In this document: positions 1-64,000 of the stretch, piece after piece | How the letters are laid out: the number at the start of each line of letters is the position of its first letter | Numbering within the stretch: position 1 is the first letter of the stretch | From: an uncultured Alphaproteobacteria bacterium | GTDB taxonomy: Bacteria > Pseudomonadota > Alphaproteobacteria > Methylaequorales > Methylaequoraceae | Assembly (NCBI GenBank): GCA_902536655.1 | Contig: CACAYF010000001.1 | Span: 39,627 to 103,626, forward strand | Direction: 5' to 3' | Length of the DNA: 64,000 nucleotides | The notes under the pieces: model-generated | The model's database searches: none | Told to the model about the DNA's origin: nothing | The model's input: the letters and a program-made list of their open reading frames with translations, nothing else | Position numbers and translations under genes: made by a program

Positions 1-1202
1 AAAATGGTTTTAGCTATATTGAAATAGATAGGATTAAAAAATCGCTTCTAGACCTAACCAACAGAATAATTAACTATGACACTGGTGTATGGAGAACAGA
101 TTTACAAAAAATTAAAGAGCTTCTACCTAGAAGACAACTTATCGAAAATAGTAAACTTAAAAAAGAAGATAAAATCTTTTATTTACTTGAGGATTGTAGA
201 CGTTATGGAACGCTCCCTTTTGCAGGTTTAGCACGTGTGGGCTTCATTGCAGTAGAGTTTTTAAACTCTCTTGTAAAACAAAAAATCATTTCAATGGAGG
301 ATAAACAACGATTGTTGCTATCTTTGGAGACAATAACAACTTCTTTATCCAAGGATATAATAAAGTTGAGTAAAAGAAAGTTTTTAGAAAATTATGGTCA
401 TTTACGTCCTGGAACATATGATATAAGATCAAAAAGATATGATGAAAATTATGACGCTTACTTTAAGTACCATTCAAATGCATTAGAAAATTCAACGAAG
501 AAAAGCTTTTCTCTTAGTTCAAATCAGTTAAGGTTAATTGATAAATTAATAAAAAAACATAAAATTGACTATGATGCAGAATTTTTTGTAAGGTTTATAA
601 AAAAAGGTATTGAGGCTAGAGAATATGCTAAATTTGAATTTACAAAAAATGTAAGTCTGATTCTCAAACTTCTTACTGAATTAGGAGAGAAACTAGGTCT
701 GACGAGAGACGATTGTTCTTTTATTGATATTAGGGTAATTTACGAATTGATGAACTCTAGTAAAGATATTGATTTAGTTTTAAAAAAAACTATTGAGGTC
801 GGTAAAGAAGAATTTTCAAAAACCGAGAAGTTAAATCTTCCAAGTTTAATTTTTAAAACAAATGATATATGGATTTTCTCTCAATTACCCTCAGAACCAA
901 ATTTTATAACACAAAAAAAAGTAACTGGCCAAATTCAAGTTGCTTCAGAAGATAAAGTTGACTTAGATAGGAAAATTGTTTTTATAAATAGTGCTGATCC
1001 AGGGTATGATTGGATATTTACCAAAAAAATTGGCGGCTTGGTAACGAAGTATGGGGGAGCTAATTCACATATGGCTATAAGGGCCAATGAACTTGGTATT
1101 CCGTCCGTTATAGGAGCGGGAGAACAATTCTATGATTTTTGGATAAAATATAATTTTTTATCAATAGATTGTAGCAAAAAAAAAGTTGAAATTTTATCGT
1201 GA
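1..1202 (+). CDS. PEP-utilising-enzyme family kinase, 5'-partial (frame open from window start); putative L-glutamine kinase-like (Cj1418-like)
   Basis: Frame is open from base 1. C-terminal phosphohistidine 'mobile' domain motif GGANSHMAIRANELGIPSVIGAG as in PpsA/PPDK/rifampin phosphotransferase. The 4-nt overlap with the next gene indicates an operon. Confidence 0.5.
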   Translation, partial: NGFSYIEIDRIKKSLLDLTNRIINYDTGVWRTDLQKIKELLPRRQLIENSKLKKEDKIFYLLEDCRRYGTLPFAGLARVGFIAVEFLNSLVKQKIISMEDKQRLLLSLETITTSLSKDIIKLSKRKFLENYGHLRPGTYDIRSKRYDENYDAYFKYHSNALENSTKKSFSLSSNQLRLIDKLIKKHKIDYDAEFFVRFIKKGIEAREYAKFEFTKNVSLILKLLTELGEKLGLTRDDCSFIDIRVIYELMNSSKDIDLVLKKTIEVGKEEFSKTEKLNLPSLIFKTNDIWIFSQLPSEPNFITQKKVTGQIQVASEDKVDLDRKIVFINSADPGYDWIFTKKIGGLVTKYGGANSHMAIRANELGIPSVIGAGEQFYDFWIKYNFLSIDCSKKKVEILS

Positions 1203-1786
1203 AGATAGGTATTACACAAAGAGTTATTTATAAGAATGGAAACTCAATTGATATGCTTGATGTTGGATGGGATATTTTTTTGAAAAAATGCGGATTCGAA
1301 TATGAAGTGATTTCTAATAAAGAAAAAAGTATATCCTCTAATTATTTAAGGAAATTTAAAGGTATAATTTTTAGTGGAGGAAATAGCTTGCTTTCATGTA
1401 ATGGAGACTCAGAGGAAAGAGATAAGTTAGAGAAAAAAATTTATAAGTTAGCAACTAATATGCAAATTCCTATTATTGGTGTATGCAGAGGTATGCAACT
1501 TATTCAGGAAATGCACGGTATTAAATTGTCAAGAATTTTTGGTCATGTAAAAAAAAAACAGAGATTAATAATTAATAATAAGACTACAATTACAAATAGC
1601 TACCATAATTATGGTACAAAGAAAAATGTTAAAAATCTAGTTGTATTTGCTAAAGCTTTTGATGGTGTTATTAAAGGTATATTAAGCAAAAAAAAAAAAA
1701 TAGTTGGAATTATGTGGCATCCCGAAAGAAACGACCCCTTAAGACCCTATGATATCAATCTTTTTAAAAAGATATGTTCTAAATGA
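1199..1786 (+). CDS. Class I glutamine amidotransferase-like / peptidase C26 hydrolase (Cj1417-like)
   Basis: GATase1 catalytic Cys motif IIGVCRGMQL and His in GIMWHPE; 195 aa; GTGA/ATGA overlaps on both sides. Confidence 0.55.
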   Translation: MKIGITQRVIYKNGNSIDMLDVGWDIFLKKCGFEYEVISNKEKSISSNYLRKFKGIIFSGGNSLLSCNGDSEERDKLEKKIYKLATNMQIPIIGVCRGMQLIQEMHGIKLSRIFGHVKKKQRLIINNKTTITNSYHNYGTKKNVKNLVVFAKAFDGVIKGILSKKKKIVGIMWHPERNDPLRPYDINLFKKICSK

Positions 1787-2538
1787 AATCATTGATTTTA
1801 GCGGCAGGAAGAGGAAGCAGAATTAATGAAATTACAAAAAATCATCATAAGTCACTCATCAAACTTAAAAGAAAACCACTCATTAAATGGCAAATTGATG
1901 CACTAACTAAATTTTCAATAAAAACTTGTGTTGTTACTGGTTATAATGAAAACAATATAAAAAAAAGACTAAAACAAGTTAAAAATATAACCTTCATAAA
2001 AAATAATGAATGGCAATCAAGTAATATGTTATATTCGTTACTTTGCGCTAAGAAATGGATAGATAATGATGATTTAATTGTAAGTTATTCTGATATATTT
2101 TATTCAAAATCTGCAATAGAGAGTTTGTGCCAGACAAATAGTGCTCTCTCAATTCTTTATGATCCTAACTGGCATATATTATGGAGAATGCGTTTTAATA
2201 ACCCACTAGATGATGCTGAAACTTTTAAGTTGGATAGTTTTTCGTTTTTAAGAGAAATTGGAAGTCGGCCAAAAACCATTAAAGAATGTAAAGGCCAATT
2301 TATAGGACTAATAAAAATTTCAAAAAAAGGTTGGTCTATGATTAATGAATATATCTATCTTATTAAAGATAAGATAAAAAAAATTGATACCACAACTTTC
2401 TTGAATTTCCTTATATCAAAAGGCCTAAAAATAGAAGCTGTTCCCATATCAGATACATGGGGTGAAGTTGATACATTTGATGACTATAAGCTTTATAAAA
2501 AATTGATAAGACAAGATTATTTTAAATGGATGAAATAA
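1783..2538 (+). CDS. Nucleotidyltransferase (NTP_transferase fold; putative phospho-glutamine or phospho-alcohol cytidylyltransferase, Cj1416/LicC-like)
   Basis: N-terminal MKSLILAAGRGSRI matches the G-x-G-t-R-l nucleotidyltransferase signature; 251 aa. Confidence 0.55.
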   Translation: MKSLILAAGRGSRINEITKNHHKSLIKLKRKPLIKWQIDALTKFSIKTCVVTGYNENNIKKRLKQVKNITFIKNNEWQSSNMLYSLLCAKKWIDNDDLIVSYSDIFYSKSAIESLCQTNSALSILYDPNWHILWRMRFNNPLDDAETFKLDSFSFLREIGSRPKTIKECKGQFIGLIKISKKGWSMINEYIYLIKDKIKKIDTTTFLNFLISKGLKIEAVPISDTWGEVDTFDDYKLYKKLIRQDYFKWMK

Positions 2539-2813
2539 AAAGAATTAAAGCTTTCAAGAACAAAAAACAATTTAGAGAAATTACTAATTGTTTATATAAC
2601 ATTTTATGTGTTAAAAATGCTGATCAGGCATATAAATTTTGGAATAGCTTTATGGTAGAGTGTGGATTAGAAATTTATTATAAAAAACTTGGATTAAATA
2701 ATAAAAAAATTATTACAAAAATTACAGATAACGTAAATTTAGAAAGACTTTCAAATCATCCAATGAAAATGAATATAAGTGACTTAAAAAGTATTTTTCA
2801 TGGCTTCGAATAG
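2526..2813 (+). CDS. hypothetical protein (95 aa)
   Basis: ORF only; overlaps both neighbours by ~13 nt; no recognisable motif. Confidence 0.25.
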   Translation: MDEIKRIKAFKNKKQFREITNCLYNILCVKNADQAYKFWNSFMVECGLEIYYKKLGLNNKKIITKITDNVNLERLSNHPMKMNISDLKSIFHGFE

Positions 2814-4410
2814 TATAATTTCAGTTTTAGTAGATAATTTAAGAATTGATAGTCTTTCTGAAAAAGATTTTTCCAAAAAATTTTTTCCAAATTTCTTATA
2901 TTTAAAAAAGAATGGAATTTTTAAAGAAATAATATCTAACTCAAATACCACCAAATTTGTAATGCCATCTATTTTTACCCAATCTTATCCACTTGATTAT
3001 GGTGGGTATAATTCTGTAATATCACAAAGACCTAAAAGTTTTGTTGAATTAATTAGAAATCATGGCTTTAAAACTATCATGGTTCAAGGCGATGAAAATG
3101 ACGGTCCCATGAACAATTGCGAGAGAGGTTTTGAATCAATAAGTCTTTTCTATGATTATAGAATTTTGATTTATAACTTGATAAACCGAAACATTCTTTA
3201 CGATATAGAACTCTGGGAAAAAAAAATAATAAGTAATACTGATATTAAAGCTACACTAAAAAAAAAATTAAAACCAGTACTCCAGTATTTATATGAATCG
3301 AAAAATAGGTTATGTAATTCCAATCTTTCAAAATGGCATAAGAAAGCAGATAAAAAATTAAAAACTGACATTTTATCAGAAATTGAGCTTATTAATAAAG
3401 AACCAATATTAATAGCAAAAAAAATCTTAAGAATTAATCCTGCTTTTTATATAAGTTCTTTAGGGGAGGGAATAAATTTTTCTATAACATTAAAAATTAG
3501 ATATTTTTTTTTTAAATTAAAACAAAAATTTGATGGAATTTTAAAATTTTGTTTTCCTAATTTTACTTTTTTTAAACCTCAAAAATCTGTATTAGTTGAT
3601 GATATTTTTGATTCGATTAAATCAAAAATCCCTAAAAAAGATAAATTCTTTATATACAGCCATATAATGGACCTCCATGACAGAGGATATATTAATAGAC
3701 CTATTAGATTTTTACAAAAATTGTCATTATGGCCTAAATGGATTTTAAATAAACAAACCAACAGAACGTTTGAGAGGTTTCTCTATGATGTTTCTCTACA
3801 TTTTATTGATAAAGAATTAGGAAAACTTATAAAGCTATCAAGATTAAAGTCATGCCAGTTATTTATTTTTGGAGATCATGGTTGCGACATTCACGACATA
3901 GATCAAAGAAATTTTTCAGAGATTTTTGGTTTTAGAACACATAGAGAGCATATAAACGTTCCTTTAATTATTTATAACTCTAATAATAAAATAAACAATA
4001 AAGGTTTTCACGATAGCATGAGTATCTCCGCAACAATATTAGATGAGCTAAATATAAAACCTCATAAAAGTTTTAAAGGTAGATCAGTCTATAAAATAGG
4101 AAAAAAAATTATTATTAGTGAAAATTGTGGAAGAGGTAATTGCGATGTAGAGAGAAAAGATCTTTACTTTACAATCACTAGTAAGAAATACAAAATGTTT
4201 GTGTTAATACAAAAGAATAAAATAAAAATAAAAAGACTTTATGATTTAGTAAAAGATATTGATGAAATAAATAATCTAATTAATTTAAAAAGTTTAAAAA
4301 AAGAAATTAAGACCCTTCTGTCATTTTTTATAAATGAAAGAAAAGGTCTATTAAAAAAAAGAAAAATTAAAATAAATCTGCAAAATCTTAACAACTATAT
4401 CGAGCCCTAA
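2800..4410 (+). CDS. Alkaline-phosphatase-superfamily protein (sulfatase-like fold, probably a phosphotransferase rather than a sulfatase)
   Basis: N-terminal VDNLRID...TTKFVMPSIFTQSYPLDYG aligns with the sulfatase/AP signature, but the C-x-P-x-R catalytic Cys and Arg are replaced (VMPSI) and a Thr lies nearby. DLHDRGY and GDHGCD metal-ligand motifs are present. Confidence 0.45.
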   Translation: MASNSIISVLVDNLRIDSLSEKDFSKKFFPNFLYLKKNGIFKEIISNSNTTKFVMPSIFTQSYPLDYGGYNSVISQRPKSFVELIRNHGFKTIMVQGDENDGPMNNCERGFESISLFYDYRILIYNLINRNILYDIELWEKKIISNTDIKATLKKKLKPVLQYLYESKNRLCNSNLSKWHKKADKKLKTDILSEIELINKEPILIAKKILRINPAFYISSLGEGINFSITLKIRYFFFKLKQKFDGILKFCFPNFTFFKPQKSVLVDDIFDSIKSKIPKKDKFFIYSHIMDLHDRGYINRPIRFLQKLSLWPKWILNKQTNRTFERFLYDVSLHFIDKELGKLIKLSRLKSCQLFIFGDHGCDIHDIDQRNFSEIFGFRTHREHINVPLIIYNSNNKINNKGFHDSMSISATILDELNIKPHKSFKGRSVYKIGKKIIISENCGRGNCDVERKDLYFTITSKKYKMFVLIQKNKIKIKRLYDLVKDIDEINNLINLKSLKKEIKTLLSFFINERKGLLKKRKIKINLQNLNNYIEP

Positions 4411-4414
4411 ATTT

Positions 4415-5602
4415 ATGAAAAAAAATTTTAAAATTGGGATTTTTACTTCAAGTTTTTTACCCGCAGAGGGTGGAGCCGAAATTGGTCTTCATAATTTAGC
4501 AAACTCCTTTATAAAGCAAAATTTAGATGTGACGGTAATAACTAGTTATAGACATTATTTGTCATTAAAAAAAAAACATATTGAACTTCCCTATAAGGTT
4601 ATAAGCTTTCCTCCAAAAGTATTTCATTTGCTTAGTAAATTTAATACAATCGGATATTTATATCTCAGCTTGTTTTTTGAATATTTACGAAGAAAGAAAA
4701 ATTTTGATATTTGGCATATTTCGTTCGCGTACCCTTTAGGTGTCAATGCAATAAAATATTGTATTAAAAAAAAAATTCCACACGTTATGATGTGTCACGG
4801 AGAAGATATTCAAATAAACAAATGTATAAATTATGGTATAAGAAGAGATAATAAAATAAATAAAATTATCAAATTCTGGTTGCCAAAAGCTGACATGCTG
4901 ATTGCTAACTCCGAAAGTATTATTGCGGAGTATAATAAAATCAAAGTAAAAAAAATTGAACTAATTCCTTTTGGGATAGATTTAAAAAGGGTCAATAATT
5001 ACTCAGTAAAAAAAAAAATTCGAGAACATTTTAGCATACCTGATAAAGGTATCGTTTTTTTATGTTTAGGAAGATACCACCCAAAAAAAAATTTTGAGAC
5101 AGTCATTGATTCTTTTAAAAAAATTAATTTATCCCGTAAAGGAATTCATTTAATTATTGCTGGTAATGGCGTTAATATTCTAAAGAATAAAATTTTAAAA
5201 ATTAATAGAATACATCTTTATGAACCAAATAATGTTGAAAAATTAAACTACCCATCTAGTGAAATCTATGATTTGTATTCAGCCTGTGATATTTTTATTA
5301 TGCCTTCAATAATTGAAACACAGGGTTTGGTTACAATTGAGGCGGCTTCTTTTGGATTACCAATCATTATATCAAAAGTACCTGGGAACAAAGATATTTT
5401 TAAAGAGAATCAATGTTTATATTACGATGGATCTTCTAAACAATTAATTGAGAGAATATTTTTTATATTAGAAAATAAAAAAAAAATCATTTCACTTAAA
5501 CGTTATTCTAAATTTGTTGCTAAAAAATACGATTCAAGATTAATGTCTAAAAAATATTTGAACCTTTTTTATAAACTTAAATTGTTAAAAAATATAAAAT
5601 GA
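4415..5602 (+). CDS. Glycosyltransferase family 1 (GT4-like)
   Basis: C-terminal IMPSIIETQGLVTIEAASFGLPIIISKVPG is the GT1 E-x7-E motif. Confidence 0.65.
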   Translation: MKKNFKIGIFTSSFLPAEGGAEIGLHNLANSFIKQNLDVTVITSYRHYLSLKKKHIELPYKVISFPPKVFHLLSKFNTIGYLYLSLFFEYLRRKKNFDIWHISFAYPLGVNAIKYCIKKKIPHVMMCHGEDIQINKCINYGIRRDNKINKIIKFWLPKADMLIANSESIIAEYNKIKVKKIELIPFGIDLKRVNNYSVKKKIREHFSIPDKGIVFLCLGRYHPKKNFETVIDSFKKINLSRKGIHLIIAGNGVNILKNKILKINRIHLYEPNNVEKLNYPSSEIYDLYSACDIFIMPSIIETQGLVTIEAASFGLPIIISKVPGNKDIFKENQCLYYDGSSKQLIERIFFILENKKKIISLKRYSKFVAKKYDSRLMSKKYLNLFYKLKLLKNIK

Positions 5603-6834
5603 AAATATTATATTTGTGCAGATTATTTGACGGTTTCGAAACCAGTTTACTTAAGAGGAAATGGATTCCATCAGGTGTCCCAACAATCTATAAATTAATT
5701 GAGAAATTAGATAAAGAAAATTTGGAATGTAAATTTGTCATTTCTGATTTGGGAACCGGTATTCATCGTGAGTCAATAAATCAATATGATAAAATTAGAG
5801 AATTTTCACTTGAAGGCCTTAAAAATAATCTGATATTTATTCCTGGAGAATTTTTAATAAAAAAGAAATTTAGGAATCGAATATCGAGTTTGTTTATTTT
5901 TTTTTATAGGCAAATCTCCATTTTAAATCTTGCTATTAAGTTTTCACCTGACATCATTTACGTCGATAGGGCTAATTTATTTACAGGTGCAATTTTATCA
6001 AGGTTTTTTTCTAGAAAAGTTGTTTTGAGAATTATGGGGGTTTATCCTGATATGTGGGAAATTATAAGGGAAAAAAGATATTTTTTTACTAGGTGGTTGT
6101 ATAGATCAAATTTTAGTCATGTTATCTGTACAGGAGATGGTAGTGGAGGAAAACAATGGATGGATCTTATACTCAAAGATGAAGTTAAACGTTCTGTAAT
6201 GTTAAATGGAATAGATAAAAAAAATACATTTCCAACTTCATTTATTTTGAAAAAAAGTAATAAAGTTAAAATTTTATTCATGGGTAGAATGGAAAAAATC
6301 AAGGGTATTGAGGATTTTATCGATGCTATTTCTAATTTAAAAAATGAAGTAAAAAAAAAAATAGATATTTATATTGTTGGTACAGGTTCATTGAATGATA
6401 GAGTTGATTATCTAATAAAAAGTTTTTATTTAAGTAATTTGATTACTCGCATAAAAATTATTAAGCACGATGAGATAAAAAGTTTTATAAAACAGTTTGA
6501 TATATATGTTTCAATGAATAAAGGTGGGAATATAAGTAATTCTAATATAGAGTGTTTTTATAGCGGTTTATGTTGTATTATTCCAAATAAGGACGAAAAA
6601 CTTTTTAGAGATATCGATTTAGAAAAGTATTTTCCTAAAGATTGTCTATTACGTTTGAACAACGAAAAATTAGTTGAGGATTTGACAGATAAAATTTCTA
6701 AATTAGTTTTAAATAGAAAGATAATAAAAAAATATTCTAAGAATTTAAAAAAAAAATCTTTAAAAATATTTAAAGACTGGGATTTTAGAATAAATAAAGA
6801 ATTAGATTTAATAAAAAAGATAGCTAGTCATTAA
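5599..6834 (+). CDS. Putative glycosyltransferase (GT1-like C-terminal half)
   Basis: FMGRMEKIKGIEDFIDA...IYIVGTGS pattern typical of the GT1 C-domain; weak. Confidence 0.35.
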   Translation: MKILYLCRLFDGFETSLLKRKWIPSGVPTIYKLIEKLDKENLECKFVISDLGTGIHRESINQYDKIREFSLEGLKNNLIFIPGEFLIKKKFRNRISSLFIFFYRQISILNLAIKFSPDIIYVDRANLFTGAILSRFFSRKVVLRIMGVYPDMWEIIREKRYFFTRWLYRSNFSHVICTGDGSGGKQWMDLILKDEVKRSVMLNGIDKKNTFPTSFILKKSNKVKILFMGRMEKIKGIEDFIDAISNLKNEVKKKIDIYIVGTGSLNDRVDYLIKSFYLSNLITRIKIIKHDEIKSFIKQFDIYVSMNKGGNISNSNIECFYSGLCCIIPNKDEKLFRDIDLEKYFPKDCLLRLNNEKLVEDLTDKISKLVLNRKIIKKYSKNLKKKSLKIFKDWDFRINKELDLIKKIASH

Positions 6835-7637
6835 TTATCTATTAAAAGTAAATTTTTATTTTTTAGCTTATTTTTTAAAATGATAGGCAATTTATTTAAA
6901 TAAGTTTCTCTAGAGAGATAAAACTTGTGGTGATTCAAAGAATGTTGATTTTCAACTCCATAAGATAAGAAGATGGAATATTTCGGAAAATTTCCTTTCA
7001 CGCATCCTCCCGCATGAATAAGTCTTTGGTCAAAAATTACACAATCACCTGGTTTAGTCTCAAGTTTTTTAATTTTTCTTGAGAAAAAAAAATGCCCGAG
7101 ACTGTTAGAATCAAAAAATTTTCTCCAATAATGTCTCAAATAATTCCAAAATAAAAATTCCTTTTTATTTATTATGTTTTCTTGTTTATTTGATTTAGGT
7201 AATAAAATCAATGATGAACCACTATCATTGAAATCAGTTAGATAAATTGCAACACGAACAACTTTATAGGAATTCTTTTCTTCATTCCAATCGGGACCCT
7301 CTCCAAAGTTTCTATAAGCATTATCTCTGTGAAAAGCTCCTGCAGGAAGATTTACATGGATGTCAGAATGTTGTGTGTATTTTATTTTTTCGCCAAATAT
7401 TTTTTCAATAGTGGATATTAATTTCTTATTAAATATTATCGGCCAGAATGAGCTATTTTTTGTAACTCCGTCTGGACATCCAAAGAATTTGCTAGATGAG
7501 GAGAAGTCTTTACTTAAACTAAATAATTCATTAATTTTAGCTATATAATAATTTACTTCATTTTTAGAAAAAAAGTTTTCTAAAACAAAATAACCATTTT
7601 CATCAAATTTATTTTTGATATTATTTTTATAATTCAT
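6831..7637 (-). CDS. Putative Fe(II)/2-oxoglutarate dioxygenase (PhyH-like)
   Basis: AFHRDNAY ... VIFDQRLIHAGG, a His/Asp...His-like arrangement; 268 aa; weak. Confidence 0.35.
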   Translation of the reverse strand: MNYKNNIKNKFDENGYFVLENFFSKNEVNYYIAKINELFSLSKDFSSSSKFFGCPDGVTKNSSFWPIIFNKKLISTIEKIFGEKIKYTQHSDIHVNLPAGAFHRDNAYRNFGEGPDWNEEKNSYKVVRVAIYLTDFNDSGSSLILLPKSNKQENIINKKEFLFWNYLRHYWRKFFDSNSLGHFFFSRKIKKLETKPGDCVIFDQRLIHAGGCVKGNFPKYSIFLSYGVENQHSLNHHKFYLSRETYLNKLPIILKNKLKNKNLLLIDN

Positions 7638-7762
7638 TAAACTTTTTATTATATTATCAATTAAAATTATTAAAAATAAAATCTATAACTTTATGCTCCT
7701 AGAATCACATAAGTTTATAAAGAAAATTTATTTTATTATAATTTATACTTAATATTTCAAAT

Positions 7763-9397
7763 TTGGCAATGTCACTTAATAAAATCAATAAAACCGAGGT
7801 GGTTATTTCTGATCAAACTGGTTGGTCCAAAGTAACAAAGAAAGACTATTATTATTTTTATACTGGATGTAAATCATTTGTGGATAAATTTACAAAAGAA
7901 TATTTATTAAAAAAAAGAAACGAAAATGATACTTTGGAATACCTTAAAAAATTTAATTCAAACAGTTCTTTAATTTTTAAAGGAAGAGATTTATTATTTT
8001 GTTACACAAGTTTTTCTAGAGATTATCCAATTTTCTATAAACTTATTGGAAATAAACTTGTTGTCTCAGATAATGTATACAGTATCAATGAAAATAGTGA
8101 TTCGATATATAAAGATGGTTTAAACGAATTTTTATTCTCTGGATACGTTTTAAACAATAGAACGCTAAATGAAAATATATTTTCTTTAGAACCATCTCAA
8201 ATTATTTATATAAAGAAGAATAATGAAATAACAATTAAAAATTATTTTCGTTATCATGAATTAAAAAAAAAACAACAATCCTTAAATCAGTTTTTTTTTG
8301 AGTTCAATGAGATTATAGATAACTCAATTGAGAAAATAATAGATAAATCAAATGAAGCAAAAATTTATATACCCTTGAGTGGCGGGTTAGATTCAAGATT
8401 TTTATTAGCTAAATTTTGTGAAAAAAAATATAAAAATATTGAATGTTTTTCTTATGGTTTGTCGAATAACTCAGATGCAGTTATTGCTAAGAAAGTTGCA
8501 AATCATCTTGGTATAAATTGGTCATATGTATGGTTTGAAAAGAAAAAATATAGAAAAATGTTTAATTCTAAGTTCAAACAAGATTATGATAAATTTTCTG
8601 ATCATTTTTCAACGCTGCCAAATTACCAAGAAATATTTTTTTTAAAAGATTTAAATGAAAAAAAATATTTTAAAGAAAACTCATTTATAATTAATGGACA
8701 AAGTGCAGACTTTCACACTGGACTTCACATTCCCGAAAACTTATACTTAATTGACATTGATCAGGAAAAAAAATTTGACAATAAAGAAGTAATAGCAGCA
8801 ATTATAGATAAACATTTATCACTTTGGCCAAATGAAAAAAGTAAAGAAAATTATAAACATCTTACCAATAAAATATTTTCTGGCTTAGCTGATTTGAATG
8901 ATATTTATAACTTATCCGATATCTATGAATACTGGGAATTTAAAGAAAGACAATGTAAATATATTGTAAATGGACAAAGAGCATATGATTTCATGAATAT
9001 AAAATGGTTTTTACCTTTCTGGGATTCGGAATACATTAAATTTTGGTCAACAGTCCCTTTAGAATTAAGATATAAGCAATCGCTTTATAAAAAAATTCTG
9101 AAAAAATGGGACTATTGCGGATTATTCACTAAGATTAACAAAAAAGTACAGGCATTTGAAGGAGTTGAAGATATTTTAGTAAAATCTATATCAAAAATTA
9201 CAAAAATTCTTTTTGGTAAAACCAATAGCCAAGAAATTATCAAGTATTTTGACTATTATTCAAGATATGGAAATAGTTACCAACTGTTTTCTTTATCAAT
9301 ATTTTTATTAAATAGACATAGAATAAATAATGCTTTTTCATTGCATACCAAACATTGGCTTAATTCAAATGAAAAAATTAGGGAACAATTTTCTTAA
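7763..9397 (+). CDS. PP-loop ATP pyrophosphatase, asparagine-synthase / WbpG-like N-acetyl-sugar amidotransferase (no glutaminase domain)
   Basis: SGGLDSRF PP-loop motif; no N-terminal Cys glutaminase domain. Confidence 0.5.
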   Translation: MAMSLNKINKTEVVISDQTGWSKVTKKDYYYFYTGCKSFVDKFTKEYLLKKRNENDTLEYLKKFNSNSSLIFKGRDLLFCYTSFSRDYPIFYKLIGNKLVVSDNVYSINENSDSIYKDGLNEFLFSGYVLNNRTLNENIFSLEPSQIIYIKKNNEITIKNYFRYHELKKKQQSLNQFFFEFNEIIDNSIEKIIDKSNEAKIYIPLSGGLDSRFLLAKFCEKKYKNIECFSYGLSNNSDAVIAKKVANHLGINWSYVWFEKKKYRKMFNSKFKQDYDKFSDHFSTLPNYQEIFFLKDLNEKKYFKENSFIINGQSADFHTGLHIPENLYLIDIDQEKKFDNKEVIAAIIDKHLSLWPNEKSKENYKHLTNKIFSGLADLNDIYNLSDIYEYWEFKERQCKYIVNGQRAYDFMNIKWFLPFWDSEYIKFWSTVPLELRYKQSLYKKILKKWDYCGLFTKINKKVQAFEGVEDILVKSISKITKILFGKTNSQEIIKYFDYYSRYGNSYQLFSLSIFLLNRHRINNAFSLHTKHWLNSNEKIREQFS

Positions 9398-9412
9398 TGA
9401 AAGGTTTTTAAT

Positions 9413-11341
9413 ATGTGTGGAATTACCGGAATAGTGACATCTAAATTCAATCTAAATATAAATAGATTGAAATCTGAAATCCAGTGTATGACTAATCAAT
9501 TAAAAAATAGGGGACCAGATAACTTGGGTTTTTGGTGTTCTAATAATGATGGATTATTACTTGGGCATTCAAGGCTTTCAATTTTTGATACATCTAAGTT
9601 AGGTAATCAACCTATGATTTCAAGAAATAAAAGATATGTAATGTCATATAACGGAGAGATTTATAACTTTAAAAAAATAAAAAGTACTATTGAAAATAAA
9701 TTTAATTTCACTTTTAAAAGCACTAGTGATTCAGAGGTTCTGTTGGAGTCAATATCATTTTTTGGCTTAGAAAAGACTCTTGAAATAGTCGTTGGAATGT
9801 ATGCTTTCAGTTTATGGGATTCAAAAGAAAAAAAACTTTATTTGGTTGCTGACCCTTTAGCTAAAAAGCCTTTATATTGGGGTATATTTGATAATCATTT
9901 GATCTTTGGATCTGAAATCAAAGCAGTTGCCAAGTCAAAATTTTTTAAAAAAAAAATTAATAAAAATGCTCTATCTAATTATCTTAAATTTTCTTATATA
10001 AAACCTCCTTTAACTATTTTTGAAGATTTATTCAAAATTGAGCCTGGAACTTATTTATGTTTTAGTAAAGATTTAGGTTTTAAAAAAAAAAGATACTGGA
10101 ATCCTGTCGATTACATTTACAACGAGGGTTCTGATTTTAAATCATTTGATGATGTTAAACTTGAAGTAAAAGAAATATTAGAACTAGCGGTCAAGGAAAG
10201 GGCTCAAGCTGATGTTCCTCTCGGGGTAATGCTATCAGGTGGAATAGATAGTTCACTAATCACTGCTGTTGCACAAAAAATATCTGCTTCCAAAATTAAA
10301 ACTTTTTCTGTTGGTTTCAAGGATAAATTATTTGACGAATCTTCTTTTTCACAAAAGATTTCCCATAAACTCGACACAAATCATAAAACATTCTTTTTAG
10401 ATAAAGAATTAATAAATAATATTATTTATAAAATTCCTGAAATTTACGATGAACCTTTCGGTGATTCTTCTCAAATTCCCACATTTCTTATTTGTAAAGA
10501 AATAAAAAAAGAAGTAACGGTAGTTCTTTCAGGTGACGGAGGGGACGAAGTTTTTGGAGGTTATTCAAGATATATATGGGCAAATCACTTTTTTTCTTTT
10601 AAAAAAATCTTTGGGACTCAATTATCCAGCATCTTATCAAAATTAATAAATTATTTCCCTGACTATATTTATGATTTTTTATCAGGAATTTTACCTGTCA
10701 ATTCTAGGCCAGCAGATTTCGGGCACAGAATTAAAAAGATAGCAAAGATTCTTAATTCACAAAGTGAAGATGAGATTTATTATAAATTAATTTCGAATAG
10801 TCGACTTAATGGCTTACTGAAAAGAGATATATCGAAACATGGAAAAACACTATTTCATGAAAGAGTTAAGCATTATTCTTTAACTGAGAAAATGCAACTT
10901 CATGATCTGCAAAATTACTTAACTGGAGACATTCTTGTTAAGGTAGATAGAGCCAGTATGTCCAATTCAATGGAAGTTAGGTCTCCTTTCTTGGATAGAA
11001 GAATAATAGAATATACGCTAAAAAATCTTCGTGTTTCTCACAAAATTAATAAAAATAAGGGAAAACTTTTATCTCGAAGTATTTTAAATGATTATCTACC
11101 AAAAAAATATTTTGATAGACCAAAAATGGGATTCGCACTCCCAGTTGATGTACTATTAAAAAATCAGTTAAAAGAAACAATTAACAATTATTTTTCCAAA
11201 TCGTACATTGAAAATCAAAATATCTTCGACAAAAAAAAAATTGATTGTTTTATGGATGATTATTTCACAAAAGGTCACAGTTTAAAAAACGAAGTATGGA
11301 ATCTTTTTATATTTCAATTATGGTATGAAAAATGGATGTAA
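9413..11341 (+). CDS. asnB: Asparagine synthetase (glutamine-hydrolysing), AsnB/WbpS-like
   Basis: N-terminal MCGITGIV (Ntn Cys2), LSGGIDSS PP-loop, 642 aa. Confidence 0.75.
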   Translation: MCGITGIVTSKFNLNINRLKSEIQCMTNQLKNRGPDNLGFWCSNNDGLLLGHSRLSIFDTSKLGNQPMISRNKRYVMSYNGEIYNFKKIKSTIENKFNFTFKSTSDSEVLLESISFFGLEKTLEIVVGMYAFSLWDSKEKKLYLVADPLAKKPLYWGIFDNHLIFGSEIKAVAKSKFFKKKINKNALSNYLKFSYIKPPLTIFEDLFKIEPGTYLCFSKDLGFKKKRYWNPVDYIYNEGSDFKSFDDVKLEVKEILELAVKERAQADVPLGVMLSGGIDSSLITAVAQKISASKIKTFSVGFKDKLFDESSFSQKISHKLDTNHKTFFLDKELINNIIYKIPEIYDEPFGDSSQIPTFLICKEIKKEVTVVLSGDGGDEVFGGYSRYIWANHFFSFKKIFGTQLSSILSKLINYFPDYIYDFLSGILPVNSRPADFGHRIKKIAKILNSQSEDEIYYKLISNSRLNGLLKRDISKHGKTLFHERVKHYSLTEKMQLHDLQNYLTGDILVKVDRASMSNSMEVRSPFLDRRIIEYTLKNLRVSHKINKNKGKLLSRSILNDYLPKKYFDRPKMGFALPVDVLLKNQLKETINNYFSKSYIENQNIFDKKKIDCFMDDYFTKGHSLKNEVWNLFIFQLWYEKWM

Positions 11342-11347
11342 CTCAGA

Positions 11348-12508
11348 TTACTTCTCTTCTATCTGAGTTAAAAATCTCTTAACAAACTTATTCATACCAT
11401 GCACATTAATTGAACCTTTATATGCCTCTTGAGAATTTGAAGAAATTCTTTTTCTAATTGATGGCTGCAAGGATTTATTAATTGTTTCTTCTAAATTTTG
11501 AAAATCCCAATCAAATGGTAAATATGTTTCATGAGGTAAAAAAATATCCGGCCAAGTTTCCATATGGTTTAACGATGGTTTTACTAAAAGAGAACCTGAA
11601 ATTATAGACTCATAATCCCTTGCACCAAGTTCTCCCCAACCAAAAGGGCTGAAAGATACCTTTGAACAATCCTGAATTTTTTTATAATCACTGTCAGAAA
11701 GAAAACCTTTTGCTTTTTTAATGAAATTTAGAGAACTGTTTTTTCCATATATTTCTTTATTGATAATAGAGGTTGATTTTTTTTTTGATAGGATTGAATT
11801 TAAATTTTCTACAAACTTTTGTCTGTGAAATTTAATTGTATTAAGGTTGTAATTAACACTTCCTCTAAAAAAAAAATCTATGTCTTTTTGTGAATTTATT
11901 GATACAAAGTTTTTTGGATATTTAAAAAAATTTGAAGTTGGAAATAATTTTCTTATAATTTCATGAATATAACTAAAAGATATATGAACATTCCCTAGTC
12001 CAATATTCCAACCTAATTTTAATTTTTGATTGTAATTATTTTGAAGCTTAAAACTTTTTTCAACAATTTGATCATCAGCGATTTTAAATTTTTTATTATA
12101 ATACTCTGTAAATATTCTTCCACCATAGAAGTCTTTTTTGTATAATGATCTATCTTTAAGTATTTGCTTTTTTAAATAAACATCAATATACGGCATTAAT
12201 TCAAAATTAGTAATAGAGCTACTATCAGAATTATCAAACCAAATTTTTTTTATTGTATTTTTATTTTTTTTTAAAAACTTAATTAATTCACCATTTGTTT
12301 TATAATAACTACCACTTTCATTAAAATGTCTGAATGCTGATTTTGAAATTAATAGTAAGATGTCGCAATCGAGAATTTTAGAACACACTTTTTTTAGAAA
12401 ATGTACGTCATAACCGTAATCACGAAAAATATGTATTGAATTTATTATTGGGAAAATAGTGTAATAAATTATTCCCTCATCGTGGTATAGAATATTTATT
12501 TTTTTCAC
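11348..12508 (-). CDS. hypothetical protein, possibly a glycosyltransferase-like C-terminal domain
   Basis: SFSPFGWGELGARDYESIISGSLLVKP is weakly GT-like; otherwise unknown. Confidence 0.3.
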   Translation of the reverse strand: MKKINILYHDEGIIYYTIFPIINSIHIFRDYGYDVHFLKKVCSKILDCDILLLISKSAFRHFNESGSYYKTNGELIKFLKKNKNTIKKIWFDNSDSSSITNFELMPYIDVYLKKQILKDRSLYKKDFYGGRIFTEYYNKKFKIADDQIVEKSFKLQNNYNQKLKLGWNIGLGNVHISFSYIHEIIRKLFPTSNFFKYPKNFVSINSQKDIDFFFRGSVNYNLNTIKFHRQKFVENLNSILSKKKSTSIINKEIYGKNSSLNFIKKAKGFLSDSDYKKIQDCSKVSFSPFGWGELGARDYESIISGSLLVKPSLNHMETWPDIFLPHETYLPFDWDFQNLEETINKSLQPSIRKRISSNSQEAYKGSINVHGMNKFVKRFLTQIEEK

Positions 12509-12563
12509 TTAATATATTTTATTTAATTAAAAACTAAAAAAAATAGTATATTATAAAATCAAG

Positions 12564-13271
12564 ATGTCTACTCGATTATCAACTAAAGAACATTTTAATA
12601 AGATATTCAAAAATTCAAAAAAACCACATTCTAACTTTTTAATGAGTGGTAAAAAAATTGGTAAAAAAGATGAGGTTATCATCAATATAATAAAATCATT
12701 TAATATCAAAAATAAAAATTGTGTAGATATAGGTCCAGGTGATGGAAGATGGACTAGCTTTCTAAAAAATTTTAATCCATCAAATTTAATTGGCATTGAT
12801 TTTTCTGAGGAAGTTTTAAAAAAAAATAGACAAATTTGTGATCAAATATTATTAACAAATATTCAAAATGAGAAATTGGCACTAAAGTCTAACAATATTG
12901 ACCTAATTCTTTGTCTGGAGGTTTTAGAGCATTTAACTTTTCCAAATTTTTTTATTTCAGAATTAATGAGAGTTTTAAAACCTGGGTCAATTGCAATATT
13001 TACTATTCCTAATATTTTATCATTTATCTCAAGACTAAGAGTTTTGTTAGGATTGTTGCCAGTAGCAATAATTTCAGATCCTACACATGTAAAATTCTAT
13101 AGACGCAAAGAAATTATTAGACTTTTTTCAAAATTTAAAACTGAAATTAAGTTTTATTCGTCAACCTTTTCCTTGAATATTTTTAATCCAAAAAGTAAAT
13201 TCAACATAAAGTCTTTTGGTTTGTTATCTAACTTTGATGATAGTTTAATTTTTTCTATAAAAAAATTATAA
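12564..13271 (+). CDS. Class I SAM-dependent methyltransferase
   Basis: VDIGPGDGRW (motif I) and LILCLEVLEHL (motif II/post-I). Confidence 0.6.
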   Translation: MSTRLSTKEHFNKIFKNSKKPHSNFLMSGKKIGKKDEVIINIIKSFNIKNKNCVDIGPGDGRWTSFLKNFNPSNLIGIDFSEEVLKKNRQICDQILLTNIQNEKLALKSNNIDLILCLEVLEHLTFPNFFISELMRVLKPGSIAIFTIPNILSFISRLRVLLGLLPVAIISDPTHVKFYRRKEIIRLFSKFKTEIKFYSSTFSLNIFNPKSKFNIKSFGLLSNFDDSLIFSIKKL

Positions 13272-13713
13272 AATATGTAAAAAACTATTTCTTGGAGATA
13301 TCCTAACTAACATTGACAGAGCTAGTATGGCTTCAAGCCTTGAATTGAGATTACCTCTGCTGGATTACACACTTATTGAATTTTCATTTAAAAATTTAGA
13401 TTCAAACTATAAAATTTACGGTAATAAAGGTAAATACATTTTAGGACAAATTTTAAAAAACTATATTCCAAAAAATTTAATTAATAGACTAAAAATGGGT
13501 TTTGCTATACCTCTATCAAAGTGGTATAGAGGAAGATTGAAAAATTCGATGTTAGATACTTTAAACTTAAATAAATTTAAGAGTCAAAATATACTTAATT
13601 TTCAGCAATTTGGTAAAATGATTAAAAACTACATAATATCAAAAAGAAATTGTTACCATAAGTTATGAAATATTTTGATGTTTCAAATGTGGTTCGATAA
13701 ATGGATAAAATAA
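13261..13713 (+). pseudogene. Decayed C-terminal fragment of an asparagine-synthetase (asnB-like) gene, frameshifted
   Basis: Translation FLGDILTNIDRASMASSLELRLPLLD...KMGFAIPL parallels residues ~505-600 of the intact AsnB at 9413-11341 (LTGDILVKVDRASMSNSMEVRSPFLDRR...KMGFALPV). The very C-terminal MFQMWFDKWIK* (vs FIFQLWYEKWM*) is in a different frame at ~13678-13713. No N-terminal two-thirds. Confidence 0.6.
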
Positions 13714-13726
13714 TATTCCTGCTAAA

Positions 13727-14899
13727 CTAATTGATAATAAGATTTTCATATATAGTGGTATGATTTTTTACCATCGCCTTTAGACAAAATTTTGTCGAAT
13801 CCTTTTTTGATTCTAAAGATTTTCTTTTCAATAAATTTTTATTTGACAGTAAAGTTTTCATCGCCTTGACTAATTGACTTTTATTATTGCTTTCTATTAG
13901 AAAACCATTTCTATTATTTGTAATCTCAGAATTTCCTCCAACATTTGTTGCTATTGTTGTTATACCATGACTGATAAATTCTATAAGGCTATTAGACAGT
14001 CCTTCTTCAAATGAAGAACTAATTCCAGCATCTGTAATATCTAGAAATTTTTTAATATATTTTGTTTTGTTTTTAAAAATAAAATAACCCTCAATTTCCT
14101 TTTCTTGAATTAAATTTTTTAGATATTTCTTATATTCATCTTTTCCTGAGCCTAAAAAAATAACTATGAACGGAGTTTTAACAAATTTTCTAAGTTCATC
14201 AACAGCATCAATTACTAGCTTGTGGTTTTTATAAGGTATCAAATTAGCTAAAACTAAAAAAACAAAAGTATTTTTTTTTATACCCAAAACTTCTTTAAAT
14301 TTATCTCTTGATTCTTTCTGTTTGTCATTTGTATTTACAAAACCGTTATAAATAACCTTAATTTTGCACTTTGGGGCTCCTTCATCTATTAAATTTTTTC
14401 TTACTGCAATAGCATTTGCAATTATTAGTTTTATTTTATTGTGAAGAAATAATTCAATTTTCCTTAAAGGAAGGAATTTAAATTTATTCTGATAGTGATT
14501 TAAAGATCTTCTGCTCATTATAATATTTTGATGATTATTTAAAATACCAATAAGACCTCCCGTCAAATATGCTAAAAATAAAAAACAATGAATAATGTCA
14601 GGTCTAGTTTTTTTTATTCTGAAGTAATTTACTACGAAATTTAAAAAATGACTTAATATTGATTTAAATTTAAATTTGGGAAGAAAAACTCTTACAGAAC
14701 TATCTAAATCCTCAAATAAATCACCCTTTTCGTTCATAAGAAGATAAAGATCAATCTTAAATTCTTTTTTATCCATTGAATTAATAAGATTGAGAAGTTG
14801 TTTTTCCGTTCCACCTAAACCAAGTGAGCCAATAAAAAAAGATATATGAATTTTTTGGGAAGTATTTTTTTTAAATTTTTGCTCAGATTTAAGCATCAA
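13727..14899 (-). CDS. Glycosyltransferase family 1
   Basis: EGLSNSLIEFISHGITTIATNVGGNSEI GT1 motif; 390 aa. Confidence 0.65.
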   Translation of the reverse strand: MMLKSEQKFKKNTSQKIHISFFIGSLGLGGTEKQLLNLINSMDKKEFKIDLYLLMNEKGDLFEDLDSSVRVFLPKFKFKSILSHFLNFVVNYFRIKKTRPDIIHCFLFLAYLTGGLIGILNNHQNIIMSRRSLNHYQNKFKFLPLRKIELFLHNKIKLIIANAIAVRKNLIDEGAPKCKIKVIYNGFVNTNDKQKESRDKFKEVLGIKKNTFVFLVLANLIPYKNHKLVIDAVDELRKFVKTPFIVIFLGSGKDEYKKYLKNLIQEKEIEGYFIFKNKTKYIKKFLDITDAGISSSFEEGLSNSLIEFISHGITTIATNVGGNSEITNNRNGFLIESNNKSQLVKAMKTLLSNKNLLKRKSLESKKDSTKFCLKAMVKNHTTIYENLIIN

Positions 14900-15178
14900 T
14901 TTTACTCATAGTGAAAAGGGCTTTAAATATATTCAATACTTACACTACCAAATTATTTTTTAAAATGATACTTTTGTTTTTAAGCATTTAATTAAAAGTC
15001 AAAACTAAAATTTTCAATTCAAATATATAATGTTATAACATTAAGTATAATTTATTATTTAATTATTATTAATTTATTTTTCAGTTTAGGTAAATTTAAT
15101 TCATATCAATTGTTTGACATGTTTTAATTAAATTTGGTAATTATTAAGATCTTTATATTTGTAAAAAAAAGGAAAAAT

Positions 15179-16795
15179 ATGCAAAAGCTTAAGGTTGCGG
15201 TAATAGGTTGTGGACATTGGGGAAAAAACCTTATAAGGGACTTTGCAGATTTGGGCGTGCTAAAATATGTTTGTGATTCAGATCCATTAATAGCATATGA
15301 AATTGCAAAACGATACAATGTTGAGACTAAGTCTTTAAAAGATATTTTACTTGGAGATGTATGTGGTGTTGTTATAGCTGCGCCTGCCGAACATCACAGT
15401 AAAATAGTAAAATCCTCACTTGAAGCAAAAAAACACGTTTTTGTGGAAAAGCCTATTTCTTTAAATGTTTTAGAAGCTAAAGAGTTATGTGACTTGGCTA
15501 AACTTAATAGTAAAATTTTAATGGTTGGGCATTTATTGCAATATCATCCAGCTTTTTTAAAGCTTAAAGAACTTGTTGATAAAGGTAAACTTGGTAAACT
15601 TCAATATATTTATTCAAATCGTCTAAACTTAGGCAAATTTCGAAGTGAGGAAAATATTTTATGGAGTTTTGCACCACACGATATTTCTATGATTTTAAGT
15701 CTTATTGGGAGTACACCAGAAAAAGTTGTTGCTACTGGTGCCGCACATTTGAGTAAAAATATTCACGATGTAACAATAACTCATTTAACTTTTAAAAATG
15801 ATATACAAGCTCATGTGTATGTCTCGTGGTTACACCCATTTAAAGAACAAAAGTTAGTTGTTGTTGGTGAAAGAGGCATGGCTGTGTTTGATGATGGTTT
15901 AGATTGGTCGATGAAACTAAAACTGTATCCTCATGAAGTAAAATGGGTTAATGGCTCTCCAGAACCGCAAAAAGCAGAATTTGAAGCTTTAATTCTTGAA
16001 TCTAAAGAACCACTTAGGACAGAATGTGAACATTTTTTAGATTGTATTCAAAAGAATAAAAGACCAAGAACCGATGGAAGTGAAGGTTTAAACGTTTTAA
16101 AAGTACTTGATGCTTCTCAGAGGTCTTTGATAAGAGGAAATACAATATATTTAGAAAATAATAAAGAAGAAAAAAATCAATTTTATTCTCATGAAACCGC
16201 ATATATCGACAAAGGTTGTTATATTGGTAAAGGAACTAAAATCTGGCATTTTTCTCATATTCTCAAAGGAGTTTACATTGGTGAAAATTGTAATATTGGT
16301 CAGAATAATATGATTGGTCCTGATGTTGTTGTTGGCAATAATTGTAAAATACAAAATAATGTAAGCTTATATAAAGGCGTAAAATTAGATGATGGTGTAT
16401 TTTGCGGTCCTTCTTGTGTTTTTACTAACGTGCATAATCCTCGAGCTGAAATTGATCGCAAAAAAGAATTTCTTAAGACTCATGTAGAGAAAGGGGTAAC
16501 TATTGGGGCTAACGCTACAATTATCTGTGGAAACAAATTGGGAGCCTATAGCTTTGTAGGTGCAGGTGCAGTTGTAACTAAAAATGTTAAATCTCACGCA
16601 GTTGTGGCTGGTAATCCTGCCAAACAAATTGGGTGGATATCACATGCAGGAGAACTGCTTGATAAATCTTTTAGATGTCCTAAAGAAGGTCGTAAATATG
16701 CAATTGATAAAGCTGGGAATTTAAAAGAAATTGAAAAAAAAAAAGTTTTGAATAAGCAGCCTAAAAATAAAACTAAAAAAATTGCTAACTTATGA
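15179..16795 (+). CDS. Bifunctional Gfo/Idh/MocA oxidoreductase (WbpB-like) fused to hexapeptide-repeat N-acetyltransferase (WbpD-like)
   Basis: N-terminal KVAVIGCGHWG Rossmann motif. The C-terminal third has left-handed beta-helix hexapeptide repeats (IGENCNIGQNNMIGPDVVVGNNCKI...). Likely start is the ATG at 15179, preceded by AAGGA. Confidence 0.65.
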   Translation: MQKLKVAVIGCGHWGKNLIRDFADLGVLKYVCDSDPLIAYEIAKRYNVETKSLKDILLGDVCGVVIAAPAEHHSKIVKSSLEAKKHVFVEKPISLNVLEAKELCDLAKLNSKILMVGHLLQYHPAFLKLKELVDKGKLGKLQYIYSNRLNLGKFRSEENILWSFAPHDISMILSLIGSTPEKVVATGAAHLSKNIHDVTITHLTFKNDIQAHVYVSWLHPFKEQKLVVVGERGMAVFDDGLDWSMKLKLYPHEVKWVNGSPEPQKAEFEALILESKEPLRTECEHFLDCIQKNKRPRTDGSEGLNVLKVLDASQRSLIRGNTIYLENNKEEKNQFYSHETAYIDKGCYIGKGTKIWHFSHILKGVYIGENCNIGQNNMIGPDVVVGNNCKIQNNVSLYKGVKLDDGVFCGPSCVFTNVHNPRAEIDRKKEFLKTHVEKGVTIGANATIICGNKLGAYSFVGAGAVVTKNVKSHAVVAGNPAKQIGWISHAGELLDKSFRCPKEGRKYAIDKAGNLKEIEKKKVLNKQPKNKTKKIANL

Positions 16796-17838
16796 AAAAA
16801 CGTGTTGTAACAATTGTTGGTGCAAGACCACAATTTATTAAAGCTTCAACTTTATCTAGAGAGATTAAAAACCATGATGTTTTTGAAGAAATAGTTATTC
16901 ATACAGGTCAGCATTTTGATAAAAATATGTCTGATATTTTTTTTGATGAGCTTAAGATTTCAAAGCCAAAATATAATTTTGATATTAATAGTTGTTCTCA
17001 TGGGAAAATGACTGGTCAAATGCTTATAGCAATAGAGGAGGTTTTTTTAAATGAAAAACCAGACTTAGTTTTAGTTTATGGTGATACAAATTCGACTCTA
17101 GCAGGTGCGATTGCAGCATCTAAACTAAATATCCCATTAGCCCATGTGGAAGCAGGTCTAAGGTCTTTTAACAGGAAAGTGCCTGAAGAAATAAACAGAC
17201 TTTTAACAGATCATCTAAGTAAGTTTCTATTCTGTCCAACAAAGCAAGCACTGAAAAACTTAAAAATTGAAGGAATCACAAACGGAGTTCACCACACTGG
17301 AGATATAATGTACGACGCCACAATATTTGCAAAAGATTACATAAATAAAAATTTAAAAAAGCTAAATAATAAGTTTAAAATACGTAAAAATGAATTTGGA
17401 TTAATGACTATTCACAGACAAGAGTCAGTAAATAATAAAATACAATTTTCTAAATTGTTGGACTATGCAAACAAGTTTTCAAAAAAAAATAATATAAAAA
17501 TTTTATTTCCCGTTCATCCTAGAACAAAAGCTCTGATAAAAGAATATAAGTTAATGTCAAACTTTTCCTTTCTAGATCCTTTGAGTTATTTTGAGATTCA
17601 ATACCTTCTAAGTAATGCTTTTGTTGTTTTAACTGACTCTGGTAGTCTTCAAAAAGAAGCTTATTTCCATAAAGTACCATGTGTTACATTTCGCTCAGAA
17701 ACAGAGTGGGTGGAAACTGTTAAAAATGGTTGGAACAGATTATGGACTGAAAATCATTATGAGTCTCGACAAAAAATTTTTGATTATGGTGACGGAAATG
17801 GAGCAAAAAATATAATCAATATTTTGTTAGAAAATTAA
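16792..17838 (+). CDS. UDP-N-acetylglucosamine 2-epimerase, non-hydrolysing (WecB/WbpI-like)
   Basis: N-terminal VGARPQFIKAS and HTGQHFD...M motifs of the epimerase_2 family. Confidence 0.7.
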   Translation: MKKRVVTIVGARPQFIKASTLSREIKNHDVFEEIVIHTGQHFDKNMSDIFFDELKISKPKYNFDINSCSHGKMTGQMLIAIEEVFLNEKPDLVLVYGDTNSTLAGAIAASKLNIPLAHVEAGLRSFNRKVPEEINRLLTDHLSKFLFCPTKQALKNLKIEGITNGVHHTGDIMYDATIFAKDYINKNLKKLNNKFKIRKNEFGLMTIHRQESVNNKIQFSKLLDYANKFSKKNNIKILFPVHPRTKALIKEYKLMSNFSFLDPLSYFEIQYLLSNAFVVLTDSGSLQKEAYFHKVPCVTFRSETEWVETVKNGWNRLWTENHYESRQKIFDYGDGNGAKNIINILLEN

Positions 17839-17862
17839 AAAAGTAATTCTTTTTGTAAACTA

Positions 17863-19035
17863 TTAATAATTGGCTTTACGTAACTTTTCAATAATTTCGT
17901 AAAACTTTTCAATAATATACGAAGAATACTTAATGTTCATTGGTAAACTTAAAACTTTACCTGAAACTTCTTCACTCACTTTTAAGGAGATAGATTTTGG
18001 AAACTTTTTGTATGCTTTTTGGAGATGTAAAGGTTTCTGATAATAAATCATAGAGGGTATCCCCGATTCTTTTAATTTCTCAATTAGAATTGATCTAGAA
18101 ATTTCGTTAGGTAATTGAATTGTGTATTGGGCCCACGCTGATTTTGCTCCTAAAATAACATACGGTACTTGGACGATATTTTTTAGCATTTTATTATAGT
18201 AACTTGCTATTTTTTGCCTTTCTCTAAGTTCATCATCAAATATTTTTATTTTTTCTAATAATATTGCTGCTTGAATTGTATCTAATCTTGCATTTAATCC
18301 GATGCGAATGTTGTCGTATTTGTGATCACCTTTACCATGCAGTCGTATTGACTTTAGTACCTCTGCAAGTTCGTCATCATCAGTAAAAATAGCACCTCCA
18401 TCTCCATAACAACCAAGAGGTTTTGCAGGAAAAAAACTCGTTGCTGTTGCATAAGCTAGCTTACCAACTTTCTTTTTTAACAATTCAGCTCCATAACTTT
18501 GTGCAGCATCAGCGAGAATCCATAACTTATTTTCATCTGCTATTTTTTTAAGTATATTATAATCCGATGGTTGACCAAATAAATCGACAGCAATTATTGC
18601 CTTTGGTTTTAGTCTCCTTTTTTTTGCAATTTTGATACTTTTAATTAAACTTTCTGAATCAATATTATAGGTGTCAAAAAGAACATCCACGAAAACAGGT
18701 GTAGCTCCTAAGATTGCAACTACCTCTGGTGTTGCGGTGTAGGTAAAGCTGGGAAGAAAAACAGCGTCACCTGGACCAATATTTTTTGCCATTAAAACCA
18801 TCAATAGAGCATCTGTGCCACTTGAACATGATATAACATTTTTAACTTTAGAATATGCTGCTAATTTTTTCTCCAGTTCAAAAACTTCAGGACCCATAAT
18901 ATACTTTCCATGATCTAGAACTCGTTTTATAGCCATATCGATTTGACTTTTTATTTTATTTTGCTGTGATTTGAGGTCAAGAAAAGGGATTTTTTTTAAT
19001 AAATTTTTTTTTTTGGCTTTAAGTTTGACTGACAC
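17863..19035 (-). CDS. DegT/DnrJ/EryC1/StrS family sugar aminotransferase (WbpE-like)
   Basis: IPFLDLK N-terminus and PLP-lysine region typical of DegT. Confidence 0.75.
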   Translation of the reverse strand: MSVKLKAKKKNLLKKIPFLDLKSQQNKIKSQIDMAIKRVLDHGKYIMGPEVFELEKKLAAYSKVKNVISCSSGTDALLMVLMAKNIGPGDAVFLPSFTYTATPEVVAILGATPVFVDVLFDTYNIDSESLIKSIKIAKKRRLKPKAIIAVDLFGQPSDYNILKKIADENKLWILADAAQSYGAELLKKKVGKLAYATATSFFPAKPLGCYGDGGAIFTDDDELAEVLKSIRLHGKGDHKYDNIRIGLNARLDTIQAAILLEKIKIFDDELRERQKIASYYNKMLKNIVQVPYVILGAKSAWAQYTIQLPNEISRSILIEKLKESGIPSMIYYQKPLHLQKAYKKFPKSISLKVSEEVSGKVLSLPMNIKYSSYIIEKFYEIIEKLRKANY

Positions 19036-19494
19036 TGCGAATAATTTCTTTTGAATAATTAGTTATTTGTTATGTGGCATTTAAGAAATTAATAACAATA
19101 CTTATTTTATATTCAAGCTCTGTTTTTTTGATTTTAAATTCTTATTTTAATATATCATATAAGTTTTAATACATCTATAAATTAGTACTGATATAAAATT
19201 AAACACTATCATCATAAAACTTTAAACATCCATTTTAAATTTTCTTAAGTTAAACTTCTCTTCTATCTTTATTCAGAATTATAAAGAACAAATTAGGCTT
19301 TGAATCTTTTAAATTAATTTTTTTAATCAAACACTAATTGTTTTTGCTTAGTCTTATGTATGTTTTAACACAAAGATATTTAATGCTACTTTGTCTTATT
19401 GTAGTAGTAATAATAATAGAACTCATTAATTTATTGAAAAAAATGTGACAAAATAATCAATGTTTATATTATAATTATTAATAGGAAAAGTAAT

Positions 19495-19872
19495 ATGAAA
19501 ATTTTACAGGGTATTGATCTTTTAAAGAAAGAAAGGATTCAAAAAGTATACTTAAAGTTTGGAGATAAGTTTTTATCTAGAATTTTTTCATTTAAAGAAA
19601 TAGAGCAAATAAAAGATAACAATAAATATACCAATAAAATTGCTTCGAAATTTTCGGCTAAAGAAGCTACCTCTAAGGCGATTGGAACTGGTTTCTCCGA
19701 GGGAGTAAAATTTAAAGATATAGAAATACTCAATAAAGATAATGGTAAACCTTTTGTAAAACTTCATGGTAAAGCAAGCCTTAAAATTGATGAGATATTA
19801 TCGTCCAGCGTTTCAATAAGTGATGAGGATGATCTTGTAATTACAATTGTGACATTTATTGTTAAAAATTGA
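19495..19872 (+). CDS. acpS: Holo-[acyl-carrier-protein] synthase
   Basis: 125 aa; GIDLL..ERI, ASKFSAKEATSKAIGTG and KDIEILNKDNGKP match the AcpS family. Confidence 0.7.
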   Translation: MKILQGIDLLKKERIQKVYLKFGDKFLSRIFSFKEIEQIKDNNKYTNKIASKFSAKEATSKAIGTGFSEGVKFKDIEILNKDNGKPFVKLHGKASLKIDEILSSSVSISDEDDLVITIVTFIVKN

Positions 19873-20025
19873 GAATCAAAACTTGATAGGTTTATATATT
19901 TATCTTTCTAAAAATTTTTTCTAGAATTTAATTATAATTGTGACAAATTTCAAAATTATTTTGATTAATATTTTCTTTATTATTAAATTCTTTATCCACT
20001 TTATATTTTTTTTTTTTCTATTAAT

Positions 20026-21291
20026 ATGTTGATAACAATGGATGATTTTTCTCAAACATTTACAAAAGATTCTATCTTAAAAAAATTTCATGCTGTGAGA
20101 AAACAGTCATTAAAATTGATTAAACCACTTGAAGCTGAAGATATGGTTATTCAAACAGAAACTTTTGTAAGTCCAATTAAATGGCATTTAGGACATACTA
20201 CTTGGTTTTTTGAGAAATTCTTATTAATCCCTAATCTCAAAAATTATATATCGTTTGATGAATCTTTCGATTATATTTTCAATTCATACTACTTAGGTGT
20301 AGGTTCATTCAATGAAAAGTCAAAAAGGGGATTTCTAAATAGACCATTTTATCAAAGGGTACTTGAATATAGAAAGTATGTAGACTCTTATATGAACGAT
20401 TTATTAAATTTGAAATTATCTCAAGACTTAAACTTTAAAGTTGAATTAGGCATTAATCACGAGCAGCAACATCAAGAGCTTATTTTAATGGACATTAAAC
20501 ATATATTTTTTAGTAACCCATTAAAACCTAAGTTTTTAGAAACTAAAAAAAATCATAAAAAAAAGGAAGTTAGATATTCAAATGAATTTAAATGTAATGA
20601 AAATAAAAAATTTAAATTTGGGAATAATGCAGAAAATTTTTTTTATGATAATGAAAGCCCAAGTTCTTTTTGTTATTTGCAGCCTTTTAGACTTGATAAT
20701 TTTGTAACAAATAAAGATTGGAAGGAATTCATGAGTGAAGGTGGATATGAGAATTTTAAATATTGGCTTTCTGATGGATGGGACTTCATTCAGAAAAATA
20801 AAATTAGAAAACCAATGTATTGGGTTGATTCTAATAATTATTTTACTTTTTATGGTGTAAAAAAAATTTTAGACCAATTACCAGTTTCAAATATTAGTTA
20901 TTATGAAGCTCAAGCTTTCGCAAACTATAAAAAAAAAAGACTGCCAACAGAATTCGAGATGGAATTTGTTTTGAGTAGTTCTAAAAAAAATGGAAATTTT
21001 CTTGAACAAGCGAATTTTGAAGAGATTAATTATAACACAGAGCTTTTTAATATGTCATTTTATGGTAATCTTTGGGTCTGGACATCCAGTTATTACGTAC
21101 CCTATAAAAATTACAAACCTTTTAAAAATAATCTATCAGAATATAATTCAAAATTTATGTGCAATCAATTAGTACTCAAGGGTGGCTCATTTGCATCACC
21201 CAAGAGCCATATAAGACCCTCTTATCGAAATTTTTATTATCCTCAAGATAGATGGCAGTTTTCTGGTTTAAGGTTGGCAGAGGATATTTAA
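20026..21291 (+). CDS. egtB: Ergothioneine biosynthesis sulfoxide synthase EgtB (DinB_2 + FGE-sulfatase domains)
   Basis: WHLGHTTWFFEKFLL and NHEQQHQELIL (DinB His triad); C-terminal KGGSFASPKSHIRPSYRNFYYPQDRWQFSGLRLAEDI FGE domain. At 421 aa it is not the longer OvoA. Confidence 0.7.
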   Translation: MLITMDDFSQTFTKDSILKKFHAVRKQSLKLIKPLEAEDMVIQTETFVSPIKWHLGHTTWFFEKFLLIPNLKNYISFDESFDYIFNSYYLGVGSFNEKSKRGFLNRPFYQRVLEYRKYVDSYMNDLLNLKLSQDLNFKVELGINHEQQHQELILMDIKHIFFSNPLKPKFLETKKNHKKKEVRYSNEFKCNENKKFKFGNNAENFFYDNESPSSFCYLQPFRLDNFVTNKDWKEFMSEGGYENFKYWLSDGWDFIQKNKIRKPMYWVDSNNYFTFYGVKKILDQLPVSNISYYEAQAFANYKKKRLPTEFEMEFVLSSSKKNGNFLEQANFEEINYNTELFNMSFYGNLWVWTSSYYVPYKNYKPFKNNLSEYNSKFMCNQLVLKGGSFASPKSHIRPSYRNFYYPQDRWQFSGLRLAEDI

Positions 21292-22259
21292 TGAATAATT
21301 TAGACTTTCTAAATTTTTTTGATTCTATTGAGGATCACTCTCTGACAGTGTTAAAGGGTTTAGATTCAAAACCTCAAAAAAAAATTAATTCCAAATATTT
21401 TTATGACAAAAAAGGATCAATATTATTCGATAAAATTACAAAACTAGCTGACTATTATCCCTCAAAAATTGAATGTGAAATTTTAGAAAAAAATAGGGAT
21501 AATATAAGAAAAATGTTACCTTCAAATTCTGTTATTATAGAATTTGGAAGTGGCTCAAACCGGAAAATAAAAAAATTACTGAATGCTATTGATAAACCAA
21601 TCGAATATATTCCAATTGACATAAGCAAAGAGTTTTTATTTAAAAATGCTAAAGACTCAGCAAAAGATTTTCCAAATCTAAAAATTAAAGCAATTTGTGC
21701 AGATTTTAATCAGATAGATGTACTACAAAGAATTATAGGAAAAAAAAAATCGAAAATTGGTTTCTTTCCTGGCTCTACAGTGGGAAATTATAGTCCAGAG
21801 GACGCAAAAAAATTATTAATTAACTTTTCAAGAATTCTTGGAGATGAAAGTCATCTTGTAATTGGTGTTGATTTAAAAAAGGATATAGAAGTTTTAGAAA
21901 AAGCATATAATGACTCTAAAGGAATAACCGCTGAATTTAATAAAAATATTCTTAATGGTGTGAATAAAATATGTGGCACCATATTTGATTCAAAACTTTT
22001 TTATCATAAAGCCTTCTTTAATAAAAAAAAGAGTAGGATAGAAATGCATTTAGTGAGTAAAAAAAAACAAATAGTTGAAATATTAAATACAAAAATTCAT
22101 TTTAAAGAAGGAGAAACTATTCATACTGAAAATTCTTATAAATATACCTTAAGTAGTTTTCAGAATTTAGCGGAGTTGTCAAATTTTCAAATCATAGATG
22201 TCCTAAAAGATAAGAGATCCTTTTTTGGTGTATTCATTTTGAAAGTAAAAAGTATTTGA
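21291..22259 (+). CDS. egtD: L-histidine N-alpha-methyltransferase EgtD
   Basis: EFGSGSNRKIKKLLNAI...YIPIDIS matches the EgtD ELGSGSS...YVPVDVS signature. The start overlaps the egtB stop (TAATG). Confidence 0.65.
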   Translation: MNNLDFLNFFDSIEDHSLTVLKGLDSKPQKKINSKYFYDKKGSILFDKITKLADYYPSKIECEILEKNRDNIRKMLPSNSVIIEFGSGSNRKIKKLLNAIDKPIEYIPIDISKEFLFKNAKDSAKDFPNLKIKAICADFNQIDVLQRIIGKKKSKIGFFPGSTVGNYSPEDAKKLLINFSRILGDESHLVIGVDLKKDIEVLEKAYNDSKGITAEFNKNILNGVNKICGTIFDSKLFYHKAFFNKKKSRIEMHLVSKKKQIVEILNTKIHFKEGETIHTENSYKYTLSSFQNLAELSNFQIIDVLKDKRSFFGVFILKVKSI

Positions 22260-23392
22260 AATATATTAATTTTAATAACGCAGGATCTAGCAAGCCACTC
22301 AACATTGTTAATGAAGAAATAAATAGTTTTTTAGAAATTGAGAATAATTATGGCGGATATTATGCAGTTGTTAAATTTAAAAATAAGTTAAATTGCTTTT
22401 ACAATAATCTTTCGAAATTAATAAATTGTAAACAAAAAGAAATATCTTTTTTAACAAGTACGACGCTGGCATGGAATTTATTTTTTAATTCACTGCAAAT
22501 AAAAAAGAATCAAAATATTCTTATTTTTGAAAATGAATACGGAAGTAATCTTATTTATTACAAAAATAAAAGACACAATTTAAAAATTGTCAATATTAAA
22601 AAAAATGGAAAAGTTTGTTTTGAAGACTTAAAAAAGAAAATTAATAAATATACCAAAGTAGTTTCTTTGTGTCATGTTGCAACGCATTGTGGAAATAAAA
22701 TTGAAGCTGAAAAGATTTGCAATTATGTAAAAGAGCTTTTTCCAGAAGTTATATGCGTACTTGATGCATGTCAATCTATTGGACAGGTAGAAGTTGATGT
22801 AAAGAAAATTAATTGTGATGTTCTTGTTGGTTCTGGAAGAAAATATCTAAGGGGTCCTCGAGGTACAGGGTTTATTTACATCAATGAAAAAATAAGAAAT
22901 AAAATTAGTCCCATGATTTTGGATATGAAAAATTCTGAAATAATTGGTGATAAAATAAAAATCAAAAAATCTCATATTTTTGAGAATTATGAATTCTCAC
23001 CCTCTCTGCAAGTTGGATTAAGTAAAGCTCTCGAAAAAGTTAATGAATATGGAATATATAACATTGAACAAAATATTATTAAGAAAAGTAAATATTTCAG
23101 AAAGAAACTTGAAAATTTTAATCAAATTACATTCTTTGAAAATTTGAATACGCTGACTGGGATTAATACATTAAAGATAAAAGGTTTGAGTTCATTAAAA
23201 ATTTACACATACTTACTTTCAAAAGGAATTCTTTGTTCTATATCAAAATATTCATCAAGTTTACTTTATTTTAATAAGCTTACAGTGAATGATTTAATTA
23301 GAATATCTATACATCAATATAATACATATGACGATATAAACTATTTAGTTAAATGTTTAATTGACTTAATTACAAAAAAAGCAATTATATAA
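22256..23392 (+). CDS. egtE: PLP-dependent class V aminotransferase / C-S lyase (EgtE-like)
   Basis: GSGRKYLRGPRGTGFIYI PLP-lysine region; ATGA overlap with egtD. Confidence 0.55.
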   Translation: MKYINFNNAGSSKPLNIVNEEINSFLEIENNYGGYYAVVKFKNKLNCFYNNLSKLINCKQKEISFLTSTTLAWNLFFNSLQIKKNQNILIFENEYGSNLIYYKNKRHNLKIVNIKKNGKVCFEDLKKKINKYTKVVSLCHVATHCGNKIEAEKICNYVKELFPEVICVLDACQSIGQVEVDVKKINCDVLVGSGRKYLRGPRGTGFIYINEKIRNKISPMILDMKNSEIIGDKIKIKKSHIFENYEFSPSLQVGLSKALEKVNEYGIYNIEQNIIKKSKYFRKKLENFNQITFFENLNTLTGINTLKIKGLSSLKIYTYLLSKGILCSISKYSSSLLYFNKLTVNDLIRISIHQYNTYDDINYLVKCLIDLITKKAII

Positions 23393-23394
23393 AT

Positions 23395-23778
23395 ATGAAT
23401 GTAGAGAAATTTATAAGATTAATACAAGTAACTTCTGTACTTTTAATTCTTGTTGGTGCCGTAGTTGGTTTCATTAGTGAAATCAATCTGATGATTGAAA
23501 AAATGAAAGTCGAGCTTGCAGATCTCTTACTTCTTTTTATTTATGTTGAGGTAATGGGAATGATAAGGGTATATCTTCTTAATGAAGAAATACGAATCAC
23601 ATACCCTCTGATAATTGCAATAACGGCTATTTCAAGACTAATAATACTGCAAAAAAAGGATCTCGATCCATCTATACTTATTTATGAATCTTTAGCAATA
23701 CTCATAATTGCCATTGCAATTATTGTATTGAGATTGAGATATTTGACATTTCTTAAGCCAAAAAGAAATTATAAATAA
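23395..23778 (+). CDS. small polytopic membrane protein (127 aa), hypothetical
   Basis: Four hydrophobic segments; lies immediately after egtE. Confidence 0.3.
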   Translation: MNVEKFIRLIQVTSVLLILVGAVVGFISEINLMIEKMKVELADLLLLFIYVEVMGMIRVYLLNEEIRITYPLIIAITAISRLIILQKKDLDPSILIYESLAILIIAIAIIVLRLRYLTFLKPKRNYK

Positions 23779-23788
23779 ATATTAAATC

Positions 23789-24505
23789 TTGATGCATTCA
23801 AAATTTATTCAAAAACTTTTTTTTTACAACAACTGTACCTTTATTTTGTTTGTACTACTCTTTCTATTTTATCCAAGTTTGGATATTTATTTTTCTAGTC
23901 TTTTTTTTAATGAAAATCAGTTTCTTTCTGAAAAATATACGTTTATAAAAGTTTTAAGGGTTTATTTAAAAAACCTTATGATAATTATTCCAGTAATTTC
24001 TCTTCTAATCCTGTTCATAGACTATATTAACAAAAAACAGAATATGAGAAGATTAATAAATCAAAGAACTAAGTTCTCATTAATAGGTTTAATTGTTGGC
24101 CCAATTTTGGGTTGTGGGATAATCGCCAACTTATATTTCAAAGATACTTGGGGAAGGGCTAGACCAGTTCATGTAGAGGAATTTGGTGGAAACAAAATCT
24201 TTACTCCTGCTTTTTTAAAGTCTGATCAGTGTGAAAAAAATTGTTCTTGGATCAGTGGAGAAACGTCTGCAGCATTCTCATTAACAGTTGGCACAATACT
24301 ACTTAAAAATCCTATTTTTTTTCTAATGAATTTAATTCTGGGTTTTTTAGTTTTCTTTTGTAGACTTTCCATGGGAGGACACTTTTTCAGTGACAATATT
24401 TTCGCTATGATTTTTATGATCTATTTAGCGATATTTTACAAAAATATAATTTATCTACATTTGAGAAAAAAATTATTTTATGAAAAAAGTTTTAATAATA
24501 ACTGA
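23789..24505 (+). CDS. PAP2-family membrane phosphatase (candidate lipid A / undecaprenyl-PP phosphatase)
   Basis: KDTWGRARP (K-x6-RP) and RLSMGGHFFSD (R-x5-H-x3-D) PAP2 motifs. Confidence 0.55.
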   Translation: MMHSKFIQKLFFYNNCTFILFVLLFLFYPSLDIYFSSLFFNENQFLSEKYTFIKVLRVYLKNLMIIIPVISLLILFIDYINKKQNMRRLINQRTKFSLIGLIVGPILGCGIIANLYFKDTWGRARPVHVEEFGGNKIFTPAFLKSDQCEKNCSWISGETSAAFSLTVGTILLKNPIFFLMNLILGFLVFFCRLSMGGHFFSDNIFAMIFMIYLAIFYKNIIYLHLRKKLFYEKSFNNN

Positions 24506-25418
24506 TGAAAAAAAAAGTAGTTATAATCAATGTGATGCTCTTTTATATTATTTAAAAAAAAAAGTTAAAATAAAAACAGAGCATTTAAAAATTGAAAGAG
24601 AATTAACTCACACTTTACCCAATTTTGTTATTTATACATATTTGTATATAAAATCATTTTTTAAAAAAAAAAATAAGAATCAAATTGCAGATTTTATTAT
24701 CTCCTGTGGAAGAATAAGTGCTCCATATAGTTTAATACTAAAAAAATTTAACAAAGAATGTAAAGTCTTTCATATATTAGATCCTTATTTTCTAAGAAAT
24801 CGCTTTGATAAAATATTAATTCCATCTCACGACTTTCAAAAGTTTTATAAACGCAACAATGTGCTAGAGTTTGTGGGAACCTTTGTTGTTAAAAGAAAAT
24901 TACCCAATAATTATGTAAAAAATTTTAAGGAAATTGAATCAATAAAAAATATAATAGCTTGCTTTGTAGGTGGAGATGGTAAGAGTTCTAAAATCTTAAT
25001 TTCGGAAATAAATGATCTTGTTGACAAAATAAATCTAATTGGTGATGGATACAGGGTTGTATATTGTTTTTCAAGAAGAACAAGTAAAATAACAAAAAAA
25101 ATTATCTGTAAAAGAAAAAAAGACGATCATTATTGTTATGATTATAAAGACAAAAATCCATATTGGTACTTGATAAATAAATCATCACATTTTATTGTTA
25201 CAGAGGATTCTGTTAGTATGATATCAGATGCTGCTTTTACAGGAAAACCTGTTTACGTAGCTAGGATAAATAATATAAAAGATAAAATAAAAGATTTTGT
25301 AAAGAATTTAGAAGAAAAAGGTGTCGTAAAATTTTTTGACGGTGAAATTCGAAGTTGGAAATATAAAAAAATAAATGAGTCAAAGAGAATCGCAGATCAT
25401 CTTATCAAAATAATTTAA
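24480..25418 (+). CDS. hypothetical protein (ELM1/DUF1022-like?)
   Basis: 312 aa, no firm motif. Confidence 0.2.
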   Translation: MKKVLIITDEKKSSYNQCDALLYYLKKKVKIKTEHLKIERELTHTLPNFVIYTYLYIKSFFKKKNKNQIADFIISCGRISAPYSLILKKFNKECKVFHILDPYFLRNRFDKILIPSHDFQKFYKRNNVLEFVGTFVVKRKLPNNYVKNFKEIESIKNIIACFVGGDGKSSKILISEINDLVDKINLIGDGYRVVYCFSRRTSKITKKIICKRKKDDHYCYDYKDKNPYWYLINKSSHFIVTEDSVSMISDAAFTGKPVYVARINNIKDKIKDFVKNLEEKGVVKFFDGEIRSWKYKKINESKRIADHLIKII

Positions 25419-26275
25419 TTGTTCCATCTATTATGAAACCAAATCCACTGTTCTGGTTTTTGTTTTATCCATATTTCAACATATTTATTCAAATGATTCA
25501 TAATTTCTTTTTCATTACCAATTTGTTTAAGTTCATCAGGAGAAATTGGTTTCGCATAAGAAATTTTGAAATTTGTAGCATTTTCTCTAAAACATACTGC
25601 AGGTATTATGGGACAATCATATTTTAAAGCAAATTTGGCAATTGCAGACGGAGATTTAACAGATTGTCCAAAAAATTTTGTAGAAATACCGTCATTCATT
25701 TTTTGATCTATAAGCATTCCAATATGTCCACCTTTACTTCTCATTATTTTGAGGCACTGTTTAGCTCCATCAGCACCTTTTCTAATTAAACCAACTCCAT
25801 AACCTAAGCGTATCTTTCTGAGAATTTTATCAACTAAATGATTATTTGGAGCTCTGTATATAAAATTTATTTTAAAGCCTTTTTGGGTAAGTAGATGAGA
25901 AGTTAATTCCCAGTTACCGATATGTGCAGAAAAAAATAAACAATTAGAGTATTTTTTCATTGGACCAATTAAGTTTTCCTCATTCTCAACAATTATATTA
26001 TTTTTTTTTCCAAGTTTAATTTTATTAAGATTTGGATATTCGCCAACAACTCTTCCAAAATGAAACCACATCCTACTAATTATAGTGTTAAGTTCTTGTG
26101 AACTTATTTTCGGGAAAACTCTCATAATATTTTTTTTTACAACTAAATTTCTCTTTGAAAAAAAACCATATAAAGAAAAAATCACTCCTCCAGTTAATGA
26201 TGATAGTCTAAGCCCGAGTAGTTTAAATAATAAAAAAAAGAAAATTACTATTATATATTCTAAAATATTTCTCAA
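25415..26275 (-). CDS. Lipid A biosynthesis lauroyl/myristoyl acyltransferase (LpxL/HtrB family)
   Basis: N-terminal TM, HIGNWEL (H-x4-E/D acyltransferase motif), 286 aa. Confidence 0.6.
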   Translation of the reverse strand: MRNILEYIIVIFFFLLFKLLGLRLSSLTGGVIFSLYGFFSKRNLVVKKNIMRVFPKISSQELNTIISRMWFHFGRVVGEYPNLNKIKLGKKNNIIVENEENLIGPMKKYSNCLFFSAHIGNWELTSHLLTQKGFKINFIYRAPNNHLVDKILRKIRLGYGVGLIRKGADGAKQCLKIMRSKGGHIGMLIDQKMNDGISTKFFGQSVKSPSAIAKFALKYDCPIIPAVCFRENATNFKISYAKPISPDELKQIGNEKEIMNHLNKYVEIWIKQKPEQWIWFHNRWNN

Positions 26276-26291
26276 AAAACTCCCAAAAATC

Positions 26292-27026
26292 CTAATTTAT
26301 TACTATTATTGATGGAGGCAAAATATTATTTTGATTAATTGTTTTTTCAACTTCATACAAAGAAGATTGGAAAACTCTTTCTGAATTCATTGAAGCGTTT
26401 GAAACTATAAAAACTTTTGTTTTACGATCAACACCCATTTCAATTAAATCAGATGAAATTTTTTTTATTTGACTTACCCCCATATATATAATTATTCTAC
26501 CCTCGTTACCTACGATTTTCTTTAGATCCAGTGAAATAGAGCGATTATTAATTCTTCTATGACCAGTGATAAAGTTACAAACACCGTTTTGATTGAAAAA
26601 AGAAATGTTCGTTTTGTTGATTGCTGGTTGTGATGATGTAATTCCAGAAAAAATTTTATATTTTATCTGTTTTTTTTTAAGAAATTCTATTTCTTGACTT
26701 CCCCTGCTAAAAAAACTAGGGTCACCGCCCTTAAGTCTTAAAACTTTATTGTTTTTTTTGGCATGATCTACCATCCATTCATTTATTTCACTTTGAGAAC
26801 ATGCTCTTTTATTTTTTGTTTTACCTCCAAATATCTTTATTGCAGTTTTTTTTGTATTCTTTAAAAGTTCTTCATTTACTAAAGAGTCATATATAATAAC
26901 ATCTGCCTGTTTTATAGCTACATAAACTTTTAATGTTACTTGCTTTAAACAACCAGGTCCAGCGCCAGCAAGAATAACTGATCCTTTTTCAAAAACTAAA
27001 TTACTGGGTTTATAATTAATCTCCAT
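26292..27026 (-). CDS. Uroporphyrinogen-III C-methyltransferase (CobA/CysG methylase domain)
   Basis: VILAGAGPGC, YDSLV and GGDPSFFSRG tetrapyrrole-methylase motifs. The start is probably the internal Met (MEINYK), which avoids overlap with the divergent ABC gene. Confidence 0.6.
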   Translation of the reverse strand: MEINYKPSNLVFEKGSVILAGAGPGCLKQVTLKVYVAIKQADVIIYDSLVNEELLKNTKKTAIKIFGGKTKNKRACSQSEINEWMVDHAKKNNKVLRLKGGDPSFFSRGSQEIEFLKKKQIKYKIFSGITSSQPAINKTNISFFNQNGVCNFITGHRRINNRSISLDLKKIVGNEGRIIIYMGVSQIKKISSDLIEMGVDRKTKVFIVSNASMNSERVFQSSLYEVEKTINQNNILPPSIIVIN

Positions 27027-27049
27027 ATGATATCGTAGCATCAAAAGAC

Positions 27050-27772
27050 ATGAAAAATACAATCGTTTTAAAAAAAGTATCAATAAAATTAGATGGAAAA
27101 TTTGTTCTTAAAAATATATCTTTTTCCGCGAGTCCTGATAAACCTTTATGTATTATAGGAACAGGTTCTTCAGGAAAGAGTTCATTGTTAAAAAGTATTT
27201 TAGGTCTCGTGAAAATAAGCTCCGGTAAAATTTTTATAAATGGTCAATCAATTGAAGATAATAAAATAAGGAAAGTGTATGATACATTTGGAGTTGTATT
27301 TCAAAAAGATGCATTGTTTGATAGTTTAACTGTTTGGGAGAATATTATGTTTAGGAGCTTAAATGACTTCTCCAAGCAAGAGTTGATAAGAAAGTCTCTT
27401 TCAATTCTCAAAAAAGTCGGTTTGGCTAGAAATGATGCTTTCTTGTTTCCATCTGAGCTTTCAGGTGGAATGAGAAAAAGAGTAGCAATTGCTAGAGCCA
27501 TTTCTCACAAACCAAAGTTTTTGGTGCTAGACGAACCCACCGCAGGTTTGGATCCAGTTAAAACTAATGTTATCTTTAATATTATCAAGAAATTATCCAA
27601 TAATAGCAATACGACATTGATTGTCGTAACATCTGACATGCGTGGTGTTTTGAAGTATTTTGAAGAGGTTGTGGTTCTTGAAAACTCGGGTTTACACTGG
27701 CTAGGTTCAGTTGCTCAGGTAAAAAAAAAACCTACTAAATATTTAAAAAAAATGTTTGAAAGAGTGGCATAA
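27050..27772 (+). CDS. ABC transporter ATP-binding protein
   Basis: Walker A GTGSSGKSS, signature LSGGMRKRVAIARA, Walker B LVLDEPTAGLD. Confidence 0.65.
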   Translation: MKNTIVLKKVSIKLDGKFVLKNISFSASPDKPLCIIGTGSSGKSSLLKSILGLVKISSGKIFINGQSIEDNKIRKVYDTFGVVFQKDALFDSLTVWENIMFRSLNDFSKQELIRKSLSILKKVGLARNDAFLFPSELSGGMRKRVAIARAISHKPKFLVLDEPTAGLDPVKTNVIFNIIKKLSNNSNTTLIVVTSDMRGVLKYFEEVVVLENSGLHWLGSVAQVKKKPTKYLKKMFERVA

Positions 27773-27773
27773 C

Positions 27774-28166
27774 TCATTTTCTAATCAAGTCAGCACACCC
27801 TGCAGTTGCATCAATGCCAGATTCAACATAACAGGCACTCAGTCTGTTTTTAGTTAGGAGTTTTCCAAGATTGTAACCTCTACTATTTGAAGCGACCCAA
27901 GTAATAGTCTTGTTATCGGGATGAATCACCCCAAAAAAATTTTTGGTACCGTCTGTGTATGAAAAAGTACCTTTGAATCTTCGACCTTTTTGCTCTATAA
28001 TTTCAACTTTTTTTTCCCAAGTTCTAAATCCTCTTTGTTCTGATATAGTTTTGTTTTCTCCAATCCAAGTTCCAATTATATTTGGAACCTTCTCAGATGA
28101 AAAGACGTTGTTAAAGCTAATCATAGCAAAACAGAAAAAAGAGTAGATGAATATTCTAAAGTTCAT
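27774..28166 (-). CDS. secreted hypothetical protein (130 aa)
   Basis: N-terminal signal peptide, two C-terminal Cys. Confidence 0.3.
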   Translation of the reverse strand: MNFRIFIYSFFCFAMISFNNVFSSEKVPNIIGTWIGENKTISEQRGFRTWEKKVEIIEQKGRRFKGTFSYTDGTKNFFGVIHPDNKTITWVASNSRGYNLGKLLTKNRLSACYVESGIDATAGCADLIRK

Positions 28167-28208
28167 ATTATTATTATTGTTATAAATAAAAAAAATTCAA
28201 CAATTATA

Positions 28209-29459
28209 ATGAATATTGAATTTCTAAAAATATATTATTCAAAAAAAATACTATTAATATTTGTGATGGGTATCGCAAGTGGAATTCCTCTTTACATGAT
28301 TTTGTCAACTTTATTTATTTGGCTTACAAGAGAAAATATTGATATTTCCACAGTTGGTCTATTTGCGCTCACACAAATACCATGGAGTTTAAAATTCACT
28401 TGGGCCCCATTTATAGATAATTATAACATACCTATTTTAAGTAAATATTTTGGCCAAAGGAAATCCTGGTTGTTAATAACACAAATTTTGCTTATTTTTT
28501 CTTTGATTCTTTTAGGTTTTAGTGATCCTACTGAAAATCTAATTTTAACTGCATCTTTTGCCTTATTAACTGCTTTCTTTTCAGCCAATCAGGATATAAT
28601 TATAGATGCTTTTCGAATTGAAATTCTTGAGAATGAACTCCAAGGTGCAGGGGCTGCTGCTACACAGTTTGGATATAGAGTTGGGGGAATAATGGCAGGA
28701 GCAGGTTCTCTTTATCTTAAAAGTATTTTTAGTTGGTCAGAGGTTTTTATCTTAATTGCTCTAGTACTTTTATTTTTAATGATTTTGTGTATTTTTGTGT
28801 TTAAAACGAATTCTTATCATAAAAAAAGAAAACAAGACGGTTTACTTGCTCCTTTCAGAGAGTTTATAACAAGAAACTCAATTAAAAATTTAATTATTAT
28901 TCTTTTTTTCATTTTTTTCTTCAAATTTGGAGATGTAGTTGCAGGAATAATGGCAAATCCGTTTTACGTAAAAATTGGTTTTTCAAATATTGATATTGCT
29001 AACGCGAGTAAAATTTTTGGTGTTTTTATGACTTTATTTGGCGTTTTATGTGGAGGATATTTAGTTAAAAAAATAGGTTTAATTAACTCTTTAATTATTT
29101 CAGGTTTTTTTCAAATAGTATCAAATTTATTATATGTCTTATTGAATATAATTGGACCTGAATTTAATTTTCTTTTAATTACTGTTGCAGGTGAGAATTT
29201 TTCAGGTGGATTAGGTTCAGCTGCTTTTGTAGCCTATTTGTCAGTTCTTTGTAAAAAAGAATTTTCAGGAACACAGTATGCAATTTTATCATCAGTTATG
29301 GGTGTAGCAAGAACATTTTTATCTTCTCCTTCTGGTTTTATTGTAGAGTCTTTAGGATGGAGTTATTTTTTTGTATTATCAACAATATTTGGTTTGCCAG
29401 GTTTAATTATATTATTCTGGATGAAGCAAAGATTTCCTATTAAAATGCAGATTCCTTAA
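28209..29459 (+). CDS. ampG: AmpG-family MFS permease (muropeptide transporter-like)
   Basis: GIPLYMILSTLFIWLTRENIDISTVGLFALTQIPWSLKFTWAPFID parallels the AmpG N-terminal signature; polytopic. Confidence 0.55.
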   Translation: MNIEFLKIYYSKKILLIFVMGIASGIPLYMILSTLFIWLTRENIDISTVGLFALTQIPWSLKFTWAPFIDNYNIPILSKYFGQRKSWLLITQILLIFSLILLGFSDPTENLILTASFALLTAFFSANQDIIIDAFRIEILENELQGAGAAATQFGYRVGGIMAGAGSLYLKSIFSWSEVFILIALVLLFLMILCIFVFKTNSYHKKRKQDGLLAPFREFITRNSIKNLIIILFFIFFFKFGDVVAGIMANPFYVKIGFSNIDIANASKIFGVFMTLFGVLCGGYLVKKIGLINSLIISGFFQIVSNLLYVLLNIIGPEFNFLLITVAGENFSGGLGSAAFVAYLSVLCKKEFSGTQYAILSSVMGVARTFLSSPSGFIVESLGWSYFFVLSTIFGLPGLIILFWMKQRFPIKMQIP

Positions 29460-29463
29460 AAAA

Positions 29464-30099
29464 TTAATTTGTAATAGATTTAAATTCCTCAAGCTTATTC
29501 AATGGCTCATAGTTACAAATTTCATTGTAATAATTATTCAGTACAGGAGTTTGATTTAAAAATGCAGGATCTATGAGATCAAGCTTACCAGAACAAAACC
29601 AATAAATAACCCTCCAAGCTGTTATATCTGCAATACTAAATTTGTCTGTAAAAAACTTTTTATTTAATGAAGAATTCTTTAATAAATTTTCTAAGTAGGA
29701 AAACCATAAAACTAAATCATTTTCTATAAACTCTTGACGAAGTTTCTTTGACTTAGCAAAGTTTTTTTCTCTTATTGCCGCTCTAATCGAGGGAGCAATG
29801 TGAGTTGTTATTTCGTTAGCCCAATCTAATACTTGATCTATGATTAATATCTTTAATTCATTTGTATCGTACAGAGAGGCACGCGTCGCGCAAAATTTTG
29901 CTAGAGTATGTGTTTGTGAAAACTGTTTATTATTTATAATCATTACTGGAAGTTGACCAAATGGGAATTTTTTTTTTTCTTTTGGCCACTGTTGTCTTTT
30001 AATTCTAATATATTCGTAAGGAATTTTTGAGTGAGACAGACATAATCTCAAAATGTCTATTCTCCAAAAGTTAAAATCAAAATAAACGAGCTTTATCAT
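29464..30099 (-). CDS. Glutathione S-transferase-like protein
   Basis: N-terminal thioredoxin-like region with FGQLPVMIINNK; 211 aa. Confidence 0.45.
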   Translation of the reverse strand: MIKLVYFDFNFWRIDILRLCLSHSKIPYEYIRIKRQQWPKEKKKFPFGQLPVMIINNKQFSQTHTLAKFCATRASLYDTNELKILIIDQVLDWANEITTHIAPSIRAAIREKNFAKSKKLRQEFIENDLVLWFSYLENLLKNSSLNKKFFTDKFSIADITAWRVIYWFCSGKLDLIDPAFLNQTPVLNNYYNEICNYEPLNKLEEFKSITN

Positions 30100-30878
30100 T
30101 ATTTCTCTGCAAATGCTTTTTCAATAACAAATCCACCTTGAACTTTTGTGGAACCTTCTTTAGAACCAAGGTTTTCAAATATTTTTTTTAAATCATATGT
30201 CATCTCTTCTGAACCGCAAATCATTACTCTATCAATTTCAGGTTTGAAGTGTTCTACACCAACTTTTTTCCATAATGTATTTTCTTTTATCCAGTCTGTA
30301 ATTCTTCCTTCATTAACCCATTTTTCTCTTGTAACAGTGTTAAAATAAATGAAATTATTTTTTGTCACTTCAGAATAAACCTCATCGTTGTTAAGGTTTG
30401 TAAGCAAATCTCTGTAAGCAAGTTCTTTAGATGTTCTTACCGTATGAGTTAAAATAATCTTTTCAAATTTTTCGTATGTTTCAGGATCTCTTACTATACT
30501 CATGAAGGGAGCTAACCCTGTCCCAGTTGAAAATAAAAAAAGATTTCTTCCGGGCAGAAGGTAGTCACACACTAGTGTTCCAGTTGGTTTTGAATTAATA
30601 ATTATTTCATCATCAATTTTTACATGTTGAAGCTTACTAGTTAATGGTCCGTTAGGAACTTTAATGCTTAAAAACTCTAAATGATCTTCATGATTAGGAC
30701 TAACTACAGAATAAGCTCGTAACAATGGTTTTCCATCAATTTCAAGTCCTATCATAGCGAATTCACCATTTTTAAACCTAAAACTCATATCTCTAGTTGT
30801 TTTGAAACTAAATGTTTTGTCAGTCCAGTGGTGGATTTCAGTTACTTTTTCTTTTAGAAGAGCCATTAAATTTTTCAA
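30099..30878 (-). CDS. fpr: Ferredoxin--NADP+ reductase (bacterial Fpr type)
   Basis: RAYSVVS FAD-binding motif and GTGLAPF NADP-binding motif. Confidence 0.7.
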   Translation of the reverse strand: MKNLMALLKEKVTEIHHWTDKTFSFKTTRDMSFRFKNGEFAMIGLEIDGKPLLRAYSVVSPNHEDHLEFLSIKVPNGPLTSKLQHVKIDDEIIINSKPTGTLVCDYLLPGRNLFLFSTGTGLAPFMSIVRDPETYEKFEKIILTHTVRTSKELAYRDLLTNLNNDEVYSEVTKNNFIYFNTVTREKWVNEGRITDWIKENTLWKKVGVEHFKPEIDRVMICGSEEMTYDLKKIFENLGSKEGSTKVQGGFVIEKAFAEK

Positions 30879-30941
30879 AAAAACATCATATTATTGATTT
30901 ATAATTATGATATAAACCTTAATTATATAATTTTTAAATAA

Positions 30942-33900
30942 ATGACAAGTATTAATATTAGAAAATTATCTCATTCCGAGATGGATTTGTACAGGAAACC
31001 ACTATTACCTGAAAAATGGAGTTGTTTCCCTGTTGATAAAGACATCGATACTCAACAGTTAAGAAAAATTTTGCAAAAAGATTTAGATAAAATTAGATCT
31101 GGTGCAGAAAAAGATCCGTTTTCCAATTCAATCACAATGTTAGCTCTTGATATTTCTAGAAGGTTAGAGAAGAATAAACTAAATTATTCTGCACTTGAAG
31201 CTTTGATTCAAAGGTTAGCTGTTGGTTCATTTGGTCTTCGTGCTGATCGTTTAAAATCTTATATCGGTAAAATAGACAAAAAACAAAATACTGAAATAAT
31301 CAGAAAAATCATTACAAACCTAGCATTTGAAAAAAAGAAAAAGTTAACGTTTAAAGAATTTAACTGCAAGATTTCGAAAGAAATATTTGGAATTGTATTA
31401 ACAGCACATCCAACTTTTGGAATGACCTATAATATGATGTTAGAACTGGCAAAATTGGCTACATCAAAAAATAATAATAAAAAACTTACTGATAAAGAAT
31501 TAAAGGGGATTGTTAAAGAAGTCTTCAAGACCGAGCAAAGACCAGAAAAGAAAATAACACTTAATTTTGAACACTCTCTGTCAATGTCTGCTCTAAAATT
31601 TCTTCAAACTTCACTGGGAACATTTTATGAGGTAATCATAGATGTCTCAAAAAAATTATTTCCAAGTGATTATCACAGAATAACCCCACAGATTTTTAGA
31701 TTACATACTTGGGTTGGATATGATGTTGATGGAAGAGGTGATATATTCTGGAACGATAGTTTTTCAAAAAGGCTTCAGGTTAAGGTTGAGCAACTAGATA
31801 TTTATAAAAAAAAGATAAATAAAATTATAAAATTAAATAAAGACAAACATTGCGGAATTGAGTTGTCAAAAATAAAAAATATTATCACTAATGCAATTCA
31901 AACTAATGCTGAAGTGCTTAAAAAATTTTCAGAAAATGGTTTTGTAAATGATTTTAATTCCATTAAAAAGGTATCAAATTTTCTACATAAAAATAAAGAT
32001 AAGTTGCTCACAAACACTTTGCTAATTCGAGAAAAAATTTCATATGTTATAAATTATTTATTCGAAAAAGATTCGAATAAAAATAAAAATATTATTAATG
32101 AAATATTAATTTTTAAAATTGAATTATCAAACTTTGGACTTGGTTTAGGAAGAACACAATTAAGACTAAACGCCAATCAATTAAATAATGCTATATCTAA
32201 AGAAATTAATCTGAGCGGAGATCCCAATGATCCCTCAAATAAACTTACATATCTAAATATAATCTCAAAAATGATTGATAATGTTAAACCCGTTAAAATT
32301 AATTTTGGAAGTATTTATGAAGAAAATATGAATGCAAGAAGATATTTTATGCTAACAAAACAAATCTTGAAATATATAGACGAAAATCAGTCAATAAGAT
32401 TTCTGATAGCTGAATGTGATTATCCACTTACTGTTATGACAGCATTATATTTCTCAAAATTGTTTGGGGTAGAAAGTAAAATCGATATATCACCTTTATT
32501 TGAGACAGAGAAAGGAATTGAGATTGGAGACGATGTAATTAGAACACTTTTAAGAAATTCAAATTTTAAAAAATACATATTATCTCGAAAGAAACTCACA
32601 GTTCAAACAGGATTCTCAGATGCAGGAAGATACTTAGGACAATCTGCAGCTGTTTTATCAATTGAAAATTTGCAAAGAAAAATTGCAAAAGCAATGCATG
32701 ATTTGAATATAACAAACGTAAAACTTTTAATCTTTAATACTCACGGAGAATCAATTGGAAGAGGTGGACATCCTGTATCCTTAATTGATAGGTTGAAATA
32801 TGTGAGTTGTAATTATACTCGCAAAAAACTTGTGGATTGGAAAATTGATTTAATTCAAGAAATGAGTTTTCAAGGTGGTGACGGTTATCAATACTTTATG
32901 AATCATGATTTAGCTTTCGCTGCTATCTCAAGAATTACAGAATTTTGTTATAATAATAATAGTTCTGAAAAATCAGATGCATTGTATGATTCAGTAGATT
33001 TTGGTATAGAGTTTGTTAATACAATTAAAAATTTTAATACAGAAATAATGGATGATCCAAATTATGCAGCACTTTTAAATGTTTTTGGATCTAATTTGAC
33101 TCACTCAACTGGATCAAGATCAGTGAAGCGCCATATTGACTCTTCTATAAAGACACTTGTTTATCATCCAAGTCAGACAAGAGCAATACCGCAGAATTCG
33201 ATTCTTCAGCAACTTGGAATGCTAGCAAACTCTTTAGGGGGAGTAGGAAGATTTATAGGGAAAGACCCAAAAAAATTCGTTAGATTATACAACAATTCCG
33301 ATAGATTTAAAAGAGTAATGGACATAGTGCAATATGCATTTGCTTTTAGTGATATAGAAGTATTAAAAGCTTACATAGATTGTTTTGATCCAGGTATGTG
33401 GTTGTCTTGGTCAACAAGAACCGCAGATTCAGAAAGAAGTAAAAATATGAAAGAAGTTGCAAATTTACTTGAAAAATTTGATGTTCATTGGAGACTTAAT
33501 AAAGTTTACAGAGGACTGCATCAGGAATATATGGAAATAAGAAACTGGATTTTAGGTCGAAAACTCAGCGGGAGAATTGCTGTAGGAAGAGGAAGAGTAA
33601 TTGAAAAAGAAATCAGAGACGAATTATTGTTAATGCATGGGATACGAGTTGCGATTTTTCATGAAATTTTTTTACTCTCCGTCAGAATACCAAAGTTCAG
33701 TGATCAGGCAGGTACGTCGAGAGACGAAGTAATTGCAAAATTAATAAGATTTGACGTTTTTAACGCAGTCGAGACTCTAAGGAAAATCTTTCCAGTTGGT
33801 CAAGCAAAAACTTCGAACATTGGTTTTTCTGACAAATCAAACTATGTAAGTGAGGGTAACATTAATTATACAAAAGAAGAAAAAAACATTTTCCAAAAAT

Positions 33901-33971
33901 TAGAAGCCTTATATGAATGTGCAAGACGAGTTAGCAATGGAATCAATCACTTCATAGGATCTGTAGGTTAG
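30942..33971 (+). CDS. ppc: Phosphoenolpyruvate carboxylase (divergent)
   Basis: VLTAHPTF, GFSDAGRYLGQ (GYSDSxKDxG-like) and HGESIGRGGHP (FHGRGGxxGRGG-like) PEPC motifs; 1009 aa. Confidence 0.65.
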   Translation: MTSINIRKLSHSEMDLYRKPLLPEKWSCFPVDKDIDTQQLRKILQKDLDKIRSGAEKDPFSNSITMLALDISRRLEKNKLNYSALEALIQRLAVGSFGLRADRLKSYIGKIDKKQNTEIIRKIITNLAFEKKKKLTFKEFNCKISKEIFGIVLTAHPTFGMTYNMMLELAKLATSKNNNKKLTDKELKGIVKEVFKTEQRPEKKITLNFEHSLSMSALKFLQTSLGTFYEVIIDVSKKLFPSDYHRITPQIFRLHTWVGYDVDGRGDIFWNDSFSKRLQVKVEQLDIYKKKINKIIKLNKDKHCGIELSKIKNIITNAIQTNAEVLKKFSENGFVNDFNSIKKVSNFLHKNKDKLLTNTLLIREKISYVINYLFEKDSNKNKNIINEILIFKIELSNFGLGLGRTQLRLNANQLNNAISKEINLSGDPNDPSNKLTYLNIISKMIDNVKPVKINFGSIYEENMNARRYFMLTKQILKYIDENQSIRFLIAECDYPLTVMTALYFSKLFGVESKIDISPLFETEKGIEIGDDVIRTLLRNSNFKKYILSRKKLTVQTGFSDAGRYLGQSAAVLSIENLQRKIAKAMHDLNITNVKLLIFNTHGESIGRGGHPVSLIDRLKYVSCNYTRKKLVDWKIDLIQEMSFQGGDGYQYFMNHDLAFAAISRITEFCYNNNSSEKSDALYDSVDFGIEFVNTIKNFNTEIMDDPNYAALLNVFGSNLTHSTGSRSVKRHIDSSIKTLVYHPSQTRAIPQNSILQQLGMLANSLGGVGRFIGKDPKKFVRLYNNSDRFKRVMDIVQYAFAFSDIEVLKAYIDCFDPGMWLSWSTRTADSERSKNMKEVANLLEKFDVHWRLNKVYRGLHQEYMEIRNWILGRKLSGRIAVGRGRVIEKEIRDELLLMHGIRVAIFHEIFLLSVRIPKFSDQAGTSRDEVIAKLIRFDVFNAVETLRKIFPVGQAKTSNIGFSDKSNYVSEGNINYTKEEKNIFQKLEALYECARRVSNGINHFIGSVG

Positions 33972-33977
33972 TAAGAG

Positions 33978-34790
33978 TTATTTCTTTTTTTCAGCTTTAT
34001 AGTGATCTTCAATTGCACCTATGTCTTTATCCGATAAATTCAGTTTTTCTGATAATAACCGTAGTTCCTCTCTTTCCTCTTTATCAATAACATCATCTTT
34101 CAGCATAAATTTTAATTTGTCTTCATATTTTTTTTGATTCCTTCTTGTGAATTCTGTAAAAGCTGATGCCATGATTCCAGCTGGCAATGCAACCGTTCCA
34201 ATTCCTAAAATAATACTTATAGACCCAAAAAATTTTCCTAAATTTGTAATCGGGTACACATCTCCGTAACCAACTGTTGTTAGAGTAACTAATGCCCACC
34301 ACATAGATTGAGGGATACTTCCAAATTTTTCTGGTTGAACGTCTTTTTCAACTAAGTACATTCCACTTGATACGATTATTAAAGCTATAAACAATAAAAA
34401 AAATGCTGCTGCAAAGGACCTTCTTTGATCCCATAATACAGAAATTAAACTATTAATTGAACCTGAGTATCTTGAAAATTTTAACAACCTTACAATCCTC
34501 AATGCTCTGACAAATCTAAGATCAATAGATGGGTAAAATAATGCGACAAGACTTGGAAGTATTGCAACAGCGTCAATTATAGCTCCAAAACTAAAAATAT
34601 ATCTGACTCTTTTTTTATAATCACTCTCTTTTTCATTTTCTTTTGAAACACAAGACCACAACCTAAGTAGATATTCTATTGTAAAAATTAATACAGAAAA
34701 ATACTCGAAATAATTGAAGTAAATTTCAAATTTTTCATAAATTGAATCAACCGTTTCTAAAATTACTGAAAAAACATTCAATGTTATCAA
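33978..34790 (-). CDS. Voltage-gated potassium channel (Kv-like, 6TM)
   Basis: Selectivity filter TTVGYGD; S4 voltage sensor with Arg at every third position (RALRIVRLLKFSR). Confidence 0.65.
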   Translation of the reverse strand: MITLNVFSVILETVDSIYEKFEIYFNYFEYFSVLIFTIEYLLRLWSCVSKENEKESDYKKRVRYIFSFGAIIDAVAILPSLVALFYPSIDLRFVRALRIVRLLKFSRYSGSINSLISVLWDQRRSFAAAFFLLFIALIIVSSGMYLVEKDVQPEKFGSIPQSMWWALVTLTTVGYGDVYPITNLGKFFGSISIILGIGTVALPAGIMASAFTEFTRRNQKKYEDKLKFMLKDDVIDKEEREELRLLSEKLNLSDKDIGAIEDHYKAEKKK

Positions 34791-34905
34791 TGTAAGAAGA
34801 AAAAGGTCAGTTATCTTACTTGCTATATCTTTATCTTGTCCTGGTTCAAGTAATTGCCAACATCTATATTGTATTTGTTTAATATTAATTGGTTGCTCCT
34901 GAGAA

Positions 34906-35193
34906 TTATTTTTTAGGACACGTTATTTCTTTTTGGCATGTATTCCCTGGAGAACCAAGGTATATCTCTTTATCTTTTGCTCCTCTTTTCTGAGATTGAT
35001 AGGTACAAACAACGTCACCTGGAACTTTTCTTTCACTAATAAGCCTGCATTTTGGTTGAATAACAATTCTCTTTCTTCTGTCAAATGTTCCCTCTTCAGG
35101 GGCATATGTTCTACCTTTTGTTTTTGGTAAAGCGTCAACCATAAAGGGAATCATAAAACAAAATATTACATAAAGACTAAGAATTTTCCTCAT
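34906..35193 (-). CDS. small secreted Cys-containing protein, hypothetical
   Basis: Probable start at MRKILSLYVIFCF (signal peptide) inside the longer tracked ORF. Confidence 0.3.
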   Translation of the reverse strand: MRKILSLYVIFCFMIPFMVDALPKTKGRTYAPEEGTFDRRKRIVIQPKCRLISERKVPGDVVCTYQSQKRGAKDKEIYLGSPGNTCQKEITCPKK

Positions 35194-35428
35194 CAGGTTT
35201 TTCCTTATTCTGAGTATTTGTTTTTGTGGATGTTTCTTCGTCTGATCCAGGCATATAAGCAGAACCTTGAATTGACTTTGCAACAAATTTGTTCATTAAA
35301 GTATCTGATTTTTTTACATAATCTTCAAGCTCTTCTTGCAAAATTTTTTCTGCCTCTTCCTTACTATTAGCTTCGATTTCAGCTAGTCCATCAACTATCC
35401 AGTGAACTTTATAAATCATCTTCATCAT
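35177..35428 (-). CDS. hypothetical protein (83 aa)
   Basis: ORF only; acidic C-terminus. Confidence 0.25.
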   Translation of the reverse strand: MMKMIYKVHWIVDGLAEIEANSKEEAEKILQEELEDYVKKSDTLMNKFVAKSIQGSAYMPGSDEETSTKTNTQNKEKPDEENS

Positions 35429-36065
35429 TATTAGAATTAAAATATTTATTTTTTGTTAGGATTTCATTGGCTTGAACCTGAATTTCTGTTATTTTTTCCT
35501 TTTCAATTAACTTTCCAACTCTATCCCTAAATTTCATGGCTTTATATATTCCTGAACTTACAGACACAGAATACCATAAATATGATTTTTCAAAATCAAT
35601 TTCTGGAGAAATTTTTTCATACCAATAACCTAATTGAAAAGCTGATATTGGGTTGTTATCGTTAACATACTCATTTTCAAGAATTATAGGGATAGTTTTA
35701 GAAATTTTTAAAAACTCATCTTCTTCAATTTTTTCTTCAATTGATTTTATTTTATTTAAACATTTTTTATTTCCGTTTAGTGAACAAAGCCAGGTATACT
35801 TTAGTGACTTACTAAAGTCTTGGGTGGTTCCGATACCCTCAAAATACATATTTGATAAATTAAAAATTGCATCTTTATTTCCTTTTTCAGAAAGATTAAA
35901 AAAAACAATAAAAGATTTTTTGAACTCTCCATTCTCATAAAAATTTACTCCACTTTTATAGTATTCCACATCATTCAAATATTTATTTTCAGATGTTGTT
36001 GTATCTGCGAAAGATAATTCTTTAACGAAAAAAAAGATTAAAAAAACTAAAAGAAACTGTTTCAC
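35409..36065 (-). CDS. Sel1/TPR-like repeat protein, secreted
   Basis: Signal peptide; Sel1-like AIFNLSNMYFEGIGTTQDFSKSLKY repeat. Confidence 0.45.
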   Translation of the reverse strand: MKQFLLVFLIFFFVKELSFADTTTSENKYLNDVEYYKSGVNFYENGEFKKSFIVFFNLSEKGNKDAIFNLSNMYFEGIGTTQDFSKSLKYTWLCSLNGNKKCLNKIKSIEEKIEEDEFLKISKTIPIILENEYVNDNNPISAFQLGYWYEKISPEIDFEKSYLWYSVSVSSGIYKAMKFRDRVGKLIEKEKITEIQVQANEILTKNKYFNSNNDEDDL

Positions 36066-36445
36066 CTTCCCGCCATCATTATTAATTGCAAATATAAAAC
36101 TCTTAATCTAAATTTGGAATTTGGTCTTTGTTCATAAACAACAATTCTTGGTCTATCAGAATTGGGTTTTTGAAATTCTATTGACATGTCCTCTGGAAGA
36201 TATACTCCATTAAATTCCAAAGTTTTTTGAGGATCTTGTTCAAACTCTTCTTTAAATTTAGAATCTATCCAAATCCTAGCTAGAACTCTCCCAAGTATAT
36301 CTGGAAGAAACTTTCTAACTTCAGATCTATTTTTGAAATGATGAAGTTTATTAGTTATATCAAGTGTTTTCGTTTTGTCTTGATTAACAGTTATAACTTC
36401 GTTTTTTTTTGTTTTAACTGGAAGATTTTGTTGTTTTTTTTTCAT
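36062..36445 (-). CDS. NHLP (nitrile-hydratase-leader-peptide)-like domain protein
   Basis: RVLARIWIDSKFKEEFEQDPQKTLEFNGVYLPEDMSI resembles the NHLP leader consensus (AKAWxDPxFKxxLLxDPxxxLxExGxxxPxGxEV); no Cys/Ser/Thr-rich core follows. Confidence 0.35.
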   Translation of the reverse strand: MKKKQQNLPVKTKKNEVITVNQDKTKTLDITNKLHHFKNRSEVRKFLPDILGRVLARIWIDSKFKEEFEQDPQKTLEFNGVYLPEDMSIEFQKPNSDRPRIVVYEQRPNSKFRLRVLYLQLIMMAGR

Positions 36446-36531
36446 AGCTAAATTTACTATATATCTAAATCATAATTTAAAATAAATCATTAATTTATTA
36501 AAATTTTGAAAATATTGTCGTTAACTAACTT

Positions 36532-36804
36532 ATGCATAGCACGAAGAACATTATTGAATTCCCAAATTTAATAAACCAAAAGAAAGAAAAAATGGTTGAA
36601 ATTAGAGATGAAATTGAAAAGATTTTAACAAACTACGCCATTAATGAGCAAGATTTATGGGCTGTTTCACTTGCTGCTGGAAGATTTGCTTCAATCCATC
36701 TTGAAAAGTTGGATGGTGAAAAGCAGACGATTAATTTTTTCAAAAATTGCATTGAAACGCAAAGAAAGTTTGAACTAACTAGAAATTCTTCCAACATTAC
36801 CTGA
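36532..36804 (+). CDS. hypothetical protein (90 aa)
   Basis: ORF only. Confidence 0.2.
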   Translation: MHSTKNIIEFPNLINQKKEKMVEIRDEIEKILTNYAINEQDLWAVSLAAGRFASIHLEKLDGEKQTINFFKNCIETQRKFELTRNSSNIT

Positions 36805-37092
36805 AATTTGAGCTCCAGTATCAACGGAAAGTGAATTTGTTTTTAATTTACCGTCAATTACACCACTGTTAGATACCTCTAAAAGGTCAGCTGTAATATC
36901 TCCATCAACTTTTCCCTCTACTTTTATGTGTTCTGCATTAATGTTTCCATTGAATAGTGCTGTGGGTTCAATAACCACTGATCTCGCAACAATATTACCT
37001 TTAAAATTTCCTGCTATAACAACTTGGCCTTCTTTCGACTCCAATTGTCCTTCCATAAGAAGATTTTTGTTAATGTAAGTTATATCACTCAT
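36775..37092 (-). CDS. Bactofilin (DUF583) paralog 3
   Basis: Beta-helical repeats VIAGNFKGNIVARSVVIEP...GKVDGDITAD...VIDGKLKT. Confidence 0.65.
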   Translation of the reverse strand: MSDITYINKNLLMEGQLESKEGQVVIAGNFKGNIVARSVVIEPTALFNGNINAEHIKVEGKVDGDITADLLEVSNSGVIDGKLKTNSLSVDTGAQISGNVGRISS

Positions 37093-37446
37093 TTAATCCT
37101 CAGCATGCTTATTATTTTTTAACTTATTTTCATCCCAGTTATGGATGATTTTACAGTTAAGTGCTGCACCTCTATCCATCTGAAGTGATTTGTAATTAAT
37201 TTCTCCAGTAATCACAGAAGAATCTGTTAGCCAAACAGAATCAGCTTTAATTTTACCTTGATAGTTTCCAGAAATTACAACTAATTCAGATATTATTGAC
37301 CCCTCAAGTGAAGCATATTTGCCAAGTGTTACCTTATCGGATTTAATATCTGCTTCTACTCTTCCATTAATTTCTATAGTTGATGCATTAGATATTTTAC
37401 CTTTAAATATCGCTCCTCTTCCTATGATTGATTGATTATCTGCCAT
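37093..37446 (-). CDS. Bactofilin paralog 2
   Basis: IIGRGAIFKGKISNASTIEINGRVEADIKSDKVTL... bactofilin repeats. Confidence 0.65.
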   Translation of the reverse strand: MADNQSIIGRGAIFKGKISNASTIEINGRVEADIKSDKVTLGKYASLEGSIISELVVISGNYQGKIKADSVWLTDSSVITGEINYKSLQMDRGAALNCKIIHNWDENKLKNNKHAED

Positions 37447-37448
37447 TA

Positions 37449-37871
37449 TTAAACACCTTTAGGTTTTTTTGATTGTTTCTTTCTTTTTTCTTTCTCTAAA
37501 CTTTTATCTTCGATTCTTTTATCTAACCCTCGGAAAAGCTGGACCTCTAAATTAGCACCGGGTCTTGCACTTAAACTGTTGTAATACATATTACCTTTTA
37601 TGTTTGCTGCAGATTCTATAGCCAATGATTCAGCAGTAACATCCCCCTCAAATTTACCTCCAATTATACATTCGAAAGCTTTTATATTACCTTTCTGATT
37701 TCCTTCAGCAGAAATATGAACATGTTCGCATTCTATATTACCTTTAACAATTCCTTTAAGCACTAACTTTCCACTGCATTTTATATTACCATTAATTTGC
37801 ATTTCGGTACCAATTACACTAGAGGAAGTCGATGCTTTTTTTTGAGTTTTATCTGGATTTCTAGAAAACAT
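37449..37871 (-). CDS. Bactofilin paralog 1 (Lys-rich C-terminal tail)
   Basis: VIGTEMQINGNIKCSGKLVLKGIVKGNIECEHVHI... bactofilin repeats. Confidence 0.65.
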   Translation of the reverse strand: MFSRNPDKTQKKASTSSSVIGTEMQINGNIKCSGKLVLKGIVKGNIECEHVHISAEGNQKGNIKAFECIIGGKFEGDVTAESLAIESAANIKGNMYYNSLSARPGANLEVQLFRGLDKRIEDKSLEKEKRKKQSKKPKGV

Positions 37872-37882
37872 ATTTCTACATT

Positions 37883-37899
37883 TGCAATAATTTTGCCAA
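37883..37899 (-). promoter_or_regulatory. Candidate sigma-54-like promoter upstream of the bactofilin triad
   Basis: Minus strand TGGCAAA-ATTA-TTGC. Very close to the annotated bactofilin start, so it fits better if translation begins at the internal Met (MQINGNIK, ~37802). Confidence 0.3.
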
Positions 37900-37970
37900 T
37901 TTATTCAATTTTAAGAACTTTAACCATTATCATAAAAAAAATTAAAAAAAAAGTTTTATTATTTAAATTT

Positions 37971-37986
37971 TGGCTTACTAAATGCA
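37971..37986 (+). promoter_or_regulatory. Candidate sigma-54-like promoter upstream of the tail-anchored protein / M23 peptidase / SLT operon
   Basis: TGGCTTA-CTAA-ATGCA (GG...GC spacing correct; -12 is aTGC instead of TTGC), ~45 nt upstream of the ATG at 38028. Confidence 0.3.
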
Positions 37987-38027
37987 TAAATTTACTTTTA
38001 ATAAATTTTATTGTAAGTTAATAAATT

Positions 38028-38570
38028 ATGAGTGAACCAGTAATTGACATTAGAGATAGAATAGAAAAGATGAGAAATCAGATGACTGTACCTGCCTCTA
38101 AAGTTTCTAGTTCAGAAACAAAAGTCGAAAGTAAAAAAGTTGAATCCGTACCAAGCGACAAAGCTGCAAACATTAATGTAGAAAACATAGAAAAAAAAAT
38201 AAGTAAAAACAACTTTGAAATAGCCGATAAAGAAAATATTAGATTTAAGAAAAACGAAAAATCAGCAGCTGATTATGAGGCACAAAAGCATAAACTAAAA
38301 AAAGATGAAGAACCCGATATTATTGAAAAAATAGAATTTGAAAAACAAAAGACTTTTGAAACTAAACAAAATTATAAGACCTATGACAGCTATCAAAATG
38401 ATAGAGTTGTTGATGATAAAAAACAATCAGTTAAGTTTGACGAAAAACAGCCATTTCCTCAGTTTAGCTTAAATGTTAGTAATCCTATTTCTTGGAAACT
38501 TATGTTGCTAATTATGTTAATGCAACTATTAACCAATATGATGTTGGTTGTTGTTCTATACTTGAAATGA
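38028..38570 (+). CDS. tail-anchored membrane protein with charged disordered N-terminal region, hypothetical
   Basis: K/E-rich low-complexity region; single C-terminal TM. Confidence 0.3.
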   Translation: MSEPVIDIRDRIEKMRNQMTVPASKVSSSETKVESKKVESVPSDKAANINVENIEKKISKNNFEIADKENIRFKKNEKSAADYEAQKHKLKKDEEPDIIEKIEFEKQKTFETKQNYKTYDSYQNDRVVDDKKQSVKFDEKQPFPQFSLNVSNPISWKLMLLIMLMQLLTNMMLVVVLYLK

Positions 38571-38574
38571 TTAA

Positions 38575-39954
38575 ATGGAAAATTTATCTAAAAAAATTTC
38601 CATGAATGTTTTCAAATTTAACATTTTGAAAAATCTAAAATCAAGTACAAGATTCGGCGAAACAAGTATTTTTTCCAGAAATTTAAGTGTATTTTCAAAA
38701 AATCTTAGACTTCTTCTCAAAGAAAGAAGATTTCTTTATTTTACAAAAAAAGGGCCTATAGAAGTTGTATTCAATATTAAACACTATTTGTCAGCTATCA
38801 CAATTTTTCTGGTTTTAATCTTCAAAGTTTTTCAACTTTTATTCTTTGGTGTTTCGTCTTTTTTTTCTTATATGGTTTACAAAAATACAGTTATAAATGA
38901 ACAGAGTTTTACAGAATCTGAAATAAAAACATTAAAAAGTATTGCAAAAGGTAAAAATATTTCAGAGCAAGAAATTAATTCTGAAAAAGCAGAAATAGTA
39001 ATTAAACAACAAGATGAATTTACAAAAACGAATAATTTTCAAAATGAATTACAAGATCAATTAAGAGAAAAATTATTAAATTTAAAAAGTATGATGCGAA
39101 ATATAAAGCTTAGCTTCCCAAATGACTTGAATTATTCAGATGAAATTAAATTTGAACAATTTTCAAAACTTGCAAGTCCTGAAATGGTTGCAATAGAACA
39201 TGCCTTTGAGAACAAGTTTGATCTAACAAAACCATCAAAAGACAAAAAAGAATCATTTGCATATAGGAAGCTCCCTGTTGTACCGTTTGTTGCTCCAAGA
39301 ACAAAAAAACTTAAAATAATTAATTTTACAAAGAAAATTGATACCGAAATTTTACAACTTTTAAGTGTTTTTGAACAATTGAAACTTCAACCAGACAAAC
39401 TTGATATTATCAGGATAAACGCCTTGCTTGCTGAAAATATAAATGTAGGCGAAGATAATGAGGATTTATTGGATCATACTTCGCTGAGGTTTCAAATTTT
39501 GCAAGATCTAAAAGATGCAATTATTTATGTACCTTTAAAACCACCTATGCAATATTACTACGTGTCTAGTCCTTATGGAATCAGAGTTCATCCTAAAAGC
39601 AAAAGAAAACAAATGCATCATGGAATTGATATGGCTGGCACTTGGCAAGAAGAGGTTAGGGCACCTGCTGATGGATATGTTTCTTTTTCGGGAAGAAATG
39701 GGTCTTTTGGTAAAACTATTAAAATAGTTCATAAACATGGTGTGTCAACATTGTATGGACATCTTCATCGATTAAATGTGAAAAAAGGGATGAATGTCAC
39801 AGAGGGAGAAGTAATTGGAAAAATGGGATCAACAGGAAGAGCTGTTGGTGCGCATCTTCATTATGAAATAAAAGTTAGTGGTAAATCAGTAAATCCATAC
39901 GATTTCATTTCAGTGGGACGTGATCTGCTAAGCAGTTCAATAATTAAAAAATAA
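38575..39954 (+). CDS. M23 (LytM) family peptidoglycan endopeptidase, membrane anchored
   Basis: HHGIDMA...YGHLHR...GSTGRAVGAHLHYEI (HxxxD / HxH M23 motifs); N-terminal TM. Confidence 0.7.
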   Translation: MENLSKKISMNVFKFNILKNLKSSTRFGETSIFSRNLSVFSKNLRLLLKERRFLYFTKKGPIEVVFNIKHYLSAITIFLVLIFKVFQLLFFGVSSFFSYMVYKNTVINEQSFTESEIKTLKSIAKGKNISEQEINSEKAEIVIKQQDEFTKTNNFQNELQDQLREKLLNLKSMMRNIKLSFPNDLNYSDEIKFEQFSKLASPEMVAIEHAFENKFDLTKPSKDKKESFAYRKLPVVPFVAPRTKKLKIINFTKKIDTEILQLLSVFEQLKLQPDKLDIIRINALLAENINVGEDNEDLLDHTSLRFQILQDLKDAIIYVPLKPPMQYYYVSSPYGIRVHPKSKRKQMHHGIDMAGTWQEEVRAPADGYVSFSGRNGSFGKTIKIVHKHGVSTLYGHLHRLNVKKGMNVTEGEVIGKMGSTGRAVGAHLHYEIKVSGKSVNPYDFISVGRDLLSSSIIKK

Positions 39955-39990
39955 ATTAAAGTTTGGCACTTAAATTGCTGATTAAAATGC

Positions 39991-40611
39991 ATGAGATTAT
40001 TTTTAGCCGTTTTATTATGCTTTTTAATATTTACATTACTTGAATCAAAAGAACTTGAATCAAAAGAATTAGATAATTGTAACTATTTAACTGAAAAGTA
40101 CGGAAAAATTTATAATCTTCCCAATAAACTATTAACTTCTATTGCACTTGTTGAGTCAGGGATCAAAAAGAACGAATTTAAGTCATGGCCATGGACACTA
40201 AATGTTTCCGGAAAATCAATGTATTTTGATAATAAATTAGAAACCTTAGAATATTTAAAAAGTAATATAAGCTCTAAAAAAAGTATCGACGTCGGTTGCA
40301 TGCAAATTAACACAAGATACCACTTAAAAAATTTTAAAGATTTGTCTCATTTAGTCGAGCCTGAAGAAAACGTGAAGTACGCTGCAATTTATCTTCGTAA
40401 ACTTTTTAAAAAATATAAATCGTGGAACGAAGCAGTTTCAAGATATCATTCATCAATTCCAAAACGAAAGAAAAATTATCTTAAAAAAGTTCGTACATAT
40501 TGGAATGATTTAAGACAACAGAAAATAGTTATAGATAATAATTATATCAGCCATGATGAGGCAGAAAAAATAAAATTTTTTAGAGAAATACTAAAAAAAG
40601 AAAATACTTAA
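39991..40611 (+). CDS. Lytic transglycosylase, SLT-domain (secreted)
   Basis: Signal peptide; IALVESG...DVGCMQIN SLT catalytic Glu and motif II. Confidence 0.5.
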   Translation: MRLFLAVLLCFLIFTLLESKELESKELDNCNYLTEKYGKIYNLPNKLLTSIALVESGIKKNEFKSWPWTLNVSGKSMYFDNKLETLEYLKSNISSKKSIDVGCMQINTRYHLKNFKDLSHLVEPEENVKYAAIYLRKLFKKYKSWNEAVSRYHSSIPKRKKNYLKKVRTYWNDLRQQKIVIDNNYISHDEAEKIKFFREILKKENT

Positions 40612-40615
40612 GATT

Positions 40616-40828
40616 TTGGCAAAGTATTTGCACACATATTTTATGAAGGAGAAAAAAATGAATAAATATATATGTTCACGCGATATTAAAGATAATATTA
40701 TTAATTCTAACCCAGTTATTAAAATTACTCATTTTGAAAATGATAAAAGTGTTAAAACTGATGTTTACCCAATTTCACATTTCTTGGATAAATCTTCTAG
40801 AGAAATTAAAACGATAGTATATTCCTAA
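40616..40828 (+). CDS. hypothetical protein (70 aa)
   Basis: ORF only. Confidence 0.2.
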   Translation: MAKYLHTYFMKEKKMNKYICSRDIKDNIINSNPVIKITHFENDKSVKTDVYPISHFLDKSSREIKTIVYS

Positions 40829-40933
40829 TAAAAGAAATAAAACATTTTCAAAACACATTTTTATTGGATTATATATATACTAGATTGAATTTTAAAGAAA
40901 ATAAGAGAATTTATAAATTTTATCAATTCCAAA

Positions 40934-42394
40934 CTACATATTCATACTTTGAATTTTCATAATTTTTCTTCTAACTGAGGAGGCTGGTATATTTAGTAAC
41001 TCCCTGTATTTTGCTACAGTTCTTCTAGCTAAATCAATTCCTTCATCTTGAAGTTTCTCTACTAACATTTCGTCACTCAATGGACTGTTAACTGGTTCAC
41101 TACTAATCAATTTTTTTAGAGATTCTCTCACTGATTCTGCTGAATGAGTTTCACCTTTCTTAGTACTACTTATGGAGGCACTAAAAAATAGTTTCATTTC
41201 AAAAACACCCCTTGGTGTTAGCATTAATTTATCTGATGTAACTCTACTGACTGTGCTTTCATGCATATTTATTTTTTTTGCTACATCTTTAAGAACCATT
41301 GGTTTAAGATATTTTTTTCCCTTTTCAAAAAATTCCTTTTGTTGGTTAACAATTTCTGAACTAATTTTAAGCGTTGTTACATTTCTCTGTTGAATTGCTT
41401 TAAGTAACCATCTTGCAGAATTTAAAGATTCATTAATAAACTTTTTATCTGATTCTCCACAATTAAGTCTTCCTATTTCTTTCACGTAGTCTTCATTAAT
41501 ATTAATTTTTGGAAGTGTGCTATTATTTAATTCCACCGCCCAATCAGAATTATTTTTTGTTACAATTACATCTGGATGAAAAATATTGTCATTATCCATC
41601 GAATATTTGCTACCAGGTTTTGGGTTTAGAGATCTTATAAGCCTAATTTCTTCTTTGAGTTTTTCTTCTTTTAATCCTGTAAGTTTTTGAAGACCTTTAA
41701 TATTTCCACTTCCAAGTAAATCAATATTATCAATAAGAATCTCTTTTTTTGAATCAAAGTTGTTTTCGTTTATTAGTTGAATTTTTAGGCACTCTTTCAA
41801 ATTTCTAGCAAACACCCCATTAGGCTCAAAAAATTGCATTCGTTCTAGAACTTTTTCAATTTTGTTTAATTTAAATCCACTAAACTCTTCAATAGTTTCC
41901 AATTTTTCTGTGATCCAACCATTTTCGTCAATATAGTCAATTAATATTGTTGCAATATTCTTATCTTCATCATCCTTGAATTCAAGATCCGCTTGATTAT
42001 TCAAAATGGACTTTAAAGAAATTTTGTTGCTAAGTGTTTGTTCTATTACACTTCCAACGTCAACACTTTCTTTTGACGTATGCTTTCTATTAAATTCAAA
42101 AGTTGCATCGTTATCCCACCTATTTTCAAAATCATCGTTACGAGGTTCATCTGCAATTGATTCACCATTTTTGAAAGATTCGTCTAATTCATCAGTTTTT
42201 TCCATGTTTTGATTGTCTTGATTCTCTAGTACTTCGCTCTCATTTTCCAAAAATGGATTCTCTTCTATCTCTTTGTTCACTAGATTTGTTAATTCTAAAT
42301 TATTTAACTGAAGCAATTTAATTGCTTGTTGTAACTGAGGAGTCATAACTAAAGATTGACTCTGTTTTAATTTAAGATTCTGTGAAATTTGCAT
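40934..42394 (-). CDS. rpoN: RNA polymerase sigma-54 factor
   Basis: N-terminal LKQSQSLVMTPQLQQAIKLLQLNNLEL; C-terminal RpoN box ARRTVAKYRE. Confidence 0.85.
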   Translation of the reverse strand: MQISQNLKLKQSQSLVMTPQLQQAIKLLQLNNLELTNLVNKEIEENPFLENESEVLENQDNQNMEKTDELDESFKNGESIADEPRNDDFENRWDNDATFEFNRKHTSKESVDVGSVIEQTLSNKISLKSILNNQADLEFKDDEDKNIATILIDYIDENGWITEKLETIEEFSGFKLNKIEKVLERMQFFEPNGVFARNLKECLKIQLINENNFDSKKEILIDNIDLLGSGNIKGLQKLTGLKEEKLKEEIRLIRSLNPKPGSKYSMDNDNIFHPDVIVTKNNSDWAVELNNSTLPKININEDYVKEIGRLNCGESDKKFINESLNSARWLLKAIQQRNVTTLKISSEIVNQQKEFFEKGKKYLKPMVLKDVAKKINMHESTVSRVTSDKLMLTPRGVFEMKLFFSASISSTKKGETHSAESVRESLKKLISSEPVNSPLSDEMLVEKLQDEGIDLARRTVAKYRELLNIPASSVRRKIMKIQSMNM

Positions 42395-42534
42395 AATACT
42401 TTTCCTTTCGTTATTATTTCACAATTTTTTTGTTAGAAATGCAAAACTTTAATTTGACACTTCAACTGAGTCAGATACTTGACACCATTATTTATTAAAA
42501 AAGCAATTAATAAATTTCTCATTTATGTTGATAA

Positions 42535-43161
42535 ATGCTGGCTTATTTGAGTAAATATTCTATTATAACCCTAATGATAAAAGTTTTACCATTGTTGCTT
42601 ATTCCACCGCTTTTTTTAATATTTTTTTTGAACGTTGAAAATCTGACAGTTAAATTAGATAGTAAATTCCAATTTAAAAAGATATCTGAAATTAATACAA
42701 ATGAAGGTGTTCAAAATAAAAAAGATGAAGAAATAAAAATTTCAAATGAAAATTTAAATAAAAACAATGAAACAAAATTAGATAATTCTTCAAAAGATTC
42801 TGAACCTGTGCTGATAAAAGGGAACTCATCTAAATCAAAAACTGATTTAAATGATACCAAGAATAATCAGACAACTAATAAAATTCCAGAAATTAAAACT
42901 AAACCCACTCTGATAGTTAGTGATAGTTTTTTTAAAATTCAATTTGGTGCATTTTCGAAATTAAAGAATGCTGAAATACAAAAACTAAAAATACTAAAAT
43001 TAATGTCCGAAAAGTTTCCAGATTTTGAGAAAAAATTTCGAATTTTGGAAGAAAATAATTTGTTCAAACTTATTTATAAAGCCGAGAATTCTTCTAGTAG
43101 TGAATTAATATGCAAATATTCAAAATCTGTAAGAATTAACTGTTTAATTTTGAAAAGATGA
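42535..43161 (+). CDS. SPOR-domain (peptidoglycan-binding) secreted protein
   Basis: N-terminal signal/TM; C-terminal FKIQFGAFSKLKNAE...FKLIYKAENSS resembles the SPOR fold. Confidence 0.4.
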   Translation: MLAYLSKYSIITLMIKVLPLLLIPPLFLIFFLNVENLTVKLDSKFQFKKISEINTNEGVQNKKDEEIKISNENLNKNNETKLDNSSKDSEPVLIKGNSSKSKTDLNDTKNNQTTNKIPEIKTKPTLIVSDSFFKIQFGAFSKLKNAEIQKLKILKLMSEKFPDFEKKFRILEENNLFKLIYKAENSSSSELICKYSKSVRINCLILKR

Positions 43162-43358
43162 AAAACTGCAGAATATGTTCTTTCATAAGATATTTTTTAG
43201 CTTTTGTTCTGTTATTGATTATTATTTCGCTGACTTTTAAAGACAATCTAAGTTATCTTTCGTTTGTTACACCATGGAATGCAGCAATATTAATATTTGG
43301 TGTAGGTTGTGGTCTATTTTTATTTAAATTAATTGAGTATTTAAATCAGAAAGATTAA
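43158..43358 (+). CDS. small membrane protein (66 aa)
   Basis: Two hydrophobic segments. Confidence 0.2.
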   Translation: MKNCRICSFIRYFLAFVLLLIIISLTFKDNLSYLSFVTPWNAAILIFGVGCGLFLFKLIEYLNQKD

Positions 43359-43855
43359 CGATCTCTTACGAATCTTACAAATAATTCCTTCTCAGGTACA
43401 AACCTTCCGTAAGAATGTCCTGTAAAGAAGTTTACTGACCAAAAAAACTTAGGTGACCACCAATTTCTTTGAGAAGTCCAGAAAGGTTCAGCCGGTGTGT
43501 TAGGAAAAAAAGTTTTGTCTATCTTTGCTCCCTCGCAATTTTTACAAATTAAGCTTTCTAGCTCTTTTCTAGAGGGCAACCTCCACTCACCTTCAATTTG
43601 CTCATTAAGTAAATTATTAGCCTCTTCTGCAGATTTTAAATCCAATTTAACAGCAGCTCCAAGACATTCTTGTTTGTTGTCGCTCCATTGTTGACCTGTT
43701 GTACATTTTAGCCACTCAAGTTTATTTTTTAAATCTATAACGTAATACCCTTTGTCTATGAAGTTAGATGCAAAGACATTATTATTAAAAAATAGTAGGA
43801 AAAAACATATAAAAAGTTGCTTTTTAATCATATCTGTATAATACAATAAATACAT
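43355..43855 (-). CDS. DUF1566 (Lcl C-terminal domain)-like secreted protein
   Basis: Signal peptide; W...C...EWRLPSRKELESL pattern of DUF1566. Confidence 0.4.
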   Translation of the reverse strand: MYLLYYTDMIKKQLFICFFLLFFNNNVFASNFIDKGYYVIDLKNKLEWLKCTTGQQWSDNKQECLGAAVKLDLKSAEEANNLLNEQIEGEWRLPSRKELESLICKNCEGAKIDKTFFPNTPAEPFWTSQRNWWSPKFFWSVNFFTGHSYGRFVPEKELFVRFVRDR

Positions 43856-43880
43856 AAATTTATAAAAATATTTTCTATTT

Positions 43881-43896
43881 TGGTATTAAAGTTGCA
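43881..43896 (+). promoter_or_regulatory. Candidate sigma-54 (-24/-12) promoter upstream of motA
   Basis: TGGTAT-N5-TTGCA with GG and GC at consensus spacing, ~50 nt upstream of the motA ATG; G/C dinucleotides are rare in this AT-rich intergenic region. Confidence 0.4.
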
Positions 43897-43946
43897 GAAT
43901 TAACACCAAAATATTAATTATATATTAGATGTAAATGGAAAAATAA

Positions 43947-44720
43947 ATGGATTTAGCTACAATAATTGGTTTTCTTGGTACAATTGGCATGATTGCTGGC
44001 GCAATGATTTCAGCTGGAGGTTTGGGCTCATACATTGATGTCCCTTCAATTTTAATAGTTTTTGGTGGTTCTTTTTTTGCTGTAATGTATACAGCACCTT
44101 TACCAGTTTATCTTGGTTCTTTCGGAGCTTTTGGTAAAGCTTTTAAACCACCTGTAAAAAAAATGGACGAACTTATTGAAAGAATAGTAGAGCTAGCAGG
44201 TATTGCAAGAAAAGATGGGATGATGGCATTAGAAGGACAAGAAACTCCAGATCCATTTTTTGACAACGGTCTTCAAATGCTAGTAGACGGAGCAGATGAG
44301 TCAAAACTTACTGTACAATTAAAAAAAGAACTTAAGGCAATGCAAGGTCGACATGAAAAAAATATTGGGTGTGCCCAATCTTGGGTAGATATAGCACCTG
44401 CAATGGGAATGATTGGAACTTTGGTTGGATTGGTTGCGATGCTTGGTAATATGGCAGATCCTAAAGCAATTGGTCCTGCAATGGCTGTTGCTCTTTTGAC
44501 TACACTTTACGGGGCTATGATAGCAAATACTATTTTTATGCCCATAGTAATAAAATTAAAAGGCTATTCAGCCTACGAAACAACTTACAGAGAAATGATT
44601 ATTACAGGATTACAATTTATTTCCAGAGGAGAGAGCCCAAGAAATATTCAGGATCAACTTGTTGCGAATCTTCCACCTAAAGAAAAGCAAAAACTTCTGG
44701 AAGCTGCAGCTGGAGGTTAA
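43947..44720 (+). CDS. motA: Flagellar motor stator protein MotA/PomA
   Basis: 4TM MotA/TolQ/ExbB family; 257 aa. Confidence 0.8.
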   Translation: MDLATIIGFLGTIGMIAGAMISAGGLGSYIDVPSILIVFGGSFFAVMYTAPLPVYLGSFGAFGKAFKPPVKKMDELIERIVELAGIARKDGMMALEGQETPDPFFDNGLQMLVDGADESKLTVQLKKELKAMQGRHEKNIGCAQSWVDIAPAMGMIGTLVGLVAMLGNMADPKAIGPAMAVALLTTLYGAMIANTIFMPIVIKLKGYSAYETTYREMIITGLQFISRGESPRNIQDQLVANLPPKEKQKLLEAAAGG

Positions 44721-44730
44721 AGTTTGAATC

Positions 44731-45915
44731 ATGGCTGAGGAAAAAACTGAAAATCAACAGACATCAAATGAAGAGGAGGAACATGAATGTCCCGAATGTC
44801 CTCCAAAAGGAGCGCCTGCTTGGATGGCAACTTTTGCTGACATGGCAACACTGTTGATGGCTTTTTTTGTTTTAATCCTATCTTTCGCAGAATTTAATGT
44901 CCCAAAATTTAAACAAATAAGTGGAAGTATGAAGAATGCTTTTGGGATACAAAGAGTTATTCCAGTTGTTGAACCACCTAAAGGAACAACAATATTATCT
45001 TTAAATTTCAGTCCGAACCCGACTCCCGCGGTTCAAGAAAATTTAAAACAACAAACAACAGAGACTGATCAACCTAAAGTAGAACTTCAAACTAAGAAAG
45101 AAGATAATACTAAGGATGATGGTGAAACTGAGGACGCAAAAGAACTTGCCAAAAATATTCAAGAAGCTATTGCAAGAGGTGATATAACCGTCGAAGCATT
45201 GGGGAGTAAAGTTGTTGTTAACTTTACACCAACAGAAGCTGACGAGAAAGAACTACCTCAACTACTTCAAGAGACTTTAAATGCTGTGGAATCTGTAAAG
45301 GCTGCATCGGGAAAATCAGATTCTGAAATTTTAATTGGTGGCTTAGAAAAGCAGCTGGCTGATCTTGCAACTGCATCTTCTCAAAAAGGTAAAAATGAGG
45401 CTGAAGGTGAAGATGGAGAAAGTGTAGGTCAATCTGAACAAAGCCAATCAGCTAAGGAGGAGGCTAAAAAAGCAGAGCTGGCTGAGGACAAATTAAAAAT
45501 TGCACTAAAACAAGAAATTGGGGAAGGCCTTGTAAATGTTGATAGAGAAGACGATAAAGTGATAATAACTGTTGGGTCTGCTGGTGCGTTCAAGTCAGGA
45601 TCTGCTGAACTTACTAATAAGGCAAGAGAGATAATGTCTAAAATAGCAGAACAAAATAAAAAAGGTAGAAGTGAGATATTGGTGATGGGTCATACGGACA
45701 ACGTGCCACTTACATTTGGGTCAAATTATAGAGACAATTGGGATCTCGCAGCAGCAAGATCTGCCTCAGTGGTTCAACAATTATCAAGAAATGATATTCT
45801 CGACCCAAAAAGAATGAAGGCCATAAGTTACGGAGAGACAAGACCAGTAGAGTCAAATGATACCACTCAGGGAAGAGCCAAAAATAGAAGAATTGAAATC
45901 GAGATAAATTATTAA
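44731..45915 (+). CDS. motB: Flagellar motor stator protein MotB (OmpA-like C-terminus; long E/K-rich linker)
   Basis: TM with conserved Asp (WMATFADMATLLMAFFVL); C-terminal OmpA motif ILVMGHTDNVP...NWDLAAARSASVVQ...NRRIEI. Confidence 0.8.
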   Translation: MAEEKTENQQTSNEEEEHECPECPPKGAPAWMATFADMATLLMAFFVLILSFAEFNVPKFKQISGSMKNAFGIQRVIPVVEPPKGTTILSLNFSPNPTPAVQENLKQQTTETDQPKVELQTKKEDNTKDDGETEDAKELAKNIQEAIARGDITVEALGSKVVVNFTPTEADEKELPQLLQETLNAVESVKAASGKSDSEILIGGLEKQLADLATASSQKGKNEAEGEDGESVGQSEQSQSAKEEAKKAELAEDKLKIALKQEIGEGLVNVDREDDKVIITVGSAGAFKSGSAELTNKAREIMSKIAEQNKKGRSEILVMGHTDNVPLTFGSNYRDNWDLAAARSASVVQQLSRNDILDPKRMKAISYGETRPVESNDTTQGRAKNRRIEIEINY

Positions 45916-45916
45916 G

Positions 45917-46840
45917 ATGAGAATAGAAAACAGTCCATTTCATATTTCTAAAAATAAGGTTCCCCTTGTAAAAGAAAATAAAGGACCTAACAATCAACAC
46001 CTCTTAAATGATAAGAAGGCTAATGGAGCCGAAAAAGACGATTTCTCTTTTTGGGATTGGTTTAGAGGGTTGGTAAACCCTTTCCAAAACCTCCCAATTA
46101 TAAGTGGAATATATTCAAGCATTAATTCTGATGATAGTAAATCCGATAGAGACTTGATTCAAAATAGTCTCGGTGGTTTTATGTATGGTGGTCCTATTGG
46201 CGCGATTGCAGGTTTTGGGAATTGGGTTTTTAATAAAATATTTGATAAAACGCCGTCAGAACTAGCGCTTGATGCTTCAGGAATAAGCAATCTTTGGAAA
46301 GACGATAAGAAAAAAGAGAGTCAGATTGCAGAAAATAATAAAATAGATGATGACAGAAATTCCTCAGTGGTTATTTCTAATAAAAATAATTACGGAGAGT
46401 GGTGGAAAGGCAACCAAAAACCTGGCATCAAAAATTATTTAGCATCTAGTAAAAATAATTTTGAAAAAACTAACTTCTCCAACTTCAAAAATATAGATAT
46501 CGAAAATAAAAATAAGTCTATTGAAAGAAATATTAACAAATATTCGACCAAACCAGTTGTTTTGGAAAATAAACAAAATATCACTTTAGCTTTTGATGGA
46601 AAGTCTGAGTTAGTAAAAATAAATAATCAAATCTCTGGGTCTATTGATAACAAAAACGAAAATAAAAAGTCCAAAAAAGTAAAATTTGGAGAAATCAATT
46701 TTAATTATCCGAGCTGGAGTCCAGGCTCTATTGAAGTTGACAAAAATAAAAATGATTTGAAAAGCAAAGATTCAATTAATAAGAAATATATGGATCTTAA
46801 AAATGGAAATATTGGATCAAACTTAAATCTGAAACTTTAA
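45917..46840 (+). CDS. hypothetical N/K-rich protein co-transcribed with motAB
   Basis: Starts 1 nt after the motB stop; Gly-rich hydrophobic patch LGGFMYGGPIGAIAGFGNWVF. Confidence 0.3.
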   Translation: MRIENSPFHISKNKVPLVKENKGPNNQHLLNDKKANGAEKDDFSFWDWFRGLVNPFQNLPIISGIYSSINSDDSKSDRDLIQNSLGGFMYGGPIGAIAGFGNWVFNKIFDKTPSELALDASGISNLWKDDKKKESQIAENNKIDDDRNSSVVISNKNNYGEWWKGNQKPGIKNYLASSKNNFEKTNFSNFKNIDIENKNKSIERNINKYSTKPVVLENKQNITLAFDGKSELVKINNQISGSIDNKNENKKSKKVKFGEINFNYPSWSPGSIEVDKNKNDLKSKDSINKKYMDLKNGNIGSNLNLKL

Positions 46841-47440
46841 TCACTCGTATTCAAGTTCTTCGTTTTTATATTTTTCAAAATATTCGTTACCCAGAATTTC
46901 CTTTATCTTTTCAATTGTAAGATCGTTGATTTTAGAGGAGTATAACTCGTGCATTTCAGAACATTTTCTGGAAACCGCGTTTGCAACCCCTTGAGATATA
47001 AAATCATTTTCAAGTGCTGTTCTTGCTCTTGTAGTTGCCTCAGATTTAGCCTTTGTGAGTCTAGCTAAACCTGAATTTTTTTTTCTATTTAAATCGTCGA
47101 CAACTTCCATTAGTTGTTTGTAGCTGGGTTCTGGTAGGTCAATGTTAATGAATTGTCCATCAACTTCGTAATTAAACTCTACTTCATCAACTTTTTCAGT
47201 TAAAAGGGGTATGTGATCTGTATTAAAAACTAAGATTTGTACTACATTTTCATTTTCTGTTTTCTTTATATCTCCTACATCAACTAACCTTCTTGGCTTA
47301 CCTTGGATGTTGATACGTATACCTTTAAGTGTACTTAAGTTTGCATCTGCTGATTTTACTTCTTGAATTACTTCTGTATAATCCTCGATTGCTGCTTTCA
47401 TTAAAGTTTCTGCTTGTATTGTATATTTATCTGCAACCAT
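46841..47440 (-). CDS. hypothetical soluble protein (199 aa)
   Basis: ORF; co-directional and tightly packed with the genes downstream of flhB. Confidence 0.3.
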   Translation of the reverse strand: MVADKYTIQAETLMKAAIEDYTEVIQEVKSADANLSTLKGIRINIQGKPRRLVDVGDIKKTENENVVQILVFNTDHIPLLTEKVDEVEFNYEVDGQFINIDLPEPSYKQLMEVVDDLNRKKNSGLARLTKAKSEATTRARTALENDFISQGVANAVSRKCSEMHELYSSKINDLTIEKIKEILGNEYFEKYKNEELEYE

Positions 47441-47449
47441 AAAATGATT

Positions 47450-48250
47450 TTATACTATAACTGTCTGATTTTCATCAACAATGTTTTCTTTATTACTGTT
47501 ATTTTTATTAACATTGTCTTCTTTTTTGTCTTTTTCAACCTCTTCTACAAGTGGTTTTGGTAGTTTTGAAAATTTAAATTTTGACTTTGGATCTAACTTT
47601 CTGATGGTTTTTTGAGCTTCATCAATTGATTTAGACAAAATTTTTATACAAAAAACTTTTCCTTCTAGCATTGAAAAACTATAAAGAAGGTTTAATTGGG
47701 CTTTATAACAGTAAATTGAAGTAAGTAACCAGCCAAGAAAAAAAATATAAATATTAACTGATATTGATACTGCCATAATTGCTGTAAACAGTAGCAAAAT
47801 CCACCATTTTTGCGAATAAGCTAGCCAGAATGGAGGAAAAATACCTGCTGATAGCGAGTTTGCATTTTCGATTACCTCGTAATTTCTGTAAACGTCTCTC
47901 ATTCCAATAAATTCCTTTAGTTCGTTAAGATCATGTATTTCTTCCGATAAGTAAACAGATTTTATTTTACTGGTTTCCTCAGCAGTGGTTGTGACAAATT
48001 TGCAACCTAAACTATTTTCTACTAATAAATTAAAAAATGTATCATCTCTCAAAACTGTGAGCATAGATTTTTGACTACTTTTTTTTAATTCTTTTAAATC
48101 AGCAGTTAACTGTTTTTCACCAAAAGTATAAATTTGGTTGTCTAGTGCAACGATTATATCATCAGGCTTCAAAAAGTTGTTTGCAGCGTGACTTCCACTA
48201 TTTATTTTATTAATTTTTAAAAGAAAGTTTCCTTCTTGCTTTTCAGACAT
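47450..48250 (-). CDS. hypothetical membrane protein with PDZ-like N-terminal segment
   Basis: GSHAANNFLKPDDIIVALDNQ resembles a PDZ carboxylate-binding region; 3-4 TMs follow. Confidence 0.3.
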   Translation of the reverse strand: MSEKQEGNFLLKINKINSGSHAANNFLKPDDIIVALDNQIYTFGEKQLTADLKELKKSSQKSMLTVLRDDTFFNLLVENSLGCKFVTTTAEETSKIKSVYLSEEIHDLNELKEFIGMRDVYRNYEVIENANSLSAGIFPPFWLAYSQKWWILLLFTAIMAVSISVNIYIFFLGWLLTSIYCYKAQLNLLYSFSMLEGKVFCIKILSKSIDEAQKTIRKLDPKSKFKFSKLPKPLVEEVEKDKKEDNVNKNNSNKENIVDENQTVIV

Positions 48251-48257
48251 TATTTTA

Positions 48258-48983
48258 TTATGGGAAAGTTATACTTTCTTTTTGATCAGTTATTTCTTTT
48301 ACTAATTGCTTATTTTGACTAGAAATCGCTTCCAGTGCTGCATTCAGTGATGATGTACTATTAGAAAGTTCTTTAAGAAGTTTTACGTTCTGGTTCTTTT
48401 TATTATCTTTTAATAGTTTTCCAATCTCTTTATTAACACTTGCAGACGTCACAACTCCTGACTCTTGAATAGACTTATTTAACTTGTCCGCTTCGTTTTT
48501 AATTGATTTAGAAAGTCCTGATGATAAATTTGTAATTTCTTTAGATAAATTAACCATTAGTTTTTTATCATTTGAATTAATTGCGCTGGAAAGCTCTTCA
48601 AGTTTAACTTTCATCTCTTCGCTGGCATTTAATAAATCAGTATGTCTAGCTAAACTTTGATTCATGTTATCTACCGCTTTATTAACATTTTCAACATTTT
48701 CAGCAAAAACAACCAAAGCTTCTCTACTAGTGCTTGTCATGTCTTCTAGTTCTGAAAGTGACTTAAAATATAGAAGTCCAGTTAAAAGAATTGCCACTAT
48801 AGCAGTAGCAATTGAACTTGAAAAAATGATGGTTGTATATTTGTGAATTTCTTTCATTTTTTGCTCCGTCTTTAAGTATTCGTTTTTAATTCTTTTGTAT
48901 TCTGAAGTCACATCGGTGGCTGCGTCAGCCGCATCCAACGCTATTTTTATGCTTTCCTGCATTGCATTAAGTTGTTGAGTCAT
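48258..48983 (-). CDS. single-pass membrane coiled-coil protein, hypothetical
   Basis: TM at ~residue 50; long heptad-like S/N/K-rich region. Confidence 0.3.
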   Translation of the reverse strand: MTQQLNAMQESIKIALDAADAATDVTSEYKRIKNEYLKTEQKMKEIHKYTTIIFSSSIATAIVAILLTGLLYFKSLSELEDMTSTSREALVVFAENVENVNKAVDNMNQSLARHTDLLNASEEMKVKLEELSSAINSNDKKLMVNLSKEITNLSSGLSKSIKNEADKLNKSIQESGVVTSASVNKEIGKLLKDNKKNQNVKLLKELSNSTSSLNAALEAISSQNKQLVKEITDQKESITFP

Positions 48984-49180
48984 GCAATTCTTCCTTTATT
49001 AAATATTTTAACACTTTTTTGTTTTTTTTGAAATAGTGCACAATCTGTGCCAGAAACTTTCTTTATTTCTAAATATGGATTATTTTTTGAAATTACACCA
49101 AATGCTTTACAACCATATGGAAAGTTTTTCTTATAGGTCACATAAAAATGCGCGCAGTTATTACAATTATTTTGGTTCAT
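48980..49180 (-). CDS. small Cys4 zinc-ribbon-like protein (66 aa)
   Basis: C-x2-C ... C ... C arrangement. Confidence 0.25.
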   Translation of the reverse strand: MNQNNCNNCAHFYVTYKKNFPYGCKAFGVISKNNPYLEIKKVSGTDCALFQKKQKSVKIFNKGRIA

Positions 49181-49409
49181 TTTTCGTTAGATCTCTTATT
49201 TTATAATATAGTTTTGCAATTTGGAACCTCAACGCACCACAAAAAGAAGTAAAAGCACAAAACCAAAGAAATAAAGCAAGCAAAAAATTTTTTTCTTCGA
49301 ACACTTCAATGGCCTTAAAGTGGCATATTAATGAGCTGTAAAAAAAAGCAAGAGTAACTATTAGTTGTGAAATATTTCTATTGATCATTTTTTCTTCCAA
49401 ACTCGTCAA
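49167..49409 (-). CDS. small two-TM membrane protein (80 aa)
   Basis: Immediately downstream of flhB, overlapping it. Confidence 0.2.
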   Translation of the reverse strand: MTSLEEKMINRNISQLIVTLAFFYSSLICHFKAIEVFEEKNFLLALFLWFCAFTSFCGALRFQIAKLYYKIRDLTKNEPK

Positions 49410-50529
49410 AAATCATATCTTCAGGAATCTCTATCTCTGGTTTCTCAATTTCTTCTCCATTATCTATTTTATAAATATATGCTAAGGCAATAGCAACAGC
49501 ATTGTAAAGCTTACTCATAATTTCATCACCAATTTCAGATGTATAGTATATTGCTCTTGCCAGTTTAGGACTTTGCATTGTACCAATCTTAAGTTCTTTT
49601 CCTTTCTTAATTATGGATTCAGCAATTTTACCCCTTCCTTTGGATATAATTATAGGTGCTTTTGCGTCCCCAACCTCATATTTAAGAGCTACAGCAAAGT
49701 GTGTTGGGTTTGTAATTATTGCAGTAGCTTCTTTAAGGTTATCAACAGACGATGCTTCTTTTCTACTTTTTGTTGCAGCTTCGGCTTGAAGTTTTCTTAT
49801 TTTTTGTTTGACTTCAGGTTGTCCGTCAGTCTCTTTGTATTCGTCTTTGAGGTCTTGATGAGACATTCTAAGTTGCTTAATATAATCATACTTTTGATAA
49901 ACCACATCTATAAAAGCTATAAATGCGAGAACGATAAGGAGATATGCAATTATTTCTGGAAAAAAAGAAAAAAGTCTATTTACTGCAGAAAAAATATTAG
50001 CAGTTGTTAAGTTGACTAAATCAGATAAATTATTTTCAATCAGAAAAAAAGCTACTAGACCAAGAAGACTGACTTTTAATATAGCTTTTACTAATTCTAC
50101 TAATCCCTTAAGTGAGAATATTCTTTTTAACCCTTTTATAGGATTCATTTTTTCAAACTTCCAGTAAATTGACTTTAAGGAGAAGTTTATTCCACCGATT
50201 AAAAACTGCGTTAGTACACTTACTACCAATAGTGGTATTGAAAAAATTAAAAATACTTGAATGAAAAATTTTACAACCACAGCAACAGATTCAAGAGGAG
50301 ACTTTCCAGAGGTTAGTTCCGGACCAAAAGAAAATAGAGATTTACAAATTTTTAAAAAATCGTCTAATAGAATTGGTGCAAGATAAAATAGTAACACTCC
50401 CATGAACATTGAACTAAAAACAAAAGCTTCTTTTGAAGACAGAACTTTCCCATCCTCTTTTGCTTTTTCAAGCCTTCGGGCCGTGGGTTCCTGGGTTTTT
50501 TCTTGACTTTCGTCTTTGTCTTCAGCCAT
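49378..50529 (-). CDS. flhB: Flagellar export apparatus protein FlhB
   Basis: 4 TMs plus a cytoplasmic domain with the NPTH autocleavage motif (AIITNPTHFAVALKY). Confidence 0.85.
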   Translation of the reverse strand: MAEDKDESQEKTQEPTARRLEKAKEDGKVLSSKEAFVFSSMFMGVLLFYLAPILLDDFLKICKSLFSFGPELTSGKSPLESVAVVVKFFIQVFLIFSIPLLVVSVLTQFLIGGINFSLKSIYWKFEKMNPIKGLKRIFSLKGLVELVKAILKVSLLGLVAFFLIENNLSDLVNLTTANIFSAVNRLFSFFPEIIAYLLIVLAFIAFIDVVYQKYDYIKQLRMSHQDLKDEYKETDGQPEVKQKIRKLQAEAATKSRKEASSVDNLKEATAIITNPTHFAVALKYEVGDAKAPIIISKGRGKIAESIIKKGKELKIGTMQSPKLARAIYYTSEIGDEIMSKLYNAVAIALAYIYKIDNGEEIEKPEIEIPEDMIFDEFGRKNDQ

Positions 50530-50543
50530 TAAATTATATCCTT

Positions 50544-51359
50544 TTAATTAATGAGTATATTTTCTATCGACTCTAAAGAACTTTTGGTAAGCTCTGCAAA
50601 TGCATTTCCTATAGATTGAGAAGCTAAATACATTATGAAGAAAGCTAGAATCATAGTCACTGGGAATGCAAACGAAAACATATTTAATTGAGGAGCTGCT
50701 CTTGTTATAATTCCTATTGCAATGTTTGTTAGTAAAAGTGCTCCAACAACTGGAAGCATTATCAATCCACCTGTGTAAAACATAGCACTAGCAGCTTCTA
50801 TACCCAAACCGACAAGACCAAATGGTGGTATTCCGTCATTAATATTAAAAATTTCAAAGCTTTTAAACAAAAATTCAATCGCAATTAAATGTCCATTTAA
50901 CGATAAAAAAATAGTAATCAAGAATAAGTCTAAAATTAGACTAATTACAGGTGTTTGTCCGCCTGTATCTGGATCAACCATTTGGGAAAAACCTAATCCA
51001 GTAGTAGCTGCTATTTTCTCTCCAGCCAAACTTGCTGCCGCAAACCATATTGTTAGTGTTAAACCCAATGATAATCCAATCAAAGCTTCTGCAATTACTA
51101 CAATAACAAGGTTATCAAGAATTTGTTCTGATATTTGAATATCAGAGAGATACCCAAAATAAAAAAATGAAATCACTAAAGAAAAAATTATTTTTACATT
51201 CAAAGGAATGACTCTTGAACCAAAAAAAGGGCTTGATATGAAAAATGCTGATAATCTTATCGAACATAAAAAGAATTTAAATAAGTACTCAATAAGAGAG
51301 TTTAATTCGAGTCCTGGTAAGGCATCCATAGGACTGTAAAAAGGTAATGGAATAAACAT
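50544..51359 (-). CDS. fliR: Flagellar export apparatus protein FliR
   Basis: Polytopic; position and size. Confidence 0.75.
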   Translation of the reverse strand: MFIPLPFYSPMDALPGLELNSLIEYLFKFFLCSIRLSAFFISSPFFGSRVIPLNVKIIFSLVISFFYFGYLSDIQISEQILDNLVIVVIAEALIGLSLGLTLTIWFAAASLAGEKIAATTGLGFSQMVDPDTGGQTPVISLILDLFLITIFLSLNGHLIAIEFLFKSFEIFNINDGIPPFGLVGLGIEAASAMFYTGGLIMLPVVGALLLTNIAIGIITRAAPQLNMFSFAFPVTMILAFFIMYLASQSIGNAFAELTKSSLESIENILIN

Positions 51360-51625
51360 TAATTTATTCCTGAAATTGTATCAAAAATAAATTGAAAATA
51401 ATCAGTTAAACTTACTAAAAGAAAATTAGCTAAGAAGCCTATTGCAAAGATAACTATGACAATTTTTGGAACAAAACTAAGTGTCATTTCCTGGATTGAA
51501 GTAGCTGCTTGTATAATTCCAATAACCAAGCCAATAGCAAGAGCCGCACCCAGAAATGGACCACTAGAAATCAAAACTTGGTAAAAAGCTAATCTTATCA
51601 TTTCAACATTTTGATCAAATCCCAT
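51359..51625 (-). CDS. fliQ: Flagellar export apparatus protein FliQ
   Basis: 88 aa, 2 TM, FliQ-like sequence. Confidence 0.8.
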   Translation of the reverse strand: MGFDQNVEMIRLAFYQVLISSGPFLGAALAIGLVIGIIQAATSIQEMTLSFVPKIVIVIFAIGFLANFLLVSLTDYFQFIFDTISGIN

Positions 51626-51651
51626 TACCGATTACTCCTAAAACACTAAAT

Positions 51652-52398
51652 TCACGAGAACGTTCCAACCAGAGACCCCACAGTCATTGACCAACCATCA
51701 ACCAAAACAAAAAGGAGTAGTTTAAAGGGTAGGGCAATTAACATTGGAGATAACATCATCATACCAAGTGACATCAAAACAGATGCTACGACCATATCAA
51801 TTACCAAAAAAGGTAAAAAAAGCAAAAAGCCAATCTGAAATGCAGTTTTTAATTCACTCGTAATATATGCTGGCAAAACAATGTAAAAAGGAATTTGAGA
51901 ACTATTTTCAAACTTTCCCTCATTTGCCATTTCAGCGAACATCAATAAGTCATTCTTTCGTGTATTTTTAACCATGAATTTTTTTAACTCACCCCCGCCA
52001 CTTTCAACTGCCTCAGATAAATTCATTTCTCCATTATTATAAGGTTCGGAAACATCAGAGTAAATTTTATTAAAGGTGGGAGCCATTACAAAAAAAGTAA
52101 GAAATAAGGATATAGCAACTAAAATTTGGTTAGGCGGTGTTTGCTGTGTGCCAAGAGCTTGTCTTAAAATAGACATAACAATTATAATTCTTGTAAAAGC
52201 AGTCATTCCTAAAACGAGTGAAGGCAGAATTGTTAAAGCTGTCATCAACGCTAAAATTTTAAGAGACAAAGAATATGTTTTTGTACCATTTTCTGACTCA
52301 GTAATAGTTAATGCTTCTAATCCGTCAGGAGCCATTTGAGAAAACCCAAAAAATGGAAAAAGAATAATAATTAAAAACAAAAAATTAATTTTTTTCAT
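51652..52398 (-). CDS. fliP: Flagellar export apparatus protein FliP
   Basis: Signal peptide; LTALTILPSLVLGMTAFTRIIIV...ALGTQQTPP FliP signature. Confidence 0.85.
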   Translation of the reverse strand: MKKINFLFLIIILFPFFGFSQMAPDGLEALTITESENGTKTYSLSLKILALMTALTILPSLVLGMTAFTRIIIVMSILRQALGTQQTPPNQILVAISLFLTFFVMAPTFNKIYSDVSEPYNNGEMNLSEAVESGGGELKKFMVKNTRKNDLLMFAEMANEGKFENSSQIPFYIVLPAYITSELKTAFQIGFLLFLPFLVIDMVVASVLMSLGMMMLSPMLIALPFKLLLFVLVDGWSMTVGSLVGTFS

Positions 52399-52711
52399 TT
52401 CTTAGCCTATTTTCAAATACTTTCTCAAGATTGTTACCTTTAAGACTGTTGTTTTTTATTTCTGTCAATAAAGAACCTGAATTTTTCCCAGAAATAAAAA
52501 GATAATCTTTATTATCTAAATTTAAGATTAAAGCTCTATCACCCTGTCCCAGTAGGGTAACTTCAGATACTTTCATTCTTTTCTTTGAATTTATGGTTCT
52601 TGAGATTATGTGTTTGTTCTTTTTTATATAATACAAGCCTACAAAAAGCAGAGCTAAAAATCCTAACACGAGTAAATAGTTTGATAAACTTGGACCTACA
52701 TATTCTGTCAT
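52385..52711 (-). CDS. fliO: FliO-like small single-TM protein
   Basis: Position between fliN and fliP; N-terminal TM. Confidence 0.5.
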   Translation of the reverse strand: MTEYVGPSLSNYLLVLGFLALLFVGLYYIKKNKHIISRTINSKKRMKVSEVTLLGQGDRALILNLDNKDYLFISGKNSGSLLTEIKNNSLKGNNLEKVFENRLRNEKN

Positions 52712-52744
52712 TTTCCCCTCTTGATTAGTTTATACAAGAGAGAT

Positions 52745-52759
52745 GCAAAAACCTTGCCG
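52745..52759 (-). promoter_or_regulatory. Candidate internal sigma-54 promoter in the 127-bp fliN-fliO gap
   Basis: Minus strand CGGCAAG-GTTT-TTGC, ~22 nt upstream of the fliO start. Confidence 0.35.
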
Positions 52760-52838
52760 AAACAATAGTATTCGCTTTAAGTAACTGATTTAATTGATGA
52801 ATTATTGATTGAAAAAGAAGATGTCAATTTGCTGACAA

Positions 52839-53240
52839 TTATAAGTTTTCAATTAGTTCTTCTGGGGTAGCAACTTCAGTAAACCTTATACCAAATTTTT
52901 CACCAACCATAACAACTTCGCCTTTAGCAATTTTTGTCCCATTTGCTAAAATATCTAAGGCGTCTCCAGCTAATCTGTCAAGTTCAACAACAGATCCTTC
53001 ATTTAATCTTAGCAAATCTTTGATTTTAATTTCAGTATTTCCAACTTCAACGGTGAGTTTTACTTCGATGTTCTCCAAAAGTCTTAAATTACTTACTGCT
53101 GCAGCATTTTTATCTGAAGTCTTTGAGGATTCTGTCTCAGATTTATTAGCTTGGTTTTCAGCTGAGCCTTCAGGTGCCTTAGTTTCTTCCTGAGCTTGTT
53201 CGGTCTGATTTTTATCTTTTTCTGCTGTTTCTGCATTCAT
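52839..53240 (-). CDS. fliN: Flagellar motor switch protein FliN
   Basis: C-terminal SpoA domain LDRLAGDALDILANGTKIAKGEVVMVGEKFGIRFTEV. Confidence 0.8.
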   Translation of the reverse strand: MNAETAEKDKNQTEQAQEETKAPEGSAENQANKSETESSKTSDKNAAAVSNLRLLENIEVKLTVEVGNTEIKIKDLLRLNEGSVVELDRLAGDALDILANGTKIAKGEVVMVGEKFGIRFTEVATPEELIENL

Positions 53241-53251
53241 AATTTTTCTCC

Positions 53252-54229
53252 TTAATTATTTCGTGTAGCAAGCTTTACTGAAGCATTGCCGTTTAGTTCT
53301 CCCATTTCAGCCTTAAAGTATTTTTGATTTTCAACATAAAAATCCACTTTATCCTCTAAATTTACGTTTAATGTATCTCCTGCCTTCATTCTAAGCAATT
53401 TAGACATTGAGACAACCGGTTCGCATAAATTACTTTTGACTAATAAGGGAATTTCTAATATTGCTTTTTCTAACTTATCCCGCCACGTCATGTTAGATTC
53501 GACTACATCAGATTGAACTCTAGATCTCAGTAAAGATGAAACTGGTTTAAGTGTTTGAAGTGGATACACTACATCAAAAGACATTGAGTCAATATTAGGT
53601 AACTGCATTACAAATGAACATACTATAACTAAATCTGTAGATTCTACAAAAGCAGCAAACTGGGGATTTTGCTCTCTACTTTGAAATTTGATTGAAATAG
53701 GCGTTAAATCTTTCCAACATTGTTCAAGAACCTGGGAGATTCCATTATTTATGACTTCGATTATTTTTTCTTCGGTTGCAGTAAATTCGGTTCTTTCAGC
53801 ATCATTAACCTCCAATTTTCCTCCATATCTACTACTGGTACAAAGACTAACAAAAGATGGTGGCAAAACAGTCAGCATGGAACCTCTTAACTCGTCAATT
53901 CTACTGTTTGTTAAACTCATAAATGCATCTAAACCAGAACTGTATTCTTCGAACGATTTAACTTCTGGGGGAAACGAACTTATTCTAGGTTGAACCCTTA
54001 GCAAAGGGAGAAATACTCCTCTAACTGTTCTTGCGAACCTCTCGTTTATAAGTCTTAAAGCGTAATAATCTCCTAAAAGTGAAAGATCATCTGAGCCGAA
54101 ATTAAATTTTTTGTACTCAATCGCAGTCCCATCTTTAACAGTAGTTGATGCACTTAAATCGCCCGATTTAAGTCCATCCATCAACGCGTTGACTTCTTCA
54201 GTAGATAATTTCCTTGATGGTTCAGACAT
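53252..54229 (-). CDS. fliM: Flagellar motor switch protein FliM
   Basis: N-terminal LSTEEVNALMDG (CheY-binding-like) and FliM middle domain. Confidence 0.8.
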   Translation of the reverse strand: MSEPSRKLSTEEVNALMDGLKSGDLSASTTVKDGTAIEYKKFNFGSDDLSLLGDYYALRLINERFARTVRGVFLPLLRVQPRISSFPPEVKSFEEYSSGLDAFMSLTNSRIDELRGSMLTVLPPSFVSLCTSSRYGGKLEVNDAERTEFTATEEKIIEVINNGISQVLEQCWKDLTPISIKFQSREQNPQFAAFVESTDLVIVCSFVMQLPNIDSMSFDVVYPLQTLKPVSSLLRSRVQSDVVESNMTWRDKLEKAILEIPLLVKSNLCEPVVSMSKLLRMKAGDTLNVNLEDKVDFYVENQKYFKAEMGELNGNASVKLATRNN

Positions 54230-54241
54230 AATTTTTATTTC

Positions 54242-54874
54242 CTATTGTACTACAAATGAGGTAAAATGTACATTTTCTATTCCACCAAAACCTTCAACTT
54301 TCACAAGAACCTCATTAATTCCATCTCTCAATGATTCAGCTAAGTTATTTTTACCCTCTTTACCGGCAATATCTTCAGAAGAAAATTCGGACATGATGGT
54401 TAATATTTCTGATCTAAGAGCAAGCTGATGACTCTCCACATTTACCATTACTTGTTCGTCATATTGAGTTGAAACTCCAACTGAGAGTTGAAGAAACTTT
54501 TTTGAGCCCTTTAAATTAGCTGTGAAATTTCCAGGAAATTCATAATACGTTGTAGTAAAGATTTCTTCTTCAGGTGTGATCTTTGGAATCTTCTTTGGAC
54601 CTGCAGGACAGTTGCCTTCTTCGTCTTTTTCTTCTTCCGCGCATTCAGCAGCAGCTTCATCAATAGTTTCTTCATCTTCATTTTTTGATGGTTCAGGATT
54701 TTCTTTTTTTTCAATAATTTGAGATATCTCAGCTGATGGATCTGTATCTTCTCCCCCACCCATAAAAATTCCAACTCCAATACCTGTTCCTAAAAGAACT
54801 ATGCCACCTACAATCATCAAAATTAATTTTAAGGGTGACTTCTTTTCATTTTCTTGATTATTCTCTTCTGCCAT
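54242..54874 (-). CDS. fliL: Flagellar basal body-associated protein FliL
   Basis: N-terminal TM (LKLILMIVGGIVLLGTGIGVGIF); size and position. Confidence 0.65.
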   Translation of the reverse strand: MAEENNQENEKKSPLKLILMIVGGIVLLGTGIGVGIFMGGGEDTDPSAEISQIIEKKENPEPSKNEDEETIDEAAAECAEEEKDEEGNCPAGPKKIPKITPEEEIFTTTYYEFPGNFTANLKGSKKFLQLSVGVSTQYDEQVMVNVESHQLALRSEILTIMSEFSSEDIAGKEGKNNLAESLRDGINEVLVKVEGFGGIENVHFTSFVVQ

Positions 54875-54901
54875 GATTCTCTCCTTAATATTTTAAATTA
54901 A

Positions 54902-56212
54902 TTAGGCATTCACATCAATATTATGATTACTAATTTTTTGATTTTTATTTTCAACATTTTTTTTATTCTTTTTAGAAATCTCATTGCTCGACAATAAATT
55001 TTCTCTTTCATTTTTTTGGTTAAAATAATTACTGTTGTTGTTTTCATTATTCATATTGCTTGAGAAACTTTTACTTTCTTTATCAATTGATTCTAAAAGT
55101 TTTGGAAGGTTGTCATTAAGAAGACTTACAACATCTTGATTCTCTGAACCAATGTTAACGGTTGTTACACTATTTTTTACAGAAACCTCCAAGTTTAATT
55201 TTCCTAAATTTTTGGGTTTAACCTGAATTTCTAATTTGTTTACACCATTATTAACTGCATTTTTAACAATTCTTGAGAATTTTTCGCCCCAGCTACTCTC
55301 TAATAAATCTAAAAAGATTTGTCCTTTATTGTGCATCTGATTGTCTTTAGTTTCCGGAGTTTTTGAAAAATCTTTATTGCTGATTTCTCTTTTTTGACCT
55401 ATTTGATTTTCTCTTGTTTTCTTCACAATTTGAGAAAAATTAGTATTATTTCTATTCTCCATTTTGACTTGTTTTGCAAGAAGGTCGTTTTGTTCGATTT
55501 CATCTTTTGCTGAAACTTTAAATTGTTTATTTTTTTTGTTTATTTTCTTGTTAATAATCGCAGTTTCAAAATTTGAATTCTTGGCTTTGTAATTAAATTC
55601 ATTTTGCTGCTTCAATACTTTACTATCAATTTGACTTTTATTTTCTGTAAAATATTTTGGATCGTGTTCATTTTTCTTAATTTTTTTTGAAGATGTAGGA
55701 TCTTTAATTATATTTATAACAATTTTTTTTGAATTATCATTTTTAAACGCTAAATCAGAATCATTAGAATCCAATTTATTCTCAACAGCTATTTTTTTTC
55801 CCCCTGTTATAAAATTTTTATTTAATAATGATTTTGGATTTTGATTTAAACTGTTTGGATTAGCATTTTTTGTTTGGTCCAAAGGTTCGACTATACCAAT
55901 TTCTTTATAAAATACCTCTATTAGTGATTTTGCAGTCTCATATTCAGAATCTGTGACCACTAATTTATTTTTCTGCTCGGAAGTTACTTTTAACAAACTA
56001 TTTTCAGAGATATTTTTACTTACATTCAAAAATTCTTCGGTATCAGTTTTTTGTAAGACTACATCTTTCAGCAAATTTTTATTTTCAGGATCTAGACTAT
56101 TTGTATTTATTAGTGCAAAGAGTTCAGCAAATAGCTCATTTGTTTTTTCAGAATGTAAAGTTGAGTTTACGAAATTTATGTTTTTGCTAGTATCATTTTT
56201 AATTGCAACCAT
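54902..56212 (-). CDS. fliK: Flagellar hook-length control protein FliK-like
   Basis: Low-complexity N/K-rich body; C-terminal Flg_hook-like region LEIQVKPKNLGKLNLEVSVKNSVTTVNIGSEN...; position between fliJ and fliL. Confidence 0.5.
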   Translation of the reverse strand: MVAIKNDTSKNINFVNSTLHSEKTNELFAELFALINTNSLDPENKNLLKDVVLQKTDTEEFLNVSKNISENSLLKVTSEQKNKLVVTDSEYETAKSLIEVFYKEIGIVEPLDQTKNANPNSLNQNPKSLLNKNFITGGKKIAVENKLDSNDSDLAFKNDNSKKIVINIIKDPTSSKKIKKNEHDPKYFTENKSQIDSKVLKQQNEFNYKAKNSNFETAIINKKINKKNKQFKVSAKDEIEQNDLLAKQVKMENRNNTNFSQIVKKTRENQIGQKREISNKDFSKTPETKDNQMHNKGQIFLDLLESSWGEKFSRIVKNAVNNGVNKLEIQVKPKNLGKLNLEVSVKNSVTTVNIGSENQDVVSLLNDNLPKLLESIDKESKSFSSNMNNENNNSNYFNQKNERENLLSSNEISKKNKKNVENKNQKISNHNIDVNA

Positions 56213-56255
56213 ATCTGCCCCTTGTTAAAGCAAATGTGCAATTATAATGCCACTA

Positions 56256-56669
56256 TTAAAGAGAAACTGAATTTTTAGGTTTGAAATAATTTTCTTTTTT
56301 TAATTCTTTTACTTTATCTTCTTGAATTTTAATAAATTTCTTTTTTTCACTTATTTTTTCTTTTTGTTTTTCAATTTTTACTATTTCTTTGAGATTATTA
56401 GTAATTTCGTCTAACACATGATTTTCTCTATTTTTTGAAACCTCAAGTTTATTTATTAAATTGCTAGTAAAAGATGCTTTGAATTTTAAATCTGAACCTG
56501 AAAGTTCACCAGATTCCTCTACGGCGCTTTGATTTAACATTTCATTCAACGTTTCTTTTACAAAATCTAACCTTTTTTTTTCATCATTTAGTGTAGATAA
56601 ATTGTTAAGCAACTTATTTTTCTTTAATTTTTTAAGAGTTAAAAAAATATCATATTTATTTTTTCTCAT
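56256..56669 (-). CDS. fliJ: Flagellar export chaperone FliJ-like coiled-coil protein
   Basis: 137 aa coiled coil immediately downstream of fliI. Confidence 0.5.
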   Translation of the reverse strand: MRKNKYDIFLTLKKLKKNKLLNNLSTLNDEKKRLDFVKETLNEMLNQSAVEESGELSGSDLKFKASFTSNLINKLEVSKNRENHVLDEITNNLKEIVKIEKQKEKISEKKKFIKIQEDKVKELKKENYFKPKNSVSL

Positions 56670-56673
56670 GTCA

Positions 56674-57993
56674 TCAGTTAATCTTCTTCAAGCTTGTTAT
56701 GCTATCTTCAAAACTTGATTTCATTTTAAAATGCTGTTTTATATGACTGCAAATTTTATTCCAATTATTTAATGCACTATCAATTTCAGGGTTTTGCCCT
56801 TGGGTATATCCCCCCATAAGAATGAGATCTTTGTTTTCTTGGTATATGGAGTATAATTTTTTTACTAATTCAGACTGATTTTGATGTTCTTCGGTAACAA
56901 TAGAATTCATTACTCTACTTAATGATTGATTTAAATCAATTGCAGGAAAAATTCCAAGTTGTGCAAGCTCTCTAGATAATACAATATGTCCATCTAATAT
57001 TGCTCTGGCAGTGTCTACTACAGGATCGTTCGTATCATCAGAATCTGCCAGTATTGTATAGAAACTTGTTATAGTTCCTTCATTTTTTGAACCGGCTCCA
57101 GTTCTTTCGATTAGATTTGGAATCATTGAAATTACAGATGTTGGGTATCCTTTTGAAGTAGGTTGTTCACCGAGTGCCAACCCTACCTCTCGTTTCGCAT
57201 GAGCTATTCTGGTAAGAGAGTCCATAATAAGCAAAACGTTTTTTCCTTTAGACCTAAAATGTTCTGCAATTGAAGTTGCTCTTTCTGCTCCTTTAATTCT
57301 TAATAATGGCGATTTGTCAGCTGGCACGGCTACGGTGACAGTTCTTTTTCTTGATTCGTCATTTAATATTTCTGATACAAAATTGCCTAACTCTCTTCCT
57401 CTTTCTCCGATCAGTGCTACAACAACAACATCAGCGTCAGTAAACTTAGTCATCATTCCGAGTAAAATAGATTTTCCAACTCCAGAACCTGCAATAATTC
57501 CAAGCCTTTGACCTCTTCCCACAGTAAAAAGTGAATTGATCGCTCTAATACCAACATCTAGCACTTCATTTATTGGTTTTTTTGACATTGGGTTATTAGG
57601 TTTTCCATTAATTGGCCATGTTTCTGCAGAGTCATTTATTTTTGCGCCTCCATCTATTGGATTCCCAAAAGCATCTAAAACCCTTCCAAGTAAATGAGAA
57701 CCCACAATTACGTCATTTGATGAATTTAAGACTCTTATTTCAGATCCTAAAATTATGTTTGCATTATTTTCATGAACGGCAATAATATTTTTATTTTCTT
57801 TGAAACCAATGATTTCTCCCGTGACTATAGATTTGTCATTACATTCTATTTCACATGTTGTACCGATGGGTGAGGGAAATGCTTCACATTCGACAACTTT
57901 ACCGTCATATTTTGATGTTTTACTCTTATAGATCCTGTTTTGAGATATAGTATGTGAATCTAAAGTCTGAAGTATTTTTTTTGCTATAACCAT
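56674..57993 (-). CDS. fliI: Flagellum-specific ATP synthase FliI
   Basis: Walker A GQRLGIIAGSGVGKS; F1/T3SS ATPase family. Confidence 0.85.
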   Translation of the reverse strand: MVIAKKILQTLDSHTISQNRIYKSKTSKYDGKVVECEAFPSPIGTTCEIECNDKSIVTGEIIGFKENKNIIAVHENNANIILGSEIRVLNSSNDVIVGSHLLGRVLDAFGNPIDGGAKINDSAETWPINGKPNNPMSKKPINEVLDVGIRAINSLFTVGRGQRLGIIAGSGVGKSILLGMMTKFTDADVVVVALIGERGRELGNFVSEILNDESRKRTVTVAVPADKSPLLRIKGAERATSIAEHFRSKGKNVLLIMDSLTRIAHAKREVGLALGEQPTSKGYPTSVISMIPNLIERTGAGSKNEGTITSFYTILADSDDTNDPVVDTARAILDGHIVLSRELAQLGIFPAIDLNQSLSRVMNSIVTEEHQNQSELVKKLYSIYQENKDLILMGGYTQGQNPEIDSALNNWNKICSHIKQHFKMKSSFEDSITSLKKIN

Positions 57994-58017
57994 TTATGTT
58001 TAATTCTAAATAAAAGT

Positions 58018-58884
58018 TTATTTTTGAGAATTTAATTTGGTATCTTCAAGATCTTTCTCAATTTCATCAGGTATTGAAAATTTAATTTTTTTAGAAACAA
58101 TGTCACTCATCTCTATTGATCCTGATTTTATTCTCATATCGCCTCGTTCAAGTTTTGCGTCTTGATTGATTTCAAATGACAAACTTAAATTATTTTTGCT
58201 GTTGTAAGCTTTTATAGATTCAAAATCTTTTGGATTTAAAAAAACTACAATATTTTCAATTGAGTTTTCAACTGAATTAACAACTTGCTTAATTTTTTCT
58301 TGAAATAATTTATTGTTATTATCTATCTCGTAACCTAAAACTTCTTTTGATAAATTTGAAAGTAAATTCGTTATTGATTTGTTTAATTCATTAACAAATT
58401 CTGGCGTCATTTTAAAAATATTATCAGTTGTATTTTTAAGTGTCACAGCAAGCGATTTTTCTCCTTTTTGAAGCTCTTCTGTAGTTTTTTTTACTCCAAG
58501 TTTATAACCATTGTTGTAATATTGTTTTGCTAAGTCATTGGCTAATTTTTGTGCTTCTACTTCTGTATATATTTTTTCATTTTCTGGTTTTTTTTCATCG
58601 ATAACATCACTTGTTTGTTGCTTTTCGTTACTTTCAGAAACTTCATTTAAATCTTTTGTTACTTCTTCTTTTTTTTCAGATGTTATTTCTTGATTTTTTT
58701 GTGCAAGGGATAATGGAGTAATTTTTTTAAACAAATTAGTAATGTTAGAAGTGATATCTGACTCTTTTACGAAGTCTTTATTACTTTTATTTAATAAACT
58801 AACAATTTCTTCAGTGCTAAGTGCTCCAGAAATTTTTTCATCACTTTTTTGCTGAGTTTCAGTTTTGTCTGTGAGTGGCATCAT
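58018..58884 (-). CDS. fliH: Flagellar assembly protein FliH
   Basis: Position between fliG and fliI; E/K-rich N-terminus plus FliH-like C-terminus. Confidence 0.55.
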   Translation of the reverse strand: MMPLTDKTETQQKSDEKISGALSTEEIVSLLNKSNKDFVKESDITSNITNLFKKITPLSLAQKNQEITSEKKEEVTKDLNEVSESNEKQQTSDVIDEKKPENEKIYTEVEAQKLANDLAKQYYNNGYKLGVKKTTEELQKGEKSLAVTLKNTTDNIFKMTPEFVNELNKSITNLLSNLSKEVLGYEIDNNNKLFQEKIKQVVNSVENSIENIVVFLNPKDFESIKAYNSKNNLSLSFEINQDAKLERGDMRIKSGSIEMSDIVSKKIKFSIPDEIEKDLEDTKLNSQK

Positions 58885-59930
58885 ACGAAGTCATCTCCAC
58901 CTCTTCCAGCAAGCACAATTGTTCCTTCGTCTGACATAGTTCTTGCTACATTTATGATAGCCTTCTGAGCCTCTTGAACTTCTGTAAGTCTCAGTGGGCC
59001 AAGTACTTCCATTTCATCTCTGATGTTTGCCGAAGCTCTTTGAGACATGCACGAGAAAATCTTATCTTTTAATTCGTCTTCTGTTCCTTTAAGCGCAATT
59101 ATAAGAATTTCTTGATCAACATTTCTTAATAAAGTTTGCATGCTTCTATCATCCATTAAAATTAACGTGTCAAAGGTAAACATACTTTCCTGAATTTCTT
59201 TAGCTAAATTTCTATCTTTTTCACCTAATGTTTTCATGATTCTTTGTTCCATATTTTGCTTTGTAAAATTCATTATTGATGCAGCATCTTTTATTCCACC
59301 GACTGAGGAGGCTCGCAATGAAGTGTTTGTTTTAAATTTAAGTTGCATAACCCTTTCTAATTCCGCCAAAGCGTCTGGTTGAACTGTTTCTAGAGTTGCA
59401 ATGCGATGAATAATATCAGATTGAGTTTCTTCGGGTAGCAAAGTTAAAACATCTGCTGCAACACCGGGCTCTAAATACGAAATTATCAATGCCATTATTT
59501 GAGGATGTTCATCAGAAATTAATTCTGCAACTGATCTGGCATCCATCCAATCTAAAATTTCTATTGGTTTGTCACTTTCAGTAGGGGTAATTCTTCCAAG
59601 AACAGACTGAGCTTTATTTTCGCCTAAGGCTTTTGTCATTACATTTCTTATGTAGTTTGTAGAACCCATTCCCAAGTCAGTTTGTGTTTTTATGATGGCT
59701 AAAAATTCGTCTAAAACTCTATTTACAGTTTCTTGATCTAAACCTTGAACATTGTACATCTCTTTACCGAGTTGCTGCACTTCTTTTGGACCCAAATTTT
59801 TTAAAATTTCTGAAGCCTCTTCCTCGCCTAAAAGCATCATCAAAATAGCACATTTTTGAGTGCTTGTTAATTGTTCATATTGCGACTTTTCTTCTTCTTC
59901 TTTATTTTCTTCCTTAGCTTTTTCAGCCAT
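58881..59930 (-). CDS. fliG: Flagellar motor switch protein FliG
   Basis: FliG N, M and C domains; CAILMMLLGEEEASEILKNL; C-terminal torque helix. Confidence 0.85.
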   Translation of the reverse strand: MAEKAKEENKEEEEKSQYEQLTSTQKCAILMMLLGEEEASEILKNLGPKEVQQLGKEMYNVQGLDQETVNRVLDEFLAIIKTQTDLGMGSTNYIRNVMTKALGENKAQSVLGRITPTESDKPIEILDWMDARSVAELISDEHPQIMALIISYLEPGVAADVLTLLPEETQSDIIHRIATLETVQPDALAELERVMQLKFKTNTSLRASSVGGIKDAASIMNFTKQNMEQRIMKTLGEKDRNLAKEIQESMFTFDTLILMDDRSMQTLLRNVDQEILIIALKGTEDELKDKIFSCMSQRASANIRDEMEVLGPLRLTEVQEAQKAIINVARTMSDEGTIVLAGRGGDDFV

Positions 59931-59954
59931 TTGAGTACTCCTTATTAATTTATA

Positions 59955-61679
59955 TTATATATCTTTTTTCATAAGTTGTCTGAATACATTTGAAACTTTT
60001 CCAGCTTCATCTCCCACTATCATCCTGATAACAGCAACTTTATCGTCGTAAGTATTGGCCGTATCGAGCATATCTGCTGAAATAGTTGATTTTTTTGGTT
60101 TAAGTTTAGCTTTTATGTCTTCGAGAGATTCGCCTTCTTGAACTTGAACTTCATCTTCTGCTTCTTCTGCCTCAAGATCAGCCTCAGAAGTACCACCTGG
60201 ACCTGCAGCTGTTCCAGCTGAAGGAACTAAAATTCTATTTAACAATGGCTTTAATGCACCGAATGTTACGATTGCAAGAATTAGAACAGTAGATAACTGA
60301 CCAACCATATTTTGAAACCATGATTGTTCATACCATTTAGTTGTAATAACATCCATTTCTTGGATAAAATCTCCGCTGGTTACAACAATTGTGTCTTCTC
60401 TATCCTCATTGAAACCAACCGCTTCTTTAACAAGAGAAGTAATTTTTTCTCTATCTTCTTCACTTATAGGCTCAGAGACGACTGTGCCTTCCGGAGTTTC
60501 AATCATTTTATTTTTAACTAAAACAGCCGTCTTAACTTTTTTAATTTTTCCAATTTGACCAACAGTTGTGCTAAGTTTTTTGCTAACTTCGTAGTTTTTA
60601 ACATTACTGGATGATCTTTGCTTGAATTCTGCTGGTTCCCCAGTTTCAGGAGCTGCAACTTGTAAATCAGCAGCTAAAGGAGCCTGGTTAGCAACTGCAC
60701 CTGGAACTCCTCGTGCAGGTCTGTCTGTAGATTCATCTTGACTGTTTTGCTCACTTCTTGTTGAAATACTCTCAGGATCGAAAATTTCCTCTGTGGTTTG
60801 ATTGCTTGTAAAATCCATTTCAACATTTACTTGGGCTGTTAAATTACCTGCACCAACGATTGGAGAAACTAATGATAAAATTCTTTCTCTGTATATAGAT
60901 TCAATTTTCACTCTGTGTGCTAATTGTTTCTCTGTCATTGCTAAATTGGGATCATCTTCTGGTTTTGACAATAACGAACCATATTGATCTACAACTGTTA
61001 CATTATCGGAAGTCATGTTAGGAATTGATGATGACACTATATGAACAATTGATCTAATTTGCTCTAAACCTAAAGCTCTTCCATCAGCTAGTTTAACAAA
61101 TACAGATGCAGTGGGAGGAGAGGAGTCCCTGACAAAAACAGATTTTTCAGGAATTGCTAGATGTACCCTTGCTCCAATAATGTTAGCTATTTCATTTATC
61201 GATCTGGCAAGCTCTATTTCTTGAGTCTGTTTCATTTTCATAAATTCAACTGACCTACTTGTGCCCATTGGAATTTTTTCAAGTATATCATAACCTTGAG
61301 GAACAGAGCTTGGCAAACCTTCTGCAGCAAGCTTCATTTTTGCTTCATAATATTCTGGAGATGGTACTAAAATTTCACCTGTTGTTCTGTCGATTGAAAC
61401 ATCAATTCCATTAGATCTTAAAACATCAATTACTCTGGATTTCTCATGTTCAGGTAATGTTGCAAATAAGGTTGTTCTTGGGGGTTCTCTGAAAGATATA
61501 AAAAAAACTAAACCAAGAAAAATAACAAATAAAGTTATCATAACTGGGATAGATCTTTGGACAGCAGGTTCATTAGAAAATTTTTTAATTTTTTCTAAAG
61601 AATTGCTAATATTTGATAGCATTCCTTGATTTGACGCTAAATTTTTTGTTACTTCAGTAGTTTGAATTTCTTCAGCCAT
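59955..61679 (-). CDS. fliF: Flagellar MS-ring protein FliF
   Basis: YscJ/FliF N-terminal domain LFATLPEHEKSRVIDVLRSNGIDV; C-terminal TM; 574 aa. Confidence 0.85.
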   Translation of the reverse strand: MAEEIQTTEVTKNLASNQGMLSNISNSLEKIKKFSNEPAVQRSIPVMITLFVIFLGLVFFISFREPPRTTLFATLPEHEKSRVIDVLRSNGIDVSIDRTTGEILVPSPEYYEAKMKLAAEGLPSSVPQGYDILEKIPMGTSRSVEFMKMKQTQEIELARSINEIANIIGARVHLAIPEKSVFVRDSSPPTASVFVKLADGRALGLEQIRSIVHIVSSSIPNMTSDNVTVVDQYGSLLSKPEDDPNLAMTEKQLAHRVKIESIYRERILSLVSPIVGAGNLTAQVNVEMDFTSNQTTEEIFDPESISTRSEQNSQDESTDRPARGVPGAVANQAPLAADLQVAAPETGEPAEFKQRSSSNVKNYEVSKKLSTTVGQIGKIKKVKTAVLVKNKMIETPEGTVVSEPISEEDREKITSLVKEAVGFNEDREDTIVVTSGDFIQEMDVITTKWYEQSWFQNMVGQLSTVLILAIVTFGALKPLLNRILVPSAGTAAGPGGTSEADLEAEEAEDEVQVQEGESLEDIKAKLKPKKSTISADMLDTANTYDDKVAVIRMIVGDEAGKVSNVFRQLMKKDI

Positions 61680-61696
61680 AATTATTTCCTTTTAAT

Positions 61697-62035
61697 TTAA
61701 ACAGGCATGTTCATAATGTCTTTATATGCGCTCAAGACTTTATTTCTTACGTTTAAAGTCATTTGAAAACCTAAACTAGACAATTGTTGTTGAATCATAA
61801 CTTTAGTCAAATCGTTCTCTATACCAAGCTCAAAGTTTTTCGTCAATTCAGCGCTTTGTTTCTGGGTATCAGAAACCTCTTGAATCGCTGACTTAATATT
61901 ATCCAAAAAACCACCATCTTGTGGTTCCATTATTTTTGGAGACAGATTTGCAACCTCTTCTTGAACTTTCTTTATTTCATTTTGGTTGTTTGGTGTGGTA
62001 ACTGTTGGTTTTAAATTAGTAAGATTTGGTTTCAT
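61697..62035 (-). CDS. fliE: Flagellar hook-basal body protein FliE
   Basis: C-terminal VRNKVLSAYKDIMNMPV FliE signature. Confidence 0.8.
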   Translation of the reverse strand: MKPNLTNLKPTVTTPNNQNEIKKVQEEVANLSPKIMEPQDGGFLDNIKSAIQEVSDTQKQSAELTKNFELGIENDLTKVMIQQQLSSLGFQMTLNVRNKVLSAYKDIMNMPV

Positions 62036-62051
62036 GATTTCTCCTTCAAAA

Positions 62052-63209
62052 TTAAGCTTGCATCAATTTTTTTTCTGATAAATTTTCTTGAATATTATTA
62101 TAAAAATTACTTTGTTTTGATACATCTATCATTATATCTTTAGCCTCAATAATATTTTTTTCACAAAGAACTATGGCTCGCTGTAGGACATTTTCTAACT
62201 CTCTAACATTTCCAGGCCAACCATACTCTTTTAATATTTTTTGAGCATCTTTATTGATGTAAGGCAAGGAGCTATTTTCTGTGTGTCTATTCAACAGAGC
62301 AATACTTATTGGTAAAATATCATCAGGTCTTTCAGATAAATTATGTGTTTCTATTGGGAATACATTTAGTCTGTAATATAAATCCTCTCTGAATTTTTTT
62401 TCTCTTACTTCGTCTAACATATCTCTGTTCGTAGTTGCAATTACTCTTACATTGACATCAATATCCCTTTGTCCGCCAATCGGTGTAACTTTTTTTTCTT
62501 GGAGAACTCTCAGAAGTTTGGCTTGGAGGGACAACGGCATTTCAGATACTTCATCAAGGAGTAATGTGCCATTATCCGCAGCTCGAAAAATTCCTTTATT
62601 GGCAGAAGAAGCTCCTGTAAAAGCTCCTTTTTCATGTCCAAATAACATTGCTTCAAGCATATTTTCTGGTATTGCAGCACAATTTATCGCAATAAAAGGT
62701 TTTTCATGTCTATCCGACTTTTTATGAATTAGGTTGGAAATAACTTCTTTTCCAGTTCCGGTCGGTCCATGAATGAATACTGTAACATCAGTTTTTGAAA
62801 CTTTTTCAACCATGTTAATTAAAGAAAGTGTTTTCTTATCAGAGAAACTGTACTTTTCCTTAGATATAATTTGGAAAATGATTTCTTTTATAACTTCATC
62901 CATAATTTTGTAAGAAATTTGAATATAAGCTCCGCCCATTTCTTTTTTTAAATCATAATTACCATCACTTGTTGAATCCAAAACTATTAATTTTGTGGAA
63001 CCTATATTTCTAGCTATTTTAAGGATATTTGATTGACCACCTTGTTTGTTTTCGAATTTTTTATCAATAATCAGTGTGGATTGAGAGCTCTTAATTTCAC
63101 TTATTTCATCGGAAACAATTAACTTTATTTCCTTTCTTTTTTTACTAAAAAAATCACTTACTTCATTGTATACTTCAAAACAATCTTTAATAATAAATAT
63201 TTCCTTCAT
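62052..63209 (-). CDS. Sigma-54-dependent activator (AAA+ with GAFTGA), degenerate receiver-like N-terminus, no C-terminal HTH (FleT/FlbD/FlgR-like)
   Basis: Walker [30 protein letters not shown] and GNVRELEN, then ends ~45 aa later. The tracked TTG start at 63236 is probably superseded by the ATG at 63209 (MKEIFIIKD), preceded by AAGGA. Confidence 0.7.
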   Translation of the reverse strand: MKEIFIIKDCFEVYNEVSDFFSKKRKEIKLIVSDEISEIKSSQSTLIIDKKFENKQGGQSNILKIARNIGSTKLIVLDSTSDGNYDLKKEMGGAYIQISYKIMDEVIKEIIFQIISKEKYSFSDKKTLSLINMVEKVSKTDVTVFIHGPTGTGKEVISNLIHKKSDRHEKPFIAINCAAIPENMLEAMLFGHEKGAFTGASSANKGIFRAADNGTLLLDEVSEMPLSLQAKLLRVLQEKKVTPIGGQRDIDVNVRVIATTNRDMLDEVREKKFREDLYYRLNVFPIETHNLSERPDDILPISIALLNRHTENSSLPYINKDAQKILKEYGWPGNVRELENVLQRAIVLCEKNIIEAKDIMIDVSKQSNFYNNIQENLSEKKLMQA

Positions 63210-63243
63210 ATTTAAATCCTTTATTTTCGTTTTCAATCTAAAA

Positions 63244-63259
63244 GCAAAAATATTGCCAA
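63244..63259 (-). promoter_or_regulatory. Candidate sigma-54 promoter for the activator-fliEFGHIJ... operon
   Basis: Minus strand reads TGGCAAT-ATTT-TTGC. The predicted TSS (~63233) sits just upstream of the ATG at 63209, supporting that start. Confidence 0.45.
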
Positions 63260-63318
63260 ATATGAAAATGAATTTTTACTTAATAGATTTTAGATAGTAA
63301 TATCAACCACTTAGAATC

Positions 63319-63341
63319 TTTTTTTTTTTTTTATTTTTTTT
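63319..63341. repeat. Poly-T tract (T14-A-T8) in the divergent regulatory region between the two sigma-54 activator genes
   Basis: Seen directly: ctttttttttttttt a tttttttt. Confidence 0.6.
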
Positions 63342-63400
63342 AAAATTTGCTTATTGTCAGTTTTCTGACATTATTTTATTTATAAATAAGTTAATTTATT

Positions 63401-64000
63401 ATGTCAGACATAATCAAAGGAAAATGCGAGGCAACTCAACAATTAAAAAAACTTGTAGAGATGGTTGCAAAATCAAACTCAACAGTTTTACTTAGAGGTG
63501 AGACTGGGTGTGGAAAAGATGTAGTTGCCAGAGCTATTCATAAATCATCTAAAAGAAATGGTGAATTAATTAATGTTAATTGTGCAGCGATTCCGTCCGA
63601 GCTTTTAGAATCTGAATTGTTTGGTCACGAAAAAGGAGCATTTACTGGTGCAGATTCAAAAAGAGAAGGAAGATTCGAGGCTTCCAATAATGGTACCTTG
63701 TTTCTAGATGAAATAGGTGACATGCCTATGGCACTTCAGGCTAAATTACTCAGAGCGATTGAAACTAGGAAAATTCAACGAGTTGGAGGAAGAAAAGAGA
63801 TTGACCTTAATTTGAGGCTTATTTGTGCAACTCACCAAGACATTGAAAAAAAAATTGATGAGGGTAACTTTAGAGCCGATCTATTTTTTCGAATTAATGT
63901 ATTTCCAATTGAAATTCCATCACTTGCAGAGAGAAAGGAGGATATTCCAATTCTTGTTAATCATATCTTAGAGGATTTGAAATGCAGTGGATCTATTATT
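63401..64000 (+). CDS. Sigma-54-dependent activator, 3'-partial; starts directly with the AAA+ domain (PspF/HrpR-like, no N-terminal regulatory domain)
   Basis: In-frame stop 9 nt upstream of the [14 protein letters not shown] Walker [25 protein letters not shown] Walker B. Confidence 0.7.

What the first reader, a model, noticed from the sequence alone, without database searches (positions are those of the whole stretch)
36775..40611. Three tandem bactofilin paralogs divergent from a tail-anchored protein / M23 endopeptidase / SLT lytic transglycosylase unit, possibly a sigma-54-wired cell-shape module beside the flagellar genes
Seen in sequence: three consecutive bactofilin (DUF583 beta-helix) genes sit on the minus strand. 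Divergent from them are a K/E-rich tail-anchored membrane protein, a membrane-anchored LytM/M23 peptidase (HxxxD...HxH) and an SLT-domain transglycosylase. Both divergent units have GG-N10-GC sigma-54-like elements in the shared 156-bp AT-rich spacer (37883-37899 on minus, 37971-37986 on plus). rpoN itself lies 1 kb away and the motAB/fli genes follow.

Established knowledge: in Helicobacter, the bactofilin CcmA and the M23 peptidases Csd1/Csd2 are co-encoded and generate helical or curved shape. Bactofilin triads (BacNOP) exist in Myxococcus.

Inference: a peptidoglycan-sculpting module made of a bactofilin scaffold plus hydrolases, transcriptionally linked to flagellar sigma-54 control. The tail-anchored protein is a candidate adaptor. 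That combination and wiring has not, to my knowledge, been described.
Basis: partly seen in the sequence, partly recalled or inferred. Interest (0 to 1): 0.65.

Follow-up and report, generated by a model that had tools for sequence, protein, structure and literature searches.

The report
Sigma-54-wired bactofilin and cell-wall hydrolase module
An uncultured marine alphaproteobacterium carries a deeply conserved gene cluster of three cytoskeletal bactofilins facing a membrane adaptor and a cell-wall-cutting enzyme, and this known type of cell-shaping module appears to be switched on by the same sigma-54 promoters as the flagellar genes beside it.

Summary
Three bactofilin genes (36775-37871, minus strand) diverge from an operon of a tail-anchored protein plus a bitopic M23 endopeptidase with an intact zinc site. 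An SLT lytic transglycosylase follows.

These resemble the boxes in front of motAB and the flagellar operons in the same window.

- The boxes before the adaptor/M23 operon, SLT and the small ORF are present in every orthologous locus examined (28/28, 31/31, 31/31).
- The bactofilin box is present in only 14/28.
- The cluster bacABC / adaptor-M23 / rpoN / motAB persists in four much more distant lineages (RpoN 39-46% identical, GC 29-54%). One of these is a MAG labelled Puniceispirillales.
- SLT is only sporadically linked to the cluster.

The M23 protein has the LmdC architecture: a predicted cytoplasmic beta-hairpin, a transmembrane helix, helical regions and a C-terminal M23 domain. The core is therefore a variant of the published bactofilin-LmdC morphogenetic module, not a new kind of system.

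What is new: the conserved tail-anchored partner, the three-paralogue set, the sigma-54 wiring and flagellar linkage, and the predicted leaderless transcripts. All regulation and function are inferred from sequence only.

The parts
36532..36804 (+). Small conserved cytoplasmic ORF (90 aa, 'hyp90'), convergent with and overlapping the 3' end of bacC. Candidate accessory protein of the module.
   Evidence: No Pfam hit. Orthologues at the same position in the window clade and in L041, L043 and L044, and elsewhere in the locus in L042 (35-52% identity). It carries an IRDEIE helix motif resembling the N-terminus of the tail-anchored protein.
36775..37092 (-). bacC, bactofilin paralogue (105 aa). 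No N-terminal membrane-targeting peptide.
   Evidence: PF04519 E 8e-23. One-to-one orthologues in all lineages.
37093..37446 (-). bacB, bactofilin paralogue (117 aa) with an acidic C-terminal tail. The most conserved protein of the module.
   Evidence: PF04519 E 6e-21. It stays 91-99% identical in most window-clade loci and 73-77% in the four most divergent (L022-L024, L026). 56-61% identical in the distant lineages.
37449..37871 (-). bacA, bactofilin paralogue (140 aa) with N-terminal MFSR(N/D), a membrane-targeting-type peptide, and a lysine-rich C-terminal tail. First gene of the bacABC operon.
   Evidence: PF04519 E 3e-21. The MFS[RK] start is conserved in 28 loci. Published MTS consensus MFSKKKK and Caulobacter BacA MFSKQAKS (PMC12448750). 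The peptide is absent from BacA of L041-L044.
37883..37898 (-). Sigma-54 -24/-12 box for bacABC (TGGCAAAATTATTGCA). The ATG lies 13 nt after the C of the GC element, which predicts a leaderless mRNA.
   Evidence: One mismatch to TGGCAC-N5-TTGCW. Present in 14 of 28 orthologous spacers, with a fixed offset in 12 of them. A minus-strand box also faces bacA in L041, L042 and L044.
37920..37953 (.). Conserved upstream element (TTAACCATTATCAT-A8-TT-A9-G; ATGMTTATCAY plus A-tracts in relatives), about 17 nt upstream of the plus-strand box. Candidate enhancer or intrinsic bend.
   Evidence: Near-invariant columns in the alignment of 28 distinct spacers. Function untested.
37971..37986 (+). Sigma-54 -24/-12 box for the tail-anchored protein/M23 operon (TGGCTTACTAAATGCA).
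   Evidence: TTGGC and TGCAT are invariant in 28 of 28 distinct spacers while the flanks diverge. An equivalent plus-strand box is present in L041 and L044.
38028..38570 (+). TA180: tail-anchored membrane protein. It has a conserved N-terminal helix motif (M-S/A-E-x-V/I-I-D-I-R-D/E-R-I-E-x-M-R), a variable K/E/N/S-rich linker, and a conserved FPQFSLNVSNP motif plus C-terminal TM helix. Candidate adaptor.
   Evidence: Hydropathy. Alignments. No Pfam or NCBIfam family. 474 homologues, all without Pfam domains; those listed come from marine metagenomes and genomes. Always immediately upstream of the M23 gene, with a 4-nt gap here and an overlap in L042.
38575..39954 (+). LmdC-type bitopic M23 DD-endopeptidase (459 aa): cytoplasmic tail with predicted beta-hairpin (residues 51-66; invariant E50 R51 R52 L54 T57 G60 P61 E63 F66), TM helix, helical periplasmic region, and C-terminal M23 domain with an intact Zn site.
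   Evidence: Pfam. Invariant H348, D352, H427 and H429. AlphaFold2 model with mean pLDDT 68, M23 domain above 90, hairpin 60-74. Foldseek top hits are active M23 endopeptidases: NMB0315, Csd3, Csd1/2 and ShyA.
39964..39979 (+). Sigma-54 box for SLT (TGGCACTTAAATTGCT; perfect consensus match), 10 nt after the M23 stop codon. The ATG lies 13 nt after the GC, which predicts a leaderless mRNA.
   Evidence: Present in 31 of 31 loci. The ATG is 12-14 nt after the GC in 29 of 31 loci while the intervening bases vary.
39991..40611 (+). Secreted SLT-domain lytic transglycosylase (206 aa) with an N-terminal signal-like hydrophobic segment. Catalytic E55 (VESG), WPWTLN and DVGCMQ motifs.
   Evidence: PF01464 E 4e-11. 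Partial NCBIfam hits to IagB and VirB1. Invariant motifs in the alignment. Hydropathy of residues 1-22.
40617..40632 (+). Sigma-54 box (TGGCAAAGTATTTGCA) for the small ORF downstream of SLT.
   Evidence: Present in 31 of 31 loci. Also follows the M23 gene in L041 and L044, which lack SLT.
40658..40828 (+). Small conserved ORF (56 aa from the ATG preceded by an AAGGAG Shine-Dalgarno; an in-frame ATG at 40643 is an alternative start). Function unknown.
   Evidence: Conserved Shine-Dalgarno plus ATG 24-33 nt after the box in all loci. Orthologue alignment. No Pfam hit.
40934..42394 (-). rpoN (sigma-54), convergent with the SLT/small-ORF units.
   Evidence: Three RpoN Pfam domains. Linked to the module in all five lineages.
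43881..43907 (.). Back-to-back sigma-54 boxes sharing the central TGCA. The plus-strand box (TGGTATTAAAGTTGCA) precedes motAB. The minus-strand box (TGGTGTTAATTCTGC) precedes the Lcl_C-domain gene at 43355-43855.
   Evidence: The plus box is present in 25 of 25 loci and the minus box in 18 of 25. A motA box is present in L041-L044.
43947..45915 (+). motA-motB stator genes, the conserved right-hand neighbours of the module.
   Evidence: Translations. MotA_ExbB, MotB_plug and OmpA Pfam annotations of the orthologues. 67-100% identity across loci.
62052..63209 (-). Sigma-54 enhancer-binding protein without a C-terminal HTH. First gene of an operon with fliEFGHIJ, and preceded by its own sigma-54 box (63243-63258). 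Candidate activator of the boxes above.
   Evidence: Sigma54_activat E 3e-69 and AAA lid to within 17 residues of the C-terminus. Box and corrected start codon.

Best explanation
**What it is (shown from sequence).** The region is a conserved cytoskeleton and cell-wall module of an uncultured, AT-rich marine alphaproteobacterial lineage. It has relatives up to a MAG labelled Ca. Puniceispirillales. One arm is the bacA-bacB-bacC operon of three orthologously conserved bactofilin paralogues. The divergent arm is an operon of a tail-anchored protein (TA180) and a catalytically intact, bitopic M23 endopeptidase of the LmdC type.

**How it most likely works (inferred by analogy with BacA-LmdC of Hyphomonas and Rhodospirillum).**
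- The bactofilins co-polymerise on the cytoplasmic face of the membrane. In this clade BacA contributes an MFSR membrane-targeting peptide.
- The polymer captures the M23 enzyme through its cytoplasmic beta-hairpin. TA180, which has a conserved N-terminal helix and a near-invariant TM helix, acts as a second membrane tether or adaptor.
- Peptidoglycan cross-links are therefore cut only at the site marked by the polymer. This produces local curvature or pole remodelling.

**Regulation (inferred from conserved -24/-12 boxes).**
- The TA180-M23 operon, the SLT gene, a small ORF and, in about half of the close relatives, bacABC are transcribed by sigma-54 holoenzyme.
- The same holds for motAB and the fli operons in the window.
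- The activator is probably the flagellar enhancer-binding protein encoded upstream of fliE. It lacks a DNA-binding domain, so it could act from solution. That would fit boxes placed 6-10 nt after the preceding stop codon.
- The module would thus be made together with the flagellar basal body and stators.

**SLT.** SLT is most likely the dedicated rod-penetration lytic transglycosylase (SltF/IagB-like) of the flagellum. It has been co-opted into the neighbourhood and is not a core partner.
For: - Domain identities and intact active sites.
- LmdC-like architecture: one TM segment. AF2 hairpin at 51-57/60-66 followed by a TM helix at 68-109 and then helical regions and the M23 domain. The hairpin residues E50 R51 R52 L54 T57 G60 P61 E63 F66 are invariant even in homologues only 31-35% identical overall. 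The LmdC hairpin is the BacA-binding element (PMC10945521).
- BacA MFSR against the published MTS consensus.
- Synteny: bacCBA / TA / M23 is kept in the window plus all 27 close loci that contain it, and in L041-L044, although the left flanks differ and RpoN is only 39-46% identical.
- Sigma-54 boxes: enrichment. All boxes lie in the correct orientation in front of genes. Conservation is 28/28, 31/31 and 31/31, as invariant islands. The fixed 12-14-nt spacing between the GC element and the ATG of SLT in 29 of 31 loci, despite variable intervening sequence, is hard to explain unless transcription starts there.
- rpoN and an activator without an HTH are in the window.
- Precedent for sigma-54 control of motAB, for a fleT-fliEFGHIJ operon, and for a Sec-exported flagellar SLT enzyme in R. 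sphaeroides: PMC7277832.
Against: - There are no transcript, binding or phenotype data. All regulation is inferred from motifs.
- BLASTP finds no similarity between the H. neptunium LmdC 1-38 peptide and the N-terminus here.
- The non-catalytic 330 residues have only 57 hits in 1.84 billion representatives. Membership of the LmdC clade therefore rests on architecture and a medium-confidence model (hairpin pLDDT 60-74).
- The M23 gene is not immediately adjacent to or co-operonic with a bactofilin gene, unlike lmdC-bacA.
- The bacABC box is missing in 14 of 28 close loci. Both boxes are missing in L043.
- The MFSR peptide is absent from BacA in the distant lineages.
- The cell shape of these organisms is unknown.
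- Other enhancer-binding proteins may exist elsewhere in the genome.
Confidence: 0.6

Rival explanations
1. **Flagellum-dedicated apparatus.** The three bactofilins, TA180, the M23 enzyme and SLT are accessory parts of the flagellar machine rather than shape determinants. The bactofilin patch would mark or stabilise the flagellar pole or export gate, as BacE/BacF are needed for hook and filament assembly in B. subtilis. The two hydrolases would open and widen the peptidoglycan for the rod and stator ring.
For: - Linkage bac3 / TA-M23 / rpoN / Lcl_C / motAB is conserved in five lineages while the other flank changes. fliL lies next to the module in L043.
- The promoter type is the same as for motAB and the fli operons.
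- SLT resembles secretion-apparatus lytic transglycosylases.
- B. subtilis bactofilins are required for flagellar hook and filament assembly (PMC4627819).
Against: - To my knowledge, no M23 endopeptidase or bactofilin is known as a flagellar component in Proteobacteria (from memory; the searches turned up none).
- LmdC-type enzymes studied so far act in growth and curvature (PMC10945521).
- The bacABC sigma-54 box is absent in half of the close relatives, and the module lacks boxes in L043 although motA keeps its box.
- The B. subtilis motility phenotype is strain-dependent (PMC9103452, title and abstract seen).
Confidence: 0.25
2. **Sigma-54-dependent but not flagellar.** The boxes are real sigma-54 promoters, but they are served by a different enhancer-binding protein (for example an envelope-stress or nutrient-responsive one). 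That protein would bind the conserved ATGMTTATCAY/A-tract element. On this reading, co-location with flagellar genes is historical.
For: - A conserved upstream element specific to the bacA-TA180 spacer (37920-37953) is nearly invariant in 28 spacers. It was not seen upstream of the other boxes inspected.
- Only 64 kb of the genome was visible, so other activators cannot be excluded.
Against: - The SLT and small-ORF boxes lie 6-10 nt after the preceding stop codon, with no intergenic room for an enhancer.
- The only activator in the window lacks an HTH and heads the fliE operon.
- Every other well-placed box in the window precedes a motility gene or operon.
Confidence: 0.1
3. **Neighbours by descent only.** The bactofilins, hydrolases and rpoN/mot genes are adjacent because streamlined genomes keep gene order. 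The GG/GC motifs are conserved for another reason, such as a binding site of another factor or translation signals.
For: - The whole 15-kb stretch from PEP carboxylase to motB is collinear in all 30 close loci, so synteny within the clade is uninformative on its own.
- GG-N10-GC alone is common: 123 hits in the window.
Against: - The core order survives in lineages whose flanks and GC content (29-54%) differ.
- The full TGGC-N8-TGC motif is six-fold enriched. It sits at a fixed distance from start codons. It is the only invariant block in the spacers besides the A-tract element.
- TA180 and the M23 gene are translationally close-coupled in all lineages.
Confidence: 0.05

Closest known systems
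BacA-LmdC bactofilin/M23 endopeptidase module of Hyphomonas neptunium and Rhodospirillum rubrum (Pöhl et al. 2024, eLife, PMC10945521)
   Same: - A bactofilin scaffold genetically linked to a bitopic M23 endopeptidase.
- The enzyme has a short cytoplasmic tail containing a beta-hairpin directly before the TM helix, a helical periplasmic region, and a catalytically intact C-terminal M23 domain.
- It occurs in an alphaproteobacterial setting.
   Different: - Here there are three bactofilin paralogues instead of one in the operon.
- The genes are divergent rather than overlapping in one operon.
- A conserved tail-anchored protein is inserted between promoter and M23 gene, so the locus would escape a search for immediately adjacent pairs.
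- Sigma-54-type promoters are present, together with conserved linkage to rpoN and motAB.
- The non-catalytic sequence is not detectably similar to LmdC by BLASTP.
Helicobacter pylori csd1-csd2-ccmA (and Campylobacter Pgp3/Pgp6) cell-shape loci
   Same: - M23 peptidases are co-encoded with a bactofilin.
- The M23 domain here gives its best NCBIfam partial hits to Pgp6 and Pgp3. Its structural hits include Csd1/2/3.
   Different: - The Csd1/Csd2 chains matched here are short (159-182 residues).
- There is only one bactofilin in those loci.
- From memory: Csd1/Csd2 lack the hairpin/coiled-coil architecture, no sigma-54 promoter is reported for csd/ccmA, and membrane partners such as Csd5 and Csd7 appear unrelated to TA180. 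None of these three points was tested here.
Myxococcus xanthus BacN-BacO-BacP tandem bactofilins
   Same: Three tandem bactofilin paralogues that presumably co-polymerise.
   Different: - BacNOP scaffold the ParABS/PadC chromosome segregation system (PMC5703909, seen).
- No hydrolase partner, no sigma-54 and no flagellar context are known there.
- No ParA or PadC genes are seen here.
Rhodobacter sphaeroides Fla1 hierarchy (FleQ/FleT, sigma-54) and the flagellar lytic transglycosylase SltF (PMC7277832)
   Same: - A sigma-54 activator gene heads a fliEFGHIJ operon.
- motAB are under sigma-54 control.
- A Sec-exported single-domain SLT enzyme is expressed with flagellar genes.
   Different: - sltF lies inside the flgG operon and binds FlgJ. 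Here SLT stands alone behind the M23 gene with its own promoter.
- Its partnership with FlgJ is untested.
- No bactofilin or M23 genes are known in the Fla1 regulon.
Bacillus subtilis BacE/BacF (PMC4627819)
   Same: Tandem bactofilins functionally tied to flagellar assembly.
   Different: - Gram-positive host in a yhbDEF operon with a DUF4004 regulator.
- No hydrolase partner and no sigma-54.

Membership tests
Bactofilin (PF04519) | Bactofilin beta-helical domain covering most of the protein | tested here: met
   All three ORFs match positions 1-96/97 of the 98-position profile at E 6e-21 to 8e-23, well above the 27.9-bit cutoff.
Bactofilin (PF04519) | N-terminal membrane-targeting peptide (consensus MFSKKKK) | tested here: met
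   BacA starts with MFSRNPDK, and MFS[RK] is conserved in 28 loci (consensus from PMC12448750). BacB, BacC and the BacA orthologues of L041-L044 lack it.
LmdC-type M23 endopeptidase | M23 domain with all Zn-binding and catalytic residues (HxxxD, HxH) | tested here: met
   H348, D352, H427 and H429 (plus H396) are invariant in 11 and in 20 homologues. The AF2 M23 domain has pLDDT above 90 and matches active M23 structures.
LmdC-type M23 endopeptidase | Bitopic topology: short cytoplasmic N-terminus, one TM helix, periplasmic helical/coiled-coil region | tested here: met
   A single hydrophobic segment at residues 64-98. AF2 places a helix at 68-109, followed by helices at 114-124, 155-175, 244-268 and 295-316. 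Coiled-coil propensity was not scored separately.
LmdC-type M23 endopeptidase | Conserved cytoplasmic beta-hairpin that binds BacA | tested here: inconclusive
   AF2 predicts strands at 51-57 and 60-66 directly before the TM helix in two independent runs (pLDDT 41-51 and then 60-74). Residues E50 R51 R52 L54 T57 G60 P61 E63 F66 are invariant in distant homologues. By eye the segment resembles ERQIYHRSGG of H. neptunium LmdC, but BLASTP finds no alignment. Binding itself is not testable here.
LmdC-type M23 endopeptidase | Gene immediately adjacent to, or in an operon with, a bactofilin gene | tested here: not met
   The M23 gene is divergent from bacA and separated from it by the spacer and the TA180 gene. 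The linkage is nevertheless kept in every locus examined.
LmdC-type M23 endopeptidase | Placement in the LmdC clade of an M23 phylogeny (Figueroa-Cuilan et al. 2021) | not tested
   Reference LmdC sequences could not be retrieved with the tools. The N-terminal 330 residues find only lineage-restricted homologues (57 hits).
Sigma-54-dependent promoter | GG and GC doublets 10 nt apart within a TGGCAC-N5-TTGCW context | tested here: met
   Mismatches to the consensus: 39964 has 0; 37883 and 40617 have 1 each; 43881 has 2. 37971 has 3 by my own count; it falls outside the 2-mismatch scan. Enrichment over shuffles.
Sigma-54-dependent promoter | Correct position and orientation upstream of a gene, and conservation in orthologous regions | tested here: met
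   TA180 box 28/28, SLT box 31/31, small-ORF box 31/31, motA box 25/25, bacA box 14/28. The spacing between the GC element and the ATG is fixed.
Sigma-54-dependent promoter | rpoN and an AAA+ enhancer-binding protein encoded in the genome | tested here: met
   rpoN at 40934-42394. Activator at 62052-63209.
Sigma-54-dependent promoter | Transcription start 12-13 nt downstream of the GC element, dependent on rpoN and an activator | not testable with these tools
   Requires 5'-end mapping or mutants.
SltF-like flagellar lytic transglycosylase | Sec signal plus a single SLT domain with catalytic Glu | tested here: met
   Hydrophobic residues 1-22. PF01464. Invariant E55, WPW-x-x-N and GCMQ motifs.
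SltF-like flagellar lytic transglycosylase | Encoded within a flagellar (flgG) operon and binds a single-domain FlgJ | tested here: not met
   The gene is not in a flg operon. It stands alone behind the M23 gene with its own sigma-54 box. FlgJ is not in the window, and the interaction is not testable.

The most novel reading that the evidence does not exclude
In this abundant uncultured marine lineage the bactofilin cytoskeleton is a genuine member of the flagellar sigma-54 regulon. A three-paralogue bactofilin patch, tethered by a previously undescribed tail-anchored adaptor and a hyp90-type small protein sharing its IRDxIE motif, positions an M23 endopeptidase and a lytic transglycosylase at the flagellar pole. 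Cell-wall remodelling (pole shape or curvature) and motor assembly would then be built as one developmental unit, partly from leaderless sigma-54 transcripts.
Probability: 0.3. Interest if true: 0.7.

Novelty: new variant of a known kind. Interest (0 to 1): 0.5.

Why it matters
**Mechanism.** Bactofilin-M23 modules are an emerging general solution for making curved, stalked or helical bacteria, but how they are regulated and tethered is poorly known. This locus offers three things:
- a naturally conserved variant with an extra, unannotated membrane adaptor family and three co-evolving bactofilins;
- sequence evidence, conserved across many genomes, that the hydrolase arm is under sigma-54 control together with flagellar stator and export genes, which would couple shape and motility transcriptionally;
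- a clean case of predicted leaderless sigma-54 transcripts.

**Ecology.** It occurs in very abundant ocean bacterioplankton, with hundreds of Tara and GORG hits. Nothing was found here about the morphology or motility programme of these organisms.

**Annotation.** Searches for bactofilin-M23 pairs that require immediate adjacency will miss such loci.

Tried and rejected
1. **Direct homology of the M23 N-terminus to LmdC.** BLASTP against the published LmdC 1-38 peptide gave no alignment. A phmmer search of residues 1-330 against 1.84 billion representatives gave only 57 hits. Most are short fragments 41-95% identical to the query, consistent with the same lineage. Clade membership could therefore not be shown by sequence.
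2. **First AF2 run.** With 11 close homologues the model was too poor (pLDDT 48). A second run with 20 sequences, including distant ones, was usable.
3. **AFDB fold search.** It was unavailable. The PDB Foldseek search only recovered generic M23 domains.
4. **PDB sequence search with SLT.** It gave nothing meaningful.
5. **Searches with TA180 and BacB.** The listed hits (best 120 of 474 and of 861) were all close relatives, down to 46% and 88% identity. No named cultured organism was recovered.
6. **Taxonomic placement.** Literature searches for AEGEAN-169/HIMB59 or SAR116 flagella and shape returned nothing usable. I do not assign the window to a named order.
7. **Sigma-70 promoter and terminator scans.** They were uninformative in this AT-rich DNA: 40 found against 43.9 expected, and no terminators.
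8. **Rfam.** No RNA family was found in the window.
9. **The TGGC-N8-TGC hit at 22351.** It lies inside an aminotransferase (egtE-like) gene and is regarded as chance. The hits at 57613 and 61311 lie antisense inside fliI and fliF.
10. **A CtrA box reading of TTAACCAT in the spacer.** Rejected, because that octamer is not conserved in relatives.

Full report
**1. What is in the sequence**

- Three consecutive minus-strand ORFs are full-length bactofilin domains: 36775-37092, 37093-37446 and 37449-37871 (E 8e-23 to 3e-21).
- Divergent from them is a 180-aa protein (38028-38570) with no Pfam or NCBIfam match.
- It is followed by a 459-aa protein with a C-terminal Peptidase_M23 domain (38575-39954) and a 206-aa SLT-domain protein (39991-40611).
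- rpoN (40934-42394, minus strand) follows. Then come an Lcl_C-domain gene, motA-motB (43947-45915), and a fliE-to-flhB cluster headed by a sigma-54 activator (49378-63209).

The 180-aa protein is 25.6% Lys+Glu. Its only hydrophobic stretch is the last 25 residues, so 'tail-anchored' is correct.

The M23 protein has one TM-like segment at about residues 64-98. Its metal and catalytic residues H348-x3-D352 and H427-x-H429 are invariant in alignments of 11 and of 20 homologues.

SLT has an N-terminal signal-like segment and an invariant catalytic Glu55 in a VESG motif.

**2. The sigma-54 elements are real motifs, and there are more of them**

Both reported elements are present:
- TGGCAAAATTATTGCA at 37883-37898 (minus strand);
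- TGGCTTACTAAATGCA at 37971-37986 (plus strand).

Two were missed:
- a perfect consensus TGGCACTTAAATTGCT at 39964-39979, 10 nt after the M23 stop codon and directly before SLT;
- TGGCAAAGTATTTGCA at 40617-40632, in front of a small ORF.

The motif is enriched. TGGC-N8-TGC occurs 10 times in the window against 1.69 expected; 0 of 100 shuffles reach 10. The fuller consensus with up to 2 mismatches occurs 35 times against 16.5 expected.

The remaining well-placed copies precede the activator-fliE operon (63243-63258), fliK (56237-56252) and an operon of unknown genes (49037-49052). With TGGT instead of TGGC, one precedes motAB (43881-43896). Copies at 22351, 57613 and 61311 lie inside genes and look like chance.

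SLT is therefore its own unit. The 'tail-anchored / M23 / SLT unit' of the finding is really two or three transcription units.

**3. Conservation**

A genome-collection scan with an M23 alignment retrieved 30 orthologous loci. They come from uncultured marine single-cell genomes and MAGs, variously labelled Alphaproteobacteria, Rickettsiales or Pelagibacteraceae. M23 identity ranges from 51 to 94%. All are collinear from PEP carboxylase to motB.

Within this clade:
- The plus-strand box before TA180 is present in 28 of 28 spacers. In an alignment of 28 distinct spacers, the only invariant blocks are TTGGC and TGCAT. An upstream ATGMTTATCAY/A-tract element is nearly invariant.
- The SLT box and the small-ORF box are present in 31 of 31 loci.
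- The motA box is present in 25 of 25 loci.
- The minus-strand box before bacA is present in only 14 of 28.

Four much more distant loci were obtained through weak N-terminal hits. They are L041 (a GORG single-cell genome), L042 (a metagenome contig, GC 54%), L043 (GC 33%) and L044 (a MAG labelled Ca. Puniceispirillales).
- RpoN is only 39-46% identical to the window protein, and the left flanks differ.
- All four nevertheless keep the order: small hyp90-like ORF / bacC-bacB-bacA / tail-anchored protein-M23 / ... / rpoN / Lcl_C / motA-motB.
- The three bactofilins are one-to-one orthologues.
- The tail-anchored protein keeps its N-terminal M-A-E-x-I-I-D-I-R-E-R-I-E-x-M-R motif and its FPxxSLxVxNP-TM end.

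SLT is different. It is absent from L041, L043 and L044. In L042 it is relocated downstream of bacC.

Sigma-54 boxes in the bacA/TA spacer of the distant loci are variable:
- L041 and L044 have two back-to-back boxes sharing the central TGCA.
- L042 has only the box facing bacA.
- L043 has none.
- motA keeps its box in all four.

**4. What the M23 protein is**

Its architecture matches that published for LmdC: a cytoplasmic tail, a TM helix, a helical periplasmic region and an active C-terminal M23 domain. LmdC is the bitopic M23 endopeptidase recruited by the bactofilin BacA in Hyphomonas neptunium and Rhodospirillum rubrum through a cytoplasmic beta-hairpin (PMC10945521).

Two AlphaFold2 runs place a beta-hairpin at residues 51-57/60-66, immediately before the TM helix at 68-109. 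The second run has mean pLDDT 68, with the hairpin at 60-74 and the M23 domain above 90. The hairpin residues E50 R51 R52 L54 T57 G60 P61 E63 F66 are invariant even in homologues only 31-35% identical overall.

The caveats are these:
- BLASTP finds no similarity to the LmdC 1-38 peptide.
- The non-catalytic part has only lineage-restricted homologues.
- The gene is not directly adjacent to a bactofilin gene.

I therefore call it LmdC-like in design. Clade membership is untested.

BacA of this clade begins with MFSR(N/D). This matches the bactofilin membrane-targeting consensus MFSKKKK.

**5. What SLT is**

SLT has its own universally conserved promoter and only sporadic linkage to the module. 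It has a Sec-type signal. Its best, sub-threshold family similarities are to the secretion-apparatus lytic transglycosylases IagB and VirB1. In R. sphaeroides a Sec-exported single-domain SLT enzyme, SltF, is the flagellar rod-penetration enzyme; sigma-54 controls the fleT-fliEFGHIJ operon, and motAB are sigma-54-dependent class III genes (PMC7277832).

I therefore regard SLT as most likely the flagellum's dedicated lytic transglycosylase. It fails the 'encoded in a flg operon' criterion, and FlgJ is outside the window.

**6. How it most likely works**

Shown: gene content, active-site integrity, conserved linkage and conserved promoter-like boxes.

Inferred:
- The bactofilins polymerise at the membrane and capture the M23 enzyme through its hairpin. 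TA180 acts as an additional tether.
- Cross-link cleavage is thereby confined to one site, giving curvature or pole remodelling.
- The hydrolase arm (and in part of the lineage also bacABC), SLT and the small ORF are transcribed by sigma-54 holoenzyme together with motAB and the fli operons.

The only activator in the window ends 17 residues after its AAA lid and has no HTH. From memory, H. pylori FlgR likewise lacks a DNA-binding domain; the R. sphaeroides review text did not mention one for FleT. An activator acting from solution would fit boxes placed right behind stop codons.

The main rival (about 0.25) is that the whole set is a flagellar accessory. It is supported by the deep linkage to rpoN and motAB and by the B. 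subtilis BacE/BacF precedent (PMC4627819). It is weakened by the labile bacABC box and the absence of any known flagellar role for M23 enzymes in Proteobacteria.

**7. Extra observations bearing on promoter reality**

The SLT start codon lies 12-14 nt after the C of the -12 GC element in 29 of 31 loci (13 nt in 23 of them). The intervening bases vary freely. bacA shows the same 13-nt geometry in 12 loci. This places the ATG at the predicted start site and predicts leaderless mRNAs. It is difficult to explain unless the boxes are working promoters.

The small ORF instead keeps an AAGGAG Shine-Dalgarno and an ATG 24-33 nt after its box.

**8. Novelty and verdict**

The bactofilin-M23 pairing is known, so the claim that the combination is undescribed is too strong.

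To my knowledge the following are new:
- the conserved tail-anchored partner family and the hyp90 family;
- the three-paralogue set tied to an LmdC-like enzyme;
- the sigma-54 wiring and the conserved linkage to rpoN and motAB.

A full-text search for bactofilin with sigma-54 returned only two unrelated papers.

I classify the locus as a new variant of a known kind, of moderate interest (0.5). No experiment supports regulation or function. The lineage is uncultured and its cell shape is unknown.

Noticed in passing
window 39964-39993 and 37869-37898; L001-L030 equivalents: The ATG of SLT lies 12-14 nt after the C of the -12 GC element in 29 of 31 loci, although the intervening bases vary. bacA shows the same 13-nt geometry in 12 loci. 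This predicts leaderless sigma-54-dependent mRNAs, which I have not seen described.
   Followed up: partly
window 43881-43907; L041 7563-7590; L044 around 7060-7090: Two sigma-54 boxes on opposite strands share the palindromic TGCA of the -12 element (TGG-N9-TGCA-N9-CCA). This forms a compact bidirectional promoter between motA and the Lcl_C-domain gene (plus box in 25/25 loci, minus box in 18/25). In L041 and L044 the same design lies between bacA and the tail-anchored gene.
   Followed up: partly
window 38028-38075 and 36532-36804: The N-terminus of TA180 (VIDIRDRIEKMR) and the small convergent ORF hyp90 (VEIRDEIEKIL) share an IRDxIE helix motif. Both motifs are conserved in four to five divergent lineages, which may point to a common binding partner.
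   Followed up: partly
window 37920-37953: A near-invariant element (ATGMTTATCAY followed by A8-TT-A9-G) lies about 17 nt upstream of the TA180 sigma-54 box in 28 spacers. A long A-tract also lies upstream of the activator-fliE box. It could be an enhancer or an intrinsic bend; its function is unknown.
   Followed up: partly
window 62052-63209 (minus strand): The sigma-54 activator heading the fliE operon has no C-terminal HTH and an N-terminal domain with no Response_reg hit. Its real start is the ATG at 63209, with an AAGGA Shine-Dalgarno 35 nt after its own sigma-54 box, not the TTG at 63236.
   Followed up: partly
window 40643-40828: A small ORF (56-61 aa) with its own universally conserved sigma-54 box and a strong Shine-Dalgarno has no family match. 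It is retained after the M23 gene even in lineages that lack SLT (L041, L044).
   Followed up: partly
window 46841-47440 (minus strand); L044 13795-14595: A weak ribosome-recycling-factor domain protein (PF01765, 46 bits) is the last gene of a three-gene operon behind the sigma-54 box at 49037-49052. The other two genes are of unknown function. An RRF-domain gene also follows motB in L044.
   Followed up: no
window 36062-36445 (minus strand): A 127-aa protein conserved throughout the window clade gives a sub-threshold hit to the NHLP leader peptide RiPP precursor family (TIGR03793, 30 bits against a cutoff of 50.9). It overlaps the start of a Sel1-repeat gene.
   Followed up: no
window 20026-23392: An ergothioneine-type gene trio: FGE-sulfatase/DinB (EgtB-like), a histidine-specific methyltransferase (EgtD-like) and a class-V aminotransferase (EgtE-like). 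The TGGC-N8-TGC hit at 22351 lies inside the last of these and is probably chance.
   Followed up: no
window 43355-43855 (minus strand): A secreted Lcl C-terminal domain (PF07603) protein is divergently paired with motA in all five lineages. In most close loci it has its own sigma-54 box. It may be an unrecognised motility-associated envelope protein.
   Followed up: no

What the first reader, a model, noticed from the sequence alone, without database searches (positions are those of the whole stretch)
46841..49409. Five uncharacterised, tightly packed genes co-directional with and immediately downstream of flhB, as candidate novel flagellar or envelope components
After flhB, with overlapping stops and starts and no intergenic gaps, come five genes. 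They encode a two-TM 80-aa protein, a 66-aa Cys4 (CxxC...C...C) zinc-ribbon-like protein, a single-pass membrane coiled-coil protein (241 aa), a polytopic membrane protein with a PDZ-like N-terminal segment (266 aa), and a 199-aa soluble protein.

None matches the genes that normally follow flhB in Vibrio or Pseudomonas (flhA, flhF, flhG, fliA), which are not in this window. Operon continuity with the fliO-flhB export-gate genes implies a role in flagellar export or assembly, the sheath or motor periphery, or chemotaxis coupling. The Cys4 mini-protein and the PDZ-membrane protein are particularly unusual for a flagellar operon.
Basis: inference. Interest (0 to 1): 0.6.

Follow-up and report, generated by a model that had tools for sequence, protein, structure and literature searches.

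The report
Flagellar-operon tail with RRF-like paralog
Five conserved genes follow flhB in an uncultured marine alphaproteobacterium; they look like a lineage-specific accessory set for the flagellar motor, and one is an undescribed, very divergent copy of the ribosome recycling factor that also sits beside the stator genes motAB in SAR116 bacteria.

Summary
Five minus-strand genes follow flhB with overlaps or gaps of at most 9 nt. All are under purifying selection (dN/dS 0.01-0.25). The order flhB-g80-g66-g241-g266-g199, convergent on motA-motB-g307, is kept in all 31 related loci that include flhB.

1. The 199-aa "soluble protein" has the ribosome-recycling-factor (RRF) fold: Pfam 46 bits, AlphaFold pLDDT 89.5, top 27 Foldseek hits all RRFs. 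It is not frr (30.9 bits against a cut-off of 149). It belongs to a small family separate from canonical RRFs. These genomes carry two copies. In SAR116 its relative lies directly after motB.
2. A sigma-54-type -24/-12 element lies inside g66, 54-66 nt before g241, in all 31 loci, with frozen synonymous sites. A similar element precedes motA. So g241-g266-g199 probably form their own RpoN-dependent unit.
3. g241 matches Rhodobacter sphaeroides MotF in position (directly after flhB) and architecture. Sequence homology could not be tested.

Best reading: a stator-associated accessory module. Its function rests on gene context only. Relatives of the RRF-like protein also occur in non-flagellar contexts.

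The parts
49378..50529 (-). flhB, the last canonical gene of the fliE...fliR-flhB cluster (context)
   Evidence: Pfam Bac_export_2 339 bits; NCBIfam flhB 346.6 bits.
49167..49409 (-). g80: small protein with two TM segments. Probable true start is ATG 49388 (73 aa), overlapping the flhB stop by 11 nt.
   Evidence: ORF. Conserved in all related loci at 47-95% identity. dN/dS 0.10-0.24. Hydrophobic segments at residues 13-34 and 42-60. No family match.
48980..49180 (-). g66: basic 66-aa protein (pI 9.8) with four invariant Cys (CxxC...C...C) and an invariant C-terminal G-[RK]-[LI]-A.
   Evidence: Alignment A7. dN/dS 0.11-0.25. No hit in Pfam, NCBIfam, PADLOC or by PDB profile search.
49038..49052 (-). 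Sigma-54-type -24/-12 element TGGCACAGATTGTGC, embedded in the g66 coding sequence, 54 nt upstream of the g241 ATG.
   Evidence: Pattern match. Present 54-66 nt upstream of g241 in all 31 loci. Synonymous sites are frozen here: TCT 15/15, GGC 15/15 (GGC is 10% of Gly codons), TGT 15/15. Other invariant residues of g66 vary their codons.
48258..48983 (-). g241: bitopic membrane protein of 26.6 kDa. Cytoplasmic N-terminus of 50 aa, TM at 52-70, and a C-terminal part with no family match, read as helical and periplasmic (not computed). MotF-like by position and architecture.
   Evidence: 74-100% identity across the clade, more conserved than FlhB. dN/dS 0.01-0.03. TM segment. No PDB or Pfam homologue. 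Not a FliL paralogue. MotF data from PMC7277832 and PMC9779115.
47450..48250 (-). g266: N-terminal PDZ domain (about residues 11-87), a TM hairpin (about 139-183) resembling DUF2628, a small alpha/beta C-terminal domain, and a disordered tail with a conserved hydrophobic C-terminus.
46841..47440 (-). g199: acidic (pI 4.9) paralogue with the ribosome-recycling-factor fold ('type A'). Not the housekeeping frr.
   Evidence: Pfam RRF 46.1 bits (GA 29.7), but NCBIfam frr only 30.9 against a cut-off of 149.1. AlphaFold pLDDT 89.5 with RRF topology. Foldseek top 27 hits are all RRFs. Only 72 hits among 1.84 billion representatives. Family tree.
43881..43895 (+). Sigma-54-type -24/-12 element TGGTATTAAAGTTGC, 51 nt upstream of motA.
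   Evidence: Pattern match. Conserved 44-65 nt upstream of motA in all 27 loci that reach motA. SAR116 has TGGTCTTATTCTTGC 47-48 nt upstream of motA.
43947..46840 (+). Convergent motA-motB-g307 operon. Its stop codon abuts the stop codon of g199 with 0 nt between them.
   Evidence: Pfam MotA_ExbB, MotB_plug and OmpA. Synteny.

Best explanation
The five genes are a conserved, lineage-specific accessory set of an RpoN-dependent, gamma-type (Fla1-like) flagellar system. The host is an uncultured low-GC marine alphaproteobacterial clade.

The genes fall into two parts.
1. g80 (two TM segments) and g66 (Cys4) are translationally coupled to flhB.
2. g241-g266-g199 have their own sigma-54-type promoter, hidden inside g66. 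It is of the same class as the promoter of the convergent motAB-g307 operon. These three genes would therefore be co-expressed with the stator.

Proposed roles within that unit:
- g241 is the positional and architectural counterpart of R. sphaeroides MotF, a bitopic protein that together with FliL releases the MotB plug.
- g266 is a membrane-anchored cytoplasmic PDZ adaptor.
- g199 is an acidic RRF-fold paralogue whose ancestral position is next to motB. It most likely acts as a cytoplasmic factor tied to stator or motor expression or function, not as the general ribosome recycler.

Shown: gene reality, synteny, the folds, the promoter-like element and its conservation, and the paralogy.
Inferred: co-transcription, the MotF-like role, and any motor or ribosome binding.
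For: - Overlapping or near-abutting genes.
- Identical gene order in 31 loci with 56-98% identity of g199.
- dN/dS 0.01-0.25.
- Sigma-54-type element with frozen synonymous sites upstream of g241 in 31 of 31 loci, and a similar one upstream of motA in 27 of 27 loci.
- Sigma-54-like matches are enriched in the window: 38 found, 22.2 expected.
- rpoN and a sigma-54 activator lie in the window.
- In SAR116 the RRF-like gene lies 25-42 nt after motB, within the same neighbourhood of bactofilin, M23 peptidase, rpoN, Lcl_C and motAB. A sigma-54-type element lies upstream of motA there too.
- In a third lineage the RRF-like gene follows fliG.
- MotF (RSP_0067) lies directly after flhB (RSP_0066). It is 24 kDa with a TM at residues 54-74. 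g241 is 26.6 kDa with a TM at 52-70.
- g199 fails the frr equivalog cut-off, while a canonical RRF control passes with 177 bits.
- Each genome has two paralogues, and neither lies in an frr-type context.
Against: - None of the five proteins has sequence or structural homology to a known flagellar protein.
- Sequence homology between g241 and MotF was not tested.
- Members of the RRF-like family in Paracoccaceae, in the P0157 lineage and as paralogue B lie in non-flagellar contexts. The family is therefore not flagellum-specific.
- Adjacency to motB in SAR116 and in this clade may be inherited synteny, not independent selection.
- Helix 3 of g199 keeps a basic face (R127, K130, K132, R138, R140), so ribosome binding is not excluded.
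- There are no transcript data.
Confidence: 0.5

Rival explanations
1. g199, and the RRF-like family as a whole, is still a ribosome-binding factor. It would be a specialised recycling, rescue or hibernation-type protein, or a translational regulator of flagellar proteins. Its link to motAB and flhB would then be regulatory co-expression, not a physical role in the motor.
For: - Full two-domain RRF fold.
- Lys132, at the position equivalent to E. coli Arg132, is invariant, and helix 3 is basic and almost invariant.
- Family members occur in many non-flagellar contexts.
- Paralogue B is basic, pI 6.9-9.3.
Against: - The residues equivalent to Arg110 and Arg129 are lost.
- Type A is strongly acidic, with a net charge of about -10.
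- 10-20% identity to canonical RRFs.
- Far below the frr cut-off.
Confidence: 0.3
2. The five genes are unrelated passengers. They would be general membrane or housekeeping genes that happen to be fixed at the 3' end of the flagellar operon in one clade, with no role in motility.
For: - No homology to flagellar proteins.
- DUF2628-like and PDZ modules are generic.
- Relatives of the RRF-like protein occur elsewhere in non-flagellar contexts.
Against: - Translational coupling to flhB.
- Invariant linkage across 31 loci although dS is saturated.
- A sigma-54-type promoter of the same class as the motA promoter.
- Positional match to motF.
- Independent adjacency to motB or fliG in other lineages.
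Confidence: 0.17
3. g199 is simply the fast-evolving housekeeping frr of an AT-rich streamlined genome.
For: - Pfam RRF match above the gathering score.
- Some sources name it 'ribosome recycling factor'.
Against: - NCBIfam frr 30.9 bits against a cut-off of 149.1; a canonical control scores 177.
- Only about 72 hits in 1.84 billion representatives, and canonical RRFs barely appear, at E about 1e-4.
- Two paralogues per genome.
- The family is monophyletic apart from canonical RRFs. It includes Paracoccaceae, a group whose sequenced members carry a normal frr (established knowledge, not checked here).
- No pyrH, tsf or uppS neighbours.
Confidence: 0.03

Closest known systems
MotF of Rhodobacter (Cereibacter) sphaeroides Fla1 (RSP_0067)
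   Same: - The gene lies directly after flhB in a fliEFGHIJKLMNOPQR-flhB cluster of gamma-type in an alphaproteobacterium.
[quoted passage not shown]
- It is co-regulated with motility genes (PMC7277832, PMC9779115).
- From memory of the 2012 abstract, motF is the first gene of a unit that contains two further hypothetical genes.
   Different: - Sequence homology was not tested, because the MotF sequence could not be reached.
- Here two small ORFs (g80, g66) lie between flhB and g241.
- MotF is reported as restricted to some Rhodobacteraceae.
- No functional data exist for g241.
Ribosome recycling factor (frr; PF01765 / TIGR00496)
   Same: - Same two-domain fold and topology over the full length.
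- Pfam match above the gathering score.
- A basic residue is conserved at the Arg132 position.
   Different: - 10-20% identity to canonical RRFs.
- Fails the equivalog cut-off.
- The residues equivalent to Arg110 and Arg129 are lost.
- Family-specific N-terminal YSxxA motif and tip-loop ENEFI motif, plus a C-terminal extension.
- Two paralogues per genome.
- Flagellar or miscellaneous gene context instead of pyrH-frr-uppS.
PDZ domains of site-2 proteases and HtrA (RseP PDZ2, MucP, DegS/DegP) and GRASP
   Different: - No protease domain.
- The PDZ is predicted to be cytoplasmic and is fused to a DUF2628-like TM hairpin.
- Pfam PDZ models match only 1 of 23 orthologues.
Cytoplasmic motor regulators that bind MotA or FliG (YcgR, MotI/DgrA, EpsE)
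   Same: They are small cytoplasmic proteins encoded with or near motility genes and act at the stator-rotor interface. g199 relatives lie next to motB or fliG. This is an analogy only.
   Different: - A completely different fold (RRF, not PilZ or glycosyltransferase).
- No c-di-GMP-binding motifs were looked for or found.
- No binding data.

Membership tests
Ribosome recycling factor (frr) | Match to Pfam PF01765 above the gathering score | tested here: met
   46.1 bits against GA 29.7, covering residues 25-183.
Ribosome recycling factor (frr) | Match to the NCBIfam equivalog TIGR00496 above its cut-off of 149.1 bits | tested here: not met
   30.9 bits. The canonical control P0180 scores 177.4 bits. 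Paralogue B, the SAR116 members and the Paracoccaceae members give no hit.
Ribosome recycling factor (frr) | Two-domain L-shaped fold: a three-helix bundle plus an alpha/beta domain | tested here: met
   AlphaFold pLDDT 89.5, with helices 2-26, 107-144 and 150-196 and an alpha/beta domain at 32-101. The top 27 Foldseek PDB hits are RRFs, best E 1e-12.
Ribosome recycling factor (frr) | Conserved Arg110, Arg129 and Arg132 (E. coli numbering) on domain I. Their importance is quoted from memory of the literature. | tested here: not met
   In the alignment to 1ek8, R110 corresponds to L and R129 to T (a variable position in the family). R132 corresponds to K132, which is invariant.
Ribosome recycling factor (frr) | Single housekeeping copy in a translation-gene context (pyrH/tsf/uppS) | tested here: not met
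   Two paralogues per genome. Their contexts are flhB/motAB, or trmL, a photolyase-related gene and a DnaJ-like gene. Whether a canonical frr exists elsewhere could not be checked.
Ribosome recycling factor (frr) | Splits post-termination ribosomes together with EF-G | not testable with these tools
   Needs biochemistry.
MotF (R. sphaeroides Fla1) | Bitopic membrane protein of about 24 kDa, TM near residues 54-74, C-terminus periplasmic | tested here: met
   g241 is 26.6 kDa with one hydrophobic segment at 52-70 and a Lys/Arg-rich segment before the TM. MotF values are from PMC7277832. The topology is predicted only.
MotF (R. sphaeroides Fla1) | Gene located immediately downstream of flhB in a Fla1-type cluster | tested here: met
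   RSP_0066 is flhB and RSP_0067 is motF (PMC9779115). Here the order is flhB-g80-g66-g241, so two small ORFs intervene.
MotF (R. sphaeroides Fla1) | Sequence or profile homology to RSP_0067 | not testable with these tools
   No R. sphaeroides sequence was reachable.
MotF (R. sphaeroides Fla1) | Required for rotation; the defect is suppressed by MotB plug mutations | not testable with these tools
   Needs genetics.
PDZ domain | PDZ fold | tested here: met
PDZ domain | Match to the Pfam PDZ sequence models | tested here: inconclusive
   Only 1 of 23 orthologues matches, at E 0.006 (PF00595) and 0.025 (PF13180). Weak hits to NCBIfam HtrA-type models, E 3e-4 to 0.03.
DUF2628 | Match to PF10947 above the gathering score of 23 bits | tested here: inconclusive
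   20.2 bits for the window protein. 16 of 23 orthologues match at E up to 0.1, best 9e-5.
Known flagellar proteins that usually follow flhB or act as chaperones or at the motor periphery (FlhA, FlhF, FlhG, FliA, FliS, FliT, FlgN, FlgM, MotX, MotY, FliL) | Sequence-family match | tested here: not met
   No Pfam or NCBIfam hit to any of these for the five proteins. hhalign of g241 against FliL gives probability 0.07.
Sigma-54 (RpoN) promoter | GG at -24 and GC at -12 with the canonical spacing (TGGCAC-N5-TTGC), placed upstream of a gene and conserved | tested here: met
   TGGCACAGATTGTGC has one mismatch. It is present in 31 of 31 loci, 54-66 nt upstream of g241. Synonymous sites are frozen. 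The transcription start and RpoN dependence are untested.
Anti-phage defence systems | Match to PADLOC models | tested here: not met
   Only noise for g241, E 0.009 or worse.

The most novel reading that the evidence does not exclude
A translation-factor fold, the tRNA-shaped ribosome recycling factor, has been duplicated and recruited in marine Alphaproteobacteria as a component or regulator of the flagellar motor. It would be co-expressed from sigma-54 promoters with the MotAB stator and a MotF-like activator, and would act either at the MotA-FliG interface or by coupling ribosomes to flagellar assembly. Together with a PDZ membrane adaptor and a Cys4 mini-protein, it would define a previously unrecognised stator-control module.
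Probability: 0.25. Interest if true: 0.8.

Novelty: new variant of a known kind. Interest (0 to 1): 0.6.

Why it matters
- Lineage-specific accessory proteins such as MotF, FliL, FlgT, MotX and MotY explain how different bacteria tune stator recruitment and torque. This module would add a new set, in very abundant but uncultured ocean bacteria and in SAR116.
- I found no published description of a bacterial paralogue family of ribosome recycling factor. Public annotation pipelines name these proteins 'ribosome recycling factor', which is probably wrong and would inflate frr counts in marine genomes.
- A sigma-54 promoter written into the synonymous sites of a coding gene is a clean, testable example of overlapping codes.
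- SAR116 has cultured representatives, so the motB-linked gene can be tested genetically.

Tried and rejected
Led nowhere:
- Pfam, NCBIfam and PADLOC scans of all five proteins and g307: nothing for g80, g66, g241 or g307.
- Profile searches of g266, g241 and g66 against PDB sequences: nothing significant.
- Pfam on all g241 orthologues: only scattered coiled-coil noise.
- Consensus sigma-70 promoter and terminator scan: no more sites than in shuffled sequence, and no terminator after flhB.
- tRNA and Rfam scans of the window: nothing.
- tblastn of g241 and of a Paracoccaceae RRF-like protein against plasmids: no match.
- Search for a canonical frr in the window and in all fetched loci: none. 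This is uninformative, because only about 1 Mb was held.
- Contig look-ups for P0135, P0169, P0144 and P0157: contigs too short to give context, except that the P0135 contig showed the end of motB.
- An exact look-up of the window's g266 found no record.
- Alignments too divergent for locus scans.
This was solved by using cluster-member ids.
- The afdb50 fold library was unavailable.
- Literature searches for RRF paralogues found nothing relevant.
- The original MotF paper is not held.

Considered and rejected:
- g199 is the housekeeping frr.
- g241 is a FliL paralogue.
- The set is a defence system.
- The sigma-28 pattern scan was not interpretable.
- The cross-locus motif count is not position-specific, so it is not used as evidence.
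Full report
**1. Observation**

The window has about 28% G+C. On the minus strand it carries a flagellar cluster in the Vibrio/Pseudomonas order: a sigma-54 activator, then fliE, F, G, H, I, J, K, L, M, N, O, P, Q, R and flhB.

Five ORFs follow flhB (50529-49378) at exactly the reported coordinates:
- g80: 49409-49167
- g66: 49180-48980
- g241: 48983-48258
- g266: 48250-47450
- g199: 47440-46841

Junctions, read from the sequence:
- g80 overlaps the end of flhB. A conserved internal ATG at 49388 gives a 73-aa product and an 11-nt overlap.
- g80 and g66 overlap by 14 nt.
- g66 and g241 share ATGA.
- The remaining two gaps are 7 and 9 nt.
- The g199 stop abuts the stop of the convergent motA-motB-g307 operon, with 0 nt between them.

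The consensus scans find no more promoters or terminators than in shuffled sequence, and no terminator after flhB.

**2. The genes are real and the arrangement is conserved**

A scan of species-representative genomes, plus contig look-ups, returned 31 loci that contain flhB. They come from uncultured marine Alphaproteobacteria: GORG single-cell genomes and MAGs labelled Alphaproteobacteria, 'Rickettsiales' or 'Pelagibacteraceae'.

Every locus long enough shows the same order: fliQ-fliR-flhB-g80-g66-g241-g266-g199, convergent on g307-motB-motA, then rpoN.

Identity to the window:

| Protein | Identity |
|---|---|
| g241 | 74-100% |
| FlhB | 58-99% |
| g199 | 56-98% |
| g266 | 42-95% |
| g66 | 50-98% |
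| g80 | 47-95% |

Pairwise dN/dS is 0.01-0.25 for all five while dS approaches or reaches saturation. g241 and g199 (0.01-0.04) are as constrained as flhB.

**3. g199 is a divergent ribosome-recycling-factor paralogue**

Fold evidence:
- It matches Pfam RRF over its full length (46.1 bits, GA 29.7).
- It scores only 30.9 bits against the NCBIfam frr equivalog (cut-off 149.1). A canonical RRF control scores 177 bits.
- The best PDB sequence hits are RRFs at E 4e-6 to 0.16.
- An AlphaFold model (pLDDT 89.5) has the RRF topology.
- Its top 27 Foldseek PDB matches are all RRFs.

Evidence that it is a separate family:
- Against 1.84 billion representative proteins it finds only 72 hits. These form a small family of proteins of about 190-270 aa. 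A canonical RRF appears only at E 8.5e-5.
- In a neighbour-joining tree the family is monophyletic apart from canonical RRFs, with 10-20% identity to them.
- By the alignment to E. coli RRF, Arg110 and Arg129 are replaced, and Arg132 corresponds to an invariant Lys.
- The family has its own motifs: N-terminal YSxxA, RRLxD, and a tip-loop ENEFI.

Paralogy:
- In 13 genome assemblies of the clade the scan found two copies. Type A is the copy in the window. Type B is 31-43% identical to it.
- A and B are sister groups.
- Type B lies between trmL, a methyltransferase gene, a photolyase-related gene and small membrane-protein genes on one side, and a DnaJ-like gene on the other. That context is neither flagellar nor pyrH-frr-uppS.
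- Type A is acidic (pI 4.7-5.1). Type B is neutral to basic.

So g199 is almost certainly not the housekeeping frr. I could not check directly that a canonical frr exists elsewhere in these genomes.

**4. Context of the family elsewhere**

- SAR116/Puniceispirillales (about 30% identity, 250-268 aa). The gene lies 25-42 nt after motB on the same strand. The neighbourhood is three bactofilin genes, an M23 peptidase gene, rpoN, an Lcl_C gene, motA and motB. The window shares this neighbourhood.
- A third lineage (P0130). The gene follows the 3' end of fliG and a small gene for a secreted protein.
- Marine Paracoccaceae. The gene lies beside a cbb/RuBisCO operon with no flagellar gene within 10 kb.
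- The P0157 lineage. The context is also non-flagellar.

The link to motB and fliG is therefore recurrent but not universal. The adjacency shared by SAR116 and the window clade could be inherited synteny.

**5. An internal sigma-54-type promoter**

Matches to TGGCAC-N5-TTGC (2 mismatches or fewer) are enriched in the window: 38 found against 22.2 +/- 5.0 expected.

One match, TGGCACAGATTGTGC (49052-49038, minus strand), lies inside g66, 54 nt before the g241 ATG.
- The element is present 54-66 nt upstream of g241 in all 31 loci.
- The codons that carry it are frozen: Ser TCT 15/15, Gly GGC 15/15 (GGC is 10% of Gly codons in this operon), Cys TGT 15/15.
- Other invariant residues of g66 use their synonymous codons freely.

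A similarly placed element, TGGTAT[TC]AAAGTTGC, lies 44-65 nt upstream of motA in all 27 loci that reach motA. SAR116 has TGGTCTTATTCTTGC 47-48 nt upstream of motA. No such element precedes g80, g266, g199, type B or the non-flagellar relatives.

I infer that g241-g266-g199 are transcribed, at least in part, from their own RpoN-dependent promoter, in parallel with motAB. Because it is of the flagellar promoter class, it supports regulon membership instead of refuting it.

**6. g241, g266, g66 and g80**

g241
- One TM segment at residues 52-70, an N-terminal segment of about 50 residues, and a C-terminal part I read as helical and periplasmic.
- No homologue in Pfam, NCBIfam or PDB. It is not a FliL paralogue.
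- In R. sphaeroides the Fla1 genes RSP_0052 to RSP_0066 run from fliE to flhB. RSP_0067, directly after flhB, is motF (PMC9779115).
[quoted passage not shown] Together with FliL it is needed to release the MotB plug (PMC7277832).
- g241 matches MotF in position and architecture. Sequence homology could not be tested, so this is a lead, not a classification.

g266
- Model pLDDT 77.5.
- A TM hairpin that resembles DUF2628 below threshold in 16 of 23 orthologues.
- A small alpha/beta domain and a disordered tail with a conserved hydrophobic C-terminus.

g66
- Basic, with four invariant Cys and an invariant C-terminal G-[RK]-[LI]-A.

g80
- A small protein with two TM segments.

None of the four matches a defence-system model.

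**7. Interpretation**

The best-supported reading is a lineage-specific flagellar accessory set.
- g80 and g66 are translationally coupled to flhB.
- g241, g266 and g199 are co-regulated with the stator.
- g241 acts like MotF.
- g199 is an RRF-fold protein that keeps the family's old association with motAB.

Whether g199 acts on the motor or on ribosomes is open. Its acidity and the loss of two key arginines argue against classical recycling. Its conserved basic helix 3 and its non-flagellar relatives keep a ribosomal role possible.

I put about 0.5 on the module being flagellar-motor related, about 0.3 on a ribosome-directed role for g199 (the two are not exclusive), about 0.17 on passenger genes, and about 0.03 on g199 being the housekeeping frr.

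**8. Novelty**

I found no literature on bacterial RRF paralogues. Sources either label these proteins 'ribosome recycling factor' or 'hypothetical protein', or give no name; the g266 orthologues that carry a name are all 'hypothetical protein'. The set is a new variant of a known kind, namely lineage-specific flagellar accessory genes, and it contains one unexpected fold.

Noticed in passing
window 43881-43895 (+); also 39964-39978 (+), 37884-37898 (-), 52745-52759 (-), 56238-56252 (-), 63244-63258 (-): Sigma-54-type -24/-12 motifs lie upstream of motA, the SLT lytic transglycosylase gene (a perfect TGGCACTTAAATTGC), the bactofilin genes, fliO, fliK and the sigma-54 activator gene. This suggests a wide RpoN regulon that includes cell-shape and wall genes. 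Only the motA and g241 sites were checked for positional conservation.
   Followed up: partly
window 36775-40611 and 43355-43855; L059 and L060 2187-7902: A conserved neighbourhood is shared with SAR116: three bactofilin genes, an M23 peptidase gene, (an SLT gene in the window), rpoN, an Lcl_C/DUF1566 gene and motAB. This points to a cell-pole or cell-shape and motility gene island.
   Followed up: partly
window 45917-46840 (+): g307 is an unannotated 307-aa protein encoded directly after motB. Its N-terminal third is conserved (FSFWDWFRGLVNP...GGPIGAIAGFGNWVFNKIF) and its Asn/Lys-rich tail is variable. It has no family match. It is present in all related loci but absent from SAR116, where the RRF-like gene takes that position.
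   Followed up: partly
L039-L058, for example L046 9983-10594: A second RRF-like paralogue (type B, 31-43% identical, basic) occurs in the same genomes. Its conserved context is trmL, a methyltransferase gene, a photolyase-related gene, a DUF2798-like gene and a cupredoxin-like gene upstream, with DnaJ-like, coiled-coil and TerB-like genes downstream.
   Followed up: partly
L007 and L008 2600-9540: In abundant marine Paracoccaceae the RRF-like gene lies next to a complete cbb operon (form I RuBisCO large and small subunits, CbbX-like AAA protein, PRK, FBPase, aldolase, LysR regulator). A Calvin-cycle operon in a pelagic Rhodobacteraceae lineage.
   Followed up: no
window 20026-22259 (+): Two overlapping genes look like ergothioneine synthesis genes: an EgtB-like DinB/FGE-sulfatase protein and an EgtD-like histidine methyltransferase. 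They are followed by a class V aminotransferase/desulfurase-like gene. Identified by eye only.
   Followed up: no
window 1-19000: A very low-GC (22-26%) island of glycosyltransferase, asparagine-synthase-like, sulfatase-like, methyltransferase and sugar-nucleotide genes. It is probably a surface-polysaccharide or flagellin-glycosylation region.
   Followed up: no
window 34906-35286 (-) and L009 326-652: A small secreted Cys-containing protein in the window resembles the small protein encoded between fliG and the RRF-like gene in the P0130 lineage. Both share a C...VxCxY...GA...C...IxC pattern, judged by eye.
   Followed up: no
P0189: A 271-aa database protein joins an N-terminal canonical RRF part to an EF-Ts-like C-terminus. 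It is probably an assembly or gene-calling chimera of neighbouring tsf and frr genes.
   Followed up: no
window 46838-46843: The stop codons of the convergent genes g307 (TAA) and g199 (TGA) are directly adjacent, with no intergenic base and no recognisable terminator. Transcripts from the two operons must overlap or end inside the opposite gene.
   Followed up: no

What the first reader, a model, noticed from the sequence alone, without database searches (positions are those of the whole stretch)
49378..62035. Complete Vibrio/Pseudomonas-ordered fliE-F-G-H-I-J-K-L-M-N-O-P-Q-R-flhB cluster in a ~29% GC streamlined genome
Seen in sequence: all 15 genes are identified by family signatures (FliE VRNK..AY.DIMNM; FliI Walker A; FliN SpoA domain; FliP signature; FlhB NPTH). 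They are contiguous on one strand in the gammaproteobacterial polar-flagellum order.

Established knowledge: well-known streamlined AT-rich marine lineages such as SAR11 are non-motile. This gene order with an upstream sigma-54 activator is typical of Vibrio (flrC-fliE...) and of the horizontally acquired fla1 system of Rhodobacter (fleT-fliE...).

Inference: either a flagellated AT-rich lineage, or horizontal acquisition of a gamma-type flagellar system. flhA, flhF, flhG, fliA and the rod, hook and filament genes must be elsewhere in the genome.
Basis: partly seen in the sequence, partly recalled or inferred. Interest (0 to 1): 0.5.

Follow-up and report, generated by a model that had tools for sequence, protein, structure and literature searches.

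The report
Flagellar gene cluster of marine TMED127
This is an intact, ordinary flagellar basal-body and export gene cluster, inherited vertically in TMED127 ("Methylaequorales"), an abundant marine bacterial order with tiny AT-rich genomes, so these streamlined methanol-eaters are very probably swimmers, unlike SAR11.

Summary
Window 49378-62035 (minus strand) carries fliE-F-G-H-I-J-K-L-M-N-O-P-Q-R-flhB without interruption. Thirteen genes pass Pfam thresholds. FliO is only sub-threshold. FliJ rests on position, size and a helical model only.

The host is not a mystery lineage. The nearest genomes (FliI 97-98%) are single-cell genomes of GTDB order TMED127, genus GCA-2691245, obligate methylotrophs of about 1.5 Mb.

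The same cluster, with the same flanking genes, occurs in 8 TMED127 genera and in about 60 SAR116 loci. GC3 equals the rest of the window, and dN/dS is 0-0.26. That argues for vertical inheritance, not recent transfer.

The system is the Fla1 type of Cereibacter sphaeroides (called "fla3" in Rhodobacterales). It has a divergent FleQ-like activator, and a FleT-like activator without an HTH as first gene. rpoN and motAB lie nearby, and there are sigma-54-type promoter matches.

It resembles beta/gamma systems (FliG 41-44%) far more than classical alpha systems (26%). Its closest relatives, however, are alphaproteobacterial.

flhA-flhF-flhG-fliA, flgBCDE, flgM, flgA, flgT and flgP lie at a second locus in TMED127 genomes.

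Verdict: a new member of a known kind, of modest interest.

The parts
63401..64000 (+). 5' part (200 of 354 codons) of a FleQ-like sigma-54 activator. It is transcribed divergently, starts directly with the AAA+ domain, and is cut by the window end.
   Evidence: Translation. The full gene in relatives has Sigma54_activat + HTH_8 (L081 1477-2541; L003 3529-4593). It is 50% identical to the O. arcticus FleQ-like gene.
63243..63258 (-). Sigma-54-type promoter match TGGCAAtatttTTGCT upstream of the FleT-like gene.
   Evidence: 1 mismatch. A GG-N10-GC motif is kept at this position in 12 of the 14 TMED127 loci scanned and in most of the SAR116 loci scanned. Sequence context.
62052..63236 (-). FleT-like sigma-54 activator. 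It has an AAA+ domain with GAFTGA and a lid, no HTH, and no recognisable receiver domain. The probable real start is ATG 63209 (385 aa).
   Evidence: Pfam. GAFTGA at residue 204 and C-terminus. Called as 385 aa on metagenome contigs. RBS + ATG. Best solved relative is 'Flagellar regulatory protein C' 4qhs.
61697..62035 (-). fliE
   Evidence: PF02049, 88.5 bits
59955..61679 (-). fliF (MS ring)
   Evidence: PF01514 + PF08345
58881..59930 (-). fliG (rotor/switch)
   Evidence: FliG_N/M/C. 100% identical in L001, L002 and L004, and one non-synonymous change in L003.
58018..58884 (-). fliH
   Evidence: PF02108, 55.6 bits
56674..57993 (-). fliI (export ATPase)
   Evidence: PF00006 + PF18269. P-loop AGSGVGKS.
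56256..56669 (-). fliJ candidate, assigned by context only
   Evidence: Sits between fliI and fliK. 137 aa. Conserved in the clade. dN/dS 0.12-0.19. Model of two long helices. No family or fold support.
56237..56252 (-). Sigma-54-type promoter match TGGCATtataaTTGCA in the fliJ-fliK gap.
   Evidence: 1 mismatch. Also seen in L001, L003 and L008.
54902..56212 (-). fliK (hook-length control)
   Evidence: PF02120, 45.1 bits
54242..54874 (-). fliL
   Evidence: PF03748. NCBIfam FliL models, below cutoff.
53252..54229 (-). fliM, with an N-terminal CheY-binding-like motif LSTEEVNALM
   Evidence: PF02154 + PF01052. Sequence. The motif reading is my own knowledge.
52839..53240 (-). fliN
   Evidence: PF01052, 80.4 bits
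52744..52759 (-). Weaker sigma-54-type match CGGCAAggtttTTGCA in the 127-nt fliN-fliO gap.
   Evidence: 2 mismatches. Kept 38-49 nt before fliO in all 14 TMED127 loci scanned.
52385..52711 (-). fliO (sub-threshold)
   Evidence: TIGR03500 E=3.9e-6. PF04347 E=0.002. One N-terminal TM helix.
51652..52398 (-). fliP
   Evidence: PF00813, 266.8 bits. PDB FliP chains at 242-255 bits.
51359..51625 (-). fliQ
   Evidence: PF01313
50544..51359 (-). fliR
   Evidence: PF01311
49378..50529 (-). flhB, with NPTH autocleavage site
   Evidence: PF01312, 339 bits. NPTH at 274.
47450..49409 (-). Conserved co-directional tail after flhB. o80 (49167-49409) has 2 TM helices. o66 (48980-49180) is Cys-rich. o241 (48258-48983) has 1 TM helix plus a long periplasmic helical part. 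o266 (47450-48250) has a PDZ-like N-terminus and 1 TM helix. Function unknown; probably accessory flagellar proteins.
   Evidence: Overlapping or adjacent ORFs. Kept after flhB in TMED127, SAR116 and the O. arcticus plasmid. dN/dS 0.02-0.45. TM prediction.
46841..47440 (-). Divergent ribosome-recycling-factor-family gene, the last gene of the same-strand run.
   Evidence: Pfam RRF E=6e-12. frr equivalog 30.9 bits against a cutoff of 149. The only PDB hits are RRFs. dN/dS 0.02.
43947..45915 (+). motA (43947-44720) and motB (44731-45915), the stator. There is a sigma-54-like match at 43881-43896.
   Evidence: PF01618; PF13677 + PF00691. 66% and 45% identical to O. arcticus MotA and MotB. Promoter match. 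MotB sequence.
40934..42394 (-). rpoN (sigma-54)
   Evidence: Sigma54_AID/CBD/DBD. An rpoN also sits in the O. arcticus cluster and in the C. sphaeroides fla1 locus (PMC7277832).
39964..40611 (+). Lytic transglycosylase (SLT) gene at 39991-40611, preceded by a perfect sigma-54 consensus TGGCACttaaaTTGCT. Candidate flagellar (SltF-like) rod-penetration enzyme.
   Evidence: PF01464. Zero-mismatch promoter match. The SltF analogy is inference from my own knowledge.

Best explanation
**What it is.** The region is the basal-body, switch and export half of a working flagellar regulon. The host is a TMED127 ('Methylaequorales') alphaproteobacterium of genus GCA-2691245.

**How it most likely works.** The steps below are inferred by analogy with C. 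sphaeroides Fla1.
1. A FleQ-like enhancer-binding protein, which has a DNA-binding HTH, acts with sigma-54. The rpoN gene lies 7 kb away.
2. Together they fire a promoter in front of fleT-fliEFGHIJ.
3. The HTH-less FleT-like protein then works with FleQ on further sigma-54 promoters. Candidates lie before fliK, fliO, motAB and an SLT gene.
4. These operons build the MS ring (FliF), the C ring (FliG/M/N), the export gate (FliPQR-FlhB, with FliO) and the ATPase complex (FliH, FliI and the FliJ candidate). They also supply hook-length control (FliK) and the stator (MotAB, FliL).

A second locus elsewhere in the genome supplies flhA-flhF-flhG-fliA, flgBCDE, flgM, flgA and the H-ring/disk genes flgT and flgP.

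**Origin.** The cluster has been inherited vertically within TMED127. It shares a common origin with the SAR116 clusters and with the 'fla3-type' (Fla1) clusters that move horizontally among Rhodobacterales.
For: **Gene content and integrity.**

**Host identity.**
- FliI is 97-98% identical and the DNA is 93-94% identical and collinear with SAGs AG-337-K15, AG-891-J16, AG-892-F10 and AH-287-P08.
- These SAGs are listed as o__TMED127; g__GCA-2691245 in Table S3 of PMC12542740.

**Vertical inheritance.**
- Gene order is identical, including the non-flagellar flanks, in 17 loci from 8 TMED127 genera.
- TMED127 is monophyletic 100/100, and same-genus pairs group 100/100.
- GC3 is 0.21 in the cluster and 0.19-0.21 elsewhere in the window.

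**Function retained.**
- dN/dS is 0.00-0.26 for all 16 genes.
- FlhB has NPTH, FliI has its P-loop, and FliM has a CheY-binding-like N-terminus.

**Fla1-type regulation.**
- A FleQ-like gene with HTH_8 lies divergently upstream. A FleT-like gene without an HTH is the first gene of the run.
- This matches the hierarchy described in PMC7277832.
- The same layout, with rpoN, motAB, flgT and flgP, is on the O. arcticus plasmid.
- Sigma-54 consensus matches number 35 against 16.5±4 expected. They sit in the right gaps and are conserved.

**Rest of the regulon.** An flhA locus lies on PARR01000039.1 of MAG SP101 and on CACEXK010000009.1 of SAG AG-404-M02. Both genomes are TMED127 and both also carry the fli cluster as L011 and L009.
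Against: - The flhA/flg locus was shown for other TMED127 genera, not for the window's own genome or genus.
- flgF-L, flagellin, fliD, fliS and che genes were not seen at all. They would lie beyond the ends of the fetched loci.
- FliJ is unverified and FliO is sub-threshold.
- Promoter calls are consensus matches only. One of them, before o241, lies inside coding sequence.
- There are no expression or microscopy data. The one TMED127 genomics paper never mentions motility.
- The tree is neighbour-joining on six proteins. It has no Vibrio, Pseudomonas or C. sphaeroides sequences. AT-driven amino-acid bias could pull TMED127 towards low-GC SAR116.
Confidence: 0.85

Rival explanations
1. Recent horizontal acquisition of a gammaproteobacterial (Vibrio/Pseudomonas-type) polar flagellar cluster by this particular AT-rich genome.
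For: - The gene order fliE...flhB, with an upstream sigma-54 activator, resembles gamma polar systems.
- The best solved-structure matches are 'Flagellar regulatory protein C' and FliG, FliP and FlhB chains that I recall as Vibrio entries.
- FliG, FliI and FliP are closer to E. coli and Ralstonia than to a classical alpha cluster.
Against: - GC3 is indistinguishable from that of neighbouring genes.
- The same cluster sits in the same genomic context in 8 TMED127 genera and in SAR116.
- The closest non-TMED127 relatives are alphaproteobacterial at 52-59% FliI. The named gamma representative, Photobacterium, is at 44%, and E. coli at 46%.
- There is no receiver domain and no sensor-kinase gene, and flhA-F-G-fliA do not follow flhB.
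Confidence: 0.02
2. Ancient transfer. The whole Fla1/fla3-type system entered a common ancestor of SAR116 and TMED127 from a beta/gamma-proteobacterial donor and has been vertical since. Alternatively, this type is ancestral in these deep alphaproteobacteria and the Rhodobacterales received it from them. This concerns only the deep origin and is compatible with the best explanation.
For: - Identity runs beta/gamma (FliG 41-44%, FliP 52%) above classical alpha (FliG 26%, FliP 43%).
- The literature holds that C. sphaeroides Fla1 came from an ancient gammaproteobacterium (PMC7277832).
- The Rhodobacterales census calls fla3 a recruitment 'from other alphaproteobacterial orders' (PMC11974857).
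- The O. arcticus fla3-type plasmid nests inside the SAR116-labelled radiation.
Against: - No gamma polar-flagellum or Rhodospirillales sequences were available for the tree, so direction and timing are untested.
- The distance method is sensitive to composition.
Confidence: 0.4
3. A relic or re-purposed export apparatus, as in Buchnera: a basal body used for secretion or a decaying remnant, not for swimming.
For: - The genome is very small (about 1.5 Mb) and streamlined.
Against: - Motor-specific genes are intact and under strong purifying selection: FliG (no or one non-synonymous change against three relatives), FliM, FliN and FliL. MotA and MotB are intact, but their dN/dS was not measured because the relatives' loci do not reach them.
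- TMED127 genomes keep fliA, flgM, flgE (about 1290-1305 aa), flgD, flgT and flgP.
- FliM retains a CheY-binding-like motif.
Confidence: 0.05

Closest known systems
Fla1 system of Cereibacter (Rhodobacter) sphaeroides. This is the 'fla3-type' flagellar gene cluster of Rhodobacterales, represented here by Octadecabacter arcticus plasmid pOA238_118.
   Same: - A divergent FleQ-like activator, and an HTH-less FleT-like activator as the first gene of fleT-fliEFGHIJ.
- Then fliKLMN(O)PQR-flhB, followed by the same unnamed genes (o66, o241, o266).
- rpoN and motAB are in the neighbourhood.
- flgT and flgP (H-ring/disk genes) and a giant FlgE occur in the lineage.
- Identity to O. arcticus: FliG 67%, FliP 64%, MotA 66%.
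   Different: - The host is a 1.5-Mb AT-rich planktonic methylotroph in which the cluster is chromosomal and vertically inherited. In Rhodobacterales the type is patchy and horizontally spread.
- The regulon is split into at least two loci.
- motAB is linked here but unlinked in C. sphaeroides.
- No C. sphaeroides sequence was available for direct comparison.
- MotF equivalence is untested.
Flagellar clusters of SAR116 / Puniceispirillales, both high- and low-GC subclades
   Same: Same gene order from the FleQ-like gene to o266 in about 60 loci. FliI is 52-59% and FliG 65-73% identical. The low-GC members have the same 28-31% GC.
   Different: - In SAR116, flagellin, fliS and fliD lie just upstream of the FleQ-like gene. 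In TMED127 that position holds unrelated genes.
- The o127 + Sel1 pair sits by fliA/flgG in SAR116 but by the bactofilin genes in the window.
Vibrio / Pseudomonas polar flagellar region (flrA/fleQ, flrBC/fleSR, fliE...fliR, flhB, flhA, flhF, flhG, fliA)
   Same: - fliE-to-flhB order on one strand.
- Sigma-54 plus enhancer-binding-protein control.
- The best solved homologues are 'Flagellar regulatory protein C' 4qhs, FliG 8z4d (272 bits, against 234 for 8umd) and FlhB 6s3l. That these entries are Vibrio and 8umd is Salmonella is from memory.
- flhF, flhG, flgT and flgP are present in the lineage.
   Different: - The activator has no receiver domain, no HTH and no cognate kinase gene.
- flhA-flhF-flhG-fliA are at a separate locus.
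- Identity is only about 44% for FliI (Photobacterium representative).
Enteric fliE / fliFGHIJK / fliLMNOPQR operons (E. coli K-12)
   Same: Same internal order of fliF-K and fliL-R. FliP is 52%, FliI 46% and FliG 41% identical.
   Different: - In E. coli fliE is divergent, flhB sits elsewhere with flhA, and control is by FlhDC/sigma-28 with no sigma-54.
- E. coli FliJ and FliO are not detectably similar by sequence.
Classical alphaproteobacterial cluster, represented here by the Sulfitobacter pontiacus plasmid. The census reference for the fla2 type, Marinovum algicola, was hit at FliG 26% but not fetched.
   Same: Homologous core proteins.
   Different: - The gene order is completely different (fliI; flgBC-fliE-fliQ; flhA-fliR-flhB; fliL-fliM; fliF-fliN-fliP; fliG), with flaF/flbT regulators.
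- Identity is low: FliG 26%, FliF 26%, FliI 37%.

Membership tests
Bacterial flagellar basal-body/export genes (fliE-fliR, flhB) | Each product matches its curated family model above the gathering score. | tested here: met
   13 of 15 pass. FliO is best-hit but below cutoff in Pfam and NCBIfam. FliJ has no hit.
Bacterial flagellar basal-body/export genes (fliE-fliR, flhB) | FliJ: a coiled-coil stalk protein of the export ATPase, homologous to the FliJ family. | tested here: inconclusive
Bacterial flagellar basal-body/export genes (fliE-fliR, flhB) | Catalytic and processing motifs are intact (FliI Walker A, FlhB NPTH). | tested here: met
   AGSGVGKS. ITNPTHFAV at 274.
Fla1 (C. sphaeroides) / fla3-type flagellar gene cluster | Two sigma-54 enhancer-binding proteins: FleQ with a DNA-binding domain, and FleT without one as the first gene of the fliEFGHIJ operon. 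| tested here: met
   A 354-aa divergent gene with HTH_8 in relatives, of which the first 200 codons lie in the window. A 385/394-aa activator ends 17 residues after the AAA lid. The scheme is from PMC7277832. The same pair is in O. arcticus.
Fla1 (C. sphaeroides) / fla3-type flagellar gene cluster | A sigma-54 gene associated with the locus, and sigma-54 promoters before the operons. | tested here: met
   rpoN at 40934-42394. Consensus matches lie before fleT, fliK, fliO and motA, in excess over shuffles and conserved in relatives. Their function was not tested.
Fla1 (C. sphaeroides) / fla3-type flagellar gene cluster | Accessory motor proteins FlgT (H ring) and FlgP. | tested here: met
   Not in the window. 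FlgT_N and LPP20 genes lie next to flhA in TMED127 genomes SP101-related, AG-404-M02 and others.
Fla1 (C. sphaeroides) / fla3-type flagellar gene cluster | MotF: about 24 kDa, a single TM helix around residues 54-74, and a large periplasmic C-terminus. | tested here: inconclusive
   o241 has the same size class and topology (TM at 49-67) and is conserved after flhB, also in O. arcticus. No C. sphaeroides MotF sequence or paper could be obtained.
Fla1 (C. sphaeroides) / fla3-type flagellar gene cluster | Sequence affinity: closer to fla3-type clusters than to other flagellar types. | tested here: met
   The O. arcticus plasmid is the best of 231 plasmid records (FliG 67%, the next at 44%). The six-protein tree groups TMED127, SAR116 and O. 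arcticus 100/100, excluding E. coli. C. sphaeroides itself was not compared.
Vibrio/Pseudomonas polar flagellar cluster | FlrC/FleR-type response regulator (REC + AAA+ + HTH) with a sensor kinase FlrB/FleS immediately upstream of fliE. | tested here: not met
   No Response_reg or HTH domain, even at E<=5. The upstream neighbour is a divergent FleQ-like gene, then a rhodanese-family gene, and no kinase.
Vibrio/Pseudomonas polar flagellar cluster | flhA-flhF-flhG-fliA directly downstream of flhB. | tested here: not met
   flhB is followed by o80, o66, o241, o266 and the RRF-like gene. The flhA block is on other contigs in TMED127 genomes.
Classical alphaproteobacterial (CtrA-controlled) flagellar cluster | Characteristic scattered operon order with flaF/flbT, and high identity to alpha-type proteins. 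| tested here: not met
   Order and identity differ strongly from the Sulfitobacter plasmid. FliG is 25-31% identical to the plasmid-borne FliG of Azospirillum, Hyphomicrobiales, Rhodovastum and the Rhodobacterales other than O. arcticus.

The most novel reading that the evidence does not exclude
The conserved genes that ride behind flhB (o80, o66, o241, o266, and in TMED127 a divergent ribosome-recycling-factor paralogue) may be uncharacterised components of the Fla1/fla3-type motor. On this reading o241 is the wide-spread counterpart of MotF, a stator-activating protein currently described as Cereibacter-specific. This motor type would then be native to the deep-branching marine alphaproteobacteria SAR116 and TMED127. 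They, rather than a gammaproteobacterium, would be the source of the textbook 'foreign' Fla1 flagellum of C. sphaeroides.
Probability: 0.3. Interest if true: 0.5.

Novelty: new member of a known kind. Interest (0 to 1): 0.3.

Why it matters
TMED127/'Methylaequorales' can make up several percent of surface-ocean metagenomic reads. It was recently described as a streamlined obligate methylotroph, and that description does not mention motility.

A complete, strongly constrained flagellar regulon in a genome of about 1.5 Mb would make it a swimming oligotroph, probably chemotactic. SAR11, the classic streamlined marine lineage, has no flagellar or chemotaxis genes. This bears on how these cells find methanol sources such as phytoplankton.

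It also adds a large, vertically inherited alphaproteobacterial reservoir of the Fla1/fla3 motor type. That is relevant to the long-standing claim that this type came from Gammaproteobacteria.

As a genetic element, however, the cluster is ordinary.

Tried and rejected
1. Exact-protein look-ups of window genes, to walk beyond the window. The activator was not on record under its TTG start. FliE gave only contigs of 10 kb or less. A glycan-island gene gave a 1-kb contig.
2. A protein search with O. arcticus FlhA, meant to find the TMED127 flhA, returned only Rhodobacterales. It was replaced by a DNA-pattern scan of metagenomes for the FlhA motif MPGKQMAIDADLNAG written in AT-rich codons. Clustering and two more searches followed.
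3. Naming the 50%-identity FliI representatives by cluster look-up gave one organism name out of ten, Photobacterium.
5. Sigma-70 promoter and intrinsic-terminator scans showed no excess over shuffles.
6. Supplementary tables of PMC12542740 were searched for flagellar, chemotaxis or frr annotations and expression of SAG AG-892-F10. Nothing was found. The stored table is cut after about 475 genes, apparently before the fli-cluster contig CACMWI010000004.
7. The MotF paper is not held.
8. A gapless sliding-identity comparison failed after small indels. The per-gene codon alignments were used instead.
9. AEGEAN-169/HIMB59 was considered as the host and dropped once the SAG names were matched to TMED127.

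Full report
**Observation.**
ORF listing shows an unbroken run of fifteen minus-strand genes at exactly the reported coordinates, 49378-62035, with short gaps or overlapping stop/start codons. Pfam puts thirteen of them above the curated thresholds. These are FliE, FliF, FliG (all three domains), FliH, FliI, FliK, FliL, FliM, FliN, FliP, FliQ, FliR and FlhB.

FliE ends ...VRNKVLSAYKDIMNMPV, the FliI P-loop is AGSGVGKS, and FlhB carries NPTH.

Two assignments are weaker than claimed.
- FliO is the best hit in both Pfam and NCBIfam, but below cutoff.
- The 137-aa ORF between fliI and fliK has no detectable similarity to FliJ. This was tested by family models, by a 12-sequence profile against the PDB, and by hhalign against E. 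coli and Ralstonia FliJ.
- Its single-sequence model is two long helices. That is what FliJ looks like, but also what hundreds of coiled coils look like.

**Whose genome is it?**
A scan of one genome per GTDB species with FliI found relatives at 97-98% identity in the single-cell genomes AH-287-P08, AG-891-J16, AG-337-K15 and AG-892-F10. A further thirteen AT-rich 'Alphaproteobacteria/Pelagibacteraceae/Rickettsiales' genomes matched at 68-79%.

Table S3 of the 2025 paper on TMED127/'Methylaequorales' lists these genomes as order TMED127. The four closest are genus GCA-2691245. The others are genera TMED13, MED-G10, GCA-2711515, GCA-2711625, GCA-002690875, SP4073 and GCA-2710765.

That paper describes the order as deep-branching, abundant in tropical and subtropical surface water, about 1.5 Mb, and obligately methylotrophic. 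It never mentions flagella or motility.

The window is collinear with L001 and L003 over 17.3 kb at 93-94% nucleotide identity.

**Vertical or horizontal?**
In all 17 TMED127 loci the order is identical as far as each locus extends. It runs activator, fliE...flhB, then four small unnamed genes (o80, o66, o241, o266) and an RRF-like gene.

The same order from activator to o266 recurs in about 60 loci labelled SAR116/Puniceispirillales, with GC from 28% to 57%.

GC3 of the cluster is 0.21, against 0.19-0.21 in the glycan island and housekeeping parts of the window. The slightly higher total GC comes from codon positions 1 and 2.

dN/dS against three congeners is 0.00-0.26 for every gene, including the FliJ and FliO candidates and the unnamed tail genes.

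A neighbour-joining tree of FliF, FliG, FliI, FliM, FliP and FliR gave these results.
- TMED127 is monophyletic (100/100).
- The two TMED13 genomes pair together (100/100).
- The window groups with GCA-2691245 (100/100).
- The whole TMED127 + SAR116 group is separate from E. coli (100/100).

**What kind of flagellar system?**
The upstream activator has the sigma-54 AAA+ domain with GAFTGA and a lid, then ends. It has no HTH and no receiver domain, even at permissive thresholds.

Its real start is probably ATG 63209, giving 385 aa as called on metagenome contigs. That start lies behind an AAGGA ribosome-binding site and a TGGCAA-N5-TTGCT motif.

Divergently upstream, cut by the window end, lies a second activator that begins directly with the AAA+ domain. 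In relatives it carries HTH_8.

This is the FleQ/FleT arrangement of the C. sphaeroides Fla1 hierarchy. There FleQ with sigma-54 turns on fleT-fliEFGHIJ, and FleQ/FleT together turn on the later operons (PMC7277832).

Consistent with that, the window also holds the following.
- rpoN at 40934-42394 and motAB at 43947-45915.
- An excess of sigma-54 consensus matches: 35 against 16.5±4 in shuffles.
- The best matches sit in the gaps before fleT, fliK, fliO and motA, and, with no mismatch, before a lytic-transglycosylase gene.
- The fleT and fliO motifs are kept across TMED127 genera.

Among 72,556 plasmids the only close relative is pOA238_118 of Octadecabacter arcticus (FliG 67%; the next best is Ralstonia at 44%). 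Its annotation shows the same FleQ/FleT-fliE...flhB block followed by homologues of o66, o241 and o266. It also carries rpoN, motAB, flgT, flgP, flhA, fliA, the flg genes and a SEL1 gene.

In the Rhodobacterales literature this type is called fla3, with C. sphaeroides 2.4.1 as the reference. It is regarded there as horizontally spread (PMC11974857).

**Is it 'gamma-type'?**
As a resemblance, yes. Identities to the window fall in this order.

| Compared with | FliG | FliI | FliP |
|---|---|---|---|
| Other TMED127 genera | 87-93% | 68-79% | 79-85% |
| SAR116 | 67-73% | 57-58% | 70-71% |
| O. arcticus plasmid | 67% | 53% | 64% |
| E. coli | 41% | 46% | 52% |
| Ralstonia | 44% | 44% | not in the fetched locus |
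| Sulfitobacter plasmid (classical alpha) | 26% | 37% | 43% |

The gene order of the Sulfitobacter plasmid is also entirely different.

The best solved-structure matches are 'Flagellar regulatory protein C' for the activator, and chains that I recall as Vibrio entries for FliG, FlhB and FliP.

Membership of the Vibrio/Pseudomonas architecture nevertheless fails on two defining points. There is no FlrBC/FleSR two-component pair, and flhA-flhF-flhG-fliA do not follow flhB.

Against 1.8 billion representatives, the nearest clusters outside the query's own are at 46% or less. The one that could be named is Photobacterium at 44%.

The deep origin stays open. It could be native to these alphaproteobacteria or an ancient import. 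In the tree the O. arcticus cluster nests within the SAR116-labelled radiation. This fits the Rhodobacterales census's phrase 'from other alphaproteobacterial orders'.

**The missing genes.**
None of flhA, flhF, flhG, fliA, the flg genes or flagellin is in the window or in the 4.7 kb beyond its end in L003.

I scanned metagenome contigs for the conserved FlhA motif MPGKQMAIDADLNAG written in AT-rich codons. This gave two AT-rich FlhA clades with Fla1-type neighbours.
- Clade A carries names such as Puniceispirillales.
- Clade B is TMED127.
  - One member lies on PARR01000039.1 of MAG SP101 (g__GCA-2711625).
  - Another lies on CACEXK010000009.1 of SAG AG-404-M02 (g__GCA-2711515, 0% estimated contamination).
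  - Both genomes also carry the fli cluster, as L011 and L009.

The clade B locus reads as follows.
- flgE (about 1290-1305 aa), flgD, flgC, flgB.
- flgM, flgA, an unnamed gene, flgT, flgP.
- Divergently: flhA, an flhF candidate (380-385 aa, assigned by position and by an O. arcticus-type neighbour), flhG, fliA, and a 138-aa ORF.
- A flgG-like gene.
- Then TRAP transporter genes and pyruvate kinase.

Rings, hook-associated proteins, flagellin, fliD, fliS and che genes were not reached. The locus was not shown for genus GCA-2691245 itself.

**Assessment.**
The explanation is the mundane one: an intact, vertically inherited flagellar regulon.

What is mildly new is the host. An abundant, streamlined marine methylotroph order, not previously discussed as motile, has this regulon. 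It also shows that the Fla1/fla3 motor type has a broad native home in SAR116 and TMED127.

The conserved unnamed genes behind flhB, the co-directional RRF paralogue, and the sigma-54-type motifs before the bactofilin and transglycosylase genes are leads, not results.

Noticed in passing
window 46841-47440 (-): A strongly conserved (dN/dS 0.02) but very divergent ribosome-recycling-factor-family gene ends the same-strand run that starts at fleT. It scores Pfam RRF E=6e-12 and only 30.9 bits against the frr equivalog cutoff of 149. The only PDB hits are RRFs (best 1ge9, E=4e-6). Homologues at 28-34% lie beside the cluster in some low-GC SAR116 loci. It is unknown whether this is the cell's only frr or a flagellum-linked paralogue.
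   Followed up: partly
window 47450-49409 (-): Four unnamed genes follow flhB: o80 (2 TM helices), o66 (Cys-rich, 66 aa), o241 (1 TM helix plus a long periplasmic helical region) and o266 (PDZ-like N-terminus, 1 TM helix). They are conserved behind flhB from TMED127 through SAR116 to the O. arcticus plasmid. There o66 is unannotated and the other two are 'hypothetical'. o241 has the size and topology reported for C. sphaeroides MotF.
   Followed up: partly
window 36775-37898 (-), 38028-40611 (+): Three tandem bactofilin genes are preceded by a sigma-54-type motif, TGGCAAaattaTTGCA (37883-37898). Divergent from them lie a 180-aa ORF, an M23 peptidase and an SLT transglycosylase. The SLT gene has a perfect TGGCAC-N5-TTGCT motif at 39964-39979. 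This looks like a cell-shape/peptidoglycan module tied to the flagellar sigma-54 regulon.
   Followed up: partly
window 40617-40829 (+): A sigma-54-type motif (TGGCAAagtatTTGCA), a strong GAAGGAG ribosome-binding site and a 56-aa ORF (ATG 40659) with no known family lie between the SLT gene and rpoN.
   Followed up: no
window 35409-36445 (-); L152 9090-9440; L215 16223-17256: The 127-aa ORF and the Sel1-repeat protein next to it have homologues (54-55% and about 31%) placed beside fliA/flgG in the flhA loci of low-GC SAR116. A SEL1 gene also sits beside flagellin on the O. arcticus plasmid. They are probably flagellum-associated genes that have moved in TMED127.
   Followed up: partly
window 47450-48983 vs 49378-62035, compared with L001-L003: Synonymous divergence from congeners is 0.03-0.34 across the fli genes. 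It jumps to 0.6-1.1 in o241, o266 and the RRF-like gene, while dN stays low. This could be a recombination boundary or different allele histories. It is unexplained.
   Followed up: no
window 1-19035: A polysaccharide/glycan biosynthesis island with the lowest GC of the window (0.24-0.28). It holds GT4 glycosyltransferases, asparagine-synthase-like amidotransferases, a sulfatase-family protein, UDP-GlcNAc 2-epimerase, a DegT aminotransferase and methyltransferases. TMED127 flhA loci end in a sugar epimerase/dehydratase gene, so this island may separate the two flagellar loci and could be a flagellin-glycosylation island. Untested.
   Followed up: no
window 20026-23392 (+): Three adjacent genes encode an FGE-sulfatase-domain protein, a histidine-specific SAM methyltransferase (Methyltransf_33) and a class-V aminotransferase. 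The set looks like an ovothiol/ergothioneine-type thiol-histidine pathway.
   Followed up: no
window 30942-33971 (+): A 1009-aa protein has only a weak, partial PEP carboxylase match (E=1e-17, residues 115-612). It may be a divergent PEP carboxylase, which would fit the serine-cycle methylotrophy proposed for TMED127.
   Followed up: no
L223, L229, L231 (positions 1-2940); L215 1-3584: The hook protein FlgE is very large in these lineages: about 1290-1305 aa in TMED127 and 1711 aa in a low-GC SAR116 locus. This echoes the oversized FlgE and FlgK of the O. arcticus plasmid (1410 and 1436 aa).
   Followed up: no
window 43355-43855 (-): A 166-aa protein with an Lcl_C domain (Legionella collagen-like protein C-terminal domain) sits between rpoN and motA.
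   Followed up: no
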